DNA from: Gammaproteobacteria bacterium
GTDB lineage: Bacteria; Pseudomonadota; Gammaproteobacteria; Arenicellales; Poriferihabitantaceae
NCBI GenBank assembly: GCA_009841725.1
Contig: VYGS01000094.1
Coordinates: 3,114 to 67,113 of the forward strand
Reading direction: 5' to 3'
Length of the DNA stretch: 64,000 nucleotides
Shown here: piece by piece, positions 1 to 64,000 of the stretch
How the letters are laid out: each line of letters starts with the position of its first letter
Position numbering within the stretch: position 1 is the stretch's first letter
The notes under the pieces: model-generated
What the model was told of the DNA's origin: nothing
Databases searched by the model: none
What the model saw: only the letters and a program-made list of their open reading frames with translations
Program-made: the position numbers and the translations under genes

Positions 1-852
1 AACACCCGACGCGATCGGCAAGGCCAGGGTCGCTGTCGTCAACAGGGACCGATAAGCCGCAAGCAAGAAAGCGAGCACCAGCACAATTGCCGCCAGCGTA
101 AGGCTCAGGCCATCCCGCTTGATGCTTTCGGATGTCTCCGTTGCAAACACCGCGGGCCCGGACAGAATCGCGCCCAGTCCCGGCACCCTGATCTCGTCAT
201 AAATATTCCGGATAGCCTGTGTGGCATCCAGCTGGTTTTGCATATCCGAAACATCCGCCCGGATCTCGCAGAGGATCAGGGTGCGCTTGCCGTCACGGGA
301 AAACCAGACGCCCTGCCTTTCGCTGGGCTGCTTGTAGCGGGACACCTTGCCTTGCCAGAATTCAAGAAGTTCCAGCACCTCACCTGTCGGGTCCTGACGG
401 ACATACTGTTTCTCAAGCGGAGATGCTGCCGAGGCCAGACCGGCCAGCCTGTCGTGCAGCGACTCGCTGAATCCCCCGGCCGAAAATCTTTCGTGCAGGT
501 CGCCGCGGGTAAGCAGATAACGATTCCGCTCGATAAATTCCAGCATGTCTGCCCCGAGGTTCGAGGAGTTGTTCACCGCTCTGCTGAAAAGACCCGTAGC
601 CCTGATCCTGTCCAGCATCCGATTGTTCAACTGTGCAAGCTCCCGGGCGGGGAGTCCGGTCAGGGCGATCAAAACGAGGCTGCTTGATGCGCTGTTGTCG
701 AGCTGCTGCCGCAACAGGCGGTCATACAGGGTTTCTGCGTTGGGCAGAAAAATTCCAAGGTCCGATGAATGATCGAAACGGATGAGGGTAAACAACGCCG
801 CAACCGCCAGCGCGACCAGCATTGCCGCCGCCTTGATATTGACCGATTTCAC
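1..852 (-). CDS. MMPL/RND-type predicted exporter membrane protein, N-terminal 284 codons (3' end lies beyond window start)
   Basis: Not in the ORF track because it is open at the window edge. Hand translation of the minus strand from GTG at 852..850 gives an uninterrupted frame to nt 1. It reads VKSVNIKAAAMLVALAVAALFTLIRF (N-terminal TM helix), then a long soluble loop, then LSLTLAAIVLVLAFLLAAYRSLLTTATLALPIASGV (TM helices). It lies directly downstream of a LolA-like gene, a pairing typical of lipid-export clusters. Confidence 0.55.
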   Translation of the reverse strand, partial: MKSVNIKAAAMLVALAVAALFTLIRFDHSSDLGIFLPNAETLYDRLLRQQLDNSASSSLVLIALTGLPARELAQLNNRMLDRIRATGLFSRAVNNSSNLGADMLEFIERNRYLLTRGDLHERFSAGGFSESLHDRLAGLASAASPLEKQYVRQDPTGEVLELLEFWQGKVSRYKQPSERQGVWFSRDGKRTLILCEIRADVSDMQNQLDATQAIRNIYDEIRVPGLGAILSGPAVFATETSESIKRDGLSLTLAAIVLVLAFLLAAYRSLLTTATLALPIASGV

Positions 853-949
853 AACCCGATCGGCGCAGCCCTTGCCCTCACCGGCAAGTCAGGATATCGA
901 GCGATACCGGACAACGGCAGAACCGGCCCGGATTCAGCGCCCAATCCGG

Positions 950-1630
950 TCATGACGGGAAGACATGGTACTTGAGCTTCCGGTAAGCGAGTTCCAGTAT
1001 CGTCTGATCATCGTCTGCCTGGACCGTGACAATCCTGCGCAGGAACGCTCCGGATCCCGTCAGATTGATCTCCTTGATATGTGCGAGAGCGTTCTCCGAA
1101 TCCGGGACCAGCTTCAGATTCCAGCCCGACATCGGGCCGGACAAATTCAGCCGAAAGCCATTGTGCAAAGCCTCATAATTTCCGGAGATCATGTTTCGGA
1201 AACTTTCTATCGAGGCCTTGAGCACGGGATGGGAATCGACAGAATAGACTTGGGAGATGACGGTTTTTTCCTGATCGTGTCCCGATGTGAGGGTTTTGTC
1301 TATGATCATCGAATCACCGTCGATCACGACCCGCTCGGTAAATGGGGACACGGTTCGTTTCTCGATGTAGTCCGGCGACCGGTACAGGATCTGTCCGCTT
1401 GAGACGGTATCGATGAAGAGCAGGACCGACTGCTTGGTTTCAGTGAACTCGATAGAGGCCGTCTCGACATTTGCAAGCCGGCTCATCAGCGCCCGGATCG
1501 TCCATTCCGCCGAATGGCCTTGGTCGGGGGAAACGTCTGCAGGACAGATTGAAGCCATGAATCCGAAAAAGACACCGGCCACCACTGAAACGGCGCGTGA
1601 ATACCTGATTCTGGGTACGTGGTCTGACAT
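950..1630 (-). CDS. LolA-like outer-membrane lipoprotein carrier family protein (secreted)
   Basis: Taken from ORF 950..1864, trimmed to the internal ATG at 1630 (MSDHVPRIRYSRAVSVVAGVFFGFMASICPADV), which supplies a signal-peptide-like hydrophobic N-terminus. The rest is beta-rich and about 200 aa, the size of LolA-like proteins. It is adjacent to the MMPL exporter gene. Confidence 0.5.
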   Translation of the reverse strand: MSDHVPRIRYSRAVSVVAGVFFGFMASICPADVSPDQGHSAEWTIRALMSRLANVETASIEFTETKQSVLLFIDTVSSGQILYRSPDYIEKRTVSPFTERVVIDGDSMIIDKTLTSGHDQEKTVISQVYSVDSHPVLKASIESFRNMISGNYEALHNGFRLNLSGPMSGWNLKLVPDSENALAHIKEINLTGSGAFLRRIVTVQADDDQTILELAYRKLKYHVFPS

Positions 1631-1839
1631 CAATCCTGCACTGTGATCGCGTCCATGCATACCGGGAACTCCTTGAACCTCCGTGAAACCGACATTGGAA
1701 ATGGGACTCCCATCGGCCAATTGTAACCTCAACATACGCCGAATACTGTTTGTCCATTGCTGAAATATTCCCGAACCGTGACAAGGCCGATTTTTCAAGC
1801 CGGCGCCGATTCCATTGGCGCGTCCACGAAATCTCCGGA

Positions 1840-2913
1840 TCAGGCCCGCGGGAGAACAGGACAACGGTAATAACGGGCAATCAGAACGCTCGTCAGCAAC
1901 AGCATTGCCCCGGCCTGATGTGCGACGCCCAATGCCGTCGGCACGACATTGACCAGAGCGGCAATGCCCAGGGTCAGCTGACTCGCCAGCATCACGATCA
2001 TCAACAGAGACATCAGTCGGTCAATCCCCCGGTTCCTGCGATAAACGGCATGTGAATAAAGAATGACGATCACTGCAACCGCCAGTGCCAGTACGCGATG
2101 GACAAACTGGATCGCTACCGGATTCTCGGACAGGTTGAGCCAGACCGGCTCCAGAGCGAGCAGCTGTCCGGGTATCCATTCGCCGCCCATGGTCGGAAAC
2201 GTATTGAAAATGAACCCGGCATGTGTTCCGGCCATCATTCCCCCGCTTGCGATCATGACCAGCACGAAAACAATGGAAACCGTGCCGAACCGATCCACGC
2301 GTCCCGGTGCGGACACCGGCCGGACGGGACTGAGCAGTCCCGTTATCAGCCTGATCATGTAGGCGTAAATGACCACCGCCACCAGCAGATGCAGTGTCAG
2401 CCTGTACTGGCTGACGGCGGGATTGTCGACCAGCCCGCTTTTCACCATGTACCACCCGATCACGCCCTGGACCGCACCCAGGACAAACAGTCCCCACAGA
2501 CGCGGTATCAATGCCGCATCGATCTTCCGCATCAGCAGAAAGCAGAGAAAGGGAATGAGGAAAACCATTCCCGCGAGGCGGGCCAGAACCCTGTGCGCAT
2601 ATTCCATCAGGAAAATGAACTTGAAACCCGCCAAATCCATTCCGTAGTTTACTTTCCTGAATTCCGGGAACTGTCGGTATCGCTCGAATGCTTCGAGCCA
2701 TTCGGCGTTCGAAAGAGGCGGAAGCAAGCCGGTGAACGGCCTCCAGTCGACCATCGACAGCCCGGAACCGGTCAGTCGAACCGCGCCGCCTAGGAGAATC
2801 AGCGAAAATACCGTGAGACTGCACACGCACAGCCATGCGGCAATCCGGATGCCGTCATGCCCGCGGGGGTTGGAAACTCGCGAACGCTTCACGAATTCGA
2901 AAGGGGAGGTCAA
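1840..2913 (-). CDS. ctaA: heme A synthase (COX15/CtaA family)
   Basis: 357-aa polytopic membrane protein. The N-terminal motif GGAVRLTGSGLSMVDWRP and the MEYAHRVLARLAG His motif are typical of COX15/CtaA. Confidence 0.8.
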   Translation of the reverse strand: MTSPFEFVKRSRVSNPRGHDGIRIAAWLCVCSLTVFSLILLGGAVRLTGSGLSMVDWRPFTGLLPPLSNAEWLEAFERYRQFPEFRKVNYGMDLAGFKFIFLMEYAHRVLARLAGMVFLIPFLCFLLMRKIDAALIPRLWGLFVLGAVQGVIGWYMVKSGLVDNPAVSQYRLTLHLLVAVVIYAYMIRLITGLLSPVRPVSAPGRVDRFGTVSIVFVLVMIASGGMMAGTHAGFIFNTFPTMGGEWIPGQLLALEPVWLNLSENPVAIQFVHRVLALAVAVIVILYSHAVYRRNRGIDRLMSLLMIVMLASQLTLGIAALVNVVPTALGVAHQAGAMLLLTSVLIARYYRCPVLPRA

Positions 2914-2949
2914 GTCGTATGCCGGACAGGTCGGGACGCGATCCTTTCG

Positions 2950-4167
2950 CTAATCCCGCCACTTCCGGAATACCAGGGAGCAGTTGGTTCCGCCGAAACC
3001 GAAGCTGTTGCTCATGGCAAGATCAAGACCGGGATGCTCGGTGGCGGCCGTCACGATGGGAAATCCCCTGGCCTCGTCATCGATGTTCTCTATGTTGGCA
3101 GAACCGCAGATAAAGTCGGACTCCATCATCAGCACGGTGTAGATGGATTCGTTGACACCCGCCGCACCCAGGGCATGGCCGCTCAGCGACTTCGTGGCAC
3201 TGATCGGCGGACAGTCATGCCCGAAGACATCCCTTATCGCTTCAAGCTCGCGAATGTCGCCAACCGGAGTGCTGGTGCCGTGCGCGTTGATATACTGGAT
3301 CGGCTCGTCAAGACCCTCGATGGCCTGCCGCATGCACCGTGCCGCGCCCTCCCCCGAAGGCTGGACCATGTCGTACCCGTCGGAAGTGGCCCCATAGCCC
3401 ACGAGTTCCGCGAGAATCCTGGCTCCCCGTCTCTGCGCGTGCTCAAGTTCCTCAAGCACGACCACGCCCGCACCGCCGGAAATGACAAATCCGTCACGAT
3501 CCCGGTCATACGGTCTGGAAGCACGGTCCGGGGCATCGTTGTAGGACGAGGACAGTGCGCCCATCCCGTCGAAGAGTACCGACAGGGTCCAGTGCAACTC
3601 TTCGCCGCCCCCTGCGAACACCACATCCTGCTTGCCCATCTGGATCAGTTCGCCGCCGTGGCCGATGCAATGGGCGCTGGTCGAACAGGCCGAACTGATG
3701 GCATAGGAAACGCCCTTGATCCTGAATGCAGTGCCGATGCATGCCGGGACCGTGCTGGACATGGTCTTGGTGACCATGTAGGGGCCGACCCGCCTCACTC
3801 CTCTTTCTCTCAGGATATCGGCACTTTTCACGATGTTTTGCGGCGACGCCCCGCCTGTCCCGAGCAAAAGCCCGGTGCGCTCGCTGCTGACGTCTTTCTC
3901 CGGCAAGCCGGATTGCGCGATGGCTTCTTCCATGGCGACATAGCTGTAGGCTGCGGCATCGCCCATGAACCGATATATCTTTCGGTCGATCCTGGAGGCG
4001 AGATCGATATTCATCTCGCCATGAACCTGGCTGCGCATTTTCAGGTCGGCATATTCCTCCGAGAACACGATCCCGCTTCGTCCCTGACGAAGCGATTCCC
4101 TGACCTCCCGGCAATTGTTGCCCAAACTGCAGACAATGCCCATCCCTGTTATGACAACTCGCCTCAT
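2950..4167 (-). CDS. fabB: 3-oxoacyl-ACP synthase I (KAS I)
   Basis: 405 aa. It has [18 protein letters not shown], active-site [22 protein letters not shown] and a C-terminal [15 protein letters not shown]. It lies immediately downstream of fabA. Confidence 0.95.
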
Positions 4168-4286
4168 TGGCCGGTTTCAATAGCGAAGGACTGACAAGGA
4201 CACACCCGCCGTATTCTTCGGTCGGTCATGCAGTCTTGCAGATGCCGGACGGGCGCTGGACCCTGGCACCGTTATTGTCGGGACGA

Positions 4287-4865
4287 TCATTGTACATCTC
4301 CGCTGTCCGTCGCAATGGTCTCACTGTATCCGGCAGCGGCATTCTGAAACAGGCCCACCCGAAGATCCTTGCACCGGTACACGATTTGATTGTCGACGCT
4401 CACCTGTCCGTCCGCAATGCCCATCACCAGCTTGCGCATGATCACACGCTTGAAATCAATCCGGTAGATGACCTTTCGGTTATTGGGCGTAATCTGGCCG
4501 ATAAACTTGATCTCTCCGGAGCCCAATGCCCTGCCATGTCCCTGACCTCCACGCCATCCCAGGGAGAAGCCGACCAATTGCCATAGAGCATCCAGCCCCA
4601 GACAGCCGGGCATGACCGGGTCGCCTTCGAAGTGGCACCGAAAGAACCACAGATCCGGCTTGATGTCGAGTTCCGCTGTAACCATGCCCTTTCCGAATTC
4701 GCCGCCATTGTCGTCGATATGGCTGATCCGGTCGAACATCAGCATATCCGGCAACGGCAGTTGGGCGTTGCCTGGACCGAACATCCGACCGTGGGCGCAT
4801 TCAAGCAATTCCGCCTTCGAATAACTGTTTTTCTTGATATTCAAACTCAAATCCGCACGATCCAA
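4287..4865 (-). CDS. fabA: 3-hydroxydecanoyl-ACP dehydratase/isomerase
   Basis: Contains [30 protein letters not shown], the FabA signature. The start is uncertain: TTG at 4865, or TTG at 4844 giving [10 protein letters not shown], which would match the E. coli N-terminus length. Confidence 0.93.
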
Positions 4866-4983
4866 AATCCGAATGATTCTTCATGACGACCGACCTTAAG
4901 CCGCCGCGCCAACATTGCCCTGTTCTTCGGAATCCGATTCGCAACCACCGACTAAAATTATATCTCAAGCAAGCTTCGGAACC

Positions 4984-6042
4984 TTATCCGCCGATGTAGG
5001 ACATTTCGACTTTTTGGCTGGCACGCCCATCAGAGGGCGAATCCAGATTGGACATCCGGTCCATGGAATAGCGGTCCTCCCGTTGCAGCCACAGACGCCG
5101 GAGCCGCTCGAGAATCTCATCGTCCTTCAGATTTCCGTCCAGTAGCGGCCTGAGATCATATCCCGAAGAAGCAAACAGGCAGGTAAACACTTCGCCCTTT
5201 GCGGACAGTCTGGCACGGGCGCAATCGGTGCAAAACGGTTGGGTGATCGAGGAGATCACCCCGATTTCTCCCTGGCCATCCACATATCGCCAGCGCTTTG
5301 AAACCTCGCCCCGGTAGTTCGCCCTGATCGGTTCGAGCGGATAGACCGGGTTGATCAGATCAATGATTTCCCGGGCCGTGAAAACCTTGTCGAGGTCCCA
5401 CCGGTTGTGATTGCCGACATCCATGAATTCGATGAATCGCAGGACGGCCCCCGTATTCCGGAAGTATTCGCACATGGGCAGAATGTCGTCTTCATTGACG
5501 CCTTTTTGCACCACCATGTTGATCTTGATCACATCGTATGGAACGTCCAGTGCATTGCGGATGCCGTCAAGAATGTCCTGGAGCGGAACCGGAACCTGAT
5601 TGATCCGCGCATAGATTTCCGGGTTCAACGCATCAAGACTGATGTTGAGCCGACGGATGCCCGCCTCATGCAGGGATGCGGCCCGCTCGGAGGTCAGCAG
5701 CGATGCATTGGTCGTCAGGGCGATATCCCTGATGCCGTCGATTCCGGCTATTCTCCGAATCAGGTCCTCCAGATCCTGGCGAAGCAATGGCTCGCCGCCA
5801 GTCAGCCTGATCTTGTGCACACCCAGATTCGTGAAGATGCCGACCAGACGCTCAATATCCTGGTACTTGAGCAGGGCATTGGAATTCAGGAACGAGTAGT
5901 GCTTGCCGAATACATCCTTCGGCATGCAATATCCGCAACGGAAATTGCATCGGTCGGTGACCGAGATCCGCAGATCCTTCAAGGGGCGATTCAGTCTGTC
6001 TGTAACCATTTCTGCGGGAGCGTCGTGTAAATCAACAGTCAT
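4984..6042 (-). CDS. moaA: GTP 3',8-cyclase (radical SAM, molybdopterin/tungstopterin biosynthesis)
   Basis: Has the CNFRCGYCMP radical-SAM motif, a C-terminal CTDCARARLSAKG second-cluster motif and a GG terminus. It lies 33 nt downstream of the aor accessory genes. Confidence 0.95.
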   Translation of the reverse strand: MTVDLHDAPAEMVTDRLNRPLKDLRISVTDRCNFRCGYCMPKDVFGKHYSFLNSNALLKYQDIERLVGIFTNLGVHKIRLTGGEPLLRQDLEDLIRRIAGIDGIRDIALTTNASLLTSERAASLHEAGIRRLNISLDALNPEIYARINQVPVPLQDILDGIRNALDVPYDVIKINMVVQKGVNEDDILPMCEYFRNTGAVLRFIEFMDVGNHNRWDLDKVFTAREIIDLINPVYPLEPIRANYRGEVSKRWRYVDGQGEIGVISSITQPFCTDCARARLSAKGEVFTCLFASSGYDLRPLLDGNLKDDEILERLRRLWLQREDRYSMDRMSNLDSPSDGRASQKVEMSYIGG

Positions 6043-6075
6043 CGGATATTCATGAACGAACCGGAGCGACGGGAT

Positions 6076-6327
6076 TCACCCTCCCTGTATGGCTGGCCAC
6101 ACCGACAACACATCTCCGTCATTCAACGGCTTGTCCCGGTCCTCCTCTCGCAAGAACGTGCCGTTCAGCATCATCGTTCTCACTTCGGCCGTCGGCACTT
6201 TCAGGCGCATCATAACCTCTATGGGGGTAGGAGGCGATTTTTCAATCAACTCCAATGAATTGCCCGTTGTTCCGGGGGGGAGGTTCTCCATCAGGCTGGA
6301 AAACAGCTTTACAGTTACTTTCACCAC
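6076..6327 (-). CDS. MoaD/ThiS-family ubiquitin-like sulfur-carrier protein (paralog 2)
   Basis: 83 aa with a GTG start and the C-terminus ...GDVLSVWPAIQGG (diglycine). It is clearly paralogous to the 6626..6880 product. Its start overlaps the upstream stop by 1 nt (TAGTG). Confidence 0.75.
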   Translation of the reverse strand: MVKVTVKLFSSLMENLPPGTTGNSLELIEKSPPTPIEVMMRLKVPTAEVRTMMLNGTFLREEDRDKPLNDGDVLSVWPAIQGG

Positions 6328-6629
6328 TATCCCCCACCTCGATGAAGGCGTGTTCTGAACCTTTCGACAAACTCCGCATATTGCCGTTCGGTAAAATTCT
6401 CAAAATCGATCGTAACATCGATCACGGGCAAGGAAAGCGAGCCGATCCGCCGGTTCCTGTCGTTTGATATTACCAGCCGGGCAAGGCGCCCGTTGCACGA
6501 AATGGCGACAACCCCGTCATCCTGGAGACTGGTTTCGTAGGGTGACACCGCGGAAGGAAGTTCCCGCAACAACTCCCTCCGGGAATAACCCATCTCGGCA
6601 CGGTACAGGCAGCATCCGTTCGCGCTCAT
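6327..6629 (-). CDS. hypothetical 100-aa protein ending in RGGG, sandwiched between two MoaD-like genes
   Basis: ORF 6327..6629. Its start overlaps the upstream MoaD-like stop (ATGA) and its stop overlaps the downstream MoaD-like start, which indicates translational coupling. I recognise no family motif. Confidence 0.55.
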   Translation of the reverse strand: MSANGCCLYRAEMGYSRRELLRELPSAVSPYETSLQDDGVVAISCNGRLARLVISNDRNRRIGSLSLPVIDVTIDFENFTERQYAEFVERFRTRLHRGGG

Positions 6630-6880
6630 CCGCCCGCGACCGGCGGCCAGACTGCGAGGACATCGGAATCCCGCATCGGCGTGTCCCTGGCCGCCGGGTC
6701 CAGAAAAATACCATTCAAAAGAACCAGATGCACCTCCCGTTCGGGAAGCCGAAAACGTTCGATCAGCCGATTCGGGGTGGTGTCATCCCGAACCTCGATC
6801 TCAATCGCATTCTTCACGGCCCCGGAAGGAAGATATTCCGCCAACGAGGCAAACAGCTTGAGAGTGACGTTCATCGCCAA
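6626..6880 (-). CDS. MoaD/ThiS-family ubiquitin-like sulfur-carrier protein (paralog 1)
   Basis: 84 aa with the C-terminus ...SDVLAVWPPVAGG. It lies 26 nt downstream of the FAD subunit gene. Confidence 0.75.
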   Translation of the reverse strand: MAMNVTLKLFASLAEYLPSGAVKNAIEIEVRDDTTPNRLIERFRLPEREVHLVLLNGIFLDPAARDTPMRDSDVLAVWPPVAGG

Positions 6881-6906
6881 CCATCCGGTTCATTCGCCGC
6901 GAGGTG

Positions 6907-8151
6907 CTAGGCACCCTGGGTCGCGGCCAGATAGGCTTCCATGATCAGCAGCGGATTATCCATCAAACGGGATTTCCAGTGACCCAGCCTGAACTGCCCC
7001 TGGATCAGCCCACGCAAGACACCGATGTGTTGGGTGATCCCCAGAGTGTTGGCGCCGATCAGCTGATCGCCCGCGAACTGGAGACTGATATACCGGTAGC
7101 CGTCCCGGTCAAGCAGTGAAACGCTGTCGCCGCCCTCGATTCCCTCCCATTGTCCGTACGACACGGATATCAGCCCGATGGTGTCGAGAACGTTCATGTT
7201 GATGCAGCCCTGGTGCGTCACCGAGCCGTGACGAACCATGTTGGACGCGGCGATCCGGCCGTGCTCGACCGCGGTCGGCTGGATCGCCTGCACCGAATAG
7301 TCCCCGGTCGAGAAATCCCTGCCGCAAGCGGCGTCTCCCGCAGCATAGATACCCGGAACCGACGAACACATGTGCCGGTCAACCACCACCGCGCCACCGG
7401 ACAGCTCGATCCCCGTTCCTTCGAGGAATCCGGCATTCGCCCTGACCCCTGCTGCGGAAATCACCAATTCCGCCTCGACTTCCCGGCCTCCGCTGATCCG
7501 CACTGCGGCCACATCGTCGCGATGCTCGATCGACTCGACCTGTGCCCCGGTCATCACGTTGACTCCCTTCTCCCGGCACCAGTCCTGCAACATGGCACCG
7601 CAGGTTTCGTCCAGCATCCGGGGGACCATCCTGTCTCCCATCTCGACCACCGTCAGATTGGCGCCGGATGCGACAAGCGCCTCGAGGATGATGCACCCGA
7701 TAAAACCTGCACCGATCAGCAAAACGGATGCGCCCGGCCGAAGTCCCTCTGCAATTTTCCTGGCATCCTCGAGCGTCCAGCAGGTGGTTACCCTCTCGCC
7801 ATCAATTCCCGGAACGGGCGGCAGAATCGGCGTCGAGCCGGTTGCGACCAGTAATGCATCGTAAGCCATTTCCCGGCCATCGGAAAGCCGTAGCGATTTT
7901 GCGGAGGAATCGACCGATGCGACCGACCCATGCACCACCTCGACCGAATCTTCAAAATGTCCCGGGGCCTTTCTCAGGTAAGTCCCCTGCTCATCAATGT
8001 TCCTGATGAGCAGGTAGGGGATGGCCATCCGCGAATACGGCGGTTCAGGCTCGTCTCCGACGATGACAACCTTCCCGTGAGGATCAAGTTTGCGGATCGT
8101 TTCAGCCGCGACGACCCCGGCAGGGCCGGCGCCCACGATGACATAGGTCAT
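6907..8151 (-). CDS. aorC: FAD/NAD(P)-binding pyridine-nucleotide-disulfide-type oxidoreductase, AorC-like subunit
   Basis: Has MTYVIVGAGPAGVVAAE (GxGxxG) and a second dinucleotide fold, LLIGAGFIGCIILEAL. Its start overlaps the AOR stop by 4 nt. The symbol is assigned by analogy to the Aromatoleum AorABC enzyme. Confidence 0.75.
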   Translation of the reverse strand: MTYVIVGAGPAGVVAAETIRKLDPHGKVVIVGDEPEPPYSRMAIPYLLIRNIDEQGTYLRKAPGHFEDSVEVVHGSVASVDSSAKSLRLSDGREMAYDALLVATGSTPILPPVPGIDGERVTTCWTLEDARKIAEGLRPGASVLLIGAGFIGCIILEALVASGANLTVVEMGDRMVPRMLDETCGAMLQDWCREKGVNVMTGAQVESIEHRDDVAAVRISGGREVEAELVISAAGVRANAGFLEGTGIELSGGAVVVDRHMCSSVPGIYAAGDAACGRDFSTGDYSVQAIQPTAVEHGRIAASNMVRHGSVTHQGCINMNVLDTIGLISVSYGQWEGIEGGDSVSLLDRDGYRYISLQFAGDQLIGANTLGITQHIGVLRGLIQGQFRLGHWKSRLMDNPLLIMEAYLAATQGA

Positions 8152-10004
8152 GCCGGCAATCCGAATCGACTGCGTGTGTCCTGGGTCAGCTGACCGTCCG
8201 CCGTCCAGCCTCTCAGTTCATAGTACTCCGGAAGCATCACGTCCAGGCCGGACACCTTGCCTTCCGCCGGCCCGGTCTTGGCCGCATCCTTGAGCAACCT
8301 CTTCGGCAACATGTCATCGGCACCGGTCAGTCCCGCACGCATGTTGTAGTCGCGTTCAAGATTCCAGATCCGCTCTCCGGCCTCAAGCAGTCTTTCGGGC
8401 GTCCAGTCGCCCTCACAGGCCGCGTCAACCTGAGGAGCGATATTGTCCAGGGACCAGGCGAAGGTGGTAAACACGCACAGTCCGGTGGAATCGACGGCTG
8501 CCGTCGCATCCTGAAACGCCTTGACCAGGCCTGCCTTCCCGTCTGTCGAGAGGGGATCGGTCTTCTCCGGAATTCCCAGTACTTCCGACGCTACCGTGTA
8601 GCTTCTCAGATGACAGGCACCCCGGTTGGATGTCGCATAGGTCAGACCCATGCCCTGCACGCCACGCGGATCATAGGCCGGAAATTCCTGCCCCTTCACC
8701 GTCATCGAGAGTTCCGGACGACCGTATTTCTCGCAGAGCCGTTTCGAACCCAGTCCCAGATCTGCGCCGAATCCCTCTCCGGTTGCCACCTTCTCGGCAC
8801 ACCAGGCGAGCGCTTCCGAGGAGCCGAAACGCAACTCCATGCCTCCGGTATGCTCGGTCGTGATGACACCCTCCTCGAACAGTTCCATGGCGGCCGCCAC
8901 GGTCGCGCCAAAAGAGATCGGGTCCATGCCGTCCTCATTGCAAACGAAGTTGGCGTAGGTCAGGGTATCCAGATCCCCGACGCCGGTATCCGCTCCGAGT
9001 GCCCAGGCCGCCTCGTATTCGAGGCCGCCGGAATTGCCCCAGTATTCGGGCTTGTTCTCGACCGTGAAGTGCTCCCTGTCGATGGTCGAAATCCTGCCGC
9101 AGGCGATCGTGCAGCCAAAGCAGGCGGCGTTGGTCGTGAGATTCGGCTTCCCGTCGCTTTCACGGGGTTCCTGCATGGCCTCGGCGCTGATCTTGTTGGC
9201 ATCCTTGAACTGCACCTCCTTCATGTTGTTGGTCGGCAACGCGCCGATCTCGTTGATGACATTCATCAGGACCTGCGTTCCCAGTGCCGGGAGCCCCTGC
9301 CCGGTCACCGCATTTTCAGCCAGGACCTTTTTCTGTTCGGTGGTCGCCGAGAGGAAGCGCCCGGGATCCTTGATATTGCCCACTCCGAGCGTGCCGCGCA
9401 CGGCCATCGCCTTGAGATTTTTCGAGGCCATGACGGTCCCGACGCCGGAGCGACCGGCGGCCCGGTGCAGATCATTGATCACCGCGGAATAAAGGCAACC
9501 CGCTTCGGCCGCGCGCCCGACGGCCGCAATGCGCATCTGGGGATCGTTGTATTTCTGGTGAATCAGCTTGTCGGCTTCCCATACGGACTTGCCCCACAGA
9601 TCGTCAGCCGGCACCAGTTCAGCCTTGTCATCGACAATGTGGAGCATCACCGGGGAAGGCGAGCGACCCTCGCAGATGACCATGTCCCAGCCCGCCGACT
9701 TGAGCTCGGCTCCGATGAATCCTCCCGAATTCGAACAGGCGACCGCACCAGTCAAAGGGCTTTTGGTAATGACGGAATAGCGGCCGCCAGTGGACGCCAT
9801 GGTGCCGGTCAGCGGGCCGGTCGCGAAAATAAGCTTGTTGTCCGGGCCAAGAGGATCGCACGTGGGATCGGTCTCCTCGAACAGGTATCGGGTGGCAAGA
9901 CCGCGTTGGCCGATGTACTCTGCGGCCCATTGCATGTTGAGGGGCTCGACATTCAACGTCCCCTCGGTCAGATTGACTCTGAGTATCTTTCTTGTCCAGC
10001 TCAT
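8148..10004 (-). CDS. aorB: tungsten-pterin aldehyde:ferredoxin oxidoreductase catalytic subunit (AOR family)
   Basis: The ORF track gives 8148..10055. I trimmed it to the ATG at 10004 (MSWTRKILRVNLTEG...), which is preceded by GAGGAGG 7 nt upstream. It has a typical AOR N-terminal domain and C-terminal AFOR domains, and is about 618 aa. Confidence 0.9.
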   Translation of the reverse strand: MSWTRKILRVNLTEGTLNVEPLNMQWAAEYIGQRGLATRYLFEETDPTCDPLGPDNKLIFATGPLTGTMASTGGRYSVITKSPLTGAVACSNSGGFIGAELKSAGWDMVICEGRSPSPVMLHIVDDKAELVPADDLWGKSVWEADKLIHQKYNDPQMRIAAVGRAAEAGCLYSAVINDLHRAAGRSGVGTVMASKNLKAMAVRGTLGVGNIKDPGRFLSATTEQKKVLAENAVTGQGLPALGTQVLMNVINEIGALPTNNMKEVQFKDANKISAEAMQEPRESDGKPNLTTNAACFGCTIACGRISTIDREHFTVENKPEYWGNSGGLEYEAAWALGADTGVGDLDTLTYANFVCNEDGMDPISFGATVAAAMELFEEGVITTEHTGGMELRFGSSEALAWCAEKVATGEGFGADLGLGSKRLCEKYGRPELSMTVKGQEFPAYDPRGVQGMGLTYATSNRGACHLRSYTVASEVLGIPEKTDPLSTDGKAGLVKAFQDATAAVDSTGLCVFTTFAWSLDNIAPQVDAACEGDWTPERLLEAGERIWNLERDYNMRAGLTGADDMLPKRLLKDAAKTGPAEGKVSGLDVMLPEYYELRGWTADGQLTQDTRSRFGLPA

Positions 10005-10015
10005 GTTACACCTCC

Positions 10016-10492
10016 TCAGTTGGCATGGGTCGCGTTGTCGGTTTTCGCCGCCCATGACCTCATCTTGTCAAGACCCGTGGCATCCGCATCGACATAGGTG
10101 ATTGCTTCGGTCGGACAGGCTGCTGCGCACTGGGGGTCGCCGCCGCACAGGTCGCATTTGATGACCTTTCCGGTGCTCTGGTTGTAGTTCACCGTTCCAA
10201 AGGGGCAGGCGATCGTACACACCTTGCAGCCGACGCAGACCGCATCCAGCACTTCCATCGCACCGGTTTCCCGGTTCATCTTGATGGCCTCGACCGGACA
10301 TGCGTGGAGGCACCATGCTTCGTCACACTGGGTGCAGGTATAGGGCACAAACCGACCTTCGTGATGGAAGGAAAATACCTTTATTCTGGATTTCGCCGGA
10401 TTGAATACACCTTCGTTCTCAAAGGAACAGGCCATCTCGCATTGCAGACAGCCGGTGCATTTGTCGGGATTGATGTTCAATGATCTTAGCAT
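10016..10492 (-). CDS. aorA: polyferredoxin electron-transfer subunit with four [4Fe-4S] motifs (AorA-like)
   Basis: Four Cys clusters are present: CTGCLQCEMAC, CTQCDEAWCLHACP, CVGCKVCTIACP and CDLCGGDPQCAAACP. The start is trimmed to the ATG at 10492 (MLRSLNINPDKC), preceded by AGGAGAACCCAGA. Confidence 0.85.
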   Translation of the reverse strand: MLRSLNINPDKCTGCLQCEMACSFENEGVFNPAKSRIKVFSFHHEGRFVPYTCTQCDEAWCLHACPVEAIKMNRETGAMEVLDAVCVGCKVCTIACPFGTVNYNQSTGKVIKCDLCGGDPQCAAACPTEAITYVDADATGLDKMRSWAAKTDNATHAN

Positions 10493-10541
10493 TCTGGGTT
10501 CTCCTGCATGGGGCGAAAAAACTAGCGCTTGTTCGCATAAA

Positions 10542-10557
10542 GGCGGATTCATCCGCC
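10542..10557. promoter_or_regulatory. 7-2-7 inverted repeat GGCGGAT-tc-ATCCGCC in the aorA leader / divergent ABC-transporter intergenic region
   Basis: Perfect pairing checked by hand. It lies 50-65 nt upstream of the aorA ATG. On the minus strand it is followed by TTTAT. Confidence 0.35.
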
Positions 10558-10766
10558 CTTGGAAAATTAAACCTTATCACTTAACAGGAACATTCACAAG
10601 AAAAGTACCGCGATTTCCTGGGGGCTATAATCAAGACTTATCCACAGCAAATCGAAGCACTCTCCCATGCGCCCCGCTACCGGCACGACCCTCTCCCGCT
10701 CCGCTTCCCCGGGATACGAGACCCGGCAATGCGATGTCGGGGCCTGCGCCGAGCCAAGAATCTCCG

Positions 10767-11465
10767 ATGAGCGGCCGGAATCATCGCGATGAGGCGGTCG
10801 CCGTCATGTCCCGGGTCATCCGGGAGTTTGACGACGCCGGAACTGTCCGAAGAGTGCTGGACGAACTCGATTTCACGGCAACCGGCGGCAGTCTGGTTGC
10901 CATAACCGGTCCGAGCGGTTCGGGAAAATCCACTCTCCTCCACCTGCTTGGCGGTATCGACGTTCCCAATTCGGGGCGGATCACGGTCAGCAATACAGAC
11001 CTGACCGGGCTGAACGAAACCGACAGGACCCTTTTCAGGAGACGGCACATCGGGCTGGTCTTCCAGTTCTTCAACCTGATCCCGACACTGAGCGTGATCG
11101 ACAATCTCCGGCTTCCGCTTGAGCTTTGCGGGCTCGAATCGGACGATTCGGTCATCATGCCCTGGCTGGAGCGGTTCCATCTCCAGAATCAGGCCTCCTG
11201 CTTCCCGGACCTCCTGTCAGGCGGAGAACAGCAGAGGGTGGCGGTCATCCGCGCCACCATCCACAGGCCGACCCTCATACTGGCCGATGAGCCAACGGGA
11301 AACCTGGATGAATCACAAGGGCGCATCGTGCTTGAACTGGTCAGGACGGTTGCCGATGAAGGCACCTGCGTCATCATGGCAACCCACAGCCGAAGCGCTT
11401 CCGAATGCGCCGATCGGCATTACAGATTGAGCGATGGCAAGCTGCACGAGTCATCTCCCGACTGA
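10767..11465 (+). CDS. ABC transporter ATP-binding protein (AttE/LolD/MacB-ATPase-like)
   Basis: Has Walker A GPSGSGKST, signature LSGGEQQRV and Walker B LILADEPTGNLD. The track ORF begins at 10401, but that extension crosses the divergent intergenic region. Plausible starts are 10734, 10767 and 10806. Confidence 0.85.
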   Translation: MSGRNHRDEAVAVMSRVIREFDDAGTVRRVLDELDFTATGGSLVAITGPSGSGKSTLLHLLGGIDVPNSGRITVSNTDLTGLNETDRTLFRRRHIGLVFQFFNLIPTLSVIDNLRLPLELCGLESDDSVIMPWLERFHLQNQASCFPDLLSGGEQQRVAVIRATIHRPTLILADEPTGNLDESQGRIVLELVRTVADEGTCVIMATHSRSASECADRHYRLSDGKLHESSPD

Positions 11466-13980
11466 ACGTCCGGCCACGGCAACGGAATTGCTGCTCAAGA
11501 CCTTTCTGAGGGAACAGAAAAAATCGCCCGGCCCGTTCATGCTGGCCACCTTGAGTGTCATGATCGGGGTGGCCGCAATAGTCGGGATCGATGTCGCCAG
11601 CCAATCCGCCCTCAAGGAATTCGAGCGCGCCAACAGGATGGTTTCGGGTCTGGCCACACACCGTGTCGTCGGGGGCGTGTCCGGACTGGATGAACGGATC
11701 TATGCCCGACTCAGGATCGAAGGCGGATTGCGCAACACGGCACCGGTCATCGAAGCCGAGGTGAGAATCGATCATGAGCCCGGGACATGGCGACTTCTGG
11801 GAATCGACCCGCTCAGCGACTACCGGGTCCGGGAAAGCGGTCTGCTGTCGATGGAGCACGGCGATCAGTCGGACATCCCCTGGCCTGTTCATGTGCCGGA
11901 TACCGAAATCCGGCCGGTCGGATCGACACTGACACTGTCTTCCGGTTCCCGACAGCAGGTCTTCACGGTAGCGGGCCGTATTTTTGAGGAAACGGGCGAG
12001 CCCGAGAACGACGCACACGGTTTCCTGGTCACCGACATCATGTGGGCGCAGGAATTTCTCGGGCAGTCCGGGAGATTGGGCCATATCGACCTCAAGCTGG
12101 GCCCGCAGGCCGAATCCAGCACCGTCGAAGCGCTCCTTCCTTCCTCCGCGCGCCTGATCGACCTGGAGACCCGTCATTCGGCCCAGAAGGACATGACCCG
12201 GGCCTTTCGAACCAATCTCGCGGCTCTCAGCCATCTCACGTTGCTGGTCGCCATGTTCCTGATCTACAGCTCAACGGCCTTTCAGGTCGCCCGGCGCCGA
12301 AACCTGCTGTCCCGCCTGAGGGCAGTTGGCTTCACGAATCGTGAAATCGTGCGGGCGCTGGGCGTGGAGCTCACGGTCGTCGCCCTGGCTGGATCTGCGG
12401 CCGGCATTGCGCTCGGATTCCTGCTCTCCTCCTTCATGATCGCACTGGTGACCGAAACCATCGACATCCTGTATTTCGATCTTGGAGAGGGCTCCCTGAC
12501 CCTGTCTGCCGAAATGCTTGTCAAGGCCACCGCGCTGGGGGTACTGGGAACCGCGATCGCCGGTGCAGTACCGATACGGGAAGCCGGCCGGATCACCGTG
12601 CAGGCCCTGTCGAAACGCTCTTTCGAGGAAAGCAGGGTCATGACCCTGTCCCGCCGGGTGCTGCCGGCGGCGGCGTTGAGTTTCGCCTCGGGAGTCGCCC
12701 TGCTGGCGACAGGGAGCCAGTCCCTCGGCCTCGCTTTCGCGGGCCTGTTCCTGCTGCTGCTCGGTCCGGCCTCCTGCACGCCCTGGCTGGTTCTCCATGC
12801 CTGCAATATTCTCGCTCCGGCTGTCGGCAGGGCCGCGGGCCTGGTCGCCAAGACGGCCGTCATCAACATCCGATCCCATCTCAGCCGGACCGGCGTTTCC
12901 GTTATCGCACTGTCCCTGGCCGTCAGCACCTCCCTGGGAGTGGCCCTGATGATCGACAGCTTCCGCCATTCCGTCGAACACTGGCTGAACCATTACATGC
13001 GCGCCGACCTCTACATCACCAGCGCTGTGCCCGGTTCGCCCTATCTGTCCGATACCTTCCGGTCTCAGCTTGCAAGCCTGGAAGGCGTCCGGGCGGTCGG
13101 ATTCAGCAGGCGGCTTTCCATACATTCCGATCTCGGCCTGCACGACCTGCTTGCCGTCGACACCAACCCTACCGGGTTTCGGGGATTCATGATCAAATCT
13201 CCGCCAGGCGCGGATCTCTGGAATCGGTTCAACGAACCCCGGGCCGTACTGGTCACGGAGGCGCTGGCCAACCGCCACCGTCTGGTCGTGGGAGACGATC
13301 TCGTCCTGCCAACCCTTGAAGGCGAGGTCCCGTTCCGGATCATCGGAATCTACCGGGACTATTCCAGCGAGCACGGTCTGGTCACCCTGTCCTGGGGAAA
13401 CTACGTCCGGTATTTCGAAGACCCGGGGGTAACTTCGGCAGGTCTTTACCTTGAGCCGGGTACCTCGCCCCCCGACGTGAAGGAAGCCGTGCGAAATCTC
13501 GACTCCGCTCCTGCGGAACTGTTCATTCGTTCAAACAGGGAATTGCGGGATCGGACCATGGATGTCTTTGACCGGACTTTCGAGATCACCGGGGTGTTGA
13601 GATGGCTGACCGTGCTGGTCGCAGTCACCGGGTTGGTGTTCTCCCTGATCGCCTTGCAACTCGAGCGCACCGCACTGAACGCCAGGCTGAAGGCCATCGG
13701 GTTCAGCCGGACCCAACTCGCGGCGCAGATCATCGCGGAGACTTCGCTGACCGGGCTTCTCGCAGGCCTGATCGCGATTCCGATCGGACTGACTCTTTCG
13801 CTGTCACTGATCGAGGTTGTCAATGTCCGCTCGTTCGGGTGGACCATGACAAGCCGGATCGATCCGGTCTTGCTGATGGCGGCAATCGGCATGTCCACGG
13901 TATCGGCTGCGGCAGGCGGAATCTACCCGGCCATCCGGATGTGGCACACACCGATTTCCAATGGCCTGCGCGATGACTAG
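11434..13980 (+). CDS. ABC transporter permease with duplicated FtsX-type domains (fused AttF/AttG-like)
   Basis: 848 aa with two FtsX-like 4-TM modules separated by large periplasmic regions. It overlaps the ATPase stop. The start is uncertain: ATG at 11434 or TTG near 11488. Confidence 0.85.
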   Translation: MASCTSHLPTERPATATELLLKTFLREQKKSPGPFMLATLSVMIGVAAIVGIDVASQSALKEFERANRMVSGLATHRVVGGVSGLDERIYARLRIEGGLRNTAPVIEAEVRIDHEPGTWRLLGIDPLSDYRVRESGLLSMEHGDQSDIPWPVHVPDTEIRPVGSTLTLSSGSRQQVFTVAGRIFEETGEPENDAHGFLVTDIMWAQEFLGQSGRLGHIDLKLGPQAESSTVEALLPSSARLIDLETRHSAQKDMTRAFRTNLAALSHLTLLVAMFLIYSSTAFQVARRRNLLSRLRAVGFTNREIVRALGVELTVVALAGSAAGIALGFLLSSFMIALVTETIDILYFDLGEGSLTLSAEMLVKATALGVLGTAIAGAVPIREAGRITVQALSKRSFEESRVMTLSRRVLPAAALSFASGVALLATGSQSLGLAFAGLFLLLLGPASCTPWLVLHACNILAPAVGRAAGLVAKTAVINIRSHLSRTGVSVIALSLAVSTSLGVALMIDSFRHSVEHWLNHYMRADLYITSAVPGSPYLSDTFRSQLASLEGVRAVGFSRRLSIHSDLGLHDLLAVDTNPTGFRGFMIKSPPGADLWNRFNEPRAVLVTEALANRHRLVVGDDLVLPTLEGEVPFRIIGIYRDYSSEHGLVTLSWGNYVRYFEDPGVTSAGLYLEPGTSPPDVKEAVRNLDSAPAELFIRSNRELRDRTMDVFDRTFEITGVLRWLTVLVAVTGLVFSLIALQLERTALNARLKAIGFSRTQLAAQIIAETSLTGLLAGLIAIPIGLTLSLSLIEVVNVRSFGWTMTSRIDPVLLMAAIGMSTVSAAAGGIYPAIRMWHTPISNGLRDD

Positions 13981-15115
13981 AATCGCCGCCATCATGCTTT
14001 GCGTCCTGATCGCCGTTTGGGCGATCTCGTACCGGTTCACGGCTCGGGATGTCCAGCCGCCGGCCGATCCGTTCCTGTCGGAAATGCTCTCGGACAAGGC
14101 CGAAGCCCGCCACTACGACCGGGCCGCTCCGGACGTCCTGATCCGTTTCCCGGCGGACCACGGCGCCCACGAGAGCTTTCGCCATGAGTGGTGGTACTTC
14201 ACAGGCAATCTCCGGACTCGTGACGATCGGGAGTTCGGCTACCAGTTGACCTTTTTCCGGTTTGCCCACCCCCGCAAACCGGATATCGAGAATGCGTGGA
14301 ACAACAGCCAGACCTGGCTGGGACATCTGGCCGTCAGCGACATTGCATCCGGCAGGTTCCACACCGATCAGGAACTGTCGCGGCAATCTCTGGGACTTGC
14401 AGGCGTCGAAGCCACGCCGTTCCGGGTCTGGCTGCATGGCTGGAGCGCGACAGATTTCGGCCACATGGACGAAAACGGGCTCTCACTTGAATTGTTCGCC
14501 GAGGGAGACGGATTCGGTATCGATCTCGAGGTACGCAGTGCCGGACCCCCGGTTCTGCAGGGCGAGAACGGCTATAGTCCGAAGAGCCATTCGGGAACTC
14601 CGGCTTCCCATTATTATTCCTATCCGGCCATGACAACCTCGGGGCAGATTCAGATCGGAGGCATGTCCCATGATGTCGCCGGCTCGACCTGGATGGATCG
14701 GGAATGGTCAAGCGGCATCCTCCAACCCGGCCAATCCGGGTGGGACTGGTTCGCATTGCGCCTCGATGACGGCAGCAGGATCATGGCTTTCCAGATACGC
14801 CAAGAGGAGGGAGAGCCCTACCGCCACGCCGTGCTGATCCGGCCTGACAGCAGGAAACAGCATATTGAAGTGGTCGCCATGAAGCCCGTCCGAAGATGGC
14901 GCAGTCCCGCTACGGGAATCGAATATCCGATCGGCTGGGAACTGGAGTTCAGCGCGCCGGACGGATCCATTTCGATTGCGGTGGAAAGCCTCATGCCGGA
15001 TCAGGAGGTCGACCTCATGTTCCGGTATTACGAGGGTGCGGTCGGGCTGACCGGCTTGTACGGCAACCTCGGGATTTCGGGCCGTGGATACATGGAGATG
15101 ACGGGATACCGGTAG
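13961..15115 (+). CDS. AttH-like / CrtC (hydroxyneurosporene synthase)-domain lipocalin-like periplasmic protein
   Basis: Has an N-terminal anchor (IAAIMLCVLIAVWAISY) and FPADHGAHESFRHEWWYFTGNL, typical of the AttH/CrtC-like family found with AttEFG ABC systems. It overlaps the permease stop. An alternative start is at 13973. Confidence 0.75.
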   Translation: MACAMTRIAAIMLCVLIAVWAISYRFTARDVQPPADPFLSEMLSDKAEARHYDRAAPDVLIRFPADHGAHESFRHEWWYFTGNLRTRDDREFGYQLTFFRFAHPRKPDIENAWNNSQTWLGHLAVSDIASGRFHTDQELSRQSLGLAGVEATPFRVWLHGWSATDFGHMDENGLSLELFAEGDGFGIDLEVRSAGPPVLQGENGYSPKSHSGTPASHYYSYPAMTTSGQIQIGGMSHDVAGSTWMDREWSSGILQPGQSGWDWFALRLDDGSRIMAFQIRQEEGEPYRHAVLIRPDSRKQHIEVVAMKPVRRWRSPATGIEYPIGWELEFSAPDGSISIAVESLMPDQEVDLMFRYYEGAVGLTGLYGNLGISGRGYMEMTGYR

Positions 15116-15211
15116 ATACCCGGTAGTCATCGGACCTGATCCGGCTTGCGTGTGCAGGTTATTTCAAGCTGCGGTCTTGATTCATCAATCGGCCTGGTTT
15201 CTAATTCACCT

Positions 15212-15592
15212 ATGGACAGCATCACCCAGAGAATCGACATCACGGTCACGCCCACCTATCTTGAGGCGCAATCCTCCCCGGACACCGACCACTACGTGTT
15301 CGCCTACACGGTCAACATCGTCAATCGGGGCGAGCAGGCCGCCCAGTTGCTGACCCGACACTGGATCATCACCGATTCCAACGGCAAGACCGAGGAAGTC
15401 AGGGGGACCGGAGTCGTGGGGGAATTTCCCTACCTGAAACCGGGGGAAAGCTATGAATACACGAGCGGAACCGTGATCGGCACGCCGCTGGGTTCCATGA
15501 GGGGCAGCTATCAGATGTGCGACGATGACGGAAACACCTTTGATGCCACGATTCCGGTGTTCACCCTCTCTGCCGGCGTTGTATTGCACTGA
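15212..15592 (+). CDS. apaG: ApaG (DUF525) protein
   Basis: Shows the ApaG pattern: ITVTPTYLEAQSSPDTDHYVFAYTVNIVNRGEQAAQLLTRHWIITDSNGKTEEVRGTGVVGEFPYLKPGE. Trimmed to the ATG at 15212. Confidence 0.85.
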   Translation: MDSITQRIDITVTPTYLEAQSSPDTDHYVFAYTVNIVNRGEQAAQLLTRHWIITDSNGKTEEVRGTGVVGEFPYLKPGESYEYTSGTVIGTPLGSMRGSYQMCDDDGNTFDATIPVFTLSAGVVLH

Positions 15593-15654
15593 CGCCTCGC
15601 ATGGCGCAAGGTCCCGAACGGCCGGACGGCACCCGGCCTCACCGCCGACCGGAT

Positions 15655-16923
15655 TCAGCCTGTCGGCTTCACGTGCCGATAGGCCAGGTATGCGCGCATG
15701 TGCGAGTCGGGATCGTGAACACGAAGAATATCGGCTGTGCCGGACAACGCCAGCGAGACGCCCAGCGTCTCCGAATCCCGATCTGGCGCGCTCCCGGCAA
15801 ACCCCTTCATGAATGATTTTCGGGAATGCCCGATCAGCAGACGCAACCCGTGATCCCGAAGCTGTCGGCATCCTCCCACAAGCTCCAGCGATTGCAGGGC
15901 ATCCTTGCCGAAACCGATTCCCGGATCGATGATGATTCTGGCCGGATCCAGCCCCTGATCCGACCAGTATTCCATCCGCCTTTCTATCCACGCCTTCACC
16001 TGCGCCAGCGCACTGTCGCTCTTGGGCAGCCCTCGGTCGGGATCGACCGGCACTGTCACGCTGTGCATGGCCACCGCATCGCAACCGCTTTCCCGAACCA
16101 TCGCGCACATCTTCGGATCACCCAGCCCACCGACATCGTTGACGCAGTCGACGCCCAGCTCGAGTGCCCGGGCAACAGTTCGCCAGTGGCGGCTGTCGAT
16201 GGATATCCGGGGTCCAATCGGATCTCCCCCGATCCTTTCCCGGGCCAGGCAAAGGGCGGGCTCCAGACGACGCCATTCCTCTTCGGGATCGACCGGGGCG
16301 GCATTCGGGCGCGTGGACTCGGCTCCGAAATCCAGAATCTGGACACCCTGTGCGAGATGGCGCTCAAGACGGGATTCCAGTTCGTCTTGGTTCGAGCCCA
16401 ACCCATCCCCGGAGAATGAATCCGGCGTCAGGTTGACGATGGCCATCCACAGTGGATCGGTATCGGCGATCCGGCTCAACTGGAAGACGGTCATCCCGGT
16501 TCCGGGCACCGCCAGGTTGGGTGCAAGGTGGAGCAGTGGCGTTAGAACGAAGCTCCGCTCGGCGATACCGATGTGCGGTATGCGCAGGTCCGGATCGCGG
16601 ATTTCAAGATCGCCCCAGATCAGCAGATCGATATCGATCGGTCGCGGAGACCATCTTGGTCCCGGTGTCCGTCCCATGCCCCGCTCGATGCGCTTGGCGA
16701 TTTCAAGACCTTCCCGAGGGCTCCAGGGGCACTCGCCCTCGATCACGCAATTGAGATAAGGCCGGATCCAGTCCGGCTCCGCGTTCCCATCCAGCATGGC
16801 GGGCGTCTCCACCACGGGAGAAACCCTCGTGACGCGAAATCCGCTCTGTCCGAGTTCTGCTATGGCGCGCCTGAGATTCTCCCGGCGGTTGCCCTGGTTG
16901 GCGCCCAGCGCAAGATAGATCAT
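15655..16923 (-). CDS. folKP: bifunctional HPPK (FolK) - dihydropteroate synthase (FolP) fusion
   Basis: The N-terminal roughly 160 aa form an HPPK domain (IYLALGANQGN..., PRPIDIDLL). The C-terminal DHPS domain has IVNLTPDSFSGDG, ILDFGAESTRP, NDVGG and LIGHSRKSF. Both lie in one uninterrupted 422-aa frame. Confidence 0.9.
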   Translation of the reverse strand: MIYLALGANQGNRRENLRRAIAELGQSGFRVTRVSPVVETPAMLDGNAEPDWIRPYLNCVIEGECPWSPREGLEIAKRIERGMGRTPGPRWSPRPIDIDLLIWGDLEIRDPDLRIPHIGIAERSFVLTPLLHLAPNLAVPGTGMTVFQLSRIADTDPLWMAIVNLTPDSFSGDGLGSNQDELESRLERHLAQGVQILDFGAESTRPNAAPVDPEEEWRRLEPALCLARERIGGDPIGPRISIDSRHWRTVARALELGVDCVNDVGGLGDPKMCAMVRESGCDAVAMHSVTVPVDPDRGLPKSDSALAQVKAWIERRMEYWSDQGLDPARIIIDPGIGFGKDALQSLELVGGCRQLRDHGLRLLIGHSRKSFMKGFAGSAPDRDSETLGVSLALSGTADILRVHDPDSHMRAYLAYRHVKPTG

Positions 16924-16930
16924 CCGGCTG

Positions 16931-18088
16931 TCATGCCAACGACCGGATCAGTGCGTCCACAAACCGCCCTCCCCTTTCCATCTGCTCAAGGTCAATGAAT
17001 TCATCGGGTTTGTGCGCCTGTGCGATGTGCCCCGGCCCGCAGACAACGGTCGGGATTCCGAACGCCTGAAAGTGACCGCCCTCCGTGCCGTAGCTGACCT
17101 TGCCCGGAGGAGTGTCGCAGCCTAGCAGCCGGGACACTTCCCTGACCAGCGGGTCCTTTTCGGGAGTGTCCATGCCGGGATAATCGGCCAGAGTCTGCCA
17201 CTGGATGCCGGTCTGGCGGGCCACGGCCTGCATTTCGGCCTGGATCACGGTTTCCGCATAAGATCTCACCTCGTCAAACAGCGCTTCGGCGGACTGGTCC
17301 GGAAGATTCCTGATTTCGAAATCGAACCGGCACTCGGACGGGATGATGTTGTTGACCGTGCCGCCATGAATCACGCCGCAATGCAGGGAGGTATAGGGCG
17401 GATCGAACGCCGGATCGAAGGGACCATCGCGAATGATCCGTCGTTGTATCTCGTCGACCTTGGCGATAATTCTCGCGGCAGAGGTCACCGCATTCACTCC
17501 CTTGTCGACCATGGACGAATGGGCTGATTTGCCGTGCACATGGCATCGCTTGAACAGCATGCCCTTGTGGGCCCGAACCGGCTGCATGCCGGTGGGCTCT
17601 CCGATGATGCAGGCCTTCGGTCGCACCGGCCTGTCCCGCAGTCCCTCGAGCAGCTTCGAGACACCCAGGCAGCCGATCTCTTCATCATACGAAAAGGCGA
17701 AATGCACCGGGATGTCGAGGTCGGCATCGAGAATGGTGCGGATACGGCTCAGGCAAAGTGCGATGAAGCCTTTCATGTCACACACCCCTCGCCCGTACAG
17801 CCTTGTTCCGCGCACCTCGGTGCCAAATGGGTCGCTGGACCAGTCCTGGCCATCGACCGGAACGACATCCGTATGGCCCGACAGGACGATCCCGGGCGCG
17901 TTCGGGTTTCCCAGCGTCGCGAACAGATTGGCCTTCCTGCCGTCGTCGTCGTGGGTCAGGTCGAAAGGAATCCCGTGCGGCTCCAGAAGGGAAATGACGT
18001 ACTCGATGAGTTGAAGGTTGGAATTTCGGCTGGTGGTATCGAATGCCACCAGGTCATTCAGCAATGCAACAGAAGAGTTTTCTGACAT
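16931..18088 (-). CDS. argE: acetylornithine deacetylase (M20 peptidase family, ArgE-like)
   Basis: Has LLNDLVAFDTTSRNSN, LSGHTDVVPV and FSYDEEIGCLG motifs. Trimmed to the ATG at 18088. It lies 7 nt upstream of folKP. Confidence 0.75.
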   Translation of the reverse strand: MSENSSVALLNDLVAFDTTSRNSNLQLIEYVISLLEPHGIPFDLTHDDDGRKANLFATLGNPNAPGIVLSGHTDVVPVDGQDWSSDPFGTEVRGTRLYGRGVCDMKGFIALCLSRIRTILDADLDIPVHFAFSYDEEIGCLGVSKLLEGLRDRPVRPKACIIGEPTGMQPVRAHKGMLFKRCHVHGKSAHSSMVDKGVNAVTSAARIIAKVDEIQRRIIRDGPFDPAFDPPYTSLHCGVIHGGTVNNIIPSECRFDFEIRNLPDQSAEALFDEVRSYAETVIQAEMQAVARQTGIQWQTLADYPGMDTPEKDPLVREVSRLLGCDTPPGKVSYGTEGGHFQAFGIPTVVCGPGHIAQAHKPDEFIDLEQMERGGRFVDALIRSLA

Positions 18089-18147
18089 AATTCGCGTTCC
18101 ACTATCCATTCCCGACAAGCATCCAGCAGTGCCTGCGCCAACCTGAA

Positions 18148-18948
18148 ATGATCATCACGGAATTATACACATTTCCCGTCAAGTCCCTTGCCGGCATCCA
18201 GAGCGACGGAGCCCGTATTCTCCGAACCGGGTTCGAGGCCGATCGACAGTGGATGGTGGTCGAGCCCGTCGGTACCTTCCTGACACAGCGATCCTGCCCG
18301 CAGATGGCGCTGGTTCAAACCGCTTTGCGAGGCGACCGACTGGTCCTGTCGACCTTCGGCATGGAAGATATCGAGGTTGCCCCACCCTCGCAGGAACACT
18401 GCGGGCGGATGGACGTCGAGGTATGGGGCGATCGGGTCAACGCCATGGTTCACGGCGACGAGATCAATTCATGGTTGAGCGATGCCCTGGGCAGGCAGTG
18501 CAAGCTCGTTTTCTTTCCGCCTGGCGAGACGCGCGCTTGCGACCCCGAAGTCTCTCTCGCCGACGACTCCACCCTGTTCTCCGACAGCTTTCCGCTGCTG
18601 TTGACGACCCGGGTTTCGCTTGAGGATCTGAACCGCCGCCTGGACGATCCTGTCGGCATGGAGCGCTTTCGCCCCAACATTGTCGTGGATGGCCGGATCC
18701 CCTACGAGGAAGATGGCTGGAAGCAGCTCGAGATCAACGGCATACGCTTGCGGTTCGCGCGTTGCTGCGGCCGCTGTGCCGTGCCAACCGTCAATCCGGC
18801 CACGGGAATGATCGAGGGGCCCGAACCCATCCGGACGCTTTCCGGATATCGAACGGGACGGGACGGCGAGGTCTATTTCGGCATCAACCTCATCCCCGAA
18901 TCGGCCGGGACGATACGCACCGGGGACAAAATCACCGTCGTCAGATAG
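18148..18948 (+). CDS. MOSC domain protein (YcbX-like, N-terminal beta-barrel + MOSC)
   Basis: Has MIITELYTFPVKSLAGIQ (MOSC_N), and RFRPNIVV and CGRCAVPTVNPATG with the conserved Cys (MOSC). Confidence 0.8.
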   Translation: MIITELYTFPVKSLAGIQSDGARILRTGFEADRQWMVVEPVGTFLTQRSCPQMALVQTALRGDRLVLSTFGMEDIEVAPPSQEHCGRMDVEVWGDRVNAMVHGDEINSWLSDALGRQCKLVFFPPGETRACDPEVSLADDSTLFSDSFPLLLTTRVSLEDLNRRLDDPVGMERFRPNIVVDGRIPYEEDGWKQLEINGIRLRFARCCGRCAVPTVNPATGMIEGPEPIRTLSGYRTGRDGEVYFGINLIPESAGTIRTGDKITVVR

Positions 18949-19140
18949 GGATGCCGCTCAAGGCAATCCGGATGAACCCGCTCCCGACCGCCTTCGCGCG
19001 TCCATTTCTTCGATGCGGTTTCCTCGGGCTTGCGGGCCGGAATGAATCGTTCGGCAAATGTCGCACTGCACTGCGGCCCGAATGAGTATATAATTTCCGC
19101 TTCGTGAAGTTCGACAGATCCTAGACCGATTTCTTCATCA

Positions 19141-19359
19141 ATGGCGAAAGAAGAAAGCATCGAAATGGAGGGCACGATTATCGAGGCCCTGCCCAATACC
19201 CAATTCCGTGTCCAGTTGGAAAACGGGCACGAAATCATTGCCCATATTTCGGGCAAGATGCGAAAGCACTATATCCGCATTCTGCGGGGCGACAAGGTGA
19301 CCGTGCAGCTGACCCCCTATGACTTGACCAAGGGTCGCATCACATTCCGCGCACGCTAG
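19141..19359 (+). CDS. infA: translation initiation factor IF-1
   Basis: 72 aa, [72 protein letters not shown], near-identical to the canonical IF-1 pattern. Confidence 0.97.
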
Positions 19360-20281
19360 CTCTCAACTGCCGGATGTATGCCGCCGAAGCAAAACCGGCG
19401 GCCGACCACCCGAGAAGGCCCGACATGACCAGGACCTTTGTCCCGAGCGATGCCGAAAGCGGCTGAATCCGAAAATCGCTTCCGTACAGATCGGCCAGGC
19501 GGTTGACCGGCTCACCGAGGATGTAGAGGCAGACCCCGACCAGGACAAGGGCCATCAGGGCACCCGCAATCCCCTGGGCAGCGCCGTAGTAGAGAAACGG
19601 CCTCATGATGAACAGCGATGTGGCGCCCAGCTGGTCCAGCAACTGGATTTCCCCGCTGCGGCTGTGCACCGCCGTTCGTACGGTGTTGCCAACAATAAGC
19701 AAAACACCGAGCCCCATCATGCTCCCGATAACGGCAGACGCGGTCTGAAACAGGTCGGCCACTGCATCAAAGCGATCGCGCCAGATACGCTCATAGGAGA
19801 CACTTCCGATCCCCTGGATCGCTCCCAGCCGGTGCGCAAGCGATTGCATCTCCTGCGCACTCGCCCGCTCAACCGGTTCAATCACCAGAATCTCTGGAAG
19901 GGGGTTGCCTGGCAAGTCGTCGAGAATGTCGGAAAGGCCCGACGTTCTCTTGAAATCCTCGAAAGCCTCCTCGCGGGAGATGCGCCGGATATCCTCGACC
20001 ATGGGTATCTTGAGCAAGTCGAGCAGCAGTTCCCGGATTTCCTGCTCCAGTTCCTCCTCCATGATGTCCCGGGGAAAGGACAGGAACAGGGTAACACTGT
20101 TGCCATGCTGATACTTTTCGACCACCCGGTCCATCGACTCCGTCAGTTTGTGCAGGAACAGCGGCATGGATATCGCCACGCCCAGGATCAGGATCGTCAG
20201 GCAGGAAGAGACCGGCACCATGGCAAATCGCCGAAGCGCATCGCCGGCTGCGAATGCATGTCTTTGCAACCGGGTTTTCAC
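19340..20281 (-). CDS. ftsX: cell-division ABC permease-like protein FtsX
   Basis: 313 aa with four TM segments and a periplasmic domain. It is coupled (4-nt overlap) to ftsE. Confidence 0.9.
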
Positions 20282-20943
20282 AAATACGGATCCTCGATGA
20301 CATGCCCGTGATCAAGCTTCAGATGTCCGGCCGCCGGATTGCTGAGATGGCGATGATCATGGGTGGCGATCACGACCGTGGTGTCGAGTTCGTGAAACAG
20401 GAAGAACAGCCGCATGATTTCCTCGGCCAGATCCGGATCAAGATTTCCGGTCGGCTCGTCGGCCAGGATCACGTCGGGCCGCGCAACCAGCGCCCTGGCA
20501 ATCCCGACACGCTGTTGCTCCCCGACCGAAAGCGTATCGGGATACGATCCCGCCAAACGGCCCAGATTGACCTTCTCCAGCGCCGCCCGAACCCGTCTGC
20601 GGCAATCCCGGATCGGCATTCCGGCGACCACCAGGGGCAGGGCCACATTGTCCTCCACGGTCCGGTCGATCAACAGCCTGTGCTCCTGGAATACGCAGCC
20701 GATGGTGCGTCTGTATTGGGATATGCGCCGTCCCCGGAAAGCGGCGATATCCTGGTTGTTGACGAAAATCTGTCCGCTGGTGGCAATCTCGCTGAGTGCG
20801 ATCAGCTTGAGCAAGGTGCTCTTGCCGGCCCCCGAATGGCCGGTGATGAACGTGATCGAGCCACCGGGAATGAACAACGAGACGTCGACCAGAGCGTTGA
20901 ACCCGTTGCTGTATCGCTTGTTGACACCCCTGAAAACAATCAT
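20278..20943 (-). CDS. ftsE: cell-division ATP-binding protein FtsE
   Basis: Has GHSGAGKSTLLKL, LSVGEQQRVGIARAL and ILADEPTGNLD. It follows ftsY. Confidence 0.95.
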   Translation of the reverse strand: MIVFRGVNKRYSNGFNALVDVSLFIPGGSITFITGHSGAGKSTLLKLIALSEIATSGQIFVNNQDIAAFRGRRISQYRRTIGCVFQEHRLLIDRTVEDNVALPLVVAGMPIRDCRRRVRAALEKVNLGRLAGSYPDTLSVGEQQRVGIARALVARPDVILADEPTGNLDPDLAEEIMRLFFLFHELDTTVVIATHDHRHLSNPAAGHLKLDHGHVIEDPYL

Positions 20944-21890
20944 GGCATCCCCGACTCCGCTTGCGAATCGGACAAATCCGGAACCAGAGCGGCAGCAAAT
21001 TCCGCCGGGGAAAATTCACGCAGATCATCGATTCCCTCCCCGATACCGATATACCGGACCGGCAATCGAAACCGGTCGACCAGTGCGACGATGACTCCGC
21101 CTTTCGCCGTACCGTCCAGCTTGGTCACGCAGATCCCGCTCAACGGAAGCCTTTTCTGGAAATTTTCGACCTGGGACAGGACATTCTGCCCGTTTCCGGC
21201 ATCCACCGTCATCAGGATCTCATGCGGGGCGCTCGGATCAAGCTTTCCGATCACCCTTTTCATTTTCTGCAATTGATCCATCAGATCCCCCTGGGTGTGC
21301 TGCCGTCCCGCCGAGTCGATCAGCAGACAGTCGATATTCCTCGCCATCGCCGAATTCACCGCGTCAAAGGCCACTGCCGCGGCGTCCGACCCGATCGACT
21401 GCGCGATCACCGGCACGTCCAGCCGGCGTCCCCAGGCCTGGAGCTGCTCCACCGCCGCCGCGCGGAACGTGTCCCCCGCCGCCATCATCACGGAGCAACC
21501 CTGACGCTTGTGGAAATTCGCGAGCTTTGCCAGTGTCGTGGTCTTTCCGACTCCGTTCACACCGACCATGAGGATGACATGCGGGCTCGCAACCGATCTT
21601 TCCGACTGTCCGCCATCCCCGCACGAGAGCATGTCCAGGATCGAGCGTTCGAGCAGCGCGGAAAGCTCCGCGGCTTCGGCGACCTTCTCACGCGCTGCGG
21701 ATTTTTTCAGGTGATCGACGATCCCGCTGGCCGTGCGAATACCGAAATCGGCCATCACCAGATGGTCTTCGAGCGCTTCATAAACGGAATCATCCAGCCG
21801 CACTCCGGAAGAAAGCAATCCACCCAGACGATTTGCCAGCGACTGGCGTGTTCTGGAAAGATAGGCGAACAGGCCGCTGTGTTGGTTCAT
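20940..21890 (-). CDS. ftsY: signal recognition particle receptor FtsY (short form, NG domain only)
   Basis: Has the SRP GTPase motifs GVNGVGKTTT, DTAGR (here DSAGRQH) and TKLDGTAKGG. Confidence 0.95.
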   Translation of the reverse strand: MNQHSGLFAYLSRTRQSLANRLGGLLSSGVRLDDSVYEALEDHLVMADFGIRTASGIVDHLKKSAAREKVAEAAELSALLERSILDMLSCGDGGQSERSVASPHVILMVGVNGVGKTTTLAKLANFHKRQGCSVMMAAGDTFRAAAVEQLQAWGRRLDVPVIAQSIGSDAAAVAFDAVNSAMARNIDCLLIDSAGRQHTQGDLMDQLQKMKRVIGKLDPSAPHEILMTVDAGNGQNVLSQVENFQKRLPLSGICVTKLDGTAKGGVIVALVDRFRLPVRYIGIGEGIDDLREFSPAEFAAALVPDLSDSQAESGMP

Positions 21891-21981
21891 GGCTTAAAGT
21901 CTATGACGACAGATCTATAGAATGGGGCTGTGGAGCAACTGTCCGCATCCGCCGATATGGTAACATCTGTCCGCAAAATCC

Positions 21982-22577
21982 ATGCGTCAAGATTTTGCAC
22001 GAATTCGCGTGAGCGCCAGAGGGAAAGTACGGATCACCGGGGGGAAATGGAAACGGCGGTACCTGCATTTTCCGTCCCTGCCGGAGTTGCGCCCGTCACC
22101 CGAAGCCAGCAGGGAAACACTGTTCAACTGGCTCGGCCCCGAGATCGTGGACAGCGTCTGCCTGGACCTTTTTGCGGGAAGCGGCGCACTGGGCTTTGAA
22201 GCCGCTTCACGGGGTGCCGCCAGAGTCGACCTTGTGGAATCCCACCCGGCTGCATGGCGCGCCATGCGCAACAGCAGCCTGCCAAAGGAAAGCGAAGGGA
22301 CTGTGTTCATCCACCGCCAGGATGCTATCCGCTATCTGGAAAGTTCGAAGATGCGGTACGATATTGTTTTTCTTGACCCGCCGTTCAAGAAGAATATACT
22401 TCCGTTGACATTCGCGACGCTGGTGCGACGAAGACGACTCAACGAATCGGCGACGGTTTATGTCGAATTTGTTTCAGGCCAATTGCCCCTGTCCCTGCCC
22501 GAAGGGTGGTCGATCACTCGCCACACCCGCCGAGGCAAGTCGACTTCAGTGATGATCAGAACCCTTTCAACGAGCCA

Positions 22578-22581
<4 letters not shown>
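21982..22581 (+). CDS. rsmD: 16S rRNA (guanine966-N2)-methyltransferase RsmD
   Basis: Has RITGGKWKRRYL, LRPSPEASRETLFNWL, DLFAGSGALGFEAASRGA and DPPF motifs. It is divergent from ftsY, as in many proteobacteria. Confidence 0.85.
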
Positions 22582-25481
<2,900 letters not shown>

Positions 25482-25494
25482 AATTCACCGAGCA

Positions 25495-25540
25495 GGCGGG
25501 GCCGGTCCGGCATCCTTGCGGTGTGAGCCGGCCGCCTTTT
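25495..25540 (+). terminator. candidate rho-independent terminator after tmcA
   Basis: GGCGG(GG)CCGG at 25495-25505 pairs with CCGGCCGCC at 25528-25536 (5+4 bp with a 2-nt bulge). The 22-nt loop may pair further. TTTT follows at 25537-25540. It lies in the 64-nt convergent gap between tmcA and hisDC. Confidence 0.35.
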
Positions 25541-25545
25541 CGACT

Positions 25546-27951
25546 CTATTCGCCCGAAGAGTCGAGAATCTCTTCCAGTGCGTGCAGAAATCGCGCATTC
25601 TCCCCGGGGGTGCCGACGGTCACTCGCAGGCATTGCTCCAGCACGGGATCCGACCCGTGCAGATTCTTGACCAGCACACCCCTCTCGAGAAGCTCCCGAT
25701 ACACCCGCTCGGCATTCGATACGCGTATCAGGTGAAAGTTGGTTTCACTCGGAAACACGGTAACGCCATCAACCTTCCGGAGCACTTCGAACTGGGCTTT
25801 CCGCGCCTCGACGATTCGCGCGGCCTGCTCGTCAAGCACGACAGAGTTGTCCAGAATCAGCGAAGCGCTGGCCTGTGTCAGCACATTGATATTGTAGGGG
25901 AAGCGGACTTTCTCGATCTGGCCTGCCCATTCTGCGCTCGCCACTGCCAATCCAAGTCTCAAGCCGGCCAGCCCGTTCTTGCTCAGGGTCCTCAGAAGGA
26001 CCGCATTCGGATACCTGGCAATCTCGCCGAGAAACGATTTGCCGCTGAATGCATGGTACGCCTCGTCAATCACCACCAGACCCCGGGCGGCATCCAGGAT
26101 TTCGCGGATTCCCTGCGAATCAAACGCGTTGCCGGTTGGATTGTTGGGATAGGCGAGAAAGATACAGGCCGGGTCGTTGTGCCTGATGGCCTCGATCATG
26201 GCTTCGGTGTCCAGGGAAAAGCCGACCCCCAGCGGCACTTCCACGAACCGGGTCGACGTGGCAAGGCAGATCTGCCTGTACATGGAGAAAGAAGGCGACG
26301 GCGCCATGATCGTCCGGCCCCGGCCGCCCAGAATCAGAACCAGCATCTGGATCAGTTCATCGGAACCGTTGCCCAGTATCAGGCCGCATGAATCGGGCAG
26401 CCCGATCAACTCGCCCAGGCGACGTTTCAGTTCCCGGCATTGCGGATCCGGGTAACGATTGATCTCGGCCTGCCCAACCGCCTTCACCCATTCCCGTTTC
26501 AGGGAATCCGGGAGCGTGTACGGGTTCTCCATGGCATCAAGCTTGACCATGCCCGCCGGGTCGGGAACCGTGTAAGCGCACATTGAGCGGATACTTTCCG
26601 GGACCCATTGCCGGACAGACTGCCGGGCCCTGTCGTCCGCGGACAACGGGTTTCCGGATTCAGCGCCGGCACGATATGTCGCGGCACGCTCGTGCGCCGT
26701 CAGCCCCTCGCTCCGGGCCATGGTCGCGGCAATCCGGGACAGCTTCCCGGCCCCGGCCGGGGACACCTCGAGAGTGCTGCTTCGTTTCTGGAAATCGTAC
26801 ACGCCGAGCGGTGAACTGAACCTTGCAGTTCCGGATGTCGGCAGCACATGATTCGGTCCCGCGCAGTAATCGCCCAATGCCTCGGCACTGTATTTTCCGA
26901 TGAATATGGCACCGGCATGCCGGATCTCGCCAGCCAGGGAGGACGGGTCCGACACCATCAACTCAAGATGTTCGGGCGCGATGTAATTGGTCACTTCAGC
27001 CGCTTCGGATGTGTTTCCGACCCGAATCAGGGCCCCGTTTCCAGACAATGAAGCCTCGATGATCCTGCGACGCTCCATGCCTGGCAACAATCTCTCGACA
27101 GCGGCCAGAACCGCCTCGCCGACGGCCGGATCGGTCACAATCGCGATGGATTGGGCCAATTCGTCGTGCTCCGCCTGGGCGAACAGGTCCATGGCCACCC
27201 ACTCCGGATCGGCCGTGGAATCCGCGATCACCACCACCTCGGACGGGCCCGCGATCATGTCAATCCCGACCTTCCCGAAAACCATTTTCTTGGCCGCCGC
27301 GACATAGGCATTTCCAGGCCCCACGATCTTGTCGACCGCCGGAACGGTTTCGGTGCCGTAAGCAAGCGCAGCGACCGCCTGGGCACCGCCGACGCTGAAA
27401 ATCCGGTCTACCCCCGCAATCTCGGCCGCGGCAATCACGGCGGGGTTGACCTCGCCATCGGGCATTGGAACGGTCATGATGATCTCCCGCACGCACGCCA
27501 CCTTTGCGGGTATCGCGGTCATCAGAACCGAAGAAGGGTAGGAGGCCGTGCCGCCTGGCACATAGACGCCGACCCGTTCGATGGGCATGATCGATTGCCC
27601 GAGTTCAGTGCCGTCCTCATCACGGCAACTCCACGATTCGAGGCGCTCCTTTTCGTGGAACCATCGTATCCGGTCTGCCGCGGCAACCAGCGCTTCCCTC
27701 AATTCCGGATCCGTCTCGGCAGCGATGCTCCGGATTTTCTCGCACGACAATTCCAGATCCCCGATATCCATGTCCCGCCTGTCCAGTCTGCGGGTCAACT
27801 CCAGCAGGACCTCATCCCCTCCGGATCGCACTTTCGAGACGATGTCGCGCACGACGGCATCCACATTCTCCGCCTCCTTCCCGTCCCGCTTGAGAAGGCT
27901 GTCGAGGCGGCTGTAGAAACCGGGGTCGGCGTAATCAAGGGAAGCCAGCAT
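25546..27951 (-). CDS. hisDC: fused histidinol dehydrogenase (HisD) - histidinol-phosphate aminotransferase (HisC)
   Basis: Single 801-aa frame. The first roughly 435 aa are HisD ([35 protein letters not shown]). A linker ([18 protein letters not shown]) follows. The rest is HisC ([31 protein letters not shown] with the PLP lysine). Confidence 0.9.
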
Positions 27952-27973
27952 CGCTCAAAACCGGTAAACGACT

Positions 27974-29269
<1,296 letters not shown>

Positions 29270-29608
29270 TCAGAAACCGGCAGACGTGGAGAGCAGGATA
29301 CGGTCTGAATCAGGTCGATCGGGAGCGGAATCCGGCCGTACAAAATTCAACTTCCGGCCATTTGGGCTTGACGGATGACACATGATTCAGAGCTTGGCGA
29401 TTTACCAAAAAGTGTGAAGATGTATTCTCAACGACCGCGATGGAAAAGTCCACATGCCGATTGATTTTCCGATGGCTGCCAGCCGGTCGGCACGACACAT
29501 CTCGGGGAGATGCCGGAGTCTTGGGCAATACTCCAATTCCGGGTCGGATTGGCCAGCTATCGCGGCAGTCCGAAACGATATCCTGCGCCTGTGAGGCAGG
29601 CGGACCGC

Positions 29609-30472
29609 TCAGTGCACCATGACGGTGATGATGTGGGAGTGGGCAAGCACATGATCCGTGACTCCTCCGAACATGTGATGGCGAATTCTCGAATGGCTGT
29701 ATCCCCCCATGACCAAAAAATCGCTTTCGATCTCATCGGCCATCGCAAGCAACCGCCTGCCAACAGACTGGTTTCCCCGGTCGAGCGTATTGAGCTGGGC
29801 GCCGATTCCGTGGAATGCAAGCTGCTGGCGTACGCGTTCACCTCCGTCCAGCCGGCTTCGGGCAACCGCTACCGTCACCCGATCCATCTGCATCAGCCAG
29901 GGAATCGTCATCGACAGGGCGCGTGACGATTCCAGACTGTCGTTCCAGGCGATCATGGCGTGTCTCGCCCGGTGAGGCCGCCACTGCGATGGCACCAGTA
30001 CGACCGGCTTTCCGGAATACAAAAGAAGCGTATTCACTACGGTTTCCACTCCTCCCATCCGAAGCTGGCCTGCCGCCTTTTCCGGGCGGGCGATCGCGAC
30101 GGTGTCATGATACCGGGAATGGTGGACCAGCAAGTCGTTGACCTGCCCGAATTCGTGCTCGAACGAGATGGTCACGCCATCCTGGCTTGCCGGTTCGGGG
30201 TTCATGGCCAGGCCGTGCTTTCGGGAAAAATCCTCCACGGTTTTTCGGATCGTTTCCGCCTGCCTTGTCTGCAACTGCTTCTCCTCCGAACGGACGTCCT
30301 GTTGCAGGCTGTTCGAAAGGCTGTTGAAGGCGGCTGATTTCATCACGCTCTCGGAGATGTGGACCGTTGCAATATGCGCATCGAACCTCCGGGCCACGAC
30401 CAGGGCCGTCTCCAGCGTCCGGTAACCGGCCTCGCCGCCTTCGAGAGGCACCAGAATGGATTTGATTGCCAT
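29609..30472 (-). CDS. tandem universal stress protein (two UspA domains)
   Basis: 287 aa. MAIKSILVPLEGGE... and a second ILVP-type domain ending GGVTDHVLAHSHIITVMVH (USP ATP-binding-type C-terminus). Confidence 0.8.
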   Translation of the reverse strand: MAIKSILVPLEGGEAGYRTLETALVVARRFDAHIATVHISESVMKSAAFNSLSNSLQQDVRSEEKQLQTRQAETIRKTVEDFSRKHGLAMNPEPASQDGVTISFEHEFGQVNDLLVHHSRYHDTVAIARPEKAAGQLRMGGVETVVNTLLLYSGKPVVLVPSQWRPHRARHAMIAWNDSLESSRALSMTIPWLMQMDRVTVAVARSRLDGGERVRQQLAFHGIGAQLNTLDRGNQSVGRRLLAMADEIESDFLVMGGYSHSRIRHHMFGGVTDHVLAHSHIITVMVH

Positions 30473-30513
30473 CGGATTATCTTCCGGATCGGTTCAATGG
30501 ACAGGTTCCGTCC

Positions 30514-31425
30514 TCACCCGCCCAAGACCTCGCCAACGGCGAGACCGCTGTCGCGGGCATATTGCGAAGCAGGAATCTTGCCGCCGTCCGAGCGCACCCT
30601 CTTGATGCAAATCGCACCGTCTGCGGCCGCCACCGTAATCCCGTCGTCATCGATCCCGAGCACTTCTCCCGGTCGGCCGATCCTGCCCGATCGTTCGCTG
30701 TCGAATATCCTGAGCACGGCATTCCCGTGCATCGTCCAGGCTCCCGGCTGCGGATTGGACGCCCGGATGACATTGTAGACCCGCGCCGCCGACTCGCTCC
30801 AGTCCAGGCGGGCCTGGTCCCTGCCAAACCAGGATTCATAGGATCCTTCATCCAGATTCTGTCCGATCCGGGGTGCCCGGCCGGCCTTGACCAGTTCCAG
30901 AGACTCGATCATGGCGTCGACACCCATCGGAAACAGTTTTTTGAAGTAGACGTCTCCAAGCGTTTCATCCGGGCCGATCGAACAGGTCTTCTGCAGCAGG
31001 ATCGGACCCTCGTCCAGACCGTCGTCCGGCCAGAAAATGGTCAGACCGGTTTCCGTCGCGCCCATGGAAATCGGCCAGTTGATGGACGACGGACCACGAT
31101 GCATGGGCAGGAGCGAGGGATGATACTGGAACGATCCGAGTCTGGGCGCGTTGATCACGGCCTCCGGCACGAACAGCAGAACGTAGGCCATCATGCACAG
31201 GTCGGCTTCGAATGATCGCATCAGATCAAGCGACTCGGGGGTTTTCCACGACGACGGCTGATGGACCGGCAATCCGCGTTCGAGCGCAAGCTCCTTCAGG
31301 GGGTCGACAGGCCGGCCCTCCCTGTCCGGAGCCGTACAGACCGCCACGACATTCTCGTTTCCTTCAAGCAGACGCTCCAGAACCGCGCGGCCGAAAGCCT
31401 GCTGCCCGTGCACCACGATTTTCAT
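30514..31425 (-). CDS. formyltransferase-fold protein resembling the N-terminal hydrolase/transformylase domain of 10-formyl-THF dehydrogenase (Formyl_trans_N + _C)
   Basis: Trimmed to the ATG at 31425 (GGAGACGATGCC upstream). It has MKIVVHGQQAFG, FQYHPSLLPMHRGPSSINW (catalytic His) and IFWPDDGLDEGPILLQK (catalytic Asp). The last string is much closer to my memory of rat FDH Nt-domain (IFWADDGLDTGDLLLQK) than to Fmt. Confidence 0.8.
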   Translation of the reverse strand: MKIVVHGQQAFGRAVLERLLEGNENVVAVCTAPDREGRPVDPLKELALERGLPVHQPSSWKTPESLDLMRSFEADLCMMAYVLLFVPEAVINAPRLGSFQYHPSLLPMHRGPSSINWPISMGATETGLTIFWPDDGLDEGPILLQKTCSIGPDETLGDVYFKKLFPMGVDAMIESLELVKAGRAPRIGQNLDEGSYESWFGRDQARLDWSESAARVYNVIRASNPQPGAWTMHGNAVLRIFDSERSGRIGRPGEVLGIDDDGITVAAADGAICIKRVRSDGGKIPASQYARDSGLAVGEVLGG

Positions 31426-31447
31426 GGCATCGTCTCCAACATGTCCG

Positions 31448-32695
31448 TCAGACCGCTCCGGCTTCGCGCATGCCGGCAATCTGCTGTTCATCGTATCCGA
31501 GCACCTCGCACAGGATTTCGTCCGTGTGCTCGCCGAGCAGGGGCGAGCGCACGACATCAACCGGGGAGTCGGACATCTTGATCGGGCAGCCGACCGTCAG
31601 GTACTGGCCCCGCTCGGGATGATCCACTTCCACGACCGTGCCGGTTTCGCGAAGCGAAGGCTCTTCCGCCAACTCCTTCATCGACAGGATCGGGCCCACC
31701 GGGATATTGAGTGGATTGCAGATGTCCATGATCTCGAACTTCGTCTTGGTCATGGTCCACTGTTCAATGGCCTCAAACACCGTATTCAGCCTCGGGAGGC
31801 GCGCCTGGGGCGTTGCGAAATCGGAATCCTCCTTCCATTCCGGTTTTCCGATCACTTCGCATATCTGTGTCCAGACCGCGGCCTGGGTGATGAAGTAGGT
31901 GTACGCATTGGGATCGCTTTCCCAGCCCCTGCACTTGAGAATCCGGCCTGGCTGGCCGCCTCCGGAGTCGTTGCCGGCCCGCGGAGTCGCCTCCCCAAAC
32001 GGGACGCCCTCCCCGTACTGGGAGTATTCCGTGAGAGGCCCGCGCTCCAGCCGCTGCTGATCGCGCAGCTTGACCCGGCAAAGATTGAGCACGCCGTCCT
32101 GCATGGGAGCCAAAATACGCTGTCCCCGTCCGGATCTCTCCCGCTGGAACAGGGCTGTCACGATGCCAAGGCAAAGATGCAGTCCCGTTCCCGAATCGCC
32201 GATCTGCGCACCGGTAACCAGAGGCGGGCCGTCGCGGAATCCGGTTGTTGACGCCGCGCCTCCGGCGCACTGCGCCACGTTCTCGTAGACCTTGCAGTCC
32301 TCATACGGCCCCGGGCCGAACCCCTTGACGGACGCCATGATCATGCGCGGATTGATTTCCTGCACCCGCTCCCATGGAAAGCCCATGCGGTCCAGGGCGC
32401 CCGGGGCAAAATTCTCGACCAGGACATCGCAAACTTTGATCAGTCGCTCCAGCACCTCCTTTCCGGTCTCGTGCTTGGTGTTGAGCGTCAGGGAGCGCTT
32501 GTTGTGATTGAGCATCGTGAAGTAGAGGGAATCCGCCCCCTCGACATCGACAAGCTGTTTCCGGGTCGCGTCTCCGACACCGGGCCGCTCGACCTTGATC
32601 ACGTCCGCGCCGAACCAGCCCAGCAATTGCGTGCACGTCGGTCCCGACTGCACATGTGTAAAATCAAGAATCTTGATTCCTTCCAGCGCTTTCAT
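31448..32695 (-). CDS. frc: formyl-CoA:oxalate CoA-transferase (class III CoA-transferase)
   Basis: Trimmed to the ATG at 32695 (AAGGAGAAATCA upstream). [71 protein letters not shown] and GGGQPG...KC.GWE closely track Oxalobacter Frc as I remember it. Confidence 0.9.
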
Positions 32696-32728
32696 TGATT
32701 TCTCCTTGAGCATTATTCTTCTCGATCA

Positions 32729-34477
32729 TCATTTGTACATGGTCTGGGCCTTCGTTCCCGGAGCATATTCGTCCGGATCGACCCAGACATTCACCACCGC
32801 ACATTTGCCGGTTTTGGCGATTGCCTCCCGGGCCCGCCGCAATGCCGGCTGGATTTCGCTGGCCTCGTGAACCTCTTCGCCATACCCGCCGATCATTTCG
32901 CCGAACTTGCTGAACGGCACATCGCCGAGCTTGTTTCCGACATTGCCCCGTTCCTCTCCGTACTTCGCAACCTGACCATAGCGAATCTGGTTCATATGCG
33001 AGTTGTTGCCGACGATGGCCAGAAACGGCGCGCCGAAGCGCTGCGAGGTTTCCATGTCGAATGCCGTCATTCCGAATGATCCGTCTCCGAACAGACAGAC
33101 AACCTCCTTGTCGGGATTGGCCAGCTTGGCCGCCATGGAAAAACCGGTGCCGACCCCGAGCGAGCCGAGTGCGCCGGGATCCATCCATTGCCCGGGATTG
33201 CGCGGGCGCACGGCCTGCGCCGAAATGGTCACGATGTCCCCGCCGTCGCCAACGTAGATCGTCTCTTCATCGAGAAATTCGTTGATTTCAAAAGCGAGCC
33301 GATAGGGATGAATCGGATTCTGGTCCGTGGTGAACATCGGCATCAGCTTCTCGAGCTTCACTGCCTCGATCTCCCTCAGATCCTTCATCCATGCCTTGCG
33401 GGCGCTTCGTGCGCCATTGTCGATCCGGCCCGAAGCCGCCTGCTCGACCGCTGCCATGATCGCTCCGGGATCGCCAGCCAGCCCCAGGTGGATATCCCGG
33501 TTCTTCCCGACCGTGGTGTAATTCTGGTCGATCTGTATCAGCTTGAGATCCTTTGAAATCCGCTTCCCGTAGCCCATCCGAAAATCGAAGGGCGTCCCGA
33601 CGATCACGATCACGTCGGCATTGGTGAACGCATCCCTGCGGGTGCGGTCGAAATGGTGCGGATCGTCTTGCTTCAGCATGCCCCGGCTGGCGCCGTTCAT
33701 GTAGGCCGGAATATCGAGTGCGCGAACCAGACTGATCGCCTCCTTGTGCCCCTGGCAGGCCCAGACCTGCTGTCCGAACAGGATCGCCGGACGTTCCGCC
33801 TTGACCAGTATGTCGGTCAGCATCTCGATGTCTGCCGGATCGCCGATGGATCGCACCGACGCCCTGTACGACCCGGGCTCGGGAATGACCGCGCTATCGA
33901 CGGGAATTTCGCGATCCAGGATATCACGGGGAATTTCCAGATACGAGGGGCCGTAGGCGCCGGTGAAGCATTCGCGAGCCGCCATCGACACCATGTCCGC
34001 GACACGTTCCGTGGAGAACACTCCGGAAGCGAATTTCGTGATCGGTGTCATCATGTCGACATGGGGAAGATCCTGCAGCGATCCCATCCTGTGCTGCGTC
34101 AGGGAGCTTTGTCCGCCGATATGCAGAATCGGGCTTTCGGAACGGAATGCTGTTGCCACACCGGTCACGGCATTGGTACAGCCCGGACCCGCTGTGGTCA
34201 CCACGCAGCCCAGTTTCCCGGTTTGCCGGGCATAGCCGTCCGCGGCATGGGCGGCCGTCTGCTCATGTCGGACGTCGACGATACGGATTCCCTCATCAAG
34301 GCACCCGTCATAGATGTCGATGATGTGACCGCCGCACAGCGTAAATATTGTGTCGACGCCTTCATTCTTGAGGGCTTTCGCCACCAGATGTCCGCCGGAG
34401 ATCACCGCTCCGCTCTTGTCTTTCCTGGCCAGGGTATCCACCGCCGTATCAGTTGCTCGATTCATGGGATTTCTCAT
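32729..34477 (-). CDS. oxc: thiamine-diphosphate enzyme of the oxalyl-CoA decarboxylase / 2-hydroxyacyl-CoA lyase family
   Basis: It is TPP-dependent (RHEQTAAHAADGYAR, GDGSFGMTAFDMET). The size (about 580 aa) fits, as does its position immediately upstream of frc. The assignment to Oxc rather than another ThDP enzyme is mainly contextual. The start is uncertain (34477, 34465 or TTG 34507). Confidence 0.75.
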   Translation of the reverse strand: MRNPMNRATDTAVDTLARKDKSGAVISGGHLVAKALKNEGVDTIFTLCGGHIIDIYDGCLDEGIRIVDVRHEQTAAHAADGYARQTGKLGCVVTTAGPGCTNAVTGVATAFRSESPILHIGGQSSLTQHRMGSLQDLPHVDMMTPITKFASGVFSTERVADMVSMAARECFTGAYGPSYLEIPRDILDREIPVDSAVIPEPGSYRASVRSIGDPADIEMLTDILVKAERPAILFGQQVWACQGHKEAISLVRALDIPAYMNGASRGMLKQDDPHHFDRTRRDAFTNADVIVIVGTPFDFRMGYGKRISKDLKLIQIDQNYTTVGKNRDIHLGLAGDPGAIMAAVEQAASGRIDNGARSARKAWMKDLREIEAVKLEKLMPMFTTDQNPIHPYRLAFEINEFLDEETIYVGDGGDIVTISAQAVRPRNPGQWMDPGALGSLGVGTGFSMAAKLANPDKEVVCLFGDGSFGMTAFDMETSQRFGAPFLAIVGNNSHMNQIRYGQVAKYGEERGNVGNKLGDVPFSKFGEMIGGYGEEVHEASEIQPALRRAREAIAKTGKCAVVNVWVDPDEYAPGTKAQTMYK

Positions 34478-34493
34478 GTATACGATAGTTGTT

Positions 34494-35198
34494 TCATTCA
34501 ATATCAAGGTTGGTCTTGAGGTGTTCCGCCAAATTCAGGGCGTGCTCCCTGACCAATTGCTCGGCCTTGTCCGCCTCTCTACTCTCCAGAGCCTCGATGA
34601 TTTTCATGTGATCGATAATCGAGTCTGTCGCCCGATTCCCCTCCCTGATCGTCTTGTGGCGAATCACCCGCATGTGGAAGAACAGTCCCTCGCAAATGTC
34701 GATCAGGACGGCAGATTTGGAGATTCGGATCAGGCTTTGATGAAACTCGATGTTCTGTTTCGAGTATTCATCAATGCAGGCCTTGGGCTGCCGGTCTTCG
34801 TCGAACGAGATGAACATGGAGCGCAACTCGCCGATTTCCCGGTCCGACGCGTTTTCCACCACGATTCTCGCAGCCAGCCCTTCAAGCACTGCCCACACCC
34901 GGATCATCTCGATGATCTCCGACATGGTCTTTCTGACCACGAAGGCGCCCCGCCGGGGGATCAGTTTTACGACACCCTCGCGCTCCAGCGACATGATCGC
35001 CTCGCGGACAGGCGTACGACTGATGTTCAGGTCTTTTGCAAGTTTTCGTTCATCCAGCCTGATCGGCTCGTCGCTCGTGTAGATGTCCATATCGGCGATG
35101 GCCGATTTCAGGGCGTCCACCACATGATTCTTCAGTGCGGTACTGGAAGGAATCGGCGCCAGGCGGACGACATTCTTTCTGCTGCTGTCCATGGTCAT
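34494..35198 (-). CDS. GntR-family transcriptional regulator (FadR/FCD subfamily)
   Basis: Has an N-terminal wHTH (ERKLAKDLNISRTPVREAIMSLEREGVVKLIPRRGAFV) and an all-helical FCD-type C-terminal domain. Confidence 0.85.
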   Translation of the reverse strand: MTMDSSRKNVVRLAPIPSSTALKNHVVDALKSAIADMDIYTSDEPIRLDERKLAKDLNISRTPVREAIMSLEREGVVKLIPRRGAFVVRKTMSEIIEMIRVWAVLEGLAARIVVENASDREIGELRSMFISFDEDRQPKACIDEYSKQNIEFHQSLIRISKSAVLIDICEGLFFHMRVIRHKTIREGNRATDSIIDHMKIIEALESREADKAEQLVREHALNLAEHLKTNLDIE

Positions 35199-35219
35199 GT
35201 CTCGATATGCTCCTGGAAG

Positions 35220-36743
35220 CTATTTTTCTCCGCTCGTGGCCTGCGCCCTTCTTCTCTTTATCAACTTCTGGATCGTCGGATAGCTGATCAGGGCAATCGC
35301 CAACAGGATGCAGACCAGCGAAATGGGCCGTTCAATGAATATCGTCATTTCTCCCTGTGAAGCCAGCAACGACTGGCGCAACGAGCGCTCCGCAAGGGGA
35401 CCAAGCACGATCGCGAGTACTGCGGGTGCGACCGGATAATTCAGCTTTCTGAGCAGATAGCCGATAATTCCAAACAGGAACATGAGCCAAACGTCATGCA
35501 TCGTCTGTGTCGGCGCGTAACCGCCCACGACGCACAGGATGTAGATCGTCGGAGCCAGAATCGTGAACGGCAACGTCAGTATCTTGACGAAGACGGGAAT
35601 GAACGCCAGGTTGATAAGAACAGTCGCGAAGTTTGCAATGTACAGGGAGCCGATCAATCCCCAGACAAACTCGGGGTGTTCGGTAAACAACAGGGGTCCC
35701 GGGCGCAAGCCCCAGATGATCATGCCCCCGAGAAGGATCGCCGTGGTCGGAGAGCCCGGAATGCCCAATGTGATCATGGGAAGCATGGAACCGGTCGAGG
35801 CGGCATTGTTTCCGGCTTCGGGAGCGGCAACGCCGGCCACGTTGCCCTTCCCGAAGGTTTCCGGCTTGCTCGAGAAGGTTTTCGCGAGCCCGTAGGACAT
35901 CAGCGATGCGGGTGTGGCACCGGCCGCCGGCAGGGTGCCGACAAAATAGCCGATCACCGAGCCGAGGCTCGTGGTTCCGATATAGCTCTTGATTTCCCTG
36001 AGACTGGCGAGGAAGGACCTGACCGACATTTTCACCTTGTGAACGGTCACTTCACCCCGAGTGGTCTCCAGCGTCCACAGCATTTCCCCGATCCCGTAGA
36101 TTCCGATCGCCAGGACCAGGAAGTTGATGCCGTGCAAAAAGCCGGTGATATCCCCGAATATGAGGCGCGGCTGCCCGGAAATGATGTCGAGTCCAATGGT
36201 CGCGAGCACAAGGCCGATCAGGATGGAGAAGATTGTTTTCGGGATGTCGTCGCCTCCAAGCCCAATGAAGGTCGCGAAAGCGAGAACCATCAGGGCAAAC
36301 TCTTCGGGAGGACCGAATTTCAGCGCAAAGGCCGCAAGCGGTGGCGCAAACAGGGTAAACAGGACGACCGAGATGGTGCCGCCGATGAACGAGGCGATCG
36401 CCGCGGCGATCAGCGCCCGATCCGCCTTGCCCGACTGGGCCAGCGGCCGGCCGTCGAACACGGTTGCCACCGCTGTCGAAGCACCGGGTATACCCAGTGT
36501 TATCGAACTGATGGCACCGCCGTACATCGCGCCGTAATAGATCGCGGCCAGGAAAATTATGGCCGCCGTCGGTGGAACCAGAAAAGTGATCGGAAGGAGA
36601 ATCGCAACCCCGTTCACCGAACCGAGACCCGGCATGGCGCCGACGAGCAGGCCGATGGTGCAGCCGATGATGATCATCATGAAATTCAGCGGCTGCATGG
36701 CTTCCAGAATGCCTGAAGCCAACAGTGTGAATATCGAGTCCAT
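35220..36743 (-). CDS. tctA: tripartite tricarboxylate transporter large permease TctA
   Basis: 507-aa polytopic protein with the TctA pattern (GALPGLGSVNGVAILLPITF, GAMYGGAISSI). Confidence 0.9.
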   Translation of the reverse strand: MDSIFTLLASGILEAMQPLNFMMIIIGCTIGLLVGAMPGLGSVNGVAILLPITFLVPPTAAIIFLAAIYYGAMYGGAISSITLGIPGASTAVATVFDGRPLAQSGKADRALIAAAIASFIGGTISVVLFTLFAPPLAAFALKFGPPEEFALMVLAFATFIGLGGDDIPKTIFSILIGLVLATIGLDIISGQPRLIFGDITGFLHGINFLVLAIGIYGIGEMLWTLETTRGEVTVHKVKMSVRSFLASLREIKSYIGTTSLGSVIGYFVGTLPAAGATPASLMSYGLAKTFSSKPETFGKGNVAGVAAPEAGNNAASTGSMLPMITLGIPGSPTTAILLGGMIIWGLRPGPLLFTEHPEFVWGLIGSLYIANFATVLINLAFIPVFVKILTLPFTILAPTIYILCVVGGYAPTQTMHDVWLMFLFGIIGYLLRKLNYPVAPAVLAIVLGPLAERSLRQSLLASQGEMTIFIERPISLVCILLAIALISYPTIQKLIKRRRAQATSGEK

Positions 36744-36811
36744 GGTCGTTTTACCTTAAGTTCACAAAGGACATTGTCCGGTCCGGTTGGTCTGACTTGC
36801 CGCCGCTCCTT

Positions 36812-37318
36812 TCACGAATACATGAGGTCATAGATCGGGTAGAACATCGGTTCCGTGAACGACTTGGGAAGCGGAATTTTCAACGCCCATTCGAACAGGC
36901 AGAATATGAATACCGGAATCCCGATCATGAGAACAATGGTCAGAGGCCAACTGTGGCGCCCGACAAACTTGAGATAGAAAAGGAGAAACAGGAACAGCGA
37001 GAAATAGATTCCCACGATATGGGTCGCCACCAGCAGAAACAGGATCGAGCCGGCCGAAACGCCGACCACAACCAACCGATCCCGGGTGATGAATATCTCG
37101 AGATTTCGGGATTCCGGAGTGATCTTCCTGAACCACCGGTAAACGGTGATGACGGAAACCAGCAACATGCCCGATGACAGCCAGAAGGGCCATGCCCCGG
37201 GCCCGGGTCCCTTTCCTGCAACCCAGCCGATATTGAGTTCCGCGCTCTTCACCATCAGGCCGATCGAGCACAATGCGCACACGATGGCGGCCACCAGTTC
37301 TGTAGTTCGTACGGTCAC
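36812..37318 (-). CDS. tctB: tripartite tricarboxylate transporter small subunit TctB
   Basis: 168 aa with four TM helices, located between tctC and tctA. Confidence 0.75.
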   Translation of the reverse strand: MTVRTTELVAAIVCALCSIGLMVKSAELNIGWVAGKGPGPGAWPFWLSSGMLLVSVITVYRWFRKITPESRNLEIFITRDRLVVVGVSAGSILFLLVATHIVGIYFSLFLFLLFYLKFVGRHSWPLTIVLMIGIPVFIFCLFEWALKIPLPKSFTEPMFYPIYDLMYS

Positions 37319-37360
37319 GAGGCGAATCCCCGGCCAGGATCAGTGAATGTCATCGATCAG

Positions 37361-37391
37361 GCGTGCGGAGCGGCCGTGCCGCTCCGCACGC
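37361..37391 (-). other. perfect 13-bp GC-rich stem-loop in the tctC-tctB intercistronic spacer
   Basis: GCGTGCGGAGCGG (37361-37373), loop ccgtg, then CCGCTCCGCACGC (37379-37391). All 13 pairs are Watson-Crick by hand pairing. No U-tract follows on either strand. Confidence 0.7.
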
Positions 37392-37422
37392 GATCAAAAT
37401 AAATGAACGCTAGGCGATCCAC

Positions 37423-38424
37423 TTATCCGGTAATCGCGTCAGCACCGACCTCTTGGATCAATTTCTTGTGCTTTTCGATTTCCGTCATGTGATACTGGCC
37501 CAGTTCATCGCCTTTGAGGAACGACTCGCATGCCAATCCGTCTTCCACACAGAAGGTCTGCCATTCCTCGGAATTGAACAGGGTTTCAAACAGGCCGATG
37601 TACCAGGCCTGCGCTTCCGCGGACATCCCCGGAGGCCCGTTAATCGAACGCTGCATGTAGTACTCGATCGGATGGCCCAGTTCCTTGGCGGTCGGAATAT
37701 CGGGGTAAGCCGGCAGCCGATTCGCGGTGAACTGCACCAGCGGCTTGGTGTTGCCCGCACGGTAAAACTCGTTCTGCTCTGCAGGATTGTTGACGGTCGA
37801 ATCGATGTGGTTGCCCACCAGGTTCTTGGCCACCGTGCCACCGCCCGGAAACGGGATATAGGTCACTTCGTAGCCAAAATAGCTTTCCATCATGGCAGTG
37901 AGGATGGAATCTTCCTGGCCGCTTCCGGTACCGCCGACTTTCCATTCCCTGCCGGCAGACTTCACGGCGGCGACATAGCTGTCAAAATCGGTGATGTCTC
38001 CACGATCGGTATTGACCCAGAGCAGGAAGTTGTCCAGCGCCATGCGACCGATGGGGGTAAAGGTGCTGACATCCACGCCGATGTCCTGGATGATGGGAGT
38101 GGTGTAGAAGCTGTTCAGCGTCACCAACACCGTATGGTCGTCACCCGCCTTGTCTTCCATGTACCGAAGGGCTTCCGCGCCGGAGCCGCCCGGCTTGTTG
38201 ATCGGAATAAACGGACGCGGTGACAGGTTTTTCTTCTCGATCAGGCCCTGCAGCAGACGAGCGATCTGATCCGCGCCGCCGCCGGTGCCGGCCATGATGA
38301 TCAACTCTACCGGCTTCTTCGGCGACCATTCCGCAGCAGCGGGTCCGGCCAGTCCGAAAGCCGCCGCCACCGCCACTGCGGACGACAGTACAGTCTTGAC
38401 GAGATTCTTCATTCTGGATTTCAT
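37423..38424 (-). CDS. tctC: tripartite tricarboxylate transporter substrate-binding protein TctC (Bug family)
   Basis: Has a signal peptide (LSSAVAVAAAFGLAGPAAAEW) and the Bug-family core KPVELIIMAGTGGGADQIARL. GGAGG lies 7 nt upstream of the ATG. Confidence 0.9.
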   Translation of the reverse strand: MKSRMKNLVKTVLSSAVAVAAAFGLAGPAAAEWSPKKPVELIIMAGTGGGADQIARLLQGLIEKKNLSPRPFIPINKPGGSGAEALRYMEDKAGDDHTVLVTLNSFYTTPIIQDIGVDVSTFTPIGRMALDNFLLWVNTDRGDITDFDSYVAAVKSAGREWKVGGTGSGQEDSILTAMMESYFGYEVTYIPFPGGGTVAKNLVGNHIDSTVNNPAEQNEFYRAGNTKPLVQFTANRLPAYPDIPTAKELGHPIEYYMQRSINGPPGMSAEAQAWYIGLFETLFNSEEWQTFCVEDGLACESFLKGDELGQYHMTEIEKHKKLIQEVGADAITG

Positions 38425-38529
38425 TGTGAGACCTCCATTGGAGTGTTTAGGAATTGCATGAATAAAATACTCTGATATTCACGACTTTATACATAATATT
38501 CTATTATGAATCATATCAAATCGCCTTAT

Positions 38530-38552
38530 TTTGGTATATGGCATTTGGTATA
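38530..38552. promoter_or_regulatory. 9-bp direct repeat TTTGGTATA x2 (14-bp periodicity) in the AT-rich tctC upstream region; the second copy contains the GntR-like core TGGTATACAA
   Basis: The copies are at 38530-38538 and 38544-38552. TGGTATACAA (38546-38555) fits the generic GntR/FadR operator pattern t.GT-N2-AC.a. The surrounding sequence at about 38440-38580 is conspicuously AT-rich in a GC-rich window. Confidence 0.4.
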
Positions 38553-38746
38553 CAAGATACAGAGAGTATCATAGAACAGAGTACCGGCACCATGTCAACC
38601 CCTTCCCGATCCGCGATTTCCGTCACACGGCCCGGAAGGGACGGCAAGGCGCCGAAACATCGGTCTCGGACTCGTCGGACAGAATCTCGCCGAGAGTCAT
38701 TTCGACAGCCTCGAGGACGGCCGCGGAGGGAATGTGGAGCGCTGGC

Positions 38747-39628
38747 CTACTCGGGAGGATTGAGCAACTCGCCGATCTCAAGACCGATTGAGATGGGCGA
38801 AGCGACGACGTGGACACCGGCCCTGGCCAATGCCTGTTTCTTGTCCTGGGCCGTACCGTAACCGTTTCGGATGATGGCGCTGGCGTGCCCCATGTAGGTG
38901 TTGTCCGGCACGTTTTCACCGACAATGCAGGCAATGACGGGTTTGCCGAAATCCGTCCCCTCCAGATATTCCGCCGCCTGCTCTTCCTCGCTGCCCCCGA
39001 TTTCCCCGATCAGCACCACGGCATCCGTGTCCTGATCCCGGCGAAACAGCTCCAGGCAATCGGCAAATCCAAGCCCGCGCACCGGATCTCCGCCCACGCC
39101 GATGCAGGTTGATTGTCCGAGGCCCGCCCGGGTGGTCTGGTCAATCGCTTCATAGGTCAGGGTACTCGACCGGGAAATGATCCCGATCCGGCCCCTGCGG
39201 AAGATCTCTCCGGGCATGATGCCGATGCGGCACTCTCCCGGCGTAATGATTCCGGGCGCATTCGGGCCAATCAGCCGCGTCCGGCTCCCTTGAAGCGCAC
39301 TCATCACCTCCAGCATGTCCAGCAACGGAATATGCTCGGTGATGCAGACCACGAGGTCGATCTCGGCCTCGATCACCTCGATCATGGCCCGGGCCGCGGA
39401 TTCCTTCGGAACGAATATCACCGATGCGTTTGCGCCGGTTTCGCTCATTGCCTCGGATACGGTATCGAAAACCGGCAGTCCGAGATGCTCGATTCCACCC
39501 TTCCCGGGACGAACTCCCGCAACCATCCGGGTGCCGAAGGAGATCGCTCGCTCCACATAGAAACTCGCTTGATGCCCGGTGATCCCCTGGCACAGCACCT
39601 TGGTGTCGCGATTGACCAGAATCGACAC
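38747..39628 (-). CDS. succinyl-CoA-synthetase-alpha-like subunit (ADP-forming acyl-CoA ligase, CoA-binding/phosphohistidine subunit)
   Basis: 293 aa that align along the full length with E. coli SucD. The phosphohistidine loop is kept (YMGHASAII versus MGHAGAII). Substitutions occur in conserved strings (GPNAPG versus GPNCPG, ITEHIP versus ITEGIP). Confidence 0.85.
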   Translation of the reverse strand: MSILVNRDTKVLCQGITGHQASFYVERAISFGTRMVAGVRPGKGGIEHLGLPVFDTVSEAMSETGANASVIFVPKESAARAMIEVIEAEIDLVVCITEHIPLLDMLEVMSALQGSRTRLIGPNAPGIITPGECRIGIMPGEIFRRGRIGIISRSSTLTYEAIDQTTRAGLGQSTCIGVGGDPVRGLGFADCLELFRRDQDTDAVVLIGEIGGSEEEQAAEYLEGTDFGKPVIACIVGENVPDNTYMGHASAIIRNGYGTAQDKKQALARAGVHVVASPISIGLEIGELLNPPE

Positions 39629-39651
39629 AGCGGCTTCTCCTTATCGGCCTC

Positions 39652-40899
39652 TCAGATGCCGAATGCCGATTTCAGTCTCGCCAACAACGCCGGCGATGAC
39701 TGTCTCCCGTCTTCCCGGGAGGTCGATCCCGCCGCCTCGACAGCGTACTTGGCGGCATCGGCCAGGTTGTTGGCCAGATACAGTTGCGGCATGCTCTCTC
39801 TCAGCCTTCTGTTGGCAAGTTCGGCGTTAGTACCTGCCAGGCGGACCGCCATGGGCATATTGACCCTGCGGCTGCTGTGGATCAGCAAAAGCGCGTCCGA
39901 GACGGTATCGCAACGCATGATCCCTCCGCCGAATACGTTCACGAGCAGGCTTTTCGCCCGGGAAATCGACAGCACAAGCTCAATCGCGCTCAGCACCCGG
40001 TTGACCCTGGAGTCGGGAGGGAGATCCAGAAAATTCGCCGGCTCTCCGCCGCAATACTTGATCGCATCCATCGTTGCCATTGCCAGACCGGCACCGACGG
40101 AGAGGTTGGCAACGTTCCCTTCCAGTTCAAGGTAGTTGAAACCATCCATGCTGGCCAGTCTGCTTGCCTCCGGTGGCCCGTCTTCCCGATCCAGCATCAG
40201 GATGGCTTCCTGGCGAAACAGGGCGTTTCGATCAAAGGTCATCTTCGCATCCAGCGCTAGCCAGGCTCCCCCCGCCAGACCGATCGGATTGATCTCGACC
40301 AGCACCGCATCCTTCTCGAAAAACAGCCCCGCCATTCGCTCCACGACCCCGATCAGGCCCTCAGCGGCCGAATTGTCGATCCCGGTCTTCTCGAGAATGG
40401 AACGCAGCCGTTCCTTGGGAATGCTCCGGTCGGAAAGAAGCTCCAGACGATGGGTTGATCCGGACTCGGCCGTGGGCGAGAGGTAGTCGGCTCCGCCCCG
40501 CTCTCCAAAAAACAGCACGACAGATCCTTGTCTCTCATCCACCGTCAGGCTGACACCAAACTCCTTCTCGATCTCCCTGTACTGCTCGATATAGAGGGAA
40601 CTGACCACCTTGCCGGAGGCAGTGGTATGGTCGGTGACCAGCGGCTTGCCCAGCATCGCCACGGCCAGTTCTCGGACTTCGTCCGGCGAGTGCGCCCTGC
40701 GGATGCCTCCCTGTCCATCGGGCATGCGCCCGGCTTCCCGGCCACCGGCGCGGACCTGCGCCTTGACCATCCATGACTCGCCCTTGAGACGTGCCGCGTT
40801 TTCCCGGGCCTCATCCGGCGTCCGGGCCAGCTTGCCCTCCGGGATCGCAATTCCGCATGCTTTCAGCAGTCTCTTTGCCTGATGTTCCCGAATGTTCAT
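39652..40899 (-). CDS. divergent succinyl-CoA-synthetase-beta-like subunit (ATP-grasp)
   Basis: Trimmed to the ATG at 40899 (MNIREHQAKRLL). It has an ATP-grasp N-terminal half. In the C-terminal half, GGEPANFLDL is followed by PPDS where SucC has the conserved GGGA. An extra C-terminal tail of about 25 aa is present. Confidence 0.8.
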   Translation of the reverse strand: MNIREHQAKRLLKACGIAIPEGKLARTPDEARENAARLKGESWMVKAQVRAGGREAGRMPDGQGGIRRAHSPDEVRELAVAMLGKPLVTDHTTASGKVVSSLYIEQYREIEKEFGVSLTVDERQGSVVLFFGERGGADYLSPTAESGSTHRLELLSDRSIPKERLRSILEKTGIDNSAAEGLIGVVERMAGLFFEKDAVLVEINPIGLAGGAWLALDAKMTFDRNALFRQEAILMLDREDGPPEASRLASMDGFNYLELEGNVANLSVGAGLAMATMDAIKYCGGEPANFLDLPPDSRVNRVLSAIELVLSISRAKSLLVNVFGGGIMRCDTVSDALLLIHSSRRVNMPMAVRLAGTNAELANRRLRESMPQLYLANNLADAAKYAVEAAGSTSREDGRQSSPALLARLKSAFGI

Positions 40900-41158
40900 G
40901 TTGACGAAAGACCGGATGGACACGGGTGGATAGCATGAAACGCAGAAGCCCGTGTGTCATGTCGATTCTGCCATATCGCCAAAGTGCGTGCATCGCTTTT
41001 CTTCAAGGGCCCGATGCCGTATAGAGCCATATCCCTCTCCGAAGTTTGACCGACAGTGGTGGTCCAGGCAGGATGGCGTGAATCTTCGTTGCAACTGCTC
41101 AGCAACGTCTCAGACCGGCCTCGTGCCTGTTCCGCAATGCTGTCTTCAGGTTGAGGGG

Positions 41159-41167
41159 GGATCAGTC
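41159..41167. repeat. 9-bp direct repeat copy A (GGATCAGTC) spanning the hicB stop codon
   Basis: Identical 9-mer to 41697-41705. Both copies contain the stop codon (TCA on the plus strand) of a minus-strand gene ending in Asp-stop. Confidence 0.6.
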
Positions 41168-41515
41168 TTGGACCGCATGCTCATTACGCTCGAGATAGTG
41201 CCGCAATGCATCGCTGACAATCGCGTTGAGGCTGACTCCCCGGCGTCTGGAGTAGAGCATCGCACGACGGTGCAGGTCGTGACCAGGACGTACGTTGAAG
41301 CTGCCTTTCAGTGGCATATCAGGCTTGCGGCTTTCAGTTGCACAAAGCCGAAGATAATCGTCCACAGCCTCGTGAAATGCCGTCTTGAGGCTTCTGACAT
41401 TTTCGCCCTCATAGAGCACCCGGTCACGAATGAACTCAAGCCGGCCATGCAGCAGTTCGTCGTCATTGTACTCGACCGAACCGAGATAGCCTTTGTATTC
41501 GAGCATCGTACGCAT
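41162..41515 (-). CDS. hicB: HicB-family antitoxin (HicB_lk N-domain + ribbon-helix-helix C-terminus)
   Basis: MLEYKGYLGSVEYNDDELLHGRLEFIRDRVLYEGENVRSLKTAFHEAVDDYL is the typical HicB-like fold signature. The C-terminal KGSFNVRPGHDLHRRAMLYSRRRGVSLNAIVSDALRHYL is an RHH DNA-binding motif. Confidence 0.8.
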   Translation of the reverse strand: MRTMLEYKGYLGSVEYNDDELLHGRLEFIRDRVLYEGENVRSLKTAFHEAVDDYLRLCATESRKPDMPLKGSFNVRPGHDLHRRAMLYSRRRGVSLNAIVSDALRHYLERNEHAVQD

Positions 41516-41690
41516 ATCAAACTCTCCTCGACAAGAATCCGCAACACATCCCCGATGACATACATTCTGGCAATGTTGACGGGATGCGGCTTATGCAACG
41601 CAATGGCGGGCGCGATTGCATCAAGCCCATATCAAGTCCCGGTTGTGAAATCCCGGCGAATGGACAACTCATCCGGGCCGGCAGCCTGTC
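41516..41690 (-). pseudogene. possible decayed hicA toxin remnant
   Basis: The minus-strand frame reads QAAGPDELSIRRDFTTGT*YGLDAIAPAIALHKPHPVNIARMYVIGDVLRILVEESLI. It is HicA-sized (about 58 codons) with a weak PHP...G..L..IL C-terminal resemblance. It has no start codon, contains an internal TGA, and runs into hicB out of frame. Confidence 0.25.
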
Positions 41691-41696
41691 AGGAAC

Positions 41697-41705
41697 GGAT
41701 CAGTC
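41697..41705. repeat. 9-bp direct repeat copy B (GGATCAGTC) spanning the Rieske-gene stop codon
   Basis: Identical to 41159-41167. The two copies bracket a 538-bp segment containing the hicA remnant and hicB. Confidence 0.6.
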
Positions 41706-42020
41706 CCAGCGGTCATCCCGGATTTCGACCACTCCGTCCCGAACCCTGACAGGAAGGGTATCGATCGGTTCATAGGCCGGCGGGGCGGTCACCTCGCCCG
41801 TCCGTACGCAAAATCGAGCGCCGTGAAACGGGCATTCAATCTCATCGCCAATCACGCAACCGTCCGCAATTTCGCTGCCGTCGTGCGTGCAGACGTTCTC
41901 AAGCGCATAATATTCGCCGTCGATATTGAACACGACCACCGACACGTCGTCGACATCCACGACCACGTGATCACCCGGAGCCAGCGTTTCGACCGCCGTG
42001 GCCGCAACCCACTCGGACAT
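41700..42020 (-). CDS. Rieske [2Fe-2S] ferredoxin-type protein, last gene of the suf operon
   Basis: Has the Rieske ligands CTHDG...CPFHGARF. It is 106 aa, and its start overlaps the sufT stop by 1 nt (TGATG). Confidence 0.85.
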   Translation of the reverse strand: MSEWVAATAVETLAPGDHVVVDVDDVSVVVFNIDGEYYALENVCTHDGSEIADGCVIGDEIECPFHGARFCVRTGEVTAPPAYEPIDTLPVRVRDGVVEIRDDRWD

Positions 42021-42466
42021 CAGATCAGGCCCAGCTCAAGCCTCGCGGCTTCGCTGATCAGGTCCGGCGTCCATGGGGGGTCCCACACCAGATCGACAAT
42101 GGCGCCCGCAACACCGGGAACCATGGCCACCGTGCGCTCCACCATACCCGGAAAGGTATGCGCCACCGGACATCCCGGCGCGGTCAAGGTCATGTCGACC
42201 TCCACAACCCGATCCCGAATCCGGATATCGTAGATCAGGCCCAAGTCAAAGATGTTGACCGGAATTTCCGGGTCATAGACGGTTTTCAGGGCTTCGACAA
42301 TTCCTTCGCGCAGCTCGCTCTCGTCGATTTCGGCAACCGGACCGTCGCTGAAGGTTCCCCGGGTTTCGCTCTCTCCGGGGCCATCATCCTGCTTGAACTC
42401 CTCCATGATGCGGGCCTTCTTGAGTTCCAGCTCGGGATCAAAATTCACATGCTTCATGATCGTCAT
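42020..42466 (-). CDS. sufT: SufT / DUF59 (MIP18-family) Fe-S cluster assembly protein
   Basis: IVEALKTVYDPEIPVNIFDLGLIYD...MTLTAPGCPVA is the DUF59 signature. It overlaps the sufD stop by 4 nt. Confidence 0.8.
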   Translation of the reverse strand: MTIMKHVNFDPELELKKARIMEEFKQDDGPGESETRGTFSDGPVAEIDESELREGIVEALKTVYDPEIPVNIFDLGLIYDIRIRDRVVEVDMTLTAPGCPVAHTFPGMVERTVAMVPGVAGAIVDLVWDPPWTPDLISEAARLELGLI

Positions 42467-43800
42467 CCGGATTTCGTCGATATCGGCAACCTCGACAGCT
42501 TGCTGTCCATCAGCGCCTTCACATGCTGCTGCACGGAGTCCGGGCCGACCGCCTCCAGCACTTCGTCGACAAATGCTCGGATCAACATCAAACGGGCCTT
42601 GTCGCCGTCAATGCCGCGCGATTTCAGGTAGAACATCGCCTGTTCGTCGAGATTCCCGATGGTCGCCCCGTGCGAGCATTTCACATCGTTCGCATAAATC
42701 TCAAGCTGCGGCTTGGTGTCGATTTCCGCATCCGGAGACAACAGCAGCGTGTTGTTCGCCTGCTGGGCATCGGTTTGCTGGGCGTCCGGAGCAACCCGGA
42801 TCCGTCCGTGAAACACGGCGCGGGATCGCCGATCCAGCACCCCCTTGTAATGTTCGTTGCTGCTGCAGTGGGGCGCGCTGTGAACCACCGTCGTGAAGTT
42901 GTCGACATGCTGGCGGCCCGACAGGCAGTAGGCTCCCATGAGATTGCACTGCGCGCCAGGCTCCTGCATGTCGATGACGAGATCATTGCGGACCAGCGCA
43001 CCGCCCACGGTCGTGGTGTGGAAATCAAGTCGGCTGTCCCGGCTCAGGTATGCCCAGTTGCCGGACACCTGGAATGCCGAATCCGACTGGGACTCGACCA
43101 GATGGTAGTCGAGGTGCGCCCCCGGCTCCAGATACAATTCGCCCACCCCGCTGGTCAGGGAGCTTGTCCCGGTTTCGGAAACATGCCTCTCGACGATCCT
43201 GGCAACGGAATTGTTCCGGGCGACAATCAGTATCCGGGGCAGGATCAGGGCGGCATCGGTCCGCGATACGAACAGCAATTCCAGGGGGGCGTCCGAGCGC
43301 ACGCCCTGTCCGATCTCGACCAGGACTCCGTCCCGATACAGGGCATTGTTCATCAGCGAGAAGCCGTGGGCCCGTTCTTCAGCCGACTTTCCCAGATAAG
43401 GCCGGATGCGCTCCGGGTCGTTTTCAAGCACCCTGGAGATCGAGTCCACCCGAATCCCCGCGTCCATGCCGAGAGGGGCGGCCGGCCCCTGCATGATCCC
43501 GTCGACAAACACGAGGGTATGCGCAATGCCTTCGATCCGGTAAGCGGACGAATCCGGCATCAGGCCGGAATCCTCTGCGGGGGCAAATCGCTTGCTCAGG
43601 ATGGGACGAACGGACGTGTATCGCCACTCTTCGTCCCGCAGTGTCGGAAACCCCTGGTCGGCAAATCGCTGGAGGCAGCCATGACGCCAGTTCGCATGCC
43701 ATTCGACACGCTCTCCGGGAAGCGCCTCCCGTCCCTGCTCGTGGATATCCAGGTACGGCCGGACTTGCGGATCGGGATGGGTATCAGGCTGTGCGTGCAT
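42463..43800 (-). CDS. sufD: Fe-S cluster assembly protein SufD
   Basis: Its C-terminal beta-helix region ends ...EIYANDVKCSHGATIGNLDEQAMFYLKSRGI. The start is uncertain: 43800 gives a 17-nt overlap with sufC, and the track start at 43890 would overlap sufC by 107 nt. Confidence 0.85.
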   Translation of the reverse strand: MHAQPDTHPDPQVRPYLDIHEQGREALPGERVEWHANWRHGCLQRFADQGFPTLRDEEWRYTSVRPILSKRFAPAEDSGLMPDSSAYRIEGIAHTLVFVDGIMQGPAAPLGMDAGIRVDSISRVLENDPERIRPYLGKSAEERAHGFSLMNNALYRDGVLVEIGQGVRSDAPLELLFVSRTDAALILPRILIVARNNSVARIVERHVSETGTSSLTSGVGELYLEPGAHLDYHLVESQSDSAFQVSGNWAYLSRDSRLDFHTTTVGGALVRNDLVIDMQEPGAQCNLMGAYCLSGRQHVDNFTTVVHSAPHCSSNEHYKGVLDRRSRAVFHGRIRVAPDAQQTDAQQANNTLLLSPDAEIDTKPQLEIYANDVKCSHGATIGNLDEQAMFYLKSRGIDGDKARLMLIRAFVDEVLEAVGPDSVQQHVKALMDSKLSRLPISTKSG

Positions 43801-44539
43801 GCTGTTCGATCCAGCCGTATCCACGGTCTTCAAGTTCATGGGCAAGTTCCTTTCCGCCCGAACGGATGATTCTTCCGTGAGCGAGGACATGCACGTAATC
43901 CGGCACGATGTATTCGAGCAACCTCTGGTAATGGGTCACCACGAGCATTGCGCGATCCGGACTGCGGAGACTGTTGACCCCTTCTGCCACGATCTTGAGC
44001 GCATCGATGTCGAGGCCCGAATCGGTTTCGTCGAGTACGCTGAGCGAAGGCTCGAACAGGGACATCTGCAGGATCTCGTTGCGTTTTTTCTCTCCGCCCG
44101 AAAAACCCTGGTTCACCGACCGGTAGAGAAATTCCTGCTTCATGCCGACCAGTGCGGCCTTCTCCTTGACCAGTCTCAGAAAGCTGACCGCGTCAAGTTC
44201 CTCCTCGCCCCGATGCTTGCGCAGGGTGTTCAGCGCGGCCTTGAGCATGTGCACGTTGCTGACGCCCGGAATTTCGACCGGGTACTGGAATGCCAGGAAC
44301 AGGCCTTCCCGGGCCCGGATTTCGGGTTCCAGATCCAGCAGATCCTGCCCCTTGAACCGGACGGTACCGCCAGTCACTTCATACTCGTCCCGGCCAGCCA
44401 ATACGTTGGCCAGCGTGCTCTTTCCGGAACCGTTGGGACCCATGACCGCATGGACTTCCCCGGCTTGCACCTCAAGACTTATCCCGTTCAGGATTTCCTT
44501 GCCTTCAACACTTGCGCGTAAATTTTCTATCGTCAACAT
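43784..44539 (-). CDS. sufC: Fe-S cluster assembly ATPase SufC
   Basis: Trimmed to MLTIENLRASVEGKEILNGISL. It has GPNGSGKSTL, FSGGEKKRNEILQ and LDETDSGLDIDAL. Confidence 0.95.
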   Translation of the reverse strand: MLTIENLRASVEGKEILNGISLEVQAGEVHAVMGPNGSGKSTLANVLAGRDEYEVTGGTVRFKGQDLLDLEPEIRAREGLFLAFQYPVEIPGVSNVHMLKAALNTLRKHRGEEELDAVSFLRLVKEKAALVGMKQEFLYRSVNQGFSGGEKKRNEILQMSLFEPSLSVLDETDSGLDIDALKIVAEGVNSLRSPDRAMLVVTHYQRLLEYIVPDYVHVLAHGRIIRSGGKELAHELEDRGYGWIEQHARTA

Positions 44540-44573
44540 ATCCAGATCCGATGATTGTCCTGATCCGTCCGGC

Positions 44574-46034
44574 CTAGCCGACCGCACCTTCGAGACTGAT
44601 GCCCAGCAGTTTCTGCGCCTCTACGGCAAATTCCATTGGCAACTCCTTGAAGACCTCCTTGCAGAATCCGTTCACGATCATCGACACCGCATCTTCTTCA
44701 GACAGCCCTCTTTGCCGACAGTAGAACAACTGGTCCTCGCTGATCTTCGATGTGGTCGCCTCATGTTCGACCACCGCGCTTGGATTCTTGACCTCCATGT
44801 AGGGAAAGGTGTGGGCGCCACACTTGTCCCCCATCAACAGGGAATCGCATTGTGAATAGTTGCGCGCGTTGTCCGCGCCCTTGAGAACCTTGACCAGGCC
44901 CCGGTATGAATTCTGGCCGTGTCCGGCCGAAATGCCTTTCGATATGATCGTGCTCGTGGCATTCTTTCCGATATGAACCATCTTGGTTCCGGTATCCGCC
45001 TGCTGGTAATTGCCGGTCAGGGCCACCGAATAGAATTCGCCGATCGAGTTGTCACCTTCGAGCACGACACTGGGATACTTCCAGGTGATCGCCGATCCGG
45101 TTTCCACCTGCGTCCAGGATATCTTCGATCCTCCGCCCTTGCAGATTCCCCGCTTGGTGACAAAATTGTAGATGCCGCCCTTGCCTTCCTCATCGCCCGG
45201 ATACCAGTTCTGCACCGTGGAATACTTGATTTCCGCTCCCTTCATCGCGACCAGTTCGACCACTGCGGCATGCAGCTGGTTCTCGTCCCGCATCGGAGCG
45301 GTGCATCCTTCCAGGTAGCTGACGTAGCTGTCCTCGTCGGCGACAATGAGAGTCCGCTCGAACTGGCCGGTATTCATCGCGTTGATCCGGAAATAGGTGG
45401 ACAGTTCCATCGGGCATCGGACTCCCTTGGGAACATAGACGAATGACCCCTCGCTGAACACTGCCGAATTCAGTGCGGCGTAGTAGTTGTCTCCCGCCGG
45501 CACGACCGATCCCAGATATTTCTGAACAAGATCCGGATGCTCCTTGACCGCCTCGGACAGGGGGCAGAAAATCACCCCGGCCTCGGCCAGCGTCTCCTTG
45601 AAGGTGGTGACCACCGATACACTGTCGAACACCGCGTCCACGGCCACCTTGACACCCGCCAGAGCCTTCTGCTCGTCAAGGGGGATGCCCAGCTTTTCAT
45701 AGGTCTCGAGCAGCTTGGGATCGACCTCATCCAGACTGTCCAGCAGTTTCTTCTGCTTCGGCGCCGAGAAATAGCTGATCTGCTGGAAGTCGATTTTCGG
45801 GTAATGCAGATGAGGCCAGCCCGGCTCTTCCATGTCCAACCAGCGGCGGTAGGCATCGAGTCGCCATTCGAGAAGGAATTCGGGCTCTTCCTTCTTTCGG
45901 GATATGGTACGGATAACGTCTTCGTCCAGTCCCGGAGGAAGCGTGTCGGCATCGATATCGGTGACAAACCCCTCCTTGTACTCCCTCTGGGCCAGCGAAG
46001 CGAGCTCCTTGTCGGCATGGATCTGTTCGTTCAT
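44574..46034 (-). CDS. sufB: Fe-S cluster scaffold protein SufB
   Basis: 486 aa with ...[18 protein letters not shown]... and the C-terminal [33 protein letters not shown] typical of SufB. Confidence 0.95.
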
Positions 46035-46043
46035 ATGAATGGA

Positions 46044-46523
46044 CTATTTCTGTGATTGATGTTTCCGGGATGACATGGATGGCATCTCCACCACCTGGCG
46101 ATTTTGCGAGTCCGTAGCCACGCCACTGTTGCGCATCAACTCTCCGAGATAAATGCCCGAGAGAAATTCGTGCAACCGGTCGCTCAGCTCGCTCCAAAGC
46201 CCGTGTGCAACACACTGCTTGCCGTCATGGCAATTCAGCATCCCTTCGCATTCGGTAATATCCAGAGGCTCGTCTACCGCCAGAACGATATCGGCAACGC
46301 TGATCTTGTCGGCATCACGGGCCAGCACATACCCGCCGCCAGGCCCCCGTGTCCCCTCGACCAGATCGAACTTGCGCATCTTCGCAAACAACTGCTCAAG
46401 ATAGGACAGGGAAATGCCCTGGTTTTTGGATATGCTCTTCAGGGTGACAGGACCTTCGTTCTGATTGATCGACAGATCGATCATCGCCGTTACCGCATAT
46501 CTGCCTCTGGATGTCAAACGCAC
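46044..46523 (-). CDS. iscR: Rrf2-family Fe-S-sensing transcriptional regulator (IscR-like)
   Basis: Has MRLTSRGRYAVTAMIDL, the wHTH ISLSYLEQLFAKMRK, GPGGGY, and three clustered Cys (CEGMLNCHDGKQC). It lies immediately upstream of sufB. Confidence 0.85.
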   Translation of the reverse strand: MRLTSRGRYAVTAMIDLSINQNEGPVTLKSISKNQGISLSYLEQLFAKMRKFDLVEGTRGPGGGYVLARDADKISVADIVLAVDEPLDITECEGMLNCHDGKQCVAHGLWSELSDRLHEFLSGIYLGELMRNSGVATDSQNRQVVEMPSMSSRKHQSQK

Positions 46524-46672
46524 CGTACCTTAACCACGCCAAACGCTCTGTTCTCTCAGCAACGATACCGCTTTCAAATCGACCCGGGAGTTACAGGGTA
46601 TAATGGCTTCACGCCAGACCGTGTGCTCAACCGGTCGCGGTGATGAATGCGGCGGAATTCGTCGTCTGCTGC

Positions 46673-46699
46673 AAAAACCTACTGCCACAGTAGGTTTTT
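46673..46699. promoter_or_regulatory. perfect 12-3-12 palindrome AAAAACCTACTG-cca-CAGTAGGTTTTT, candidate Rrf2/IscR operator
   Basis: Verified base by base. It starts 4 nt downstream of the candidate -10 of the iscR-suf promoter and covers the predicted transcription start. By hand it matches 17/25 positions of the E. coli IscR type-1 consensus as I remember it. Confidence 0.45.
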
Positions 46700-46702
46700 T
46701 CC

Positions 46703-46731
46703 ATTATGATGCCTTGGCCCGCATTTTTCAA
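46703..46731 (-). promoter_or_regulatory. candidate sigma70 promoter of iscR-sufBCD-sufT operon
   Basis: On the minus strand: TTGAAA (46731-46726), a 17-nt spacer, then CATAAT (46708-46703). It lies in the divergent iscR/coaE intergenic region. Confidence 0.5.
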
Positions 46732-46785
46732 TAGGCGCATGCAAAATAACCTGATTCCAGCATCCTTCCCTTCTCCGGATATTCA

Positions 46786-47439
46786 ATGGAACCGGGGCAG
46801 TTCCAATTCCCGGATTCTCCAGCCGTGACGGACGATCAAACAACCTGCACGGTGGGCCTGACCGGGGGAGTCGGGACCGGCAAGTCCACCGTCGCGAAAC
46901 TGTTTCGGAACCTGGGCGTGCCCGTTGTCAGTGCAGACCGTCTCGCCAGGGAGCTGGTCACTCCCGGAAGCCGGTATCTCGATGCAATCGTCGAGGCATT
47001 CGGGCCACAAGTACTGAATCCGGACGGCAGTCTCGATCGGCCCCGCGTGGCAAAAATCGTGTTTGAGGATCCCGGACGGCGACAAACTCTGGAATCCATA
47101 CTCCACCCCCCGATACGGGAACTGATGTGGGCCAAGGTCGAAACACTCCGGGACTGCTACTGCGTTCTGGAAATTCCCCTACTGATCGAAACCGGACAAT
47201 GGCGGAAGGTTGACCGTGTGCTGGTCGTGACCTGCAATAGCGAGCTTCGAATCGCCCGGCTCGCGGCCACACGCGATCTCGGCCGCAACGACGCAAGGCG
47301 AATCATGGCTGCCCAGTTGGACGACGACGAGCGGACCCGGCATGCGGACGATATCATTTGCAACGAAGACAGCCTGGCCAACCTGGCCAAGCAGGTCGAA
47401 CGCCTGCACTCGAACTACGTCTCCCTGTTCCGCGCCTGA
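46786..47439 (+). CDS. coaE: dephospho-CoA kinase
   Basis: Has VGLTGGVGTGKSTVAKLF (P-loop at the N-terminus). The start is uncertain: ATG at 46786, or GTG at 46852, which would give the usual short N-terminus. Confidence 0.85.
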   Translation: MEPGQFQFPDSPAVTDDQTTCTVGLTGGVGTGKSTVAKLFRNLGVPVVSADRLARELVTPGSRYLDAIVEAFGPQVLNPDGSLDRPRVAKIVFEDPGRRQTLESILHPPIRELMWAKVETLRDCYCVLEIPLLIETGQWRKVDRVLVVTCNSELRIARLAATRDLGRNDARRIMAAQLDDDERTRHADDIICNEDSLANLAKQVERLHSNYVSLFRA

Positions 47440-47852
47440 TCCAGCCTGCGCACCCGCGGGTGGTCGAGAATGGTATGCACCGCCTCGAGGACATCCATCT
47501 CTCGAATCGCCCTCTCCGGCAACCAAAGCACGCGCTGCCCTTCCCGCCCTTGCGGAACTCCGCTGTGGGAGACGACGATGAACACGTCCAGATCGACCTT
47601 GGCATGGTCGTAATCGTGAGGTATCGTGGCCAGACTGCTGGCGTCCAGAACGTCAACACCGAGCTCTTCCCCGAGTTCGCGGCGAAGCGCCGACTCGGCA
47701 TCTTCGCCCATCTCGATCTTGCCGCCCGGAAATTCCCACTTTCCCGCGCAGGGCGTGCCGGAACGGCGCTGCTGAACCAGAAATTTCCGGTCGTCATTGA
47801 CAAACAGGCCCACCACGACCTGCAGTCTGCGCTCAGGATCGATAGTCCGCAT
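47415..47852 (-). CDS. mutT: NUDIX hydrolase, MutT-like 8-oxo-dGTP diphosphatase
   Basis: Has the Nudix box GKWEFPGGKIEMGEDAESALRRELGEELGV. Confidence 0.8.
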   Translation of the reverse strand: MRTIDPERRLQVVVGLFVNDDRKFLVQQRRSGTPCAGKWEFPGGKIEMGEDAESALRRELGEELGVDVLDASSLATIPHDYDHAKVDLDVFIVVSHSGVPQGREGQRVLWLPERAIREMDVLEAVHTILDHPRVRRLDQARNRET

Positions 47853-49056
47853 TGATGGATATGTATCCGTGGGTCAGGTCACAGGTCCACATCGTGAATT
47901 GCCCGTTGCCGATTCCGATATCAATCTCTATCAATACTTCGGCTCCCTCCAGGTGCCGCGCGACGCGTCCCTCGTCATAATCCTCGGACCGGCTTCCTCC
48001 CCGGGCGACGGTTTCACCGCCTATTTTCAGGACGAGATTCTCGGGCACAACCTTCTGGCCGGATTTTCCCACAGCCATGATGACTCTCCCCCAGTTGGCA
48101 TCGCCACCGGCGATTGCCGTCTTGACCAGCGGGGAATTCGCGACCGCCTCCGCGATCTGCCGTGCAGCCGAATCCGTTTCCGCCCCCCTGACCCGAATCT
48201 CGATCAACTTGCTCGCGCCCTCACCGTCGCGCACGATCTGCAATGCAAGATCCTTGAGCACCGCATCCAGGGCAGTTCTGAATTCCACGAACCGGGGATC
48301 GTCGGCGAACCGGGGCGGCGCATTGCCCGCTGTTCCGGTGGCAAACAGGAGCAGCATGTCACTGGTCGAGGTGTCCCCGTCCACCGTGATCGCGTTGAAA
48401 GTCCGCCCGGCACTCTCCGCCAGCATCGCCTTCAAGGTCCCGGCCGGGATTGACGCATCCGTGAAACAGAATGCCAGCATGGTCGCCATGTCAGGCGCAA
48501 TCATGCCCGACCCCTTTGCAATCCCGCAAAGCGTAACGGCCTTCCCGTCTATCGCTGCGGTCGCGGTCGCTCCTTTCGGAAACGTATCGGTGGTCATGAT
48601 GGACCGGGCGACCCTCAGCCAGTCGGCTTCTTGCACATCCCGGGCCAGTTCGGGTATCGACCGGGCAATCCGTTTCGCGGGAAGCGGCTCGCCGATCACC
48701 CCGGTCGACGCCATCAGCACCTGCTCCGGCTCGCATCCAACCGCCCGGGCAGTCGCCTGGCCGATCATCCGGCAATGCTCAAGCCCCTCGGAGCCCGTGA
48801 AGGCATTCGCATTTCCCGAATTGACCACCAGCGCCCTGGGACAGTCTCCTTCGAGATGCTTCCTCGTGACCAAAACCGGTGCGGCGGGAAGGGACGAGCG
48901 CGTAAGCAATCCGGCCGCAGTGGTCCCGCAACAGAACGTCATCAGCATCAGATCATCGCGATCCGCATACTTGATGCCGGCCTCGCATGCCGCCATGGCC
49001 AGTCCGGATACGTGCGGCAATTGCGCAAGGCACGGGGGCACGAACGGGTCCGCCAT
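47833..49056 (-). CDS. argJ: bifunctional ornithine acetyltransferase / N-acetylglutamate synthase
   Basis: Trimmed to the ATG at 49056 (GAGAGAAGGA upstream). It has the autoprocessing-site region ATMLAFCFTDA and the C-terminal GYISINADYRS. Confidence 0.9.
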   Translation of the reverse strand: MADPFVPPCLAQLPHVSGLAMAACEAGIKYADRDDLMLMTFCCGTTAAGLLTRSSLPAAPVLVTRKHLEGDCPRALVVNSGNANAFTGSEGLEHCRMIGQATARAVGCEPEQVLMASTGVIGEPLPAKRIARSIPELARDVQEADWLRVARSIMTTDTFPKGATATAAIDGKAVTLCGIAKGSGMIAPDMATMLAFCFTDASIPAGTLKAMLAESAGRTFNAITVDGDTSTSDMLLLFATGTAGNAPPRFADDPRFVEFRTALDAVLKDLALQIVRDGEGASKLIEIRVRGAETDSAARQIAEAVANSPLVKTAIAGGDANWGRVIMAVGKSGQKVVPENLVLKIGGETVARGGSRSEDYDEGRVARHLEGAEVLIEIDIGIGNGQFTMWTCDLTHGYISINADYRS

Positions 49057-49075
49057 TCCTTCTCTCGATCCGCTA

Positions 49076-51790
49076 TCAGAGCCTGCCGCAGCAGTGCTTG
49101 TACTTTTTTCCGGAGCCGCATGGACACGGCTCGTTGCGGCCGACCTTGCGCTCGGTACGAACAAACGGCTGGTTTTCGGAATCCGGAGGGACTTCGCGGG
49201 GACGCTGGGGCGGTTGCTCCGATCGACCGGCGTTGTCATGGATGTATTTCATCCTGGCCTCTTCGGCCAACTTTCTGCGCAGGCGGTTTTCCATCTCGAT
49301 CCGCTCCTCCTCGGTCGGAATGTGCACCTTGGCCAGAATCGAGATCACCTCGTGCCGAACCGAATCGAGCAGGGCATTGAACATGGAAAACGCCTCCCGC
49401 TTGTATTCCTGCTTGGGGTTCTTCTGTGCATACCCCCTGAGCCCGATACCCTGGCGAAGATAGTCCATGTTTGCCAGATGCTCCTTCCATTGTTCGTCCA
49501 GCACCTTGAGCATGACGTGCTTTTCAAAATTCCGCATGTTGTCGCGGCCAACCCGGCTTTCCTTCGATCCGGCATCCTGCACCACCGCCTCGAATATCCG
49601 GGACCTCAGGGATTCCTCGTCCAGACTGTCTTCCCGCTCAAGCCATTCGGCGACCTTCAGATTGATCCCGAAATTCCCGGCCAGATCCTGCTCGAGCCTG
49701 GCCACGTCCCATTGCTCTTCCAGAGTCTGGGGAGGAATCGAGCGATCGATTACCTGCGCAACCACCTCTTCCCGGGCATATTCGATGTAATCCGATATGT
49801 CGTCCGAATCCATGAGCTCATTTCGCTGATCATAGACAATCCGCCGCTGCTCGTTGGAGACGTCATCGTATTCCAGCAACTGTTTTCGCATGTCGAAATT
49901 GTGCCCTTCGACCTTCTTCTGGGCATTTTCGATCGCCCGGGTCACCCAGGTATGCTCGATCGCCTCTCCCTCTTCCATTCCCAGCCTGCCCATCAATCCG
50001 GAAATTTTCTGCGAACCGAAAATACGCATGAGACTGTCTTCCAGCGAAAGATAGAACTGGCTCGATCCGGGGTCTCCCTGGCGTCCGCAGCGCCCCCGCA
50101 GCTGGTTGTCGACACGCCGCGATTCGTTTCGTTCCGTACCCAGAACGTGCAATCCGCCGGACTCGATCACCTGTTGATGGCGAGTCTCCCACTGCAGCCG
50201 TGCCTGTTCGACCGCATCCGGCTCCTCGAGCCGGGCAATTTCGATTTCCAGATTGCCGCCGAGAACGATATCGGTTCCCCGGCCGGCCATGTTGGTGGCA
50301 ATGGTCACCTTGCCCGGCCTCCCGGCCTCCGCGATGATTTCCGCCTCCCGTTCGTGATGCTTGGCATTGAGCACCTGATGCGGAATCTTCTTTTTTTTCA
50401 AAATCCCGGAAAGAAGCTCGGAAGATTCGATTGACGCCGTGCCGACCAGAACGGGCTGCTGTTTCGCCCTGCAGGATTCGATACCCTCGACGATGGCCTC
50501 GAATTTCTCTCCCGCGGTCCGATACACCTGATCCGGAAAGTCATTGCGGATCATCGGCATGTTGGTTGGAATGACGACAACCTCAAGCCCATAGATCTGG
50601 AGGAATTCCGGTGCCTCGGTGTCCGCGGTACCCGTCATTCCCGACAGATTGTCATACAGCCGGAAATAATTCTGGAAGGTGATTGACGCCAGAGTCTGGT
50701 TCTCCTGCCGGATCGGCACGCCTTCCTTGGCCTCGATCGCCTGATGCAGGCCTTCCGACCACCGTCGTCCCGGCATCATTCGGCCGGTGAATTCGTCGAT
50801 GATCACGATGGTCCCGTCCCTGACGATGTACTCGACATCCCGCCTGAAAACATGATGGGCCCGCAACCCCGCATACAGATGATGCAACAGCCCGATGTGG
50901 CTGACATCGTAGAGACTGCCCCCCTCCGGCAACAATCCGGACTCGGCCAGGATCTTTTCCGCACTTTCGAAACCCGCTTCGGTGAGAGCGACCTGCCGGG
51001 TTTTCTCCTCGACCGTGAAGTCGCCCGGCCCGTCCTCTTCGATCTGGCGCGTGAGTCGGGGAATCACCGTGTTGATTTCCTGGTACAGCTCGACGCTACC
51101 TTCGGAAGGCCCGGAAATTATCAGCGGCGTTCTCGCCTCGTCGATCAGGATCGAGTCCACCTCGTCGACGATGGCAAAACCCAGGCCGCGCTGGAACCGG
51201 TCCTTGCTGGAAAACGCCATGTTGTCCCGAAGGTAGTCGAATCCGAATTCGTTATTGGTTCCGTACACGATATCCGACCGGTAGGCCTGCTGCTTTTCGT
51301 CACGCTCCTGGTCCGCATGCACGACACCCACGCTCAATTCGAGAAATGCGTAAATCTCTCCCATCCACTTCGCATCCCGGCGCGCGAGGTAGTCGTTCAC
51401 GGTCACGATATGAACCGGGGAGTCGCAAACCGCATTGAGATAGGCGGGCAATGTCGCCACCAGGGTCTTGCCTTCACCGGTCTTCATCTCGGCGATCTTC
51501 CCTTCATTCAACACCATGCCTCCGATCAGCTGGACATCGAAATGCCGTAATCCGATCGCCCTTACGGAGGCTTCCCTGACCACCGCGAACGCTTCCTCAA
51601 GCAGGCTTTCTGCTGTTTCCCCGCTCGCGGACCGTTCCCGAAATGCATTCGTCCTCGCCTTGAGTTCCTCATCCGACAGGGCCTGCATCTCCGGTTCGAG
51701 CGCATTGATCCTGAGGACCGATTTCTGCATCTTCCGAAGCAGTCGCTGGTTCCGATCACCGAAGACCTTTTTCAGTGCAGTTTGCAGCAT
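49076..51790 (-). CDS. secA: preprotein translocase ATPase SecA
   Basis: 904 aa with [14 protein letters not shown], the DEAD-like [20 protein letters not shown], and the C-terminal zinc motif [14 protein letters not shown]. Confidence 0.97.
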
Positions 51791-51859
51791 GGATATTGTG
51801 TAGTACGATCAGGAATGATTCGAAATTATGCCAAAGATAGACTAGCGGACTGTATCAGC

Positions 51860-52306
51860 ATGAAACCGATCTCGGCATTCACCAAGGGGATTATACCCGC
51901 TGGACTGAACAAGCCCGAAACCCGCAAAGACGCCGAACTCCGGGAACTGTGGCAGCATGTCGCCGGAACGATGGCATCCCATGCACGTCCGATGCTTCAG
52001 CGATCCGGCCGACTGGTCATTATCTGCGAATCGCCAGTATGGGCAACCAATATCCGGTTTCAGGCTCCATCCATCCTGAAACAATTCAGGGAGCACGGCT
52101 TTTCGGTCAGGGAGGTCGCGGTCAAGGTGTCGCCCGTGAACCGAAGCCGCCCTCTGCCCGCCAGCCGGGCAGAGCATGTGATTCCGATATCCGAAAAGGC
52201 AGCCAAAAGCATCATCGAGGCTTCCGAGAAGGCGGCAAATCCACGTTTGAAACTGTCACTTGAGCGGCTTGCGAAGACCGCGCAGAGACAACTCAGGAAT
52301 CAATAG
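51860..52306 (+). CDS. dciA: DciA (DUF721) replicative-helicase operator protein
   Basis: Trimmed to [10 protein letters not shown]. The core [50 protein letters not shown] matches the DUF721 pattern. The secA/lpxC-adjacent location is conserved. Confidence 0.7.
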
Positions 52307-53217
52307 GCCAGTGCGACACTGTTAAGGAAAATCGGCACATCGGCTTCGTCTTCAAACGTTACCAGTTCCCATGCCGACTGGTCCGCCATCAGCTTCCGGA
52401 CCAGCCGATTATTCAGCGCGTGGCCGGATTTGTAGGCCTGGAACTCGCCGATCAGGAGATGGCCGGTCAAGTACAGATCGCCGATTGCGTCGAGTATCTT
52501 GTGCTTGACGAACTCGCCCTCGTAACGAAGACCTTCCTTGTTCAGGATATGGAAGGAATCGAGAACAATTGCGTTATCGAAGCTGCCGCCGCGCGCCAGC
52601 CCGGCATTCTGGAGCATTTCCAGCTCGTCTATGAAGCCGAATGTCCTGGCCCGGCTGACCTCCTTGATGAATGAGGTGGTGGAAAACTGCAACTCCTCGC
52701 TCTGGGTCGAGTTCTGCATGACGGGGTGATCGAAATCAATGGTGAACCTCACCTTGAAGCCGGGGTAGGGGCTGAGGCTTGCCCATTTGTCGCCGTCACG
52801 AATCTTGATGCGGCGCTTGATACGAATGAATTTCTTCGGGTCGGACTGCTCGACAATCCCGGCCGACTGCAACAGGAACACAAACGGACCGCCACTCCCG
52901 TCCATGATCGGAACTTCGGAAGCGTTCAATTCGACAATCGCATTGTCGATGCCCAGCCCGGCAAACGCGGACATCAGGTGTTCCACGGTCGAGACCCGAA
53001 TCCCGTCCCTCTCGAGAGTTGTCGAGAGCCGCGTATCCCGGACGTCCTCGACATTGGCGGGGAATTCTCCGAGAATACGCCCTCCTGCATCGACCCGGCG
53101 GAAAATGATCCCGCAATTCGGATCGGCGGGCCTGAGCCTCAGCGTCACCTTTTCTCCGGTATGCAAACCCACTCCCGTCGCGCGGATGGGGTTTTTCAGT
53201 GTCCGTTGCTTAACCAT
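52300..53217 (-). CDS. lpxC: UDP-3-O-acyl-GlcNAc deacetylase
   Basis: Has [40 protein letters not shown] and [15 protein letters not shown]. Confidence 0.95.
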
Positions 53218-53508
53218 GACAATCCAGACTTTCCTAATTTCGGGGAGATTTGCGGGCTGAAGGCATTATACACGTGTGTCAACCCCTCCCTACATTACAT
53301 TTTTTTTACCCTGAGCAGTGTGCAATGAACACGGATTCCGGAACATCCGCTCGGTCTGTCAACAACCGGCCAAGCGCCGTGAGACCAAAAACGGGCCATT
53401 CCATCATCTTTCCCATGACGGGACACAACCTTCCCGCCGACAGCGCATTCCATACCTATGACAGCTGGTTCTGCCCGACACTCCGGGGAGCCTTCCCGGT
53501 CTGGACAA

Positions 53509-54657
53509 TCAATCGGCCTGCTTGCGCAACCAGATCGGCAGATCGTATCGGTCCATGTTCTTTTCGGAATAGTCGGCCGGCGCAGTATTGAGCATCTCCA
53601 ATCGGCTGTCACGACGACGGGCCCTGCTTGCCTGGGCCGCTTCATCCTGGTCCTGACCTTCCGGCTCCGCCGGCGCCGGCTCGGCCAGCTCAAGCGTCGA
53701 CCCGCCGTATTTCAGTCCCGTAGCAACCACCGTCACGCTGATCTCCTCTTTCATGTCGTTGTCGATGGACATGCCGATCATCATGTTGCAGTCCGGATGA
53801 TCGTACTCCCTGACCAGGGTACAGATTCGCCGGTACTCTCCGATACGAAGATCGGGGCCTCCGGTTATATTGACCAGGATGCCTTTCGCGCCCTCGATAT
53901 CGGCATCCTCGAGGAACGGGCTGGAAATGGCCATCCCGATGGCTTCGTCAGCACGGTTTTCGCCTCCCGCCGTGGCCGAGCCCATCACTGCCATGCCCAT
54001 CTCGCCCATCACCGTTTTCACGTCGGAGAAGTCCAGGTTGATCCTTCCGGGCTTGGTGATCAGATCCGAGATGCCCTTCACGGCATTCAGTAGCACCTGA
54101 TTGGCCATTCCGAAGGCCGTCTCGATGTCCTCGTCGTCTCCGGCAATGGTGGGAATCTTGTCGTTCGGGATGATGATCAGGGAGTCGACATGCTGGTGAA
54201 GTTCCGAGATGCCCTGTTCGGCCACGGCACTTCGTTTCGCCCCTTCGTACTCGAACGGGCGCGTCACCACCGCCACCGACAATATCTTCATCTCGCGCGC
54301 GACCTCCGCCACCACCGGTGCGGCACCGGTTCCGGTCCCGCCACCCATGCCGGCCGCAATGAATACCATGTCCGCTCCGTCCAGGGCGGAGACGAGGTGG
54401 TCCCGCATTTCCAGCGCCGCCTGTCGCCCGATGTCGGGATTCGCTCCGGCACCCAGTCCGCGGGTGATGTTCTCGCCCAGCTGGAGCCTCGTGATCTGGC
54501 CGGAAGATGTACTGCCCAAGGCTTGTGCATCCGTATTCGCGACGATGAATTCGACATCCTCGAGTTTTTCAGACAGCATGTACTCGACTGCGTTTCCACC
54601 GCCACCGCCAACACCGATTACCTTGATAACCGCACGTTGATTCTCAATTACAAACAT
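53509..54657 (-). CDS. ftsZ: cell division protein FtsZ
   Basis: Has the tubulin signature GGGTGTGAAPVVA, NTDAQAL and a C-terminal DLPIWLRKQAD peptide. Confidence 0.97.
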   Translation of the reverse strand: MFVIENQRAVIKVIGVGGGGGNAVEYMLSEKLEDVEFIVANTDAQALGSTSSGQITRLQLGENITRGLGAGANPDIGRQAALEMRDHLVSALDGADMVFIAAGMGGGTGTGAAPVVAEVAREMKILSVAVVTRPFEYEGAKRSAVAEQGISELHQHVDSLIIIPNDKIPTIAGDDEDIETAFGMANQVLLNAVKGISDLITKPGRINLDFSDVKTVMGEMGMAVMGSATAGGENRADEAIGMAISSPFLEDADIEGAKGILVNITGGPDLRIGEYRRICTLVREYDHPDCNMMIGMSIDNDMKEEISVTVVATGLKYGGSTLELAEPAPAEPEGQDQDEAAQASRARRRDSRLEMLNTAPADYSEKNMDRYDLPIWLRKQAD

Positions 54658-54724
54658 AATATCTACTCCTTATTATTTTCAAAAATTGTCGGATGTAAGG
54701 GGTGCATGATTACCGATTGTCGCC

Positions 54725-55963
54725 TCACGAAAACACGCTCCTGACCCAGCCCTTGACGGATCTGCCCATCGAACCCTTCCCCAAGGATTCATTCAGGAAC
54801 GGGCTCGGCCGGCTCTGGCGGGCATAGCCGTATTTCACCAGCCCGATACCGGTCGAATAGATCGGATTTCTGACTGATTGCTCAAGATTCCCCCGGTAGT
54901 CCGGGAGACCCTGTCGGACCGGCAAATGGAATATTTCCTCGGTCAGCTCGACAATGCCCTCAAGACGCGATGTTCCGCCTGTCAGCACGATTCCCGAGCC
55001 GATCATGTCCAAAAAGCCGCTCCGGCTGAGTTCCGCCTGAACCAGCACCATCAATTCGTCTATCCGGGGTTCGATCACCTCGGCCAGCGCCCAGCGCAGG
55101 AGCGTGCGGGGCGGGCGCCCCCCGATACTCGGAATTTCGATTTCCTGATGCTTGTCCACCATCTGGATCAACGCGTTGCCATAACGCTTCTTGATGTCCT
55201 CGGCGGCGGTGCGAGGCGTATTGAGCGCGATCGCAACATCATTCGTGACCTGGTCGCCCGCAATCGGGATGACCGCGGTATGCTTGATGAATCCGTCGTG
55301 ATAGACCGCAATGTCGGTCGTCCCGCCCCCGATGTCGACCATGCAGACTCCCAGATCCTTCTCGTCGTACGTGAGCACGGATTCGGATGAGGCAATCTGC
55401 TCGAGAACGAGATCGTTGACTTCGAGCCCACAGCATCGGATGCATTTCATGATGTTCTGGGCTGCGCTGTTCGAACCGGTGATGACATGCACGCCGGCTT
55501 CCATCCTGACGCCGGACATTCCGATCGGATCGTGGATTCCCTGCTGCTCGTCAATGCTGAAGTCCTGAGGCAAGACATGAAGAATTCGCTGGCCGTTCGG
55601 CACCGCCAGCGCCCGAGCCGCGTCCAGCACCCGCTGCACATCGCCTTGATCGACTTCTCCGCTCTTGATCGCGGCGACACCGTGTGAGTTGATACTGCGA
55701 ATATGGGCACCGGCGATCCCGACATAGACGGAACCGATGTTGCAGTTGGCCATGAGGCTCGCCTCTTCCACGGCCTTCTGGATGGATTGCACGGTCGATT
55801 CGATATCGGAAACCACGCCCTTTTTCATACCTTTCGCGTGGTGGTGGCCCAGACCGATGATCTTCATGCTGCCCTGATCATTGAACTCCGCAACGATAAC
55901 CAGCACTTTGGTGGTGCCGATATCCAGACCGACAAGCACTTGATCTTGAGATTTCTTTGCCAT
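54725..55963 (-). CDS. ftsA: cell division protein FtsA
   Basis: It has an actin-like ATPase fold (VGLDIGTTKVLVIV, VDIGGGTTDIAV) and a C-terminal amphipathic tail. Confidence 0.95.
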   Translation of the reverse strand: MAKKSQDQVLVGLDIGTTKVLVIVAEFNDQGSMKIIGLGHHHAKGMKKGVVSDIESTVQSIQKAVEEASLMANCNIGSVYVGIAGAHIRSINSHGVAAIKSGEVDQGDVQRVLDAARALAVPNGQRILHVLPQDFSIDEQQGIHDPIGMSGVRMEAGVHVITGSNSAAQNIMKCIRCCGLEVNDLVLEQIASSESVLTYDEKDLGVCMVDIGGGTTDIAVYHDGFIKHTAVIPIAGDQVTNDVAIALNTPRTAAEDIKKRYGNALIQMVDKHQEIEIPSIGGRPPRTLLRWALAEVIEPRIDELMVLVQAELSRSGFLDMIGSGIVLTGGTSRLEGIVELTEEIFHLPVRQGLPDYRGNLEQSVRNPIYSTGIGLVKYGYARQSRPSPFLNESLGKGSMGRSVKGWVRSVFS

Positions 55964-55969
55964 GACTAT

Positions 55970-56896
55970 TCAGTTGATCGTTTTCAGGGGTTGATGCCTC
56001 TCTCCGGGCAGGGAATGCGAGTTGCCCAATGCCAGGGAAGGCTGCTCGTTCTTCCAGCGAATGGCAAAGCCATTCGTGTATCGAAGGTCGATCGACCGGA
56101 TTTCTTCGAATCGATCGATCAAGTACCGGTCGAGGCTTGCAACGAACCGGGGGATCCGCTCTCCGGCATTTTCCTCGTCGACCTCCATCTTGACGGTCGC
56201 CTGTGCCGCCGCCGGCGTCTCGCCTTCGCTCGCCGACAGGAACCGGCTCTTCGACAACGCCCCGAGAGACAGCTCAAAATGCCAGATCCGCCCTTCATCG
56301 ACCCTGAATGAATCCAGGGCAAGACCCCAGGCTCCAAACTTGTCGGACCAGCTGAAAAAAGCGTCCAGCAATTCCGGCTCGTCGCCTTGCGGACCGGACA
56401 TCATGGGCAGGTGGGCGTATTCGTCGGGCTCAAGAAAGGGCGGAATATCCAGCACCTCTCCCGAATACGTGATCCATTCGCTGTCGTACCACCGCACGAC
56501 CGGATTGATCTCGGCTATCGCCACGATCAGGGTAGAGGGCCATTGACGACGGATCGAGACAGAGGAAATCCAGGGGATATCTGAAACGATTTCTTCAAGC
56601 CGCTCGATATCGGCCGAGAAAAAGTTTCCGTCGAGACCTGAAAGGACGGCTTCTCTCACCAGGTCCTGGCCCCGATTTCCGTACTGATGGTTGATCCTGA
56701 CCTCTGTGAAGAGATGGTTGTCCGGCATATAGAGTTCGTCCACGGCGTGAATGATGCCCAACGGCACGACCAGAGCGCCGAGGAACAGGAGCACGCTCCT
56801 GACTGTCGATTTCCACTGCGGTGTCGGTTCGTCGCCCATCTGCTCGTGCTGCGGGCCGGCTCCCAGATCCAGAGCATGTCGATAGTCATGGGTCAT
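55970..56896 (-). CDS. ftsQ: cell division protein FtsQ (POTRA + FtsQ domains)
   Basis: Bitopic protein with the TM segment VLLFLGALVVPLGIIHAV. It lies between murB and ftsA, and its start overlaps the murB stop (ATGA). Confidence 0.85.
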   Translation of the reverse strand: MTHDYRHALDLGAGPQHEQMGDEPTPQWKSTVRSVLLFLGALVVPLGIIHAVDELYMPDNHLFTEVRINHQYGNRGQDLVREAVLSGLDGNFFSADIERLEEIVSDIPWISSVSIRRQWPSTLIVAIAEINPVVRWYDSEWITYSGEVLDIPPFLEPDEYAHLPMMSGPQGDEPELLDAFFSWSDKFGAWGLALDSFRVDEGRIWHFELSLGALSKSRFLSASEGETPAAAQATVKMEVDEENAGERIPRFVASLDRYLIDRFEEIRSIDLRYTNGFAIRWKNEQPSLALGNSHSLPGERHQPLKTIN

Positions 56897-57783
56897 GGGC
56901 GATCTCCGATAATCCGCACTTCCGGAATGAGTCGAACACCCGTCGCTTCTTCGACCTGGTTCCGGATATGGTCAATCAACGCCTCGATCTGCATCGAGGT
57001 GGCGGCTCGGCCACGGTTGATGATGAAATTGGCATGCACTTCAGAGACCACGGCATCGCCTATCGAGTAGCCCTTCAAGCCGCATCGCTCAATCAGTCGA
57101 GCCGCAAAATCTCCGTCCGGATTCTTGAATACCGAACCGGCATTGGCGGTCTGAACCGGCTGGGAAGCATTGCGGCGTGCCCGCTGCTCGCGGATGATCT
57201 GCTGGCCGTCATACCCCGCACCGGTTTCATCCAGCGCCAGGACGGCAGACAGAATCCAGCGTCCGGCGGGCAATTCGACCCGCCGGTATCCATGGGGTAC
57301 GGCGCCTTTTGCCTGCACTTCGCACTGCCCCGTGCGGTCCACACACTCGATCGACTCCACGTGGCCCCAGATCTCGTCTCCGAATGCGCCGGCATTCATG
57401 GCCAAGGCCCCGCCGAATGATCCGGGAACGCTGGCGAGAAACTCGACACCCGCCAGCCTCCACGAGGCCGCGGCTTTCGCCACATTGGCACTGGAGACGC
57501 CGGATTCCGCATAAATCCGGCCATCACCCAAAGCGCTGATCTGCTTGAGACCCGAAGAGGTCTGGATGACCATGCCCCGTATCCCTCCATCCCGAACCAG
57601 CAAATTGCTGCCAAGGCCGATCCACGAAACCGGCATGGTTTCGGGCAGCGACCCGAGCAGATGGACGATGTCCTCCTTGCTGCGGGGCAGATACATGTAA
57701 TCCGCAGCACCTCCGGTTCTCCAGCTCGTATGCCGCGACATGGGTTCGTTCATCCGCAACTCCCCGCCAAGGCCCTCCGGCAT
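56893..57783 (-). CDS. murB: UDP-N-acetylenolpyruvoylglucosamine reductase
   Basis: Trimmed to MPEGLGGELRMNEPMSRHTSWRTGGAADY. It has GLGSNLLVRD and GSVFKNP motifs. Confidence 0.9.
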   Translation of the reverse strand: MPEGLGGELRMNEPMSRHTSWRTGGAADYMYLPRSKEDIVHLLGSLPETMPVSWIGLGSNLLVRDGGIRGMVIQTSSGLKQISALGDGRIYAESGVSSANVAKAAASWRLAGVEFLASVPGSFGGALAMNAGAFGDEIWGHVESIECVDRTGQCEVQAKGAVPHGYRRVELPAGRWILSAVLALDETGAGYDGQQIIREQRARRNASQPVQTANAGSVFKNPDGDFAARLIERCGLKGYSIGDAVVSEVHANFIINRGRAATSMQIEALIDHIRNQVEEATGVRLIPEVRIIGDRP

Positions 57784-57808
57784 CCGAAAATCCCAGTATC
57801 TGCCGGTA

Positions 57809-59224
57809 TCAAGCACTGGCCTGCTCCGTCTTGCGGCATCCCGACGTCCCGGCAGCGGCCAGCTGCGCGGCAAACTGCCCGATGGTGCCGGCACCCATGG
57901 TGATCACAATGTCATCCTGTCGGGTCAGGTTCGGAAGAATGCCCTTGAGCTGTTCCAGGGTCTTGGCAAACTCCGGTGCCCCGCCCTGATTCCGGACGGC
58001 CCGGCACAGCGCGTCCCCGTCACTGCCTGGAATCCGGGCTTCGCCGGCCGGGTATACCTCGGTGATCACCAGCGCCGGAATCCGGGCAAGCAACTCGACA
58101 AAATCGTCGAACAAATCTCGGGTCCGCGTGTAGCGATGGGGCTGAAACACCACGACAATGCGACGGTCCGGCCAGCAGTCATGCGCTGCCTGCAAGGTGG
58201 CCTGAATCTCGCTCGGGTGGTGGGCATAGTCATCGACCAGGTTGACCGAATGCCCCGGAAAGTGAATCTCTCCGAACGCCTGAAACCGTCGGGCAATGCC
58301 TTCGAATCCCGACAGGGCAGTACGGATAAATCTCTCCGGAATTCCCAGCTTGATCCCGACCGCAATCACGGCCAGAGCATTCAGGACATTGTGCCGCCCG
58401 GGCAACGACAGCCTGAAGTCCCCCATTGACTCCCCGTCATGAAACACTTCAAAGGCGCTCTCGCGCCCCGACTGGGAGAAGTGACCGGCGCGGAAGTCGA
58501 CACCGTCGGAAAAGCCGTACGAGACGAAGGGCCGGTGCAGATGCTCGCAGATTTCCCGGACACCGGGATCGTCAAAGCACAGGATGGCCAACCCGTAGAA
58601 CGGCAGGTTATGCAGAAAATCGACGTAGGTCTGCTGCAGGCGATCGTATTCCCCGCCGTAAGTCTCCATGTGATCCCTGTCGATGTTGGTGACAACCGCG
58701 ATCTGCGGCTGCAGGCGCAGAAACGACGCGTCGCTTTCATCGGCTTCGGCTACCAGAAACTCCCCGGTGCCCAGCCGGCCGTTGGTGTTTGTGCTGTTGA
58801 TCACACCGCCGACGACGAAGGTCGGATCGGTTCCGGCATTGATAAGCAGCGTTGACACCAGGCTTGTGGTCGTGGTCTTTCCATGCGTGCCGGTGATTGC
58901 GATCCCTTTTCTGAACCGCATGATCTCGGCCAGCATTTCCGCCCTGGGCACGACCGGGACCTTTCGTGATCGGGCCGCTTCCAGTTCCGGATTGTCAGGC
59001 AGGATCGCACTCGAGTACACCACGACATCCGCGTTGCCAAGGTGTCCGGGGTCGTGCCGGTAGTACAATTCCGCCCCCGCCTGCTCCAGTCGCCGGGTGA
59101 TTTCCGACCGGGAGACATCGGAACCGGAAACGCGGTAGCCGAGATCCAGAAGCACTTCGGCGATGCCGCTCATGCCGATGCCACCAATGCCGACAAAATG
59201 AATGTGCTCTACGAATTCGCGCAT
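57809..59224 (-). CDS. murC: UDP-N-acetylmuramate--L-alanine ligase
   Basis: Trimmed to the ATG at 59224 (MREFVEHIHFVGIGGIGMSGIAEVLL). It has GTHGKTTTTS. The track extension to 59536 overlaps murG. Confidence 0.95.
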   Translation of the reverse strand: MREFVEHIHFVGIGGIGMSGIAEVLLDLGYRVSGSDVSRSEITRRLEQAGAELYYRHDPGHLGNADVVVYSSAILPDNPELEAARSRKVPVVPRAEMLAEIMRFRKGIAITGTHGKTTTTSLVSTLLINAGTDPTFVVGGVINSTNTNGRLGTGEFLVAEADESDASFLRLQPQIAVVTNIDRDHMETYGGEYDRLQQTYVDFLHNLPFYGLAILCFDDPGVREICEHLHRPFVSYGFSDGVDFRAGHFSQSGRESAFEVFHDGESMGDFRLSLPGRHNVLNALAVIAVGIKLGIPERFIRTALSGFEGIARRFQAFGEIHFPGHSVNLVDDYAHHPSEIQATLQAAHDCWPDRRIVVVFQPHRYTRTRDLFDDFVELLARIPALVITEVYPAGEARIPGSDGDALCRAVRNQGGAPEFAKTLEQLKGILPNLTRQDDIVITMGAGTIGQFAAQLAAAGTSGCRKTEQASA

Positions 59225-60285
59225 GCGACCTCCATGCAGGCATTCGCCACGAACCGGGATGCCCCGGGCTTGGCCAAGCGGCGGGCGGCGCCCGCCATCG
59301 CGATCAGCGCATCCCGATTGTCCAGCAGGCGTTTGAGCTCCCGCAACCAATGACCTTTTCGCCACTCTTCTTCCCGAACCATGAGCGCCGCATGGTTGCG
59401 GACCAGGAATTCGGCATTGATCGCCTGGTGATCGTCCACGGCATGCGGATAGGGCACAAATATTGCGGCAACACCGGCGCAACAGATTTCCGCGATGGTC
59501 ATGGCTCCGGCCCGGCAAATCACGACATCGCTCCACGCATAGGCGCCCGCCATGTCGTCAATGAACCTCTCAACCCGGCATGAAATGTCCAGGCGGGCGT
59601 ATCCGGCCCTGATCCCGGAGGCATCCCGCGCACCGCATTGATGCCAGACCTCGAGCGCCCCGATTCCGGCGCGCCCCAACAACTCGGGAAGATCGCTGTT
59701 GAAAACGGCTGCGCCCTGGCTTCCACCGAGCACCAGAATACGCGCTTCCGGACGGCCTGCGCAAAGGCGGACCGACGGCTCGGGAATCTCCGAAATACTG
59801 GCCCTGACCGGGTTGCCGGACCAGATCGAGTTGCGAATCCCCCTGGGGGAGGGAAATCCGGACATGACCACCCGGCTGATCCGCGCAAGGCACTTGTTTG
59901 TCAATCCTGCGACAGAATTCTGCTCATGCAGGACCAGAGGCAGACCCAATGCGGCGCCGACCAGTCCTCCGGGTCCCGCGACGAATCCGCCCATCCCGAG
60001 GATCGCATCGGGCTTTCTCTTTCGGATAATCCTGAACACTTGCGCCATCGCCCTCAGCAGCATGAACGGCAATGCCAAAAGCCGCGCCGGACCGCTTCCT
60101 CTCAATCCCCGGATGGCGATGGTGTCGAACGGAATTCCCGACTCGGGAACCAGTCGGGACTCAAGCCCCCTGCCGGTTCCAACCCAGCTCAGCTCGACCT
60201 GTTGCCGGGCAAGTTCCTCTGCCACCGCCAGAGCCGGCATGACATGCCCGCCCGTACCGCCCGCCAGAATCATGATGCGAGTCAT
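59209..60285 (-). CDS. murG: UDP-GlcNAc:lipid I N-acetylglucosaminyltransferase
   Basis: Has MILAGGTGGHVMPALAVA and the C-terminal GT-B domain with RAGAMTIAE. Confidence 0.95.
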   Translation of the reverse strand: MTRIMILAGGTGGHVMPALAVAEELARQQVELSWVGTGRGLESRLVPESGIPFDTIAIRGLRGSGPARLLALPFMLLRAMAQVFRIIRKRKPDAILGMGGFVAGPGGLVGAALGLPLVLHEQNSVAGLTNKCLARISRVVMSGFPSPRGIRNSIWSGNPVRASISEIPEPSVRLCAGRPEARILVLGGSQGAAVFNSDLPELLGRAGIGALEVWHQCGARDASGIRAGYARLDISCRVERFIDDMAGAYAWSDVVICRAGAMTIAEICCAGVAAIFVPYPHAVDDHQAINAEFLVRNHAALMVREEEWRKGHWLRELKRLLDNRDALIAMAGAARRLAKPGASRFVANACMEVACANS

Positions 60286-61469
60286 TCGGGTTTCTCCTCG
60301 ATGTTCCTGAAGCGATGTCTCAAGTCACGCTCTATTGCAAGAAGCAGCCCGACACCGATCATCGAACTCAGCATGCTGCTACCCCCGTAGCTCATGAAGG
60401 GCAGTGTCAGGCCCTTGGTTGGAAAAAGCCCGACGTTGACCCCGACATGAACGATCGCCTGGAACGAAATCTGGATGCCGATGCCCAGCGCCAGCAGGGA
60501 GGAAAACATGTCTGCATGCGCCCAGCTTGACCGGGAGAGCCGGAAGATTCTCCACATGAGCACCGCATACAGCGCCAGCACCACAATGATTCCGACGGAA
60601 CCGAGCTCTTCGCCAACGATGGCGATCAGGAAATCGTTTTCACCGTGGGGAAGGTAGAACAATTTCTGGATGCTGTTGCCGAGTCCGACCCCGAGCCATT
60701 CTCCCCGCCCGATCGCAATCAGGGACTGGACCAGCTGAAAGCCGCTTCCGAGCGCATCATTGAACGGATCGATATAGCTGATCAGTCTTTCCCTGCGGTA
60801 GTCGACGCTCAGGACAAGAACGGCAAGGGCGGCAACCGACGCGGCCAGCAAAATGGCGAAGTCTTTCAGACGTGCTCCGGCCACGAAGATCATGACCATG
60901 ACCGTCACGGCAATGACCATGCTCATGCCAAGATCCGGCTCAAGCAACAGCAGCAGGCTGACCGGAGCCAGCACGACCGCGCAGGGCATCATCCAGACCT
61001 TCGGCTTGTGGACCCTTCCCTGATGCCTGGACAAATGGGCCGCAAAAAAGACGATGGTCAGGATTTTTGTCAGCTCCGAGGGCTGGAACGCGGCCACCCC
61101 AATGTCGATCCATCGTCGGCTGCCATTGATTTCGACCCCGATGCCCGGCACCAGCACGATTACCAGCAGCACGATCCCCAGCCCCATCAGATAATTGCTG
61201 CAACGCTCGATCCGATCGATGCTCACGCACGAGACCGCCCACATCACGAGAAGGCTGATCGCAATGTGGGCCAGATGGCGCAGGAACTTGCCGTAATTCG
61301 GGGTCAGGGACTGGTCCGAACTCATCACGGTCGCGGAAAAGATCATGACGAGGCCAAAGGACATCAACAGCGCAACGACGACGAGCAGTTGACTGAGTTC
61401 GACGCCGGACCGGGGAGAGAATCCGTTCGACCCGCCCGGGCGCAGCATGCTGGATATCTGCAGCTTCAT
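60282..61469 (-). CDS. ftsW: peptidoglycan glycosyltransferase / lipid II flippase-family protein FtsW (SEDS)
   Basis: It is a 10-TM SEDS-family protein with EFLIAIVGEELG and LPFMSYGGSSM. Confidence 0.95.
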   Translation of the reverse strand: MKLQISSMLRPGGSNGFSPRSGVELSQLLVVVALLMSFGLVMIFSATVMSSDQSLTPNYGKFLRHLAHIAISLLVMWAVSCVSIDRIERCSNYLMGLGIVLLVIVLVPGIGVEINGSRRWIDIGVAAFQPSELTKILTIVFFAAHLSRHQGRVHKPKVWMMPCAVVLAPVSLLLLLEPDLGMSMVIAVTVMVMIFVAGARLKDFAILLAASVAALAVLVLSVDYRRERLISYIDPFNDALGSGFQLVQSLIAIGRGEWLGVGLGNSIQKLFYLPHGENDFLIAIVGEELGSVGIIVVLALYAVLMWRIFRLSRSSWAHADMFSSLLALGIGIQISFQAIVHVGVNVGLFPTKGLTLPFMSYGGSSMLSSMIGVGLLLAIERDLRHRFRNIEEKPE

Positions 61470-62809
61470 CGATTCACCCGCTCGTTGACAAGTTTCCTGA
61501 ACACCTCGCCGCGATGTTCATAGTTGTCGAACATGTCATAGCTTGCACAGGCCGGTGAAAACAGCACGACGTCGCCTTGCGCTGCCTGCCTGTCGGCAAT
61601 GGCCACCGCTTCGTCCAGAGTGCCCGCAAACGTTCTGCCGGTTTTGTCGCAAAGAGCAGCGTCGATTCGTGCCGCATCCTCTCCGATAAGGATCGCATGC
61701 CGGATGTGCTGATCGATCAGGCCACCCAGTTCCCGAAAATCCGCCCCCTTGCCCTGACCGCCGGCAATCAGGATGGTGGGTCGGCGCATGCTCCGGATTG
61801 CGGCCATGGTGGCTCCGGTGTTGGTGGCCTTGGAATCGTTGATCCACTCCACTCCCCGGCTCTTGGCAATCCTCTCGCAGCGATGCGGCAGTCCCCTGAA
61901 ATCGGCGGCGGCCTGAACGACCCCGGAATCCAGCTCCACTCCGGCGGTATGGACCAGCGCCATGGCGGCCAGCACATTCGACAGATTCTGGTCTCCCCGG
62001 ATATTGAGCTTGTCTTCGCGAATCAGCTTTCTGCTTCCGTGCACCAGGGTCCGGACCGAACGTTCCTTGATCACGCCGAAATCCAGATCATTGCCGGGAC
62101 TCTGCAATCCGAAACTGACCGGATTGGCCGGAGACCTGAACGCGACACACAGGTTGGAGTCGTCGCGATTGATGACCGCCCTGTCCGCGTTCCTGAAGAT
62201 CCTGAGCTTGGCCCGTGTGTAGGCCCCGATGTTCTGGTGGCGGTCCATGTGATCTTCGCTGATGTTGAGAACCGCCGCGGAGACCAGATTCAGGGACTGC
62301 ACCGTCTCGAGCTGAAAGCTCGACAACTCGAGGACGTAGTAGTCTGGACGTTCTTCCTGCAGCAAATCCAGTGCGGGCGTGCCGATGTTCCCTCCGGCGA
62401 GCACCTTCCGGCCGGCTGCACGCAACATGTCCCTGACCAGCATGGTCACAGTCGATTTGCCGTTCGATCCGGTAATGCCGATCACCGGCGCAGCGGCTTC
62501 CCTTGCGAACAGCTCGATATCCCCCACCAGGATATCGGGATTGATGGGTTCCGGCAGATCAACGCCCGGACTCACCACGATTTCGTCGTATTTGCCGATT
62601 CTTTCCATCGGAATCCGTCCCGTTATCACCTCGACATCGGGATAGTTCTCTCGCAGTGAAGACAGGTACGGCGGTGTCTCGCGCGTGTCGGAGACGGTCA
62701 GTCTTGCCGCTCCTGGATTCAGGTGCCGAACCACCGAATATCCGCTTAGTCCCAACCCGATGACCAGTATCGATTTCATTGTCTCCCGGTATTGTGAAAT
62801 GGCCGCCAT
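61466..62809 (-). CDS. murD: UDP-N-acetylmuramoylalanine--D-glutamate ligase
   Basis: Has VIGLGLSGYS, GITGSNGKSTV and NDSKATN. Confidence 0.95.
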   Translation of the reverse strand: MAAISQYRETMKSILVIGLGLSGYSVVRHLNPGAARLTVSDTRETPPYLSSLRENYPDVEVITGRIPMERIGKYDEIVVSPGVDLPEPINPDILVGDIELFAREAAAPVIGITGSNGKSTVTMLVRDMLRAAGRKVLAGGNIGTPALDLLQEERPDYYVLELSSFQLETVQSLNLVSAAVLNISEDHMDRHQNIGAYTRAKLRIFRNADRAVINRDDSNLCVAFRSPANPVSFGLQSPGNDLDFGVIKERSVRTLVHGSRKLIREDKLNIRGDQNLSNVLAAMALVHTAGVELDSGVVQAAADFRGLPHRCERIAKSRGVEWINDSKATNTGATMAAIRSMRRPTILIAGGQGKGADFRELGGLIDQHIRHAILIGEDAARIDAALCDKTGRTFAGTLDEAVAIADRQAAQGDVVLFSPACASYDMFDNYEHRGEVFRKLVNERVNR

Positions 62810-62813
62810 GGTT

Positions 62814-63896
62814 TCATCGGATCTTCAGCGTGGCCAGTCCGATCAGCATCAGAATCAGGCTGATTATCCAGAATCGAACGATGACCCGGGGCTCCGGCCA
62901 GCCCATGAGTTCGAAATGGTGGTGCAAGGGGGCCATCTTGAATACCCTTTTGCCGGTCAGCTTGTAGGAGGCGACCTGGATCATGACCGAAACGGTCTCG
63001 ATGACGAAAACACCGCCCATGATGAGCAGCACGATTTCCTGACGCACGATGACCGCCACCAGACCGATCGCGGCGCCGACGCTCAATGCCCCGACATCGC
63101 CCAGAAACACCTGTGCCGGATATGCATTGAACCAGAGGAAGCCCAGTCCCGCCCCGACCAAAGCCGAACAGAAGATGGCGACTTCCCCCACTCCCGGAAT
63201 ATACGGAATGCCCAGATAGCCGGCAAAATTGAAATGCCCGGTGGCGTAGGCAAAAATGGCCAGCGCTCCCGAGACCATCACCACCGGCATAATGGCAAGG
63301 CCGTCCAGGCCGTCCGTCAGGTTCACCGCATTGCTGCTGCCCACGATGACGAGATACGTCAGAACAAGATATCCCCAGCCCAGCGGCACCGCGACATTCT
63401 TGAAAAACGGCAGCAGCAATTCCGTTTCCGCCGGCGTCGTCGCCGTCTGATACAGGAACACTGCGGCGGCCATGCCCGCCAGACTCTGAAACAGGAACTT
63501 GTTGCGGGCACTCAGGCCCCGGGCGTTGCCTCGGGTCAGCTTCGAGTAGTCGTCGATCCAGCCGATGACGCCGAACGACACAATCACAAAGATGAGAATC
63601 CAGATGTAGCGGTTGTCCAGGTTCGCCCAGAGCAATGTCGTAACCACCACGGCGCCGAGCACCAGTATCCCGCCCATGGTGGGGGTGCCCGCCTTGCTCA
63701 AATGGGTTTCGGGGCCATCGTCCCGGACGGTCTGGCCGATACCGAAATGACTGAGCTTTCGAATCATGGCCGGCGCAAAGACAAAAAACAGGACAATGCT
63801 GGTCAGTACCCCGCAAATGCTCCGGAATGTCAGGTACCGGAACACGTTCAGGAACGAGTATTCCCTGGACAGGTTCTCAAACAGCCAGGTCAGCAT
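62814..63896 (-). CDS. mraY: phospho-N-acetylmuramoyl-pentapeptide transferase
   Basis: Has [20 protein letters not shown] and PLHHHFEL. Confidence 0.97.
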
Positions 63897-64000
63897 GGCG
63901 AATCCACCCTGTTTCGGGCCTCATCGGCAATCCCGGCCACGATACGCTCCATTCGGGACGATCGCGATCCCTTGACAAGCACGGCCGTGTTCGCGTCCAT
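63890..64000 (-). CDS. murF: UDP-MurNAc-pentapeptide synthetase MurF, C-terminal 36 codons (5' part beyond window end)
   Basis: Hand translation of the minus strand gives ...[44 protein letters not shown] is the MurF C-terminal motif. The stop overlaps the mraY start (ATGCTGA). Confidence 0.7.

Follow-up and report, generated by a model that had tools for sequence, protein, structure and literature searches.

We propose that FT, the gene at the centre of this analysis within a stretch of 64,000 nucleotides (hereafter, the window), probably encodes a reversible 10-formyl-THF:CoA formyltransferase; CoA as the acceptor, the reversibility and the direction are what we infer. Such an enzyme would tie the formyl-CoA pool to the folate C1 pool, a link that the first-pass annotation of this DNA had raised and that still appears to be the best reading of the sequence data. 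FT is closely tied to frc, and the adjacency of FTHFS genes together with FT-FTHFS fusions strengthens the formyl-CoA/folate link. Both the type of activity (found in LctF) and the FDH-type fold are known already; the predicted step between folate and CoA is missing from the textbook oxalate pathway.

The FT gene and its operon

Translation of the window gave an open frame of 303 aa (P0001), closed by a TGA stop. This agrees with the stand-alone formyltransferase described in the first-pass annotation, which had given no strand; the frame lies on the minus strand. The upstream ORF ends at 31448 and the FT ATG is at 31425, in line with the distance of 22 nt from frc reported before. Pfam recognised Formyl_trans_N (PF00551) at residues 1-162 of P0001 (E 1.3e-28) and, in the tail described earlier as Formyl_trans_C-like, PF02911 at residues 203-287 (E 3.4e-18). 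The two motifs named for the catalytic His and Asp were also recovered, YHPSLLPMHRGPSSINW at residues 101-117 and IFWPDDGLDEGPILLQK at residues 130-146. Pfam gave no ACT domain in P0001, and TIGR00655 (at least 286 bits) was without a match anywhere in the genome. The AF2 model of P0001 has a pLDDT of 96.9. Since hundreds of homologues of nearly equal length (302-304 aa) share 67-79% identity with P0001, FT is a real gene. The source bacterium is sponge-associated. Among public runs, the window stretch was present in sponge and coral metagenome DNA runs only, and no RNA runs carrying it were listed.

FT lies in a run of genes that reads from a transporter through a regulator to formyl-CoA enzymes (Table 1). 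The spacing between frc and FT fits the co-transcription claimed for them, which can be kept as a prediction drawn from this spacing. No terminator-like or promoter-like site was found between the two genes; a promoter/terminator scan of 29000-41500 gave counts not above those of shuffles. The binding protein TctC is 75-84% identical among related operons, regardless of their TPP type. A Usp gene also follows FTHFS in many related loci (L005, L011, L012, L017, L026, L036, L043, L068, L069, L072, L076 and L084). The SucCD-like pair, which precedes the transporter genes here, adjoins the operon in many related loci as well, and its membership in the FT system is uncertain.

Table 1. Features of the FT operon and its flanks (positions in the window).
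Feature	Position	Strand	Evidence
Tandem universal-stress-protein (Usp) gene, 41 nt past FT	29609..30472	-	PF00582
FT, FDH-Nt-like formyltransferase, candidate 10-formyl-THF:CoA / formyl-CoA:THF formyltransferase	30514..31425	-	translation, PF00551 + PF02911
frc-FT spacer, 22 nt, GGAG Shine-Dalgarno-like site 8 nt before ATG	31426..31447	-	sequence
frc, formyl-CoA transferase, 421 aa	31448..32713	-	TIGR03253 704 bits (cut-off 504), PF02515
TPP enzyme in the 'oxc' slot, HACL/HACS-like (type A)	32729..34507	-	NCBIfam, PDB scores
GntR/FCD regulator	34494..35198	-	PF00392 + PF07729; position same in most related loci
TctA, large membrane subunit, tripartite tricarboxylate-type transporter	35220..36743	-	PF01970, E 1e-147
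TctB, small membrane subunit	36812..37318	-	PF07331
TctC, periplasmic binding protein	37423..38424	-	PF03401
SucD-like (38762-39628) + SucC-like (39715-40899), ADP-forming CoA ligase pair	38762..40899	-	Pfam CoA_binding/Ligase_CoA, ATP-grasp_2

The two enzymes upstream of FT fared differently with respect to their earlier names. The frc gene is a bona fide Frc, well above the cut-off of its model. The next gene had been taken for oxc, a name that has to be dropped: its product is HACL/HACS-like and not a canonical Oxc. It reaches 224 bits against the NCBIfam Oxc model (cut-off 557), its best NCBIfam model being PRK05858 (431/587); in the PDB, it scores 264 bits with 2-hydroxyacyl-CoA lyase and 172/146 with Oxc, and it shares 24.6% identity with a canonical Oxc. 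A canonical Oxc is absent from the window's genome. This TPP gene probably starts further downstream than the TTG given for it.

FT is not a methionyl-tRNA formyltransferase

Public records name FT homologues 'methionyl-tRNA formyltransferase'. Judged by its sequence, FT is not an Fmt, and the family is mis-annotated under this name in the public records examined. The similarity is real: FT and Fmt (TIGR00460; PDB 1fmt, 2fmt) share the two-domain architecture, the length, the SLLP motif and the His/Asp pair, and TIGR00460 is the top NCBIfam match of FT, though under its cut-off. Together with the name carried by the homologues in their source records, this could speak for a second methionyl-tRNA formyltransferase. 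Such a role is nonetheless extremely improbable. Against TIGR00460, a curated equivalog, FT reaches 150.1 bits where the cut-off is 201.5, whereas a true fmt, located on contig C48 of the same genome, reaches 266.2 bits. At the site of the catalytic Asn (Asn108 in the numbering of mature E. coli Fmt), FT has Gln100. The tRNA-contact loop counts 15 residues in FT against 20 in Fmt and is without the basic GRGKK motif, while the median pI of the C-domain is 4.9 in the FT family and 9.5 in Fmt. The FT gene belongs to a catabolic operon and is not beside def. Finally, FT was placed outside the Fmt clade in both of our trees; with a separate fmt on C48, this removes the concern, voiced in the first-pass annotation, that FT might cluster with Fmt and be the only fmt of the genome.

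Relationship to the N-terminal domain of FDH

By score, FT is indeed closer to the N-terminal domain of FDH (ALDH1L1), or FDH-Nt, than to Fmt or PurN, as had been noted at first reading: phmmer against the PDB gave P0001 197 bits with FDH-Nt (E 3.6e-57), 154 with Fmt, 104 with ArnA and 39 with PurN. FDH-Nt (PDB 4qpd, 1s3i, 2bw0) is 33-40% identical to FT over the full length and both subdomains. The fold is the same (TM 0.87-0.89), and the Foldseek comparison did not separate FDH-Nt from Fmt, with TM values to FT of 0.87-0.94 for both. The residues described as key to FDH, namely Phe89, His106, Arg114, Asp142 and Tyr200 in zebrafish numbering (PMC4388273), are all kept in FT as F85, H102, R110, D138 and Y196, each in at least 96% of the family. 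In the alignment, some 18 more positions are invariant in the FT family and FDH and different in Fmt. The site two residues before the catalytic His holds Asn in 45 of the 46 Fmt-clade rows (ArnA included), in PurN and in PurU; the 156 FT-family members have an invariant Gln there, FDH has Cys/Ile and HypX has Val. FT and FDH-Nt share both the missing catalytic Asn and the short form of the Fmt loop. A pantetheine thiol is the formyl acceptor in FDH (PMC4388273, PMC6802093) and, as has been proposed, in HypX as well (PMC6802093).

Two trees were built, a quick one and then a careful one. The Fmt clade received a support of 99* in the quick tree, and its core 93/96 in the careful tree, where FT fell into a separate clade (98/95). 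The non-Fmt group that holds both FT and FDH-Nt is weakly supported (92/67, careful tree). We also considered FT as the direct sister of animal FDH-Nt and rejected this placement, as the careful tree groups FDH with the bacterial rows P0224/P0261 instead (100/98). Overall, we might conclude that FT is an FDH-Nt-type relative by score and key residues, while a direct sister position next to the animal domain finds no support in the careful tree. Because more distant relatives with 44-47% identity (P0208, P0224) have unrelated neighbourhoods, the functional assignment of FT should not be extended below roughly 50% identity.

Conserved linkage with frc and FTHFS

The tie to frc, for which a survey across genomes had been suggested, is conserved both in gene order and in co-occurrence. 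The common order in 80 genome loci is (SucCD-like)-TctCBA-GntR-TPP-Frc-FT-FTHFS-Usp; frc lies directly upstream of FT in about 70 of these 80, and FTHFS follows downstream in most. Even a 55%-identical relative of FT (L089) has Frc and FTHFS on either side. Culturable bacteria that carry a homologue include Breoghania sp. L-A4, Hyphomicrobium sp. CS1BSMeth3, Pelagibius sp. and Aurantimonas marina.

Co-occurrence was assessed in two samples. Of the 200 genomes sampled evenly from the window's class, at one per family, 4 had FT and Frc together, and none of the rest had either gene. The second sample comprised 301 genomes of another class, of which 21 had both, 2 had FT only, 5 had Frc only and 273 had neither. 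When both samples are pooled, Frc is present in 25 of 27 FT carriers and FT in 25 of 30 Frc genomes; FTHFS was found in 22 of 23 FT genomes. Several loci seemed to be 'Frc-less' (the TPP-FT arrangement of L025, the GntR-FT arrangement of Paracoccaceae and others), and a Frc-independent role was considered for them. This candidate was discarded: Frc is encoded elsewhere in each genome, a bona fide Frc being found in all five genomes where FT lies away from frc.

Gene fusions complete this picture. Full-length FT-FTHFS fusions, about 880 aa long, make up at least 35 clusters and occupy the same operon slot, one of them being present on more than 24 contigs; P0137 is an example of a natural FT-FTHFS fusion. 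A eukaryotic transcriptome supplied a single full-length FT-TPP fusion. The apparent Frc-FT 'fusions' (P0159, P0162, P0175, P0181, P0199) were set aside; of Frc, they contain just the final third, and they have the look of artefacts from gene calling or frameshifts.

Proposed function and its alternatives

The Formyl_trans_N fold, the His/Asp pair and the folate-holding residues are all present in FT, and so is a functional coupling to an enzyme that makes or uses formyl-CoA, through Frc adjacency, co-occurrence and the FT-TPP fusion. Such evidence induces us to propose the reaction 10-formyl-THF + CoA-SH <-> formyl-CoA + THF, in which the second substrate would be CoA and not an amine. On the FDH-type fold, the His102/Asp138 pair would catalyse an attack of the CoA pantetheine thiol on the N10-formyl group, an attack that in animal FDH is made by the 4'-phosphopantetheine arm. 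We identified no site for CoA binding in P0001, and the protein is acidic overall.

An improbable alternative is that FT hydrolyses 10-formyl-THF in a role like that of PurU or FDH-Nt, releasing formate, regenerating THF and balancing the folate pool against the flood of formate from oxalate breakdown. The best solved relatives of FT are, after all, the FDH 'hydrolase' domains, whose key residues FT retains, and isolated FDH-Nt acts as a hydrolase in vitro. The window's genome has three Formyl_trans_N genes only and no PurU, and PurU occurs in 0 of 28 FT genomes compared with 65 of the 301 genomes sampled from the class (Fisher p = 0.006, uncorrected for relatedness). However, this anti-correlation weakens to p = 0.076, again uncorrected for relatedness, within FTHFS-positive genomes. 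The base rate of PurU is 22% overall and 15% among FTHFS-positive genomes; at such low rates, a replacement of PurU by FT amounts to a weak hint, and we do not retain it. Moreover, hydrolysis by FDH-Nt in vitro depends on the addition of a thiol as the first acceptor of the formyl group: Nt-FDH requires a thiol, mM beta-mercaptoethanol or, in the whole enzyme, 4'-PP, to attack it (PMC4388273). PurU also keeps the catalytic Asn (NIH at the site in E. coli PurU) that the FT family has replaced, and the near-obligate partner of FT is Frc rather than the folate genes. A hydrolase role also fits poorly because the FTHFS to which FT is fused over its full length spends ATP to make 10-formyl-THF, so that a hydrolase fused to or beside it would set up a futile cycle at the expense of ATP. 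The first-pass annotation had also entertained the release of formate from 10-formyl-THF, an option that loses ground for the same reason.

It is unlikely, too, that FT serves another acceptor (an amine, a carrier protein or a small thiol besides CoA) or acts as a folate-independent formyl-CoA hydrolase. What points to CoA is the context alone, and the unrelated neighbourhoods of P0208 and P0224 imply that the wider group has several functions; near FT we saw no gene for a carrier protein, though a small one might have escaped notice. On the other hand, all conserved neighbours and fusion partners make or use formyl-CoA (Frc, Oxc/HACL-like TPP enzymes) or 10-formyl-THF (FTHFS), the folate-holding residues of FDH are kept, and FT lacks the Asn that typifies enzymes formylating an amine.

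Returning to the 10-formyl-THF:CoA formyltransferase, we suppose that FT would join the Frc/TPP-enzyme cycle to the folate C1 pool and formate-THF ligase. This cycle would run on catalytic amounts of formyl-CoA, a chemically labile compound. In direction (a), formyl-CoA would be made from the ever-present 10-formyl-THF, starting and topping up an autocatalytic cycle, with FTHFS restocking 10-formyl-THF from formate and ATP. In direction (b), formyl-CoA would be drained to 10-formyl-THF, either to feed C1 assimilation or to regain ATP by running FTHFS in reverse. We slightly favour direction (a), the direction of flux not being readable from sequence. It is tempting to go one step further and to consider FT and FTHFS as a two-step, ADP-forming 'formyl-CoA synthetase' that ignites and tops up the autocatalytic Frc/oxalyl-CoA-decarboxylase cycle, an extension that we regard as possible though tentative. 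Formate, ATP and CoA would yield formyl-CoA via 10-formyl-THF and, in reverse, the formyl-CoA thioester would be conserved as ATP.

Implications

FT is present in about four in five of the sampled Frc-bearing genomes from two proteobacterial classes. If our assignment is true, many marine, soil and symbiont Proteobacteria have a direct connection between their oxalate/formyl-CoA catabolism and the folate C1 pool. Should the 'formyl-CoA synthetase' reading hold as well, a near-standard component is missing from the oxalate pathway of the textbooks, for which Oxalobacter and E. coli served as models. Under our assignment, FT would address both the start-up and the refilling of a cycle that depends on hydrolysis-prone formyl-CoA, and it would set in a bacterial context the thiol-directed formyl transfer of animal FDH, whose acceptor is the carrier arm of FDH itself. 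With the FT-FTHFS pair or fusion, a ready means of turning formate into formyl-CoA would be at hand, with ATP spent to ADP; one-carbon pathway engineering currently obtains this conversion from engineered acyl-CoA synthetases (PMC11326285). The FT family needs a model of its own to end the Fmt naming. A literature search that covered few subscription journals brought up no paper on FT in oxalate operons and no biochemical or genetic results for any member of the family.

Comparison with known systems

Finally, we would like to compare FT with the enzymes that resemble it most in structure or activity. Unlike animal FDH, which carries 4'-PP carrier and ALDH domains, FT is bacterial, stands alone without either domain and shares an operon with frc; the longer relatives in its clade are fused to FTHFS or to a TPP enzyme. 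The Cys/Ile of FDH corresponds to Gln in FT, and the proposed acceptor of FT is free CoA, whereas FDH uses its own 4'-PP arm.

The proposed chemistry has a precedent. LctF from Streptomyces lactacystinicus, a stand-alone, Fmt-like enzyme of lactacystin biosynthesis, makes formyl-CoA from 10-formyl-THF and CoA in vitro; it was termed the first enzyme of such a kind, and oxalate operons were not mentioned (PMC11730586). FT is likened to LctF by activity alone, the activity proposed for FT being that of LctF; LctF belongs to a secondary-metabolite PKS/NRPS cluster and FT to a catabolic operon. The N-domain of HypX/HoxX (PDB 6j0p and others) has likewise been proposed to formylate CoA from 10-formyl-THF (PMC6802093). 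It shares with FT the Formyl_trans_N/C fold, the His/Asp pair and the absence of the catalytic Asn, but it is distant (26% identity, 48 bits). Furthermore, HypX is fused to an enoyl-CoA-hydratase-like decarbonylase, holds CoA as a prosthetic group and serves the synthesis of the CO ligand of [NiFe] hydrogenase, in all of which it differs from FT.

An analogue of FT in direction (a) is YfdE, the acetyl-CoA:oxalate CoA-transferase of E. coli, an accessory enzyme which is encoded with frc/oxc and primes the otherwise autocatalytic Frc/Oxc cycle with its first thioester (PMC3720670). Its fold, that of a class III CoA-transferase, is unrelated to FT, and it draws on acetyl-CoA rather than on the folate pool.

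Genomic Context of the Formyltransferase Gene

The minus-strand gene order in the window is SucC-like, SucD-like, TctC, TctB, TctA, GntR/FCD, TPP enzyme, formyl-CoA transferase (Frc), formyltransferase (hereafter FT) and tandem Usp (see table). The first-pass annotation had placed FT at the right position, leaving its minus strand unstated, and its spacing to frc was also correct: 22 nt lie between the frc stop codon and the FT ATG, which is preceded by a GGAG 8 nt upstream. Since neither terminator-like nor promoter-like sites were found in the frc-FT interval, co-transcription of frc and FT is likely, judging from gene spacing alone. The public runs containing window DNA were sponge and coral metagenomes, with no RNA runs among them. 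Pfam domains cover residues 1-162 (Formyl_trans_N) and 203-287 of FT, the latter being the Formyl_trans_C-like tail recognized previously.

Features of the window and of related loci
Location	Coordinates	Strand	Feature	Remarks
Window	25546-27951	-	HisD-HisC	One 801-aa frame: complete histidinol dehydrogenase and complete histidinol-phosphate aminotransferase
Window	29609-30472	-	Tandem Usp, 287 aa	Directly follows FT
Window	30514-31425	-	FT (P0001)	Open 303-aa frame; both motifs quoted in the first-pass annotation present
Window	31448-32713	-	frc	Bona fide formyl-CoA transferase; TIGR03253 704 bits vs. cut-off 504
Window	32729-34507	-	TPP enzyme	HACL/HACS-like; Oxc model 224 bits vs. cut-off 557
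Window	38762-40899	-	SucD/SucC-like ADP-forming CoA ligase pair, divergent	Adjoins the operon, as in numerous related loci
C144 (L092)	10000-18565 (2142-8417)		FTHFS region of the window's genome (G000)	FTHFS 150 nt from contig end
L025	6228-11942		TPP-FT pair	Granulosicoccaceae MAG
L090	6489-7945		P0224, P0261	314-aa stand-alone formyltransferase-like genes, bacterial
L093	9001-11649		FT-FTHFS fusion	
L094	9001-11637		FT-FTHFS fusion	

The SucCD-like pair, whose beta subunit is 33% identical to the Breoghania copy, could supply CoA thioesters to the pathway. Usp is the conserved final gene of the operon in many genomes, usually behind formate-THF ligase (FTHFS).

The gene upstream of frc had been taken for an Oxc, an assignment we must abandon. 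Its product falls below the Oxc cut-off and, among solved structures, matches 2-hydroxyacyl-CoA lyases/synthases (264-240 bits) better than Oxc (172-146 bits), while no canonical Oxc was found in the window's genome. The corresponding Breoghania slot is occupied by a canonical Oxc (TIGR03254, 1016 bits), to which the window protein is 24.6% identical. Across 80 loci, this slot holds either the HACL/HACS-like type-A TPP enzyme (84-90% identity to that of the window) or a canonical Oxc, and Frc (~77-90%) and, in close operons, TctC (~75-84%) are conserved equally in both kinds of operon. Sequence comparison thus suggests that non-orthologous replacement may have taken place in this slot, both types probably acting on a common substrate.

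FT Resembles the N-Terminal Domain of FDH and Is Distinct from Fmt

The closest solved relatives of FT are the N-terminal domains (FDH-Nt) of 10-formyl-THF dehydrogenase (FDH) from zebrafish, rat and human, at 197-191 bits; Fmt (154), ArnA (104), HypX (48) and PurN (39) follow. The earlier impression that FT is nearer to FDH-Nt than to Fmt or PurN is thus borne out by score. All five key residues of the zebrafish FDH-Nt structures, Phe89, His106, Arg114, Asp142 and Tyr200 (PMC4388273), are kept in FT as F85, H102, R110, D138 and Y196, and in the alignment ~18 more positions are invariant in the FT family and FDH and different in Fmt. The AlphaFold2 model of FT (pLDDT 96.9) matched FDH-Nt and Fmt folds equally well (TM 0.87-0.94).

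A role of FT as a second Fmt is effectively ruled out by several features. The FT score on the Fmt equivalog model, 150 bits, stays below the cut-off of 201.5. An alignment was made of 156 FT-family members, 22 Fmt sequences and 9 FDH sequences from animals. Two positions ahead of the catalytic His, the FT family invariably has Gln (n = 156), whereas Asn occupies this site in Fmt (45/46 Fmt-clade rows, including ArnA), PurN and PurU, Cys or Ile in FDH, and Val in HypX. The tRNA-contact loop comprises 20 residues with a GRGKK-type motif in Fmt, 15 residues in the FT family and 14 in FDH, and the C-terminal domain is acidic in the FT family (median pI 4.9 vs. 9.5 in Fmt). Three Formyl_trans_N genes were found in the window's genome (2.6 Mb, 94% complete), namely a PurN-sized gene, FT and a true fmt scoring 266 bits.

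Trees were built under LG+C20 from 117 rows (quick) and 60 rows (careful). The Fmt proteins of E. coli and of the window's genome fell into a distinct Fmt clade (support 99 in the quick tree; core 93/96 in the careful one). The FT family clade takes in FTHFS-fused forms (100/99), and a TPP-fused protein joins it in a wider clade (98/95); the non-Fmt lineages form one group with support of only 92/67. The possibility that FT clusters with Fmt and is the sole fmt of its genome failed twice, as FT lies outside the Fmt clade and the true fmt resides on contig C48. We also rejected FT as the direct sister of FDH-Nt, since animal FDH-Nt (100/100) groups instead with the bacterial proteins P0224 and P0261 (100/98). 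In the one context examined, that of P0224 (L090/L091), a PNPOx-like flavoprotein gene adjoins, with no frc nearby.

FT Is Linked to Frc and FTHFS

The 80 loci, taken from species-representative genomes with FT identity of 67-77%, belong to gammaproteobacterial MAGs, Arenicellales among them and many sponge-associated, and to Hyphomicrobiales, Rhodobacterales and others. Mapping the window proteins on them revealed a near-constant order, [SucCD-like] TctCBA, GntR, TPP, Frc, FT, FTHFS, Usp, Breoghania included. Frc lies directly upstream of FT in roughly 70/80 loci, the remainder being mostly short contigs or rearranged loci, and FTHFS directly downstream in most sufficiently long loci. A relative at 55% identity is still flanked by Frc and FTHFS; the flanks of relatives at 44-47% differ.

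The proposed FT-frc linkage proved to be conserved at the genome level as well. In an even sample of 200 genomes from the window's class, one per family, FT (E <= 1e-60) and Frc (above its model cut-off) occurred in an identical set of four. A second class was sampled through 301 genomes centred around a Hyphomicrobium genome; 21 had both, 2 only FT, 5 only Frc and 273 neither (Fisher p = 1.5e-25, kinship ignored). In one of the two FT-only genomes the FT is fragmentary and sits on a tiny contig; the other has a sub-threshold Frc-like gene. FTHFS was present in 22/23 FT genomes, and all five genomes with FT away from frc encode a bona fide Frc elsewhere. One such arrangement is seen in L025, where FT directly follows a type-A TPP gene with no frc between, the pair being flanked by AceK-like and DDAH-like genes.

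In the window, Usp stands right behind FT, where relatives carry FTHFS and then Usp. The FTHFS of this genome has been relocated to C144, directly behind NAD-formate-dehydrogenase-like genes (Nuo51-type and molybdopterin subunits). It shares 79% identity with the FTHFS copies linked to the operon in other genomes.

When longer proteins were searched, FT-FTHFS fusions of ~880 aa made up at least 35 clusters (P0121-P0158; 60-69% identity to the query), each fusion consisting of a complete FT at residues 1-293 and a complete FTHFS at residues 329-883. In the two loci examined (L093 and L094), the fusion fills the FT+FTHFS slot behind GntR-TPP-Frc. One of these two was found on more than 24 contigs, so an assembly accident is no explanation. 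P0165, a single 920-aa transcript from EukProt, eukaryotic by source dataset and 49% identical to the query, couples FT (residues 12-291) with an entire TPP enzyme (residues 368-902). Frc-FT "fusions" were discounted, since they include merely the last third of Frc.

PurU was absent from all 28 FT genomes (0/28 vs. 65/301 in the class sample), as would befit a PurU-like 10-formyl-THF hydrolase. We nevertheless consider this role unlikely: nearly all FT genomes possess FTHFS, among FTHFS-positive genomes the PurU counts, 0/22 vs. 18/117, do not differ significantly (p = 0.076), and a simple hydrolase joined to FTHFS would consume ATP without any gain.

Proposed Reaction and Comparison with Known Systems

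The most economical reading is that FT would be a 10-formyl-THF:CoA (formyl-CoA:THF) formyltransferase, catalyzing 10-formyl-THF + CoA <-> formyl-CoA + THF. We favour it because the active site is of the FDH type, the Asn of aligned amine-formylating relatives is missing, and the conserved partners are producers or consumers of formyl-CoA (Frc, Oxc or HACL-like TPP enzyme) or of 10-formyl-THF (FTHFS). The formyl acceptor may, however, be other than CoA.

The Frc/decarboxylase cycle is autocatalytic and requires a first thioester, while 10-formyl-THF is always available in cells. Running toward formyl-CoA, FT would supply that thioester, a job analogous to the one performed by E. coli YfdE in priming the Frc cycle (PMC3720670). 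Running toward 10-formyl-THF, it would serve C1 assimilation or, via reverse FTHFS, yield ATP; FTHFS operates near equilibrium, with ATP formation at about +5 kJ/mol (PMC8085960). We lean slightly toward formyl-CoA formation over the opposite direction. FT is largely confined to Frc genomes while Frc also occurs without FT, a pattern expected of a primer, and all three precedent enzymes (FDH, HypX and LctF) run this way.

In whole FDH, the N-terminal domain hands the formyl group of 10-formyl-THF to a 4'-phosphopantetheine thiol, and "hydrolysis" by isolated FDH-Nt needs millimolar beta-mercaptoethanol, whose thiol first attacks the formyl (PMC4388273; PMC6802093). FT shares this type of active site; the acceptor in FDH is the 4'-phosphopantetheine arm. 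Formylation of CoA was proposed for the HypX N-domain (PMC6802093), and the stand-alone, Fmt-like LctF was shown by LC-MS to make formyl-CoA from 10-formyl-THF and CoA, being presented in 2025 as the first enzyme of its kind (PMC11730586). A full-text literature search returned no description of an FT gene in oxalate or formyl-CoA operons. Given LctF, the HypX proposal and FDH, chemistry of this kind is not unprecedented. The element undescribed in the literature covered is the family itself, which is large and strongly conserved, carries a mistaken Fmt annotation, is near-standard in Frc-based catabolism and is fused to FTHFS in many bacteria.

Follow-up and report, generated by a model that had tools for sequence, protein, structure and literature searches.

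Gene content of the locus

Analysis of the window (the whole stretch of DNA under study, 64,000 nucleotides) identified a pair of genes encoding a predicted ADP-forming acyl-CoA synthetase of the succinyl-CoA synthetase (SCS) type, here termed beta' and alpha'. The features of the locus, in the order in which they are read, were as follows:

41165..41515 (-): hicB antitoxin-like gene
39652..40899 (-): beta' subunit gene, 415 aa, with ATP-grasp and CoA-ligase domains; member of the "PP clade" of SucC relatives
38747..39628 (-): alpha' subunit gene, 293 aa, with a CoA-binding domain and the phosphohistidine loop MGHASAII
38425..38746 (-): AT-rich spacer separating alpha' from tctC, with a promoter-like TTGACA-N19-TATGAT and the operator-like box TTGTATACCAA
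38545-38555: the operator-like box TTGTATACCAA within the alpha'-tctC spacer
37423..38424 (-): tctC, substrate-binding protein of a tripartite tricarboxylate transporter (TTT)
36812..37318 (-): tctB (Pfam)
35220..36743 (-): tctA (Pfam)
34494..35198 (-): GntR/FCD-family regulator that may bind the GGTATACC box
32729..34507 (-): ThDP enzyme of the HACL/OXC superfamily, not a canonical Oxc
31448..32713 (-): frc, formyl-CoA transferase, 60% identical to E. coli Frc (TIGR03253)
30514..31425 (-): Fmt-like protein of the formyltransferase family, conserved downstream of frc
29609..30472 (-): Usp-domain protein, often last in the locus

An earlier note on this DNA had placed the pair immediately upstream of the transporter genes, and it does share their strand, with the AT-rich spacer of 322 bp between it and tctC downstream. 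The beta' open reading frame extends to a GTG codon (39652-40923); the ATG at 40899 was taken as the start, in agreement with the database records and with Met1 of E. coli SucC. The frc product scored well above the TIGR03253 cut-off (704 vs. 504 bits). The closest solved relatives of TctC were too remote, at 76 bits or less, to hint at its ligand. The hicB-like gene sits where relatives of the locus have a PIG3-type reductase gene and the operon's operator, and both the reductase gene and the operator box are missing upstream of the pair in the window.

The ThDP enzyme had been labeled Oxc in the earlier note, a label that its scores did not bear out. It fell below the Oxc cut-offs (TIGR03254 and NF006721; 224 vs. 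557 and 204 vs. 739), shared 25% identity with E. coli Oxc, and matched an actinobacterial 2-hydroxyacyl-CoA lyase (264 bits) better than Oxc (146–172 bits). It has Leu-Gln at the positions of Tyr-Glu in E. coli Oxc, and Ile where the actinobacterial lyase has its catalytic Glu493. A family cut-off search found no canonical Oxc anywhere in the genome. With Frc passing its cut-off and the ThDP enzyme failing, the locus is not a canonical frc and oxc oxalate locus. Because the ThDP enzyme resembles HACL more than Oxc, the acid taken up may be one other than oxalate.

Family assignment of the alpha' and beta' proteins

Pfam searches identified ATP-grasp_2 and Ligase_CoA domains in beta', and CoA_binding and Ligase_CoA domains in alpha' (PF08442, PF00549, and PF02629). 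These three domain types and the phosphohistidine place the pair in the NDP-forming acyl-CoA synthetase superfamily, and SucCD (E. coli; EC 6.2.1.5; PDB 1JKJ, 1CQI, and 2SCU) likewise has two subunits with the same four Pfam domains. The AMP-binding domain of oxalate-CoA ligases of the AAE3/Pcs60 type (EC 6.2.1.8) was absent from the pair in the Pfam search. The alpha' protein scored above both SucD cut-offs (TIGR01019, 399.4 vs. 353.2; NF004230, 394.3 vs. 336), whereas beta' was below both NCBIfam SucC cut-offs (NF001913, 323.4 vs. 370; TIGR01016, 295.1 vs. 375.55) and far below that of the malate thiokinase MtkA (NF010647, 284.2 vs. 604).

The closest solved structures to beta' were those of SCS (229 bits). 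ATP-citrate lyase beta and the large subunit of citryl-CoA synthetase (PDB 6HXJ and 6HXQ) belong to the same superfamily and have the same order of ATP-grasp and CoA-ligase domains, but were very distant matches (43 and 40 bits). The AlphaFold model of beta' had a mean pLDDT of 86. Look-alikes in the ESM Atlas included nothing beyond generic SucC and Mtk clusters.

Altered and conserved residues

The motifs pointed out in the earlier note (MGHASAII, an insertion, FLDLPPDS, and a C-terminal extension) were all present in the translations. Relative to E. coli SucC, beta' has a 6-residue insertion, AGGREAGRMPDGQGGIRR, and FLDLPPDS in place of FLDVGGGA; its C-terminal extension is of approximately 26 aa, the SucC alignment stopping at residue 397 of 423. 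A C-terminal tail is also a feature of the PP clade.

Comparison of 140 clade sequences with 79 canonical sequences, among which Mtk-like sequences were included, confirmed that the beta subunit is strongly diverged, as had been claimed, and that conserved pocket loops were altered. The Asn of NGAGLAM, present in 100% of the canonical sequences (n=79), was gone in 131 of the 140 clade members (~94%); PP replaced the invariant GG(G), with the second position conserved in 140/140; the FGGGIMRC loop had one inserted Gly; and the Lys of GGRGK was not conserved. The window beta' reads SVGAGLAM, PPD, and FGGGIMRC, whereas the canonical loops (NGAGLAM Asn, GGG, and FGGI(V/L)RC) were 92–100% conserved. 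Conserved without or almost without exception in 140 homologues, these substitutions are beyond what chance would produce. The altered loops lie in the C-terminal domain of beta' and are, we assume from the pig GTP-specific SCS-succinate structure, the succinate-binding loops. The MtkA and SucC of this genome likewise differ from each other in the FGGI loop, which fits this loop setting acid specificity.

The catalytic and nucleotide residues of beta' were retained (K46, R54, E202, N204, and D217); in sequence sets A1/A2, K46, R54, E202, and D217 were invariant and N204 was at least 90% conserved. The alpha' protein retained the phosphohistidine loop and the glutamate of GEIGG. It carried clade-specific changes, H24Y, T40R, and G99H/R (the G of TEGIP; H in the window), at positions that are 85–100% conserved in canonical SucD. 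Judged from these alignments, the beta' loops around the carboxylate site are rebuilt and the catalytic machinery is retained.

The PP clade and other SucCD-type enzymes of the genome

In the phylogeny of the beta subunit that the earlier note had called for, one branch (SH-aLRT 98) separated the PP clade from the SucC and Mtk-like sequences. The Mtk-like sequences nested within SucC and the PP clade lay outside both. The branch to the window beta' was long (0.59), and that of beta' from a sister species (G005), which keeps the full gene arrangement, was similarly long. A profile scan of the genome collection gave, among the matches listed, only canonical SucC at 36–41% identity, which served as the outgroup set, and a class-wide sample of 400 genomes contained one further carrier of the clade. 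On sequence grounds the pair falls in a distinct, uncharacterized clade of the SCS family. A literature search found no report of an ADP-forming oxalyl-CoA synthetase or of SucCD-like genes in frc loci. The sequence runs containing the locus were DNA runs labeled as sponge and coral metagenomes, with no RNA run listed.

The genome encodes a canonical SucCD on another contig, C12 (546.6 bits for SucC), and MtkAB on C60 (614.8 vs. a cut-off of 604), the latter adjacent to a malyl-CoA-lyase-like (CitE-like) gene. An apparent frameshift that suggested a broken canonical sucD was traced to 10 consecutive N in the scaffold and dismissed. Canonical SucC was also kept in every related genome carrying the clade. 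The search for a canonical sucCD elsewhere in the genome, suggested in the earlier note, thus upheld its view that the pair was unlikely to be the housekeeping SCS. Its alternative of a malate, itaconate, or citramalate thiokinase gained no support from family or context and was rejected, given the score against the Mtk model and the presence of a real MtkAB. MtkAB resembles the pair in being a paralogue of SucCD with a changed FGGI loop and, as is proposed for the pair, another acid specificity; unlike the pair, it passes the MtkA cut-off (284 vs. 604 for beta') and falls inside SucC in the tree. The pair is neither the citric acid cycle SCS of this genome nor its malate thiokinase.

Conservation of the gene neighborhood

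Synteny was examined in approximately 49 loci whose beta subunits were 39–60% identical to that of the window. The usual gene order was beta'-alpha'-tctCBA-gntR-(ThDP)-frc, with Frc found in 12 of the 15 loci that extended for at least 9 kb. A PIG3 reductase or FdsA was encoded upstream of the pair in 26/38 loci, and the PIG3-type reductase gene was directly upstream of beta' in 22/38. In seven loci (L122, L123, L128, L134, L143, L156, and L160) fdsB-fdsA lay directly upstream of the pair and co-directional with it. NAD-formate dehydrogenase, an ApbA-type reductase, and folate-C1 enzymes were further members of the gene set, so that two reductase genes (PIG3 type and ApbA) recurred in the locus. 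In distant loci an ACD-type ligase also adjoined frc. The gene set, together with the clade, is found in many marine bacteria.

Among 41 related genomes, each clade beta subunit was in a genome bearing Frc, at 2–14 kb from Frc where the assembly was contiguous. The earlier note had made its proposal depend on conservation of the pair with frc, and here every clade-bearing genome had Frc. The converse did not hold: Frc was present in 24 of these genomes and the pair in about 10, and Frc often occurring without the pair counts against a role in the Frc cycle. So do three loci (L012, L127, and L134) with the pair and no tct or frc nearby, in the first of which the trio of reductase, beta', and alpha' stands alone. 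Two congeners (G001 and G006) lack the entire 9-kb block. Two other genomes (G023 and G012) keep Frc, ApbA, TctCBA, and the ligase, and no OXC-type decarboxylase was detected genome-wide in either, so that a thioester source other than a decarboxylase cycle is required there. In one genus, g1, canonical sucCD is followed by the genes for the PIG3 reductase and ApbA, so an ordinary SCS may supply the same pathway, and succinate might still be a substrate of the clade.

The promoter region and an operator-like box

The spacer between alpha' and tctC has a G+C content of 44–49%, compared to about 60% in its flanks, and no intrinsic terminator was found between the two genes. The sequence GGTATAC/GTATACC (the GGTATACC box) preceded tctC in 13 loci and the ligase operon in 8, against a background of 120 copies per 2.61 Mb; in eight loci this operator-like box was common to both promoters. 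Upstream of beta' in the window we found neither the GGTATACC box nor a consensus promoter. The pair is apparently co-regulated with Frc, the TTT importer, and formate dehydrogenase.

Proposed role of the ligase

The Frc cycle does not start by itself, and thioester is lost from it when oxalyl-CoA is drawn off to glyoxylate. We infer the acid, the reaction direction, and the physiological role of the ligase as follows. The ligase probably serves an oxalate or formate pathway with CoA thioesters, not the citric acid cycle. There is, in our estimation, about an even chance that it is an ATP-dependent enzyme that starts the Frc thioester cycle or replenishes it, with oxalate as the favored acid and formate as the other. 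ATP would phosphorylate the histidine, the acid would be converted to an acyl phosphate, and CoA would displace the phosphate. Oxalyl-CoA would be made from imported oxalate, or formyl-CoA from formate, at the cost of ATP, and the thioester so made would either start the Frc cycle or replace thioester lost, for example by reduction of oxalyl-CoA to glyoxylate. The ligase would then be a dedicated yet dispensable member of a conserved, Frc-centered gene set. If the ligase made oxalyl-CoA itself, genomes lacking the decarboxylase would have no need of Frc, which favors formate or some other donor acid rather than oxalate. Somewhat short of an even chance is that the PP clade represents the first ADP-forming SCS-type synthetase for a C1 or C2 acid, making oxalyl-CoA or formyl-CoA with the conversion of one ATP to ADP. 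Both decarboxylation and reduction to glyoxylate are described as fates of oxalyl-CoA (PMC13409138).

Several other readings of the pair were weighed against this priming role. It is rather unlikely that the enzyme is still a succinate-CoA ligase, a second SCS that either regenerates succinyl-CoA as CoA donor for Frc (succinyl-CoA + oxalate -> oxalyl-CoA + succinate) or harvests ATP from succinyl-CoA made by such transfer. The passing of the SucD equivalog cut-offs by alpha', SCS being the closest solved structures (229 bits), and the reductase genes behind canonical sucCD in genus g1, where a normal SCS can evidently partner these genes, all agree with it, and Pseudomonas fluorescens provides a precedent in a coupled scheme of oxalate CoA-transferase and SCS (PMC2752808). 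Against it, beta' is below the SucC cut-offs, the Asn and GGG loop that are invariant in 79 canonical sequences, Mtk-like included, are replaced throughout the clade, and a canonical SucCD is already present in every carrier examined. We consider it quite unlikely that the acid activated is an imported 2-hydroxy (di)carboxylate (glycolate, tartronate, tartrate, or malate), from which the ThDP enzyme, as a lyase, would produce formyl-CoA and an aldehyde, with Frc recycling the CoA and the reductases taking the aldehyde. The similarity of the ThDP enzyme to the 2-hydroxyacyl-CoA lyase rather than to Oxc, its Leu-Gln in place of Tyr-Glu, the two recurrent reductase genes, and the di- or tricarboxylates that are the usual cargo of TctC-type importers would suit such a pathway. 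However, Frc is 60% identical to the E. coli formyl-CoA:oxalate transferase and passes the equivalog cut-off, the ThDP enzyme has Ile for the catalytic Glu493, and G023 and G012 keep ligase, Frc, and ApbA without such a lyase.

The ligase might also run in the direction of ATP formation (formyl-CoA or oxalyl-CoA + ADP + phosphate -> acid + CoA + ATP), so saving thioester energy before formate dehydrogenase oxidizes the formate. SCS-type enzymes are reversible, the pair is directly downstream of fdsB-fdsA in the seven loci named above, and an ACD-type ligase lies beside frc in distant loci. Nonetheless, this direction is highly unlikely: no thioester is left over from the Frc/decarboxylase cycle, the transporter encoded in the locus is an importer and not an exporter, and nothing in the data points to a direction. 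Still less probable is that the pair and the PIG3-type reductase form a separate two-step module (acid -> acyl-CoA -> reduced product) that acts on an unrelated acid, for example an unsaturated one, and merely lie beside the frc locus. The trio of reductase, beta', and alpha' is the tightest unit, occurs alone in L012, and has the reductase directly upstream of beta' in 22/38 loci, but no reductase gene is beside the pair in the window, and linkage to the TTT and frc genes, with an operator-like box in common, extends across subclades. Least probable of all, we judge, is that the window pair is a poorly expressed remnant whose partner gene and operator were lost when the hicB cassette took their position. 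Such decay would account for the missing GGTATACC box and consensus promoter, the long branch of beta' (0.59), and the absence of the whole 9-kb block from G001 and G006; yet both reading frames are intact, all clade-invariant residues are retained, and the similarly long-branched sister G005 has the full arrangement.

Comparison with known systems

With SucCD, its best structural relative, the pair shares the phosphohistidine loop, the ATP-grasp nucleotide residues, and an alpha subunit passing the SucD cut-offs. It differs in the beta subunit (scores below the SucC cut-offs, Asn lost, GGG changed to PP, Gly inserted, GGRGK Lys lost, a loop insertion, and a C-terminal tail) and in the alpha subunit (H24Y and G99H/R), and it has no TCA-cycle context and is additional to a canonical SucCD.

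To our knowledge, thioester replacement in aerobic oxalate users is known for few organisms only; these use either AMP-forming ligases or transfer of CoA from acetyl-CoA or succinyl-CoA. If the priming role is correct, a dedicated ADP-forming ligase would be a new solution to the thioester supply of the Frc cycle and would provide these bacteria with the net-activation step missing from aerobic oxalate assimilation. The role proposed would match those of two proteins from families unrelated to the pair: the acetyl-CoA:oxalate CoA-transferase YfdE, with which E. coli primes the Frc cycle by supplying the first oxalyl-CoA for the Frc/decarboxylase pathway (PMC3720670), and the plant and yeast oxalyl-CoA synthetase AAE3/Pcs60 (PMC9090294). 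YfdE uses acetyl-CoA and not ATP, and AAE3 forms AMP and not ADP.

The proposed enzyme would also constitute a natural route to formyl-CoA or oxalyl-CoA that is cheaper than the AMP-forming ligases of synthetic one-carbon pathways, and with formate or oxalate as its acid it could be useful in engineered one-carbon assimilation. The locus would give a physiological context to the bacterial HACL/OXC-like ThDP enzymes, for which few natural roles have been established. Automatic annotations of "succinate--CoA ligase" would conceal a separate functional clade.

The Ligase Pair and Its Clade

The genes of the SucC-like (beta') and SucD-like (alpha') subunits were placed as follows:

39652-40923, minus strand: beta' open reading frame, with GTG at its upstream end
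39652-40899, minus strand: beta' protein of 415 aa from the ATG at 40899, the recorded start, with alignment from E. coli SucC Met1
38747-39628, minus strand: alpha' open reading frame, 293 aa

Pfam domains were ATP-grasp_2 and Ligase_CoA in beta' and CoA_binding and Ligase_CoA in alpha', and sequence comparison indicated that the catalytic residues of the pair are kept. The earlier note had described the phosphohistidine-loop string MGHASAII in alpha' and, in beta', an insertion (AGGREAGRMPDGQGGIRR, six residues extra relative to E. coli SucC), FLDLPPDS where SucC has FLDVGGGA, and a C-terminal extension of roughly 25 aa; all were present, the extension running about 26 residues past the end of the SucC alignment. 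The pair is also on the same strand as tctC, as had been stated, with a 322-bp AT-rich spacer between them. In NCBIfam searches alpha' scored above the SucD cut-offs (399 vs 353) and beta' below those of SucC (323 vs 370; 295 vs 375.55). An assignment of beta' as malate thiokinase was rejected (284 vs a cut-off of 604). The AlphaFold model of beta' (mean pLDDT 86) was confident apart from the C-terminal tail (39652-39720, minus strand), where confidence was low save in a short helix at residues 403-412; an SWWxR(V/L/I) motif occurs in this tail across the family.

The best 120 database homologues of beta' (39-60% identity, 396-463 aa) nearly all had NFLD-x-PP and FGGGIMRC. Comparison of 140 members of this clade, in which PP replaces the invariant GG(G) of SucC, with 79 canonical SucC/Mtk-like sequences upheld the claimed divergence of beta', as the clade departs at positions 85-100% conserved in the canonical set. 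The Lys of GGRGK is gone, beside a variable loop insertion; 131 of the 140 lack the NGAGLAM Asn, a residue 100% conserved among the canonical sequences; the GGG after NFLD becomes PP plus one variable residue; FGGI(V/L)RC gains one Gly to become FGGGIM; and a tail with an SWWxR-like motif, absent from canonical sequences, is present. We take the NGAGLAM Asn and the FGG loop to be succinate contacts in the pig SCS-succinate structure. The FGGI loop also differs between MtkA (FAGINRC) and SucC (FGGILRC) of the window's own genome (G000), which fits a role for this loop in setting acid specificity. The alpha partners of clade betas carry H24Y, T40R and G99 to His/Arg (in the TEGIP loop), at positions invariant in canonical SucD.

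In a maximum-likelihood tree, obtained by a quick search with midpoint rooting only, the clade formed one side of a branch (SH-aLRT 98), opposite canonical SucC, inside which the Mtk-like sequences were nested. Beta' is related much more remotely to ATP-citrate lyase and citryl-CoA synthetase. Based on these sequence comparisons, the clade is distinct from SucC and the Mtk-like sequences. Among the named relatives is Candidatus Spongiihabitans, of the order Arenicellales, and DNA of the window was found in runs labelled sponge and coral metagenomes. Our literature search returned no account of the clade or of an ADP-forming oxalyl- or formyl-CoA synthetase.

Other SucCD-Type Pairs in the Genome

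The G000 assembly (2.6 Mb, 168 contigs, 94% complete) contained three SucCD-type pairs: the window pair, a canonical SucCD on contig C12 (546.6 bits) and an MtkAB on contig C60 (614.8 vs a cut-off of 604), which adjoins a CitE/malyl-CoA-lyase-like gene. The earlier note had proposed looking for a canonical sucCD elsewhere and thought the window pair unlikely to be the housekeeping enzyme; the separate pairs on C12 and C60 bear this out. A seeming frameshift in the canonical sucD was a scaffold gap of 10 N (C12:55514-55523). Canonical SucC was also found in all related genomes with a beta' relative.

Orthologues of a PIG3-type reductase and ApbA come after canonical sucCD in G000: C12 terminates in the start of the reductase gene, and the remainder and ApbA are on the 2857-bp contig C4 (5 mismatches in the 41-base overlap). 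Three related genomes (G001, G002, G006) repeat this order, and in G003 the reductase follows sucC/sucD and ApbA is on a different contig. Genes for NAD-formate dehydrogenase and formate-THF ligase (fdsB-fdsA-fhs) lie together at C144:12249-18413, close to a contig end.

Gene Order and Possible Co-Regulation

The window order, beta'-alpha'-tctC-tctB-tctA-gntR-ThDP enzyme-frc-Fmt-like-Usp, was found again in the closest relative (L011, 60% identity), in L013-L015 (45-53%), in distant subclades (L122, L123, L128, L129 and L135, 40-43%), in eight related reference genomes and in many of 33 further metagenomic loci retrieved by a clade-specific DNA pattern. Linkage tallies are rough, covering 49 distinct, phylogenetically non-independent loci: of 31 loci with sufficient flank, 18 had TctC at most 4.5 kb downstream of the pair and about 23 had TTT importer genes beside it (hand count), and Frc was present in 12 of 15 loci reaching at least 9 kb. 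A PIG3-type MDR reductase (TIGR02824) was immediately upstream in 22/38 loci, and either this reductase or formate dehydrogenase FdsA was upstream in 26/38. Neither tct nor frc was found nearby in three exceptions (L012, L127, L134).

Among 41 related genomes, Frc was present in 24 and the clade in about 10, all of which have Frc, consistent with the co-conservation that the earlier note had raised; the distance from pair to Frc was 2-14 kb in contiguous assemblies. When 400 genomes were sampled evenly across the class, just one further carrier emerged, with beta'-alpha'-tctCBA. One metagenomic contig (L148, 4-4497) had tandem SucCD-like pairs immediately upstream of tctC, and the second of these belongs to the clade. 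In locus L013 (Candidatus Spongiihabitans) the ThDP gene is cut to a 108-aa fragment (15805-16131) and the Fmt-like gene is broken in two (17488-18301); ligase, tctCBA and frc are all intact.

In G001 and G006, congeners of G000, the suf operon lies directly next to frc, which indicates that the following segment is either present or missing as a unit:

32713-41700: block of ~9 kb with ThDP enzyme, gntR, tctABC, alpha', beta' and hicB, missing from G001 and G006

Another genome of the genus, G005, has reductase-beta'-alpha'-tctC; in the window, hicB lies at the position of the relatives' reductase gene.

A GGTATAC/GTATACC box precedes tctC by less than 150 bp in the window (38545-38555) and 12 other loci, often as the palindrome GGTATACC or as two copies spaced 8-9 bp, and in several loci upstream of gntR too. 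It also preceded the first gene of the ligase-containing operon in L011, L113, L115, L117, L122, L123, L127 and L128; no box was found upstream of beta' in the window. The 7-mer background in G000 was 120 copies per 2.61 Mb, about 0.014 per 300 bp. The box resembles FCD/GntR operators and the locus encodes a regulator of this type, whose operator the box is likely to be. Boxes of the GGTATACC type recur across distant loci before tctC, gntR and the ligase/formate-dehydrogenase operon.

Frc and the ThDP Enzyme

The window Frc and E. coli formyl-CoA transferase are good orthologues: they are 60% identical and align at both the catalytic Asp and the glycine loop. The label oxc given to its neighbor in the earlier note did not hold:

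32729-34507, minus strand: ThDP enzyme, fitting neither the Oxc nor the lyase signature

Its scores against the Oxc cut-offs were 224 vs 557 and 204 vs 739, it shared 25% of its residues with E. coli Oxc and had Leu-Gln at the Tyr-Glu site of that enzyme, and its best solved relatives were 2-hydroxyacyl-CoA lyases (264 bits, vs 146-172 for Oxc). It has Ile at the site of the catalytic Glu493 of an actinobacterial lyase (sequence in PMC8760513). Both families release formyl-CoA. Family-level relatives share 84-90% identity in the ThDP enzyme, which is far better conserved than beta'.

The recurring partner genes (NAD-formate dehydrogenase, formate-THF ligase, Fmt-like protein and ApbA-family reductase) fit the classical scheme, which gives oxalyl-CoA two fates: decarboxylation to formyl-CoA, from which formate is made, or reduction to glyoxylate (PMC13409138).

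Proposed Role of the Pair

Two related genomes, G023 and G012, retain TctCBA, Frc, ApbA and the ligase pair, and no OXC-type decarboxylase was detected anywhere in either; their sole TIGR03254 matches (about 186-214 bits) were similar to that of the biosynthetic acetolactate synthase of G000 (227 bits). Frc in these genomes would get no formyl-CoA via decarboxylation, and reduction of oxalyl-CoA would use up thioester, so that a net ATP-driven thioester source would be needed. The ligase pair is the obvious candidate.

We give roughly even chances to the reading that the pair is a putatively active ligase of the SCS type whose acid specificity has changed and which starts and replenishes the thioester pool of Frc. 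Oxalate is one candidate acid, favored by the identity of Frc, the link to ApbA and the His/Arg gained in the alpha' TEGIP loop, a loop we believe to be close to the CoA thiol. Formate is another: in that case the ligase and Frc would work one after the other, which would explain why both are kept without the decarboxylase, the pair is tightly linked to formate dehydrogenase, and the acid pocket looks filled and less polar. Public records label clade proteins succinate-CoA ligase; that succinate is retained as substrate seems unlikely to us, and a 2-hydroxy acid quite unlikely. We regard operation toward ATP formation as very improbable, and a separate module of pair and reductase as the least probable of these readings.

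Two sets of facts lie outside the Frc-priming reading. In genus g1, canonical sucCD is followed by the PIG3 reductase and ApbA. In distant loci, the slot after frc that the Fmt-like gene has in the window holds a second ligase, an ADP-forming acyl-CoA synthetase of the ACD type with 710 aa (L122, 19455-21248; L123, 18462-20594; L151; L160), giving each of these loci two ADP-forming ligases.
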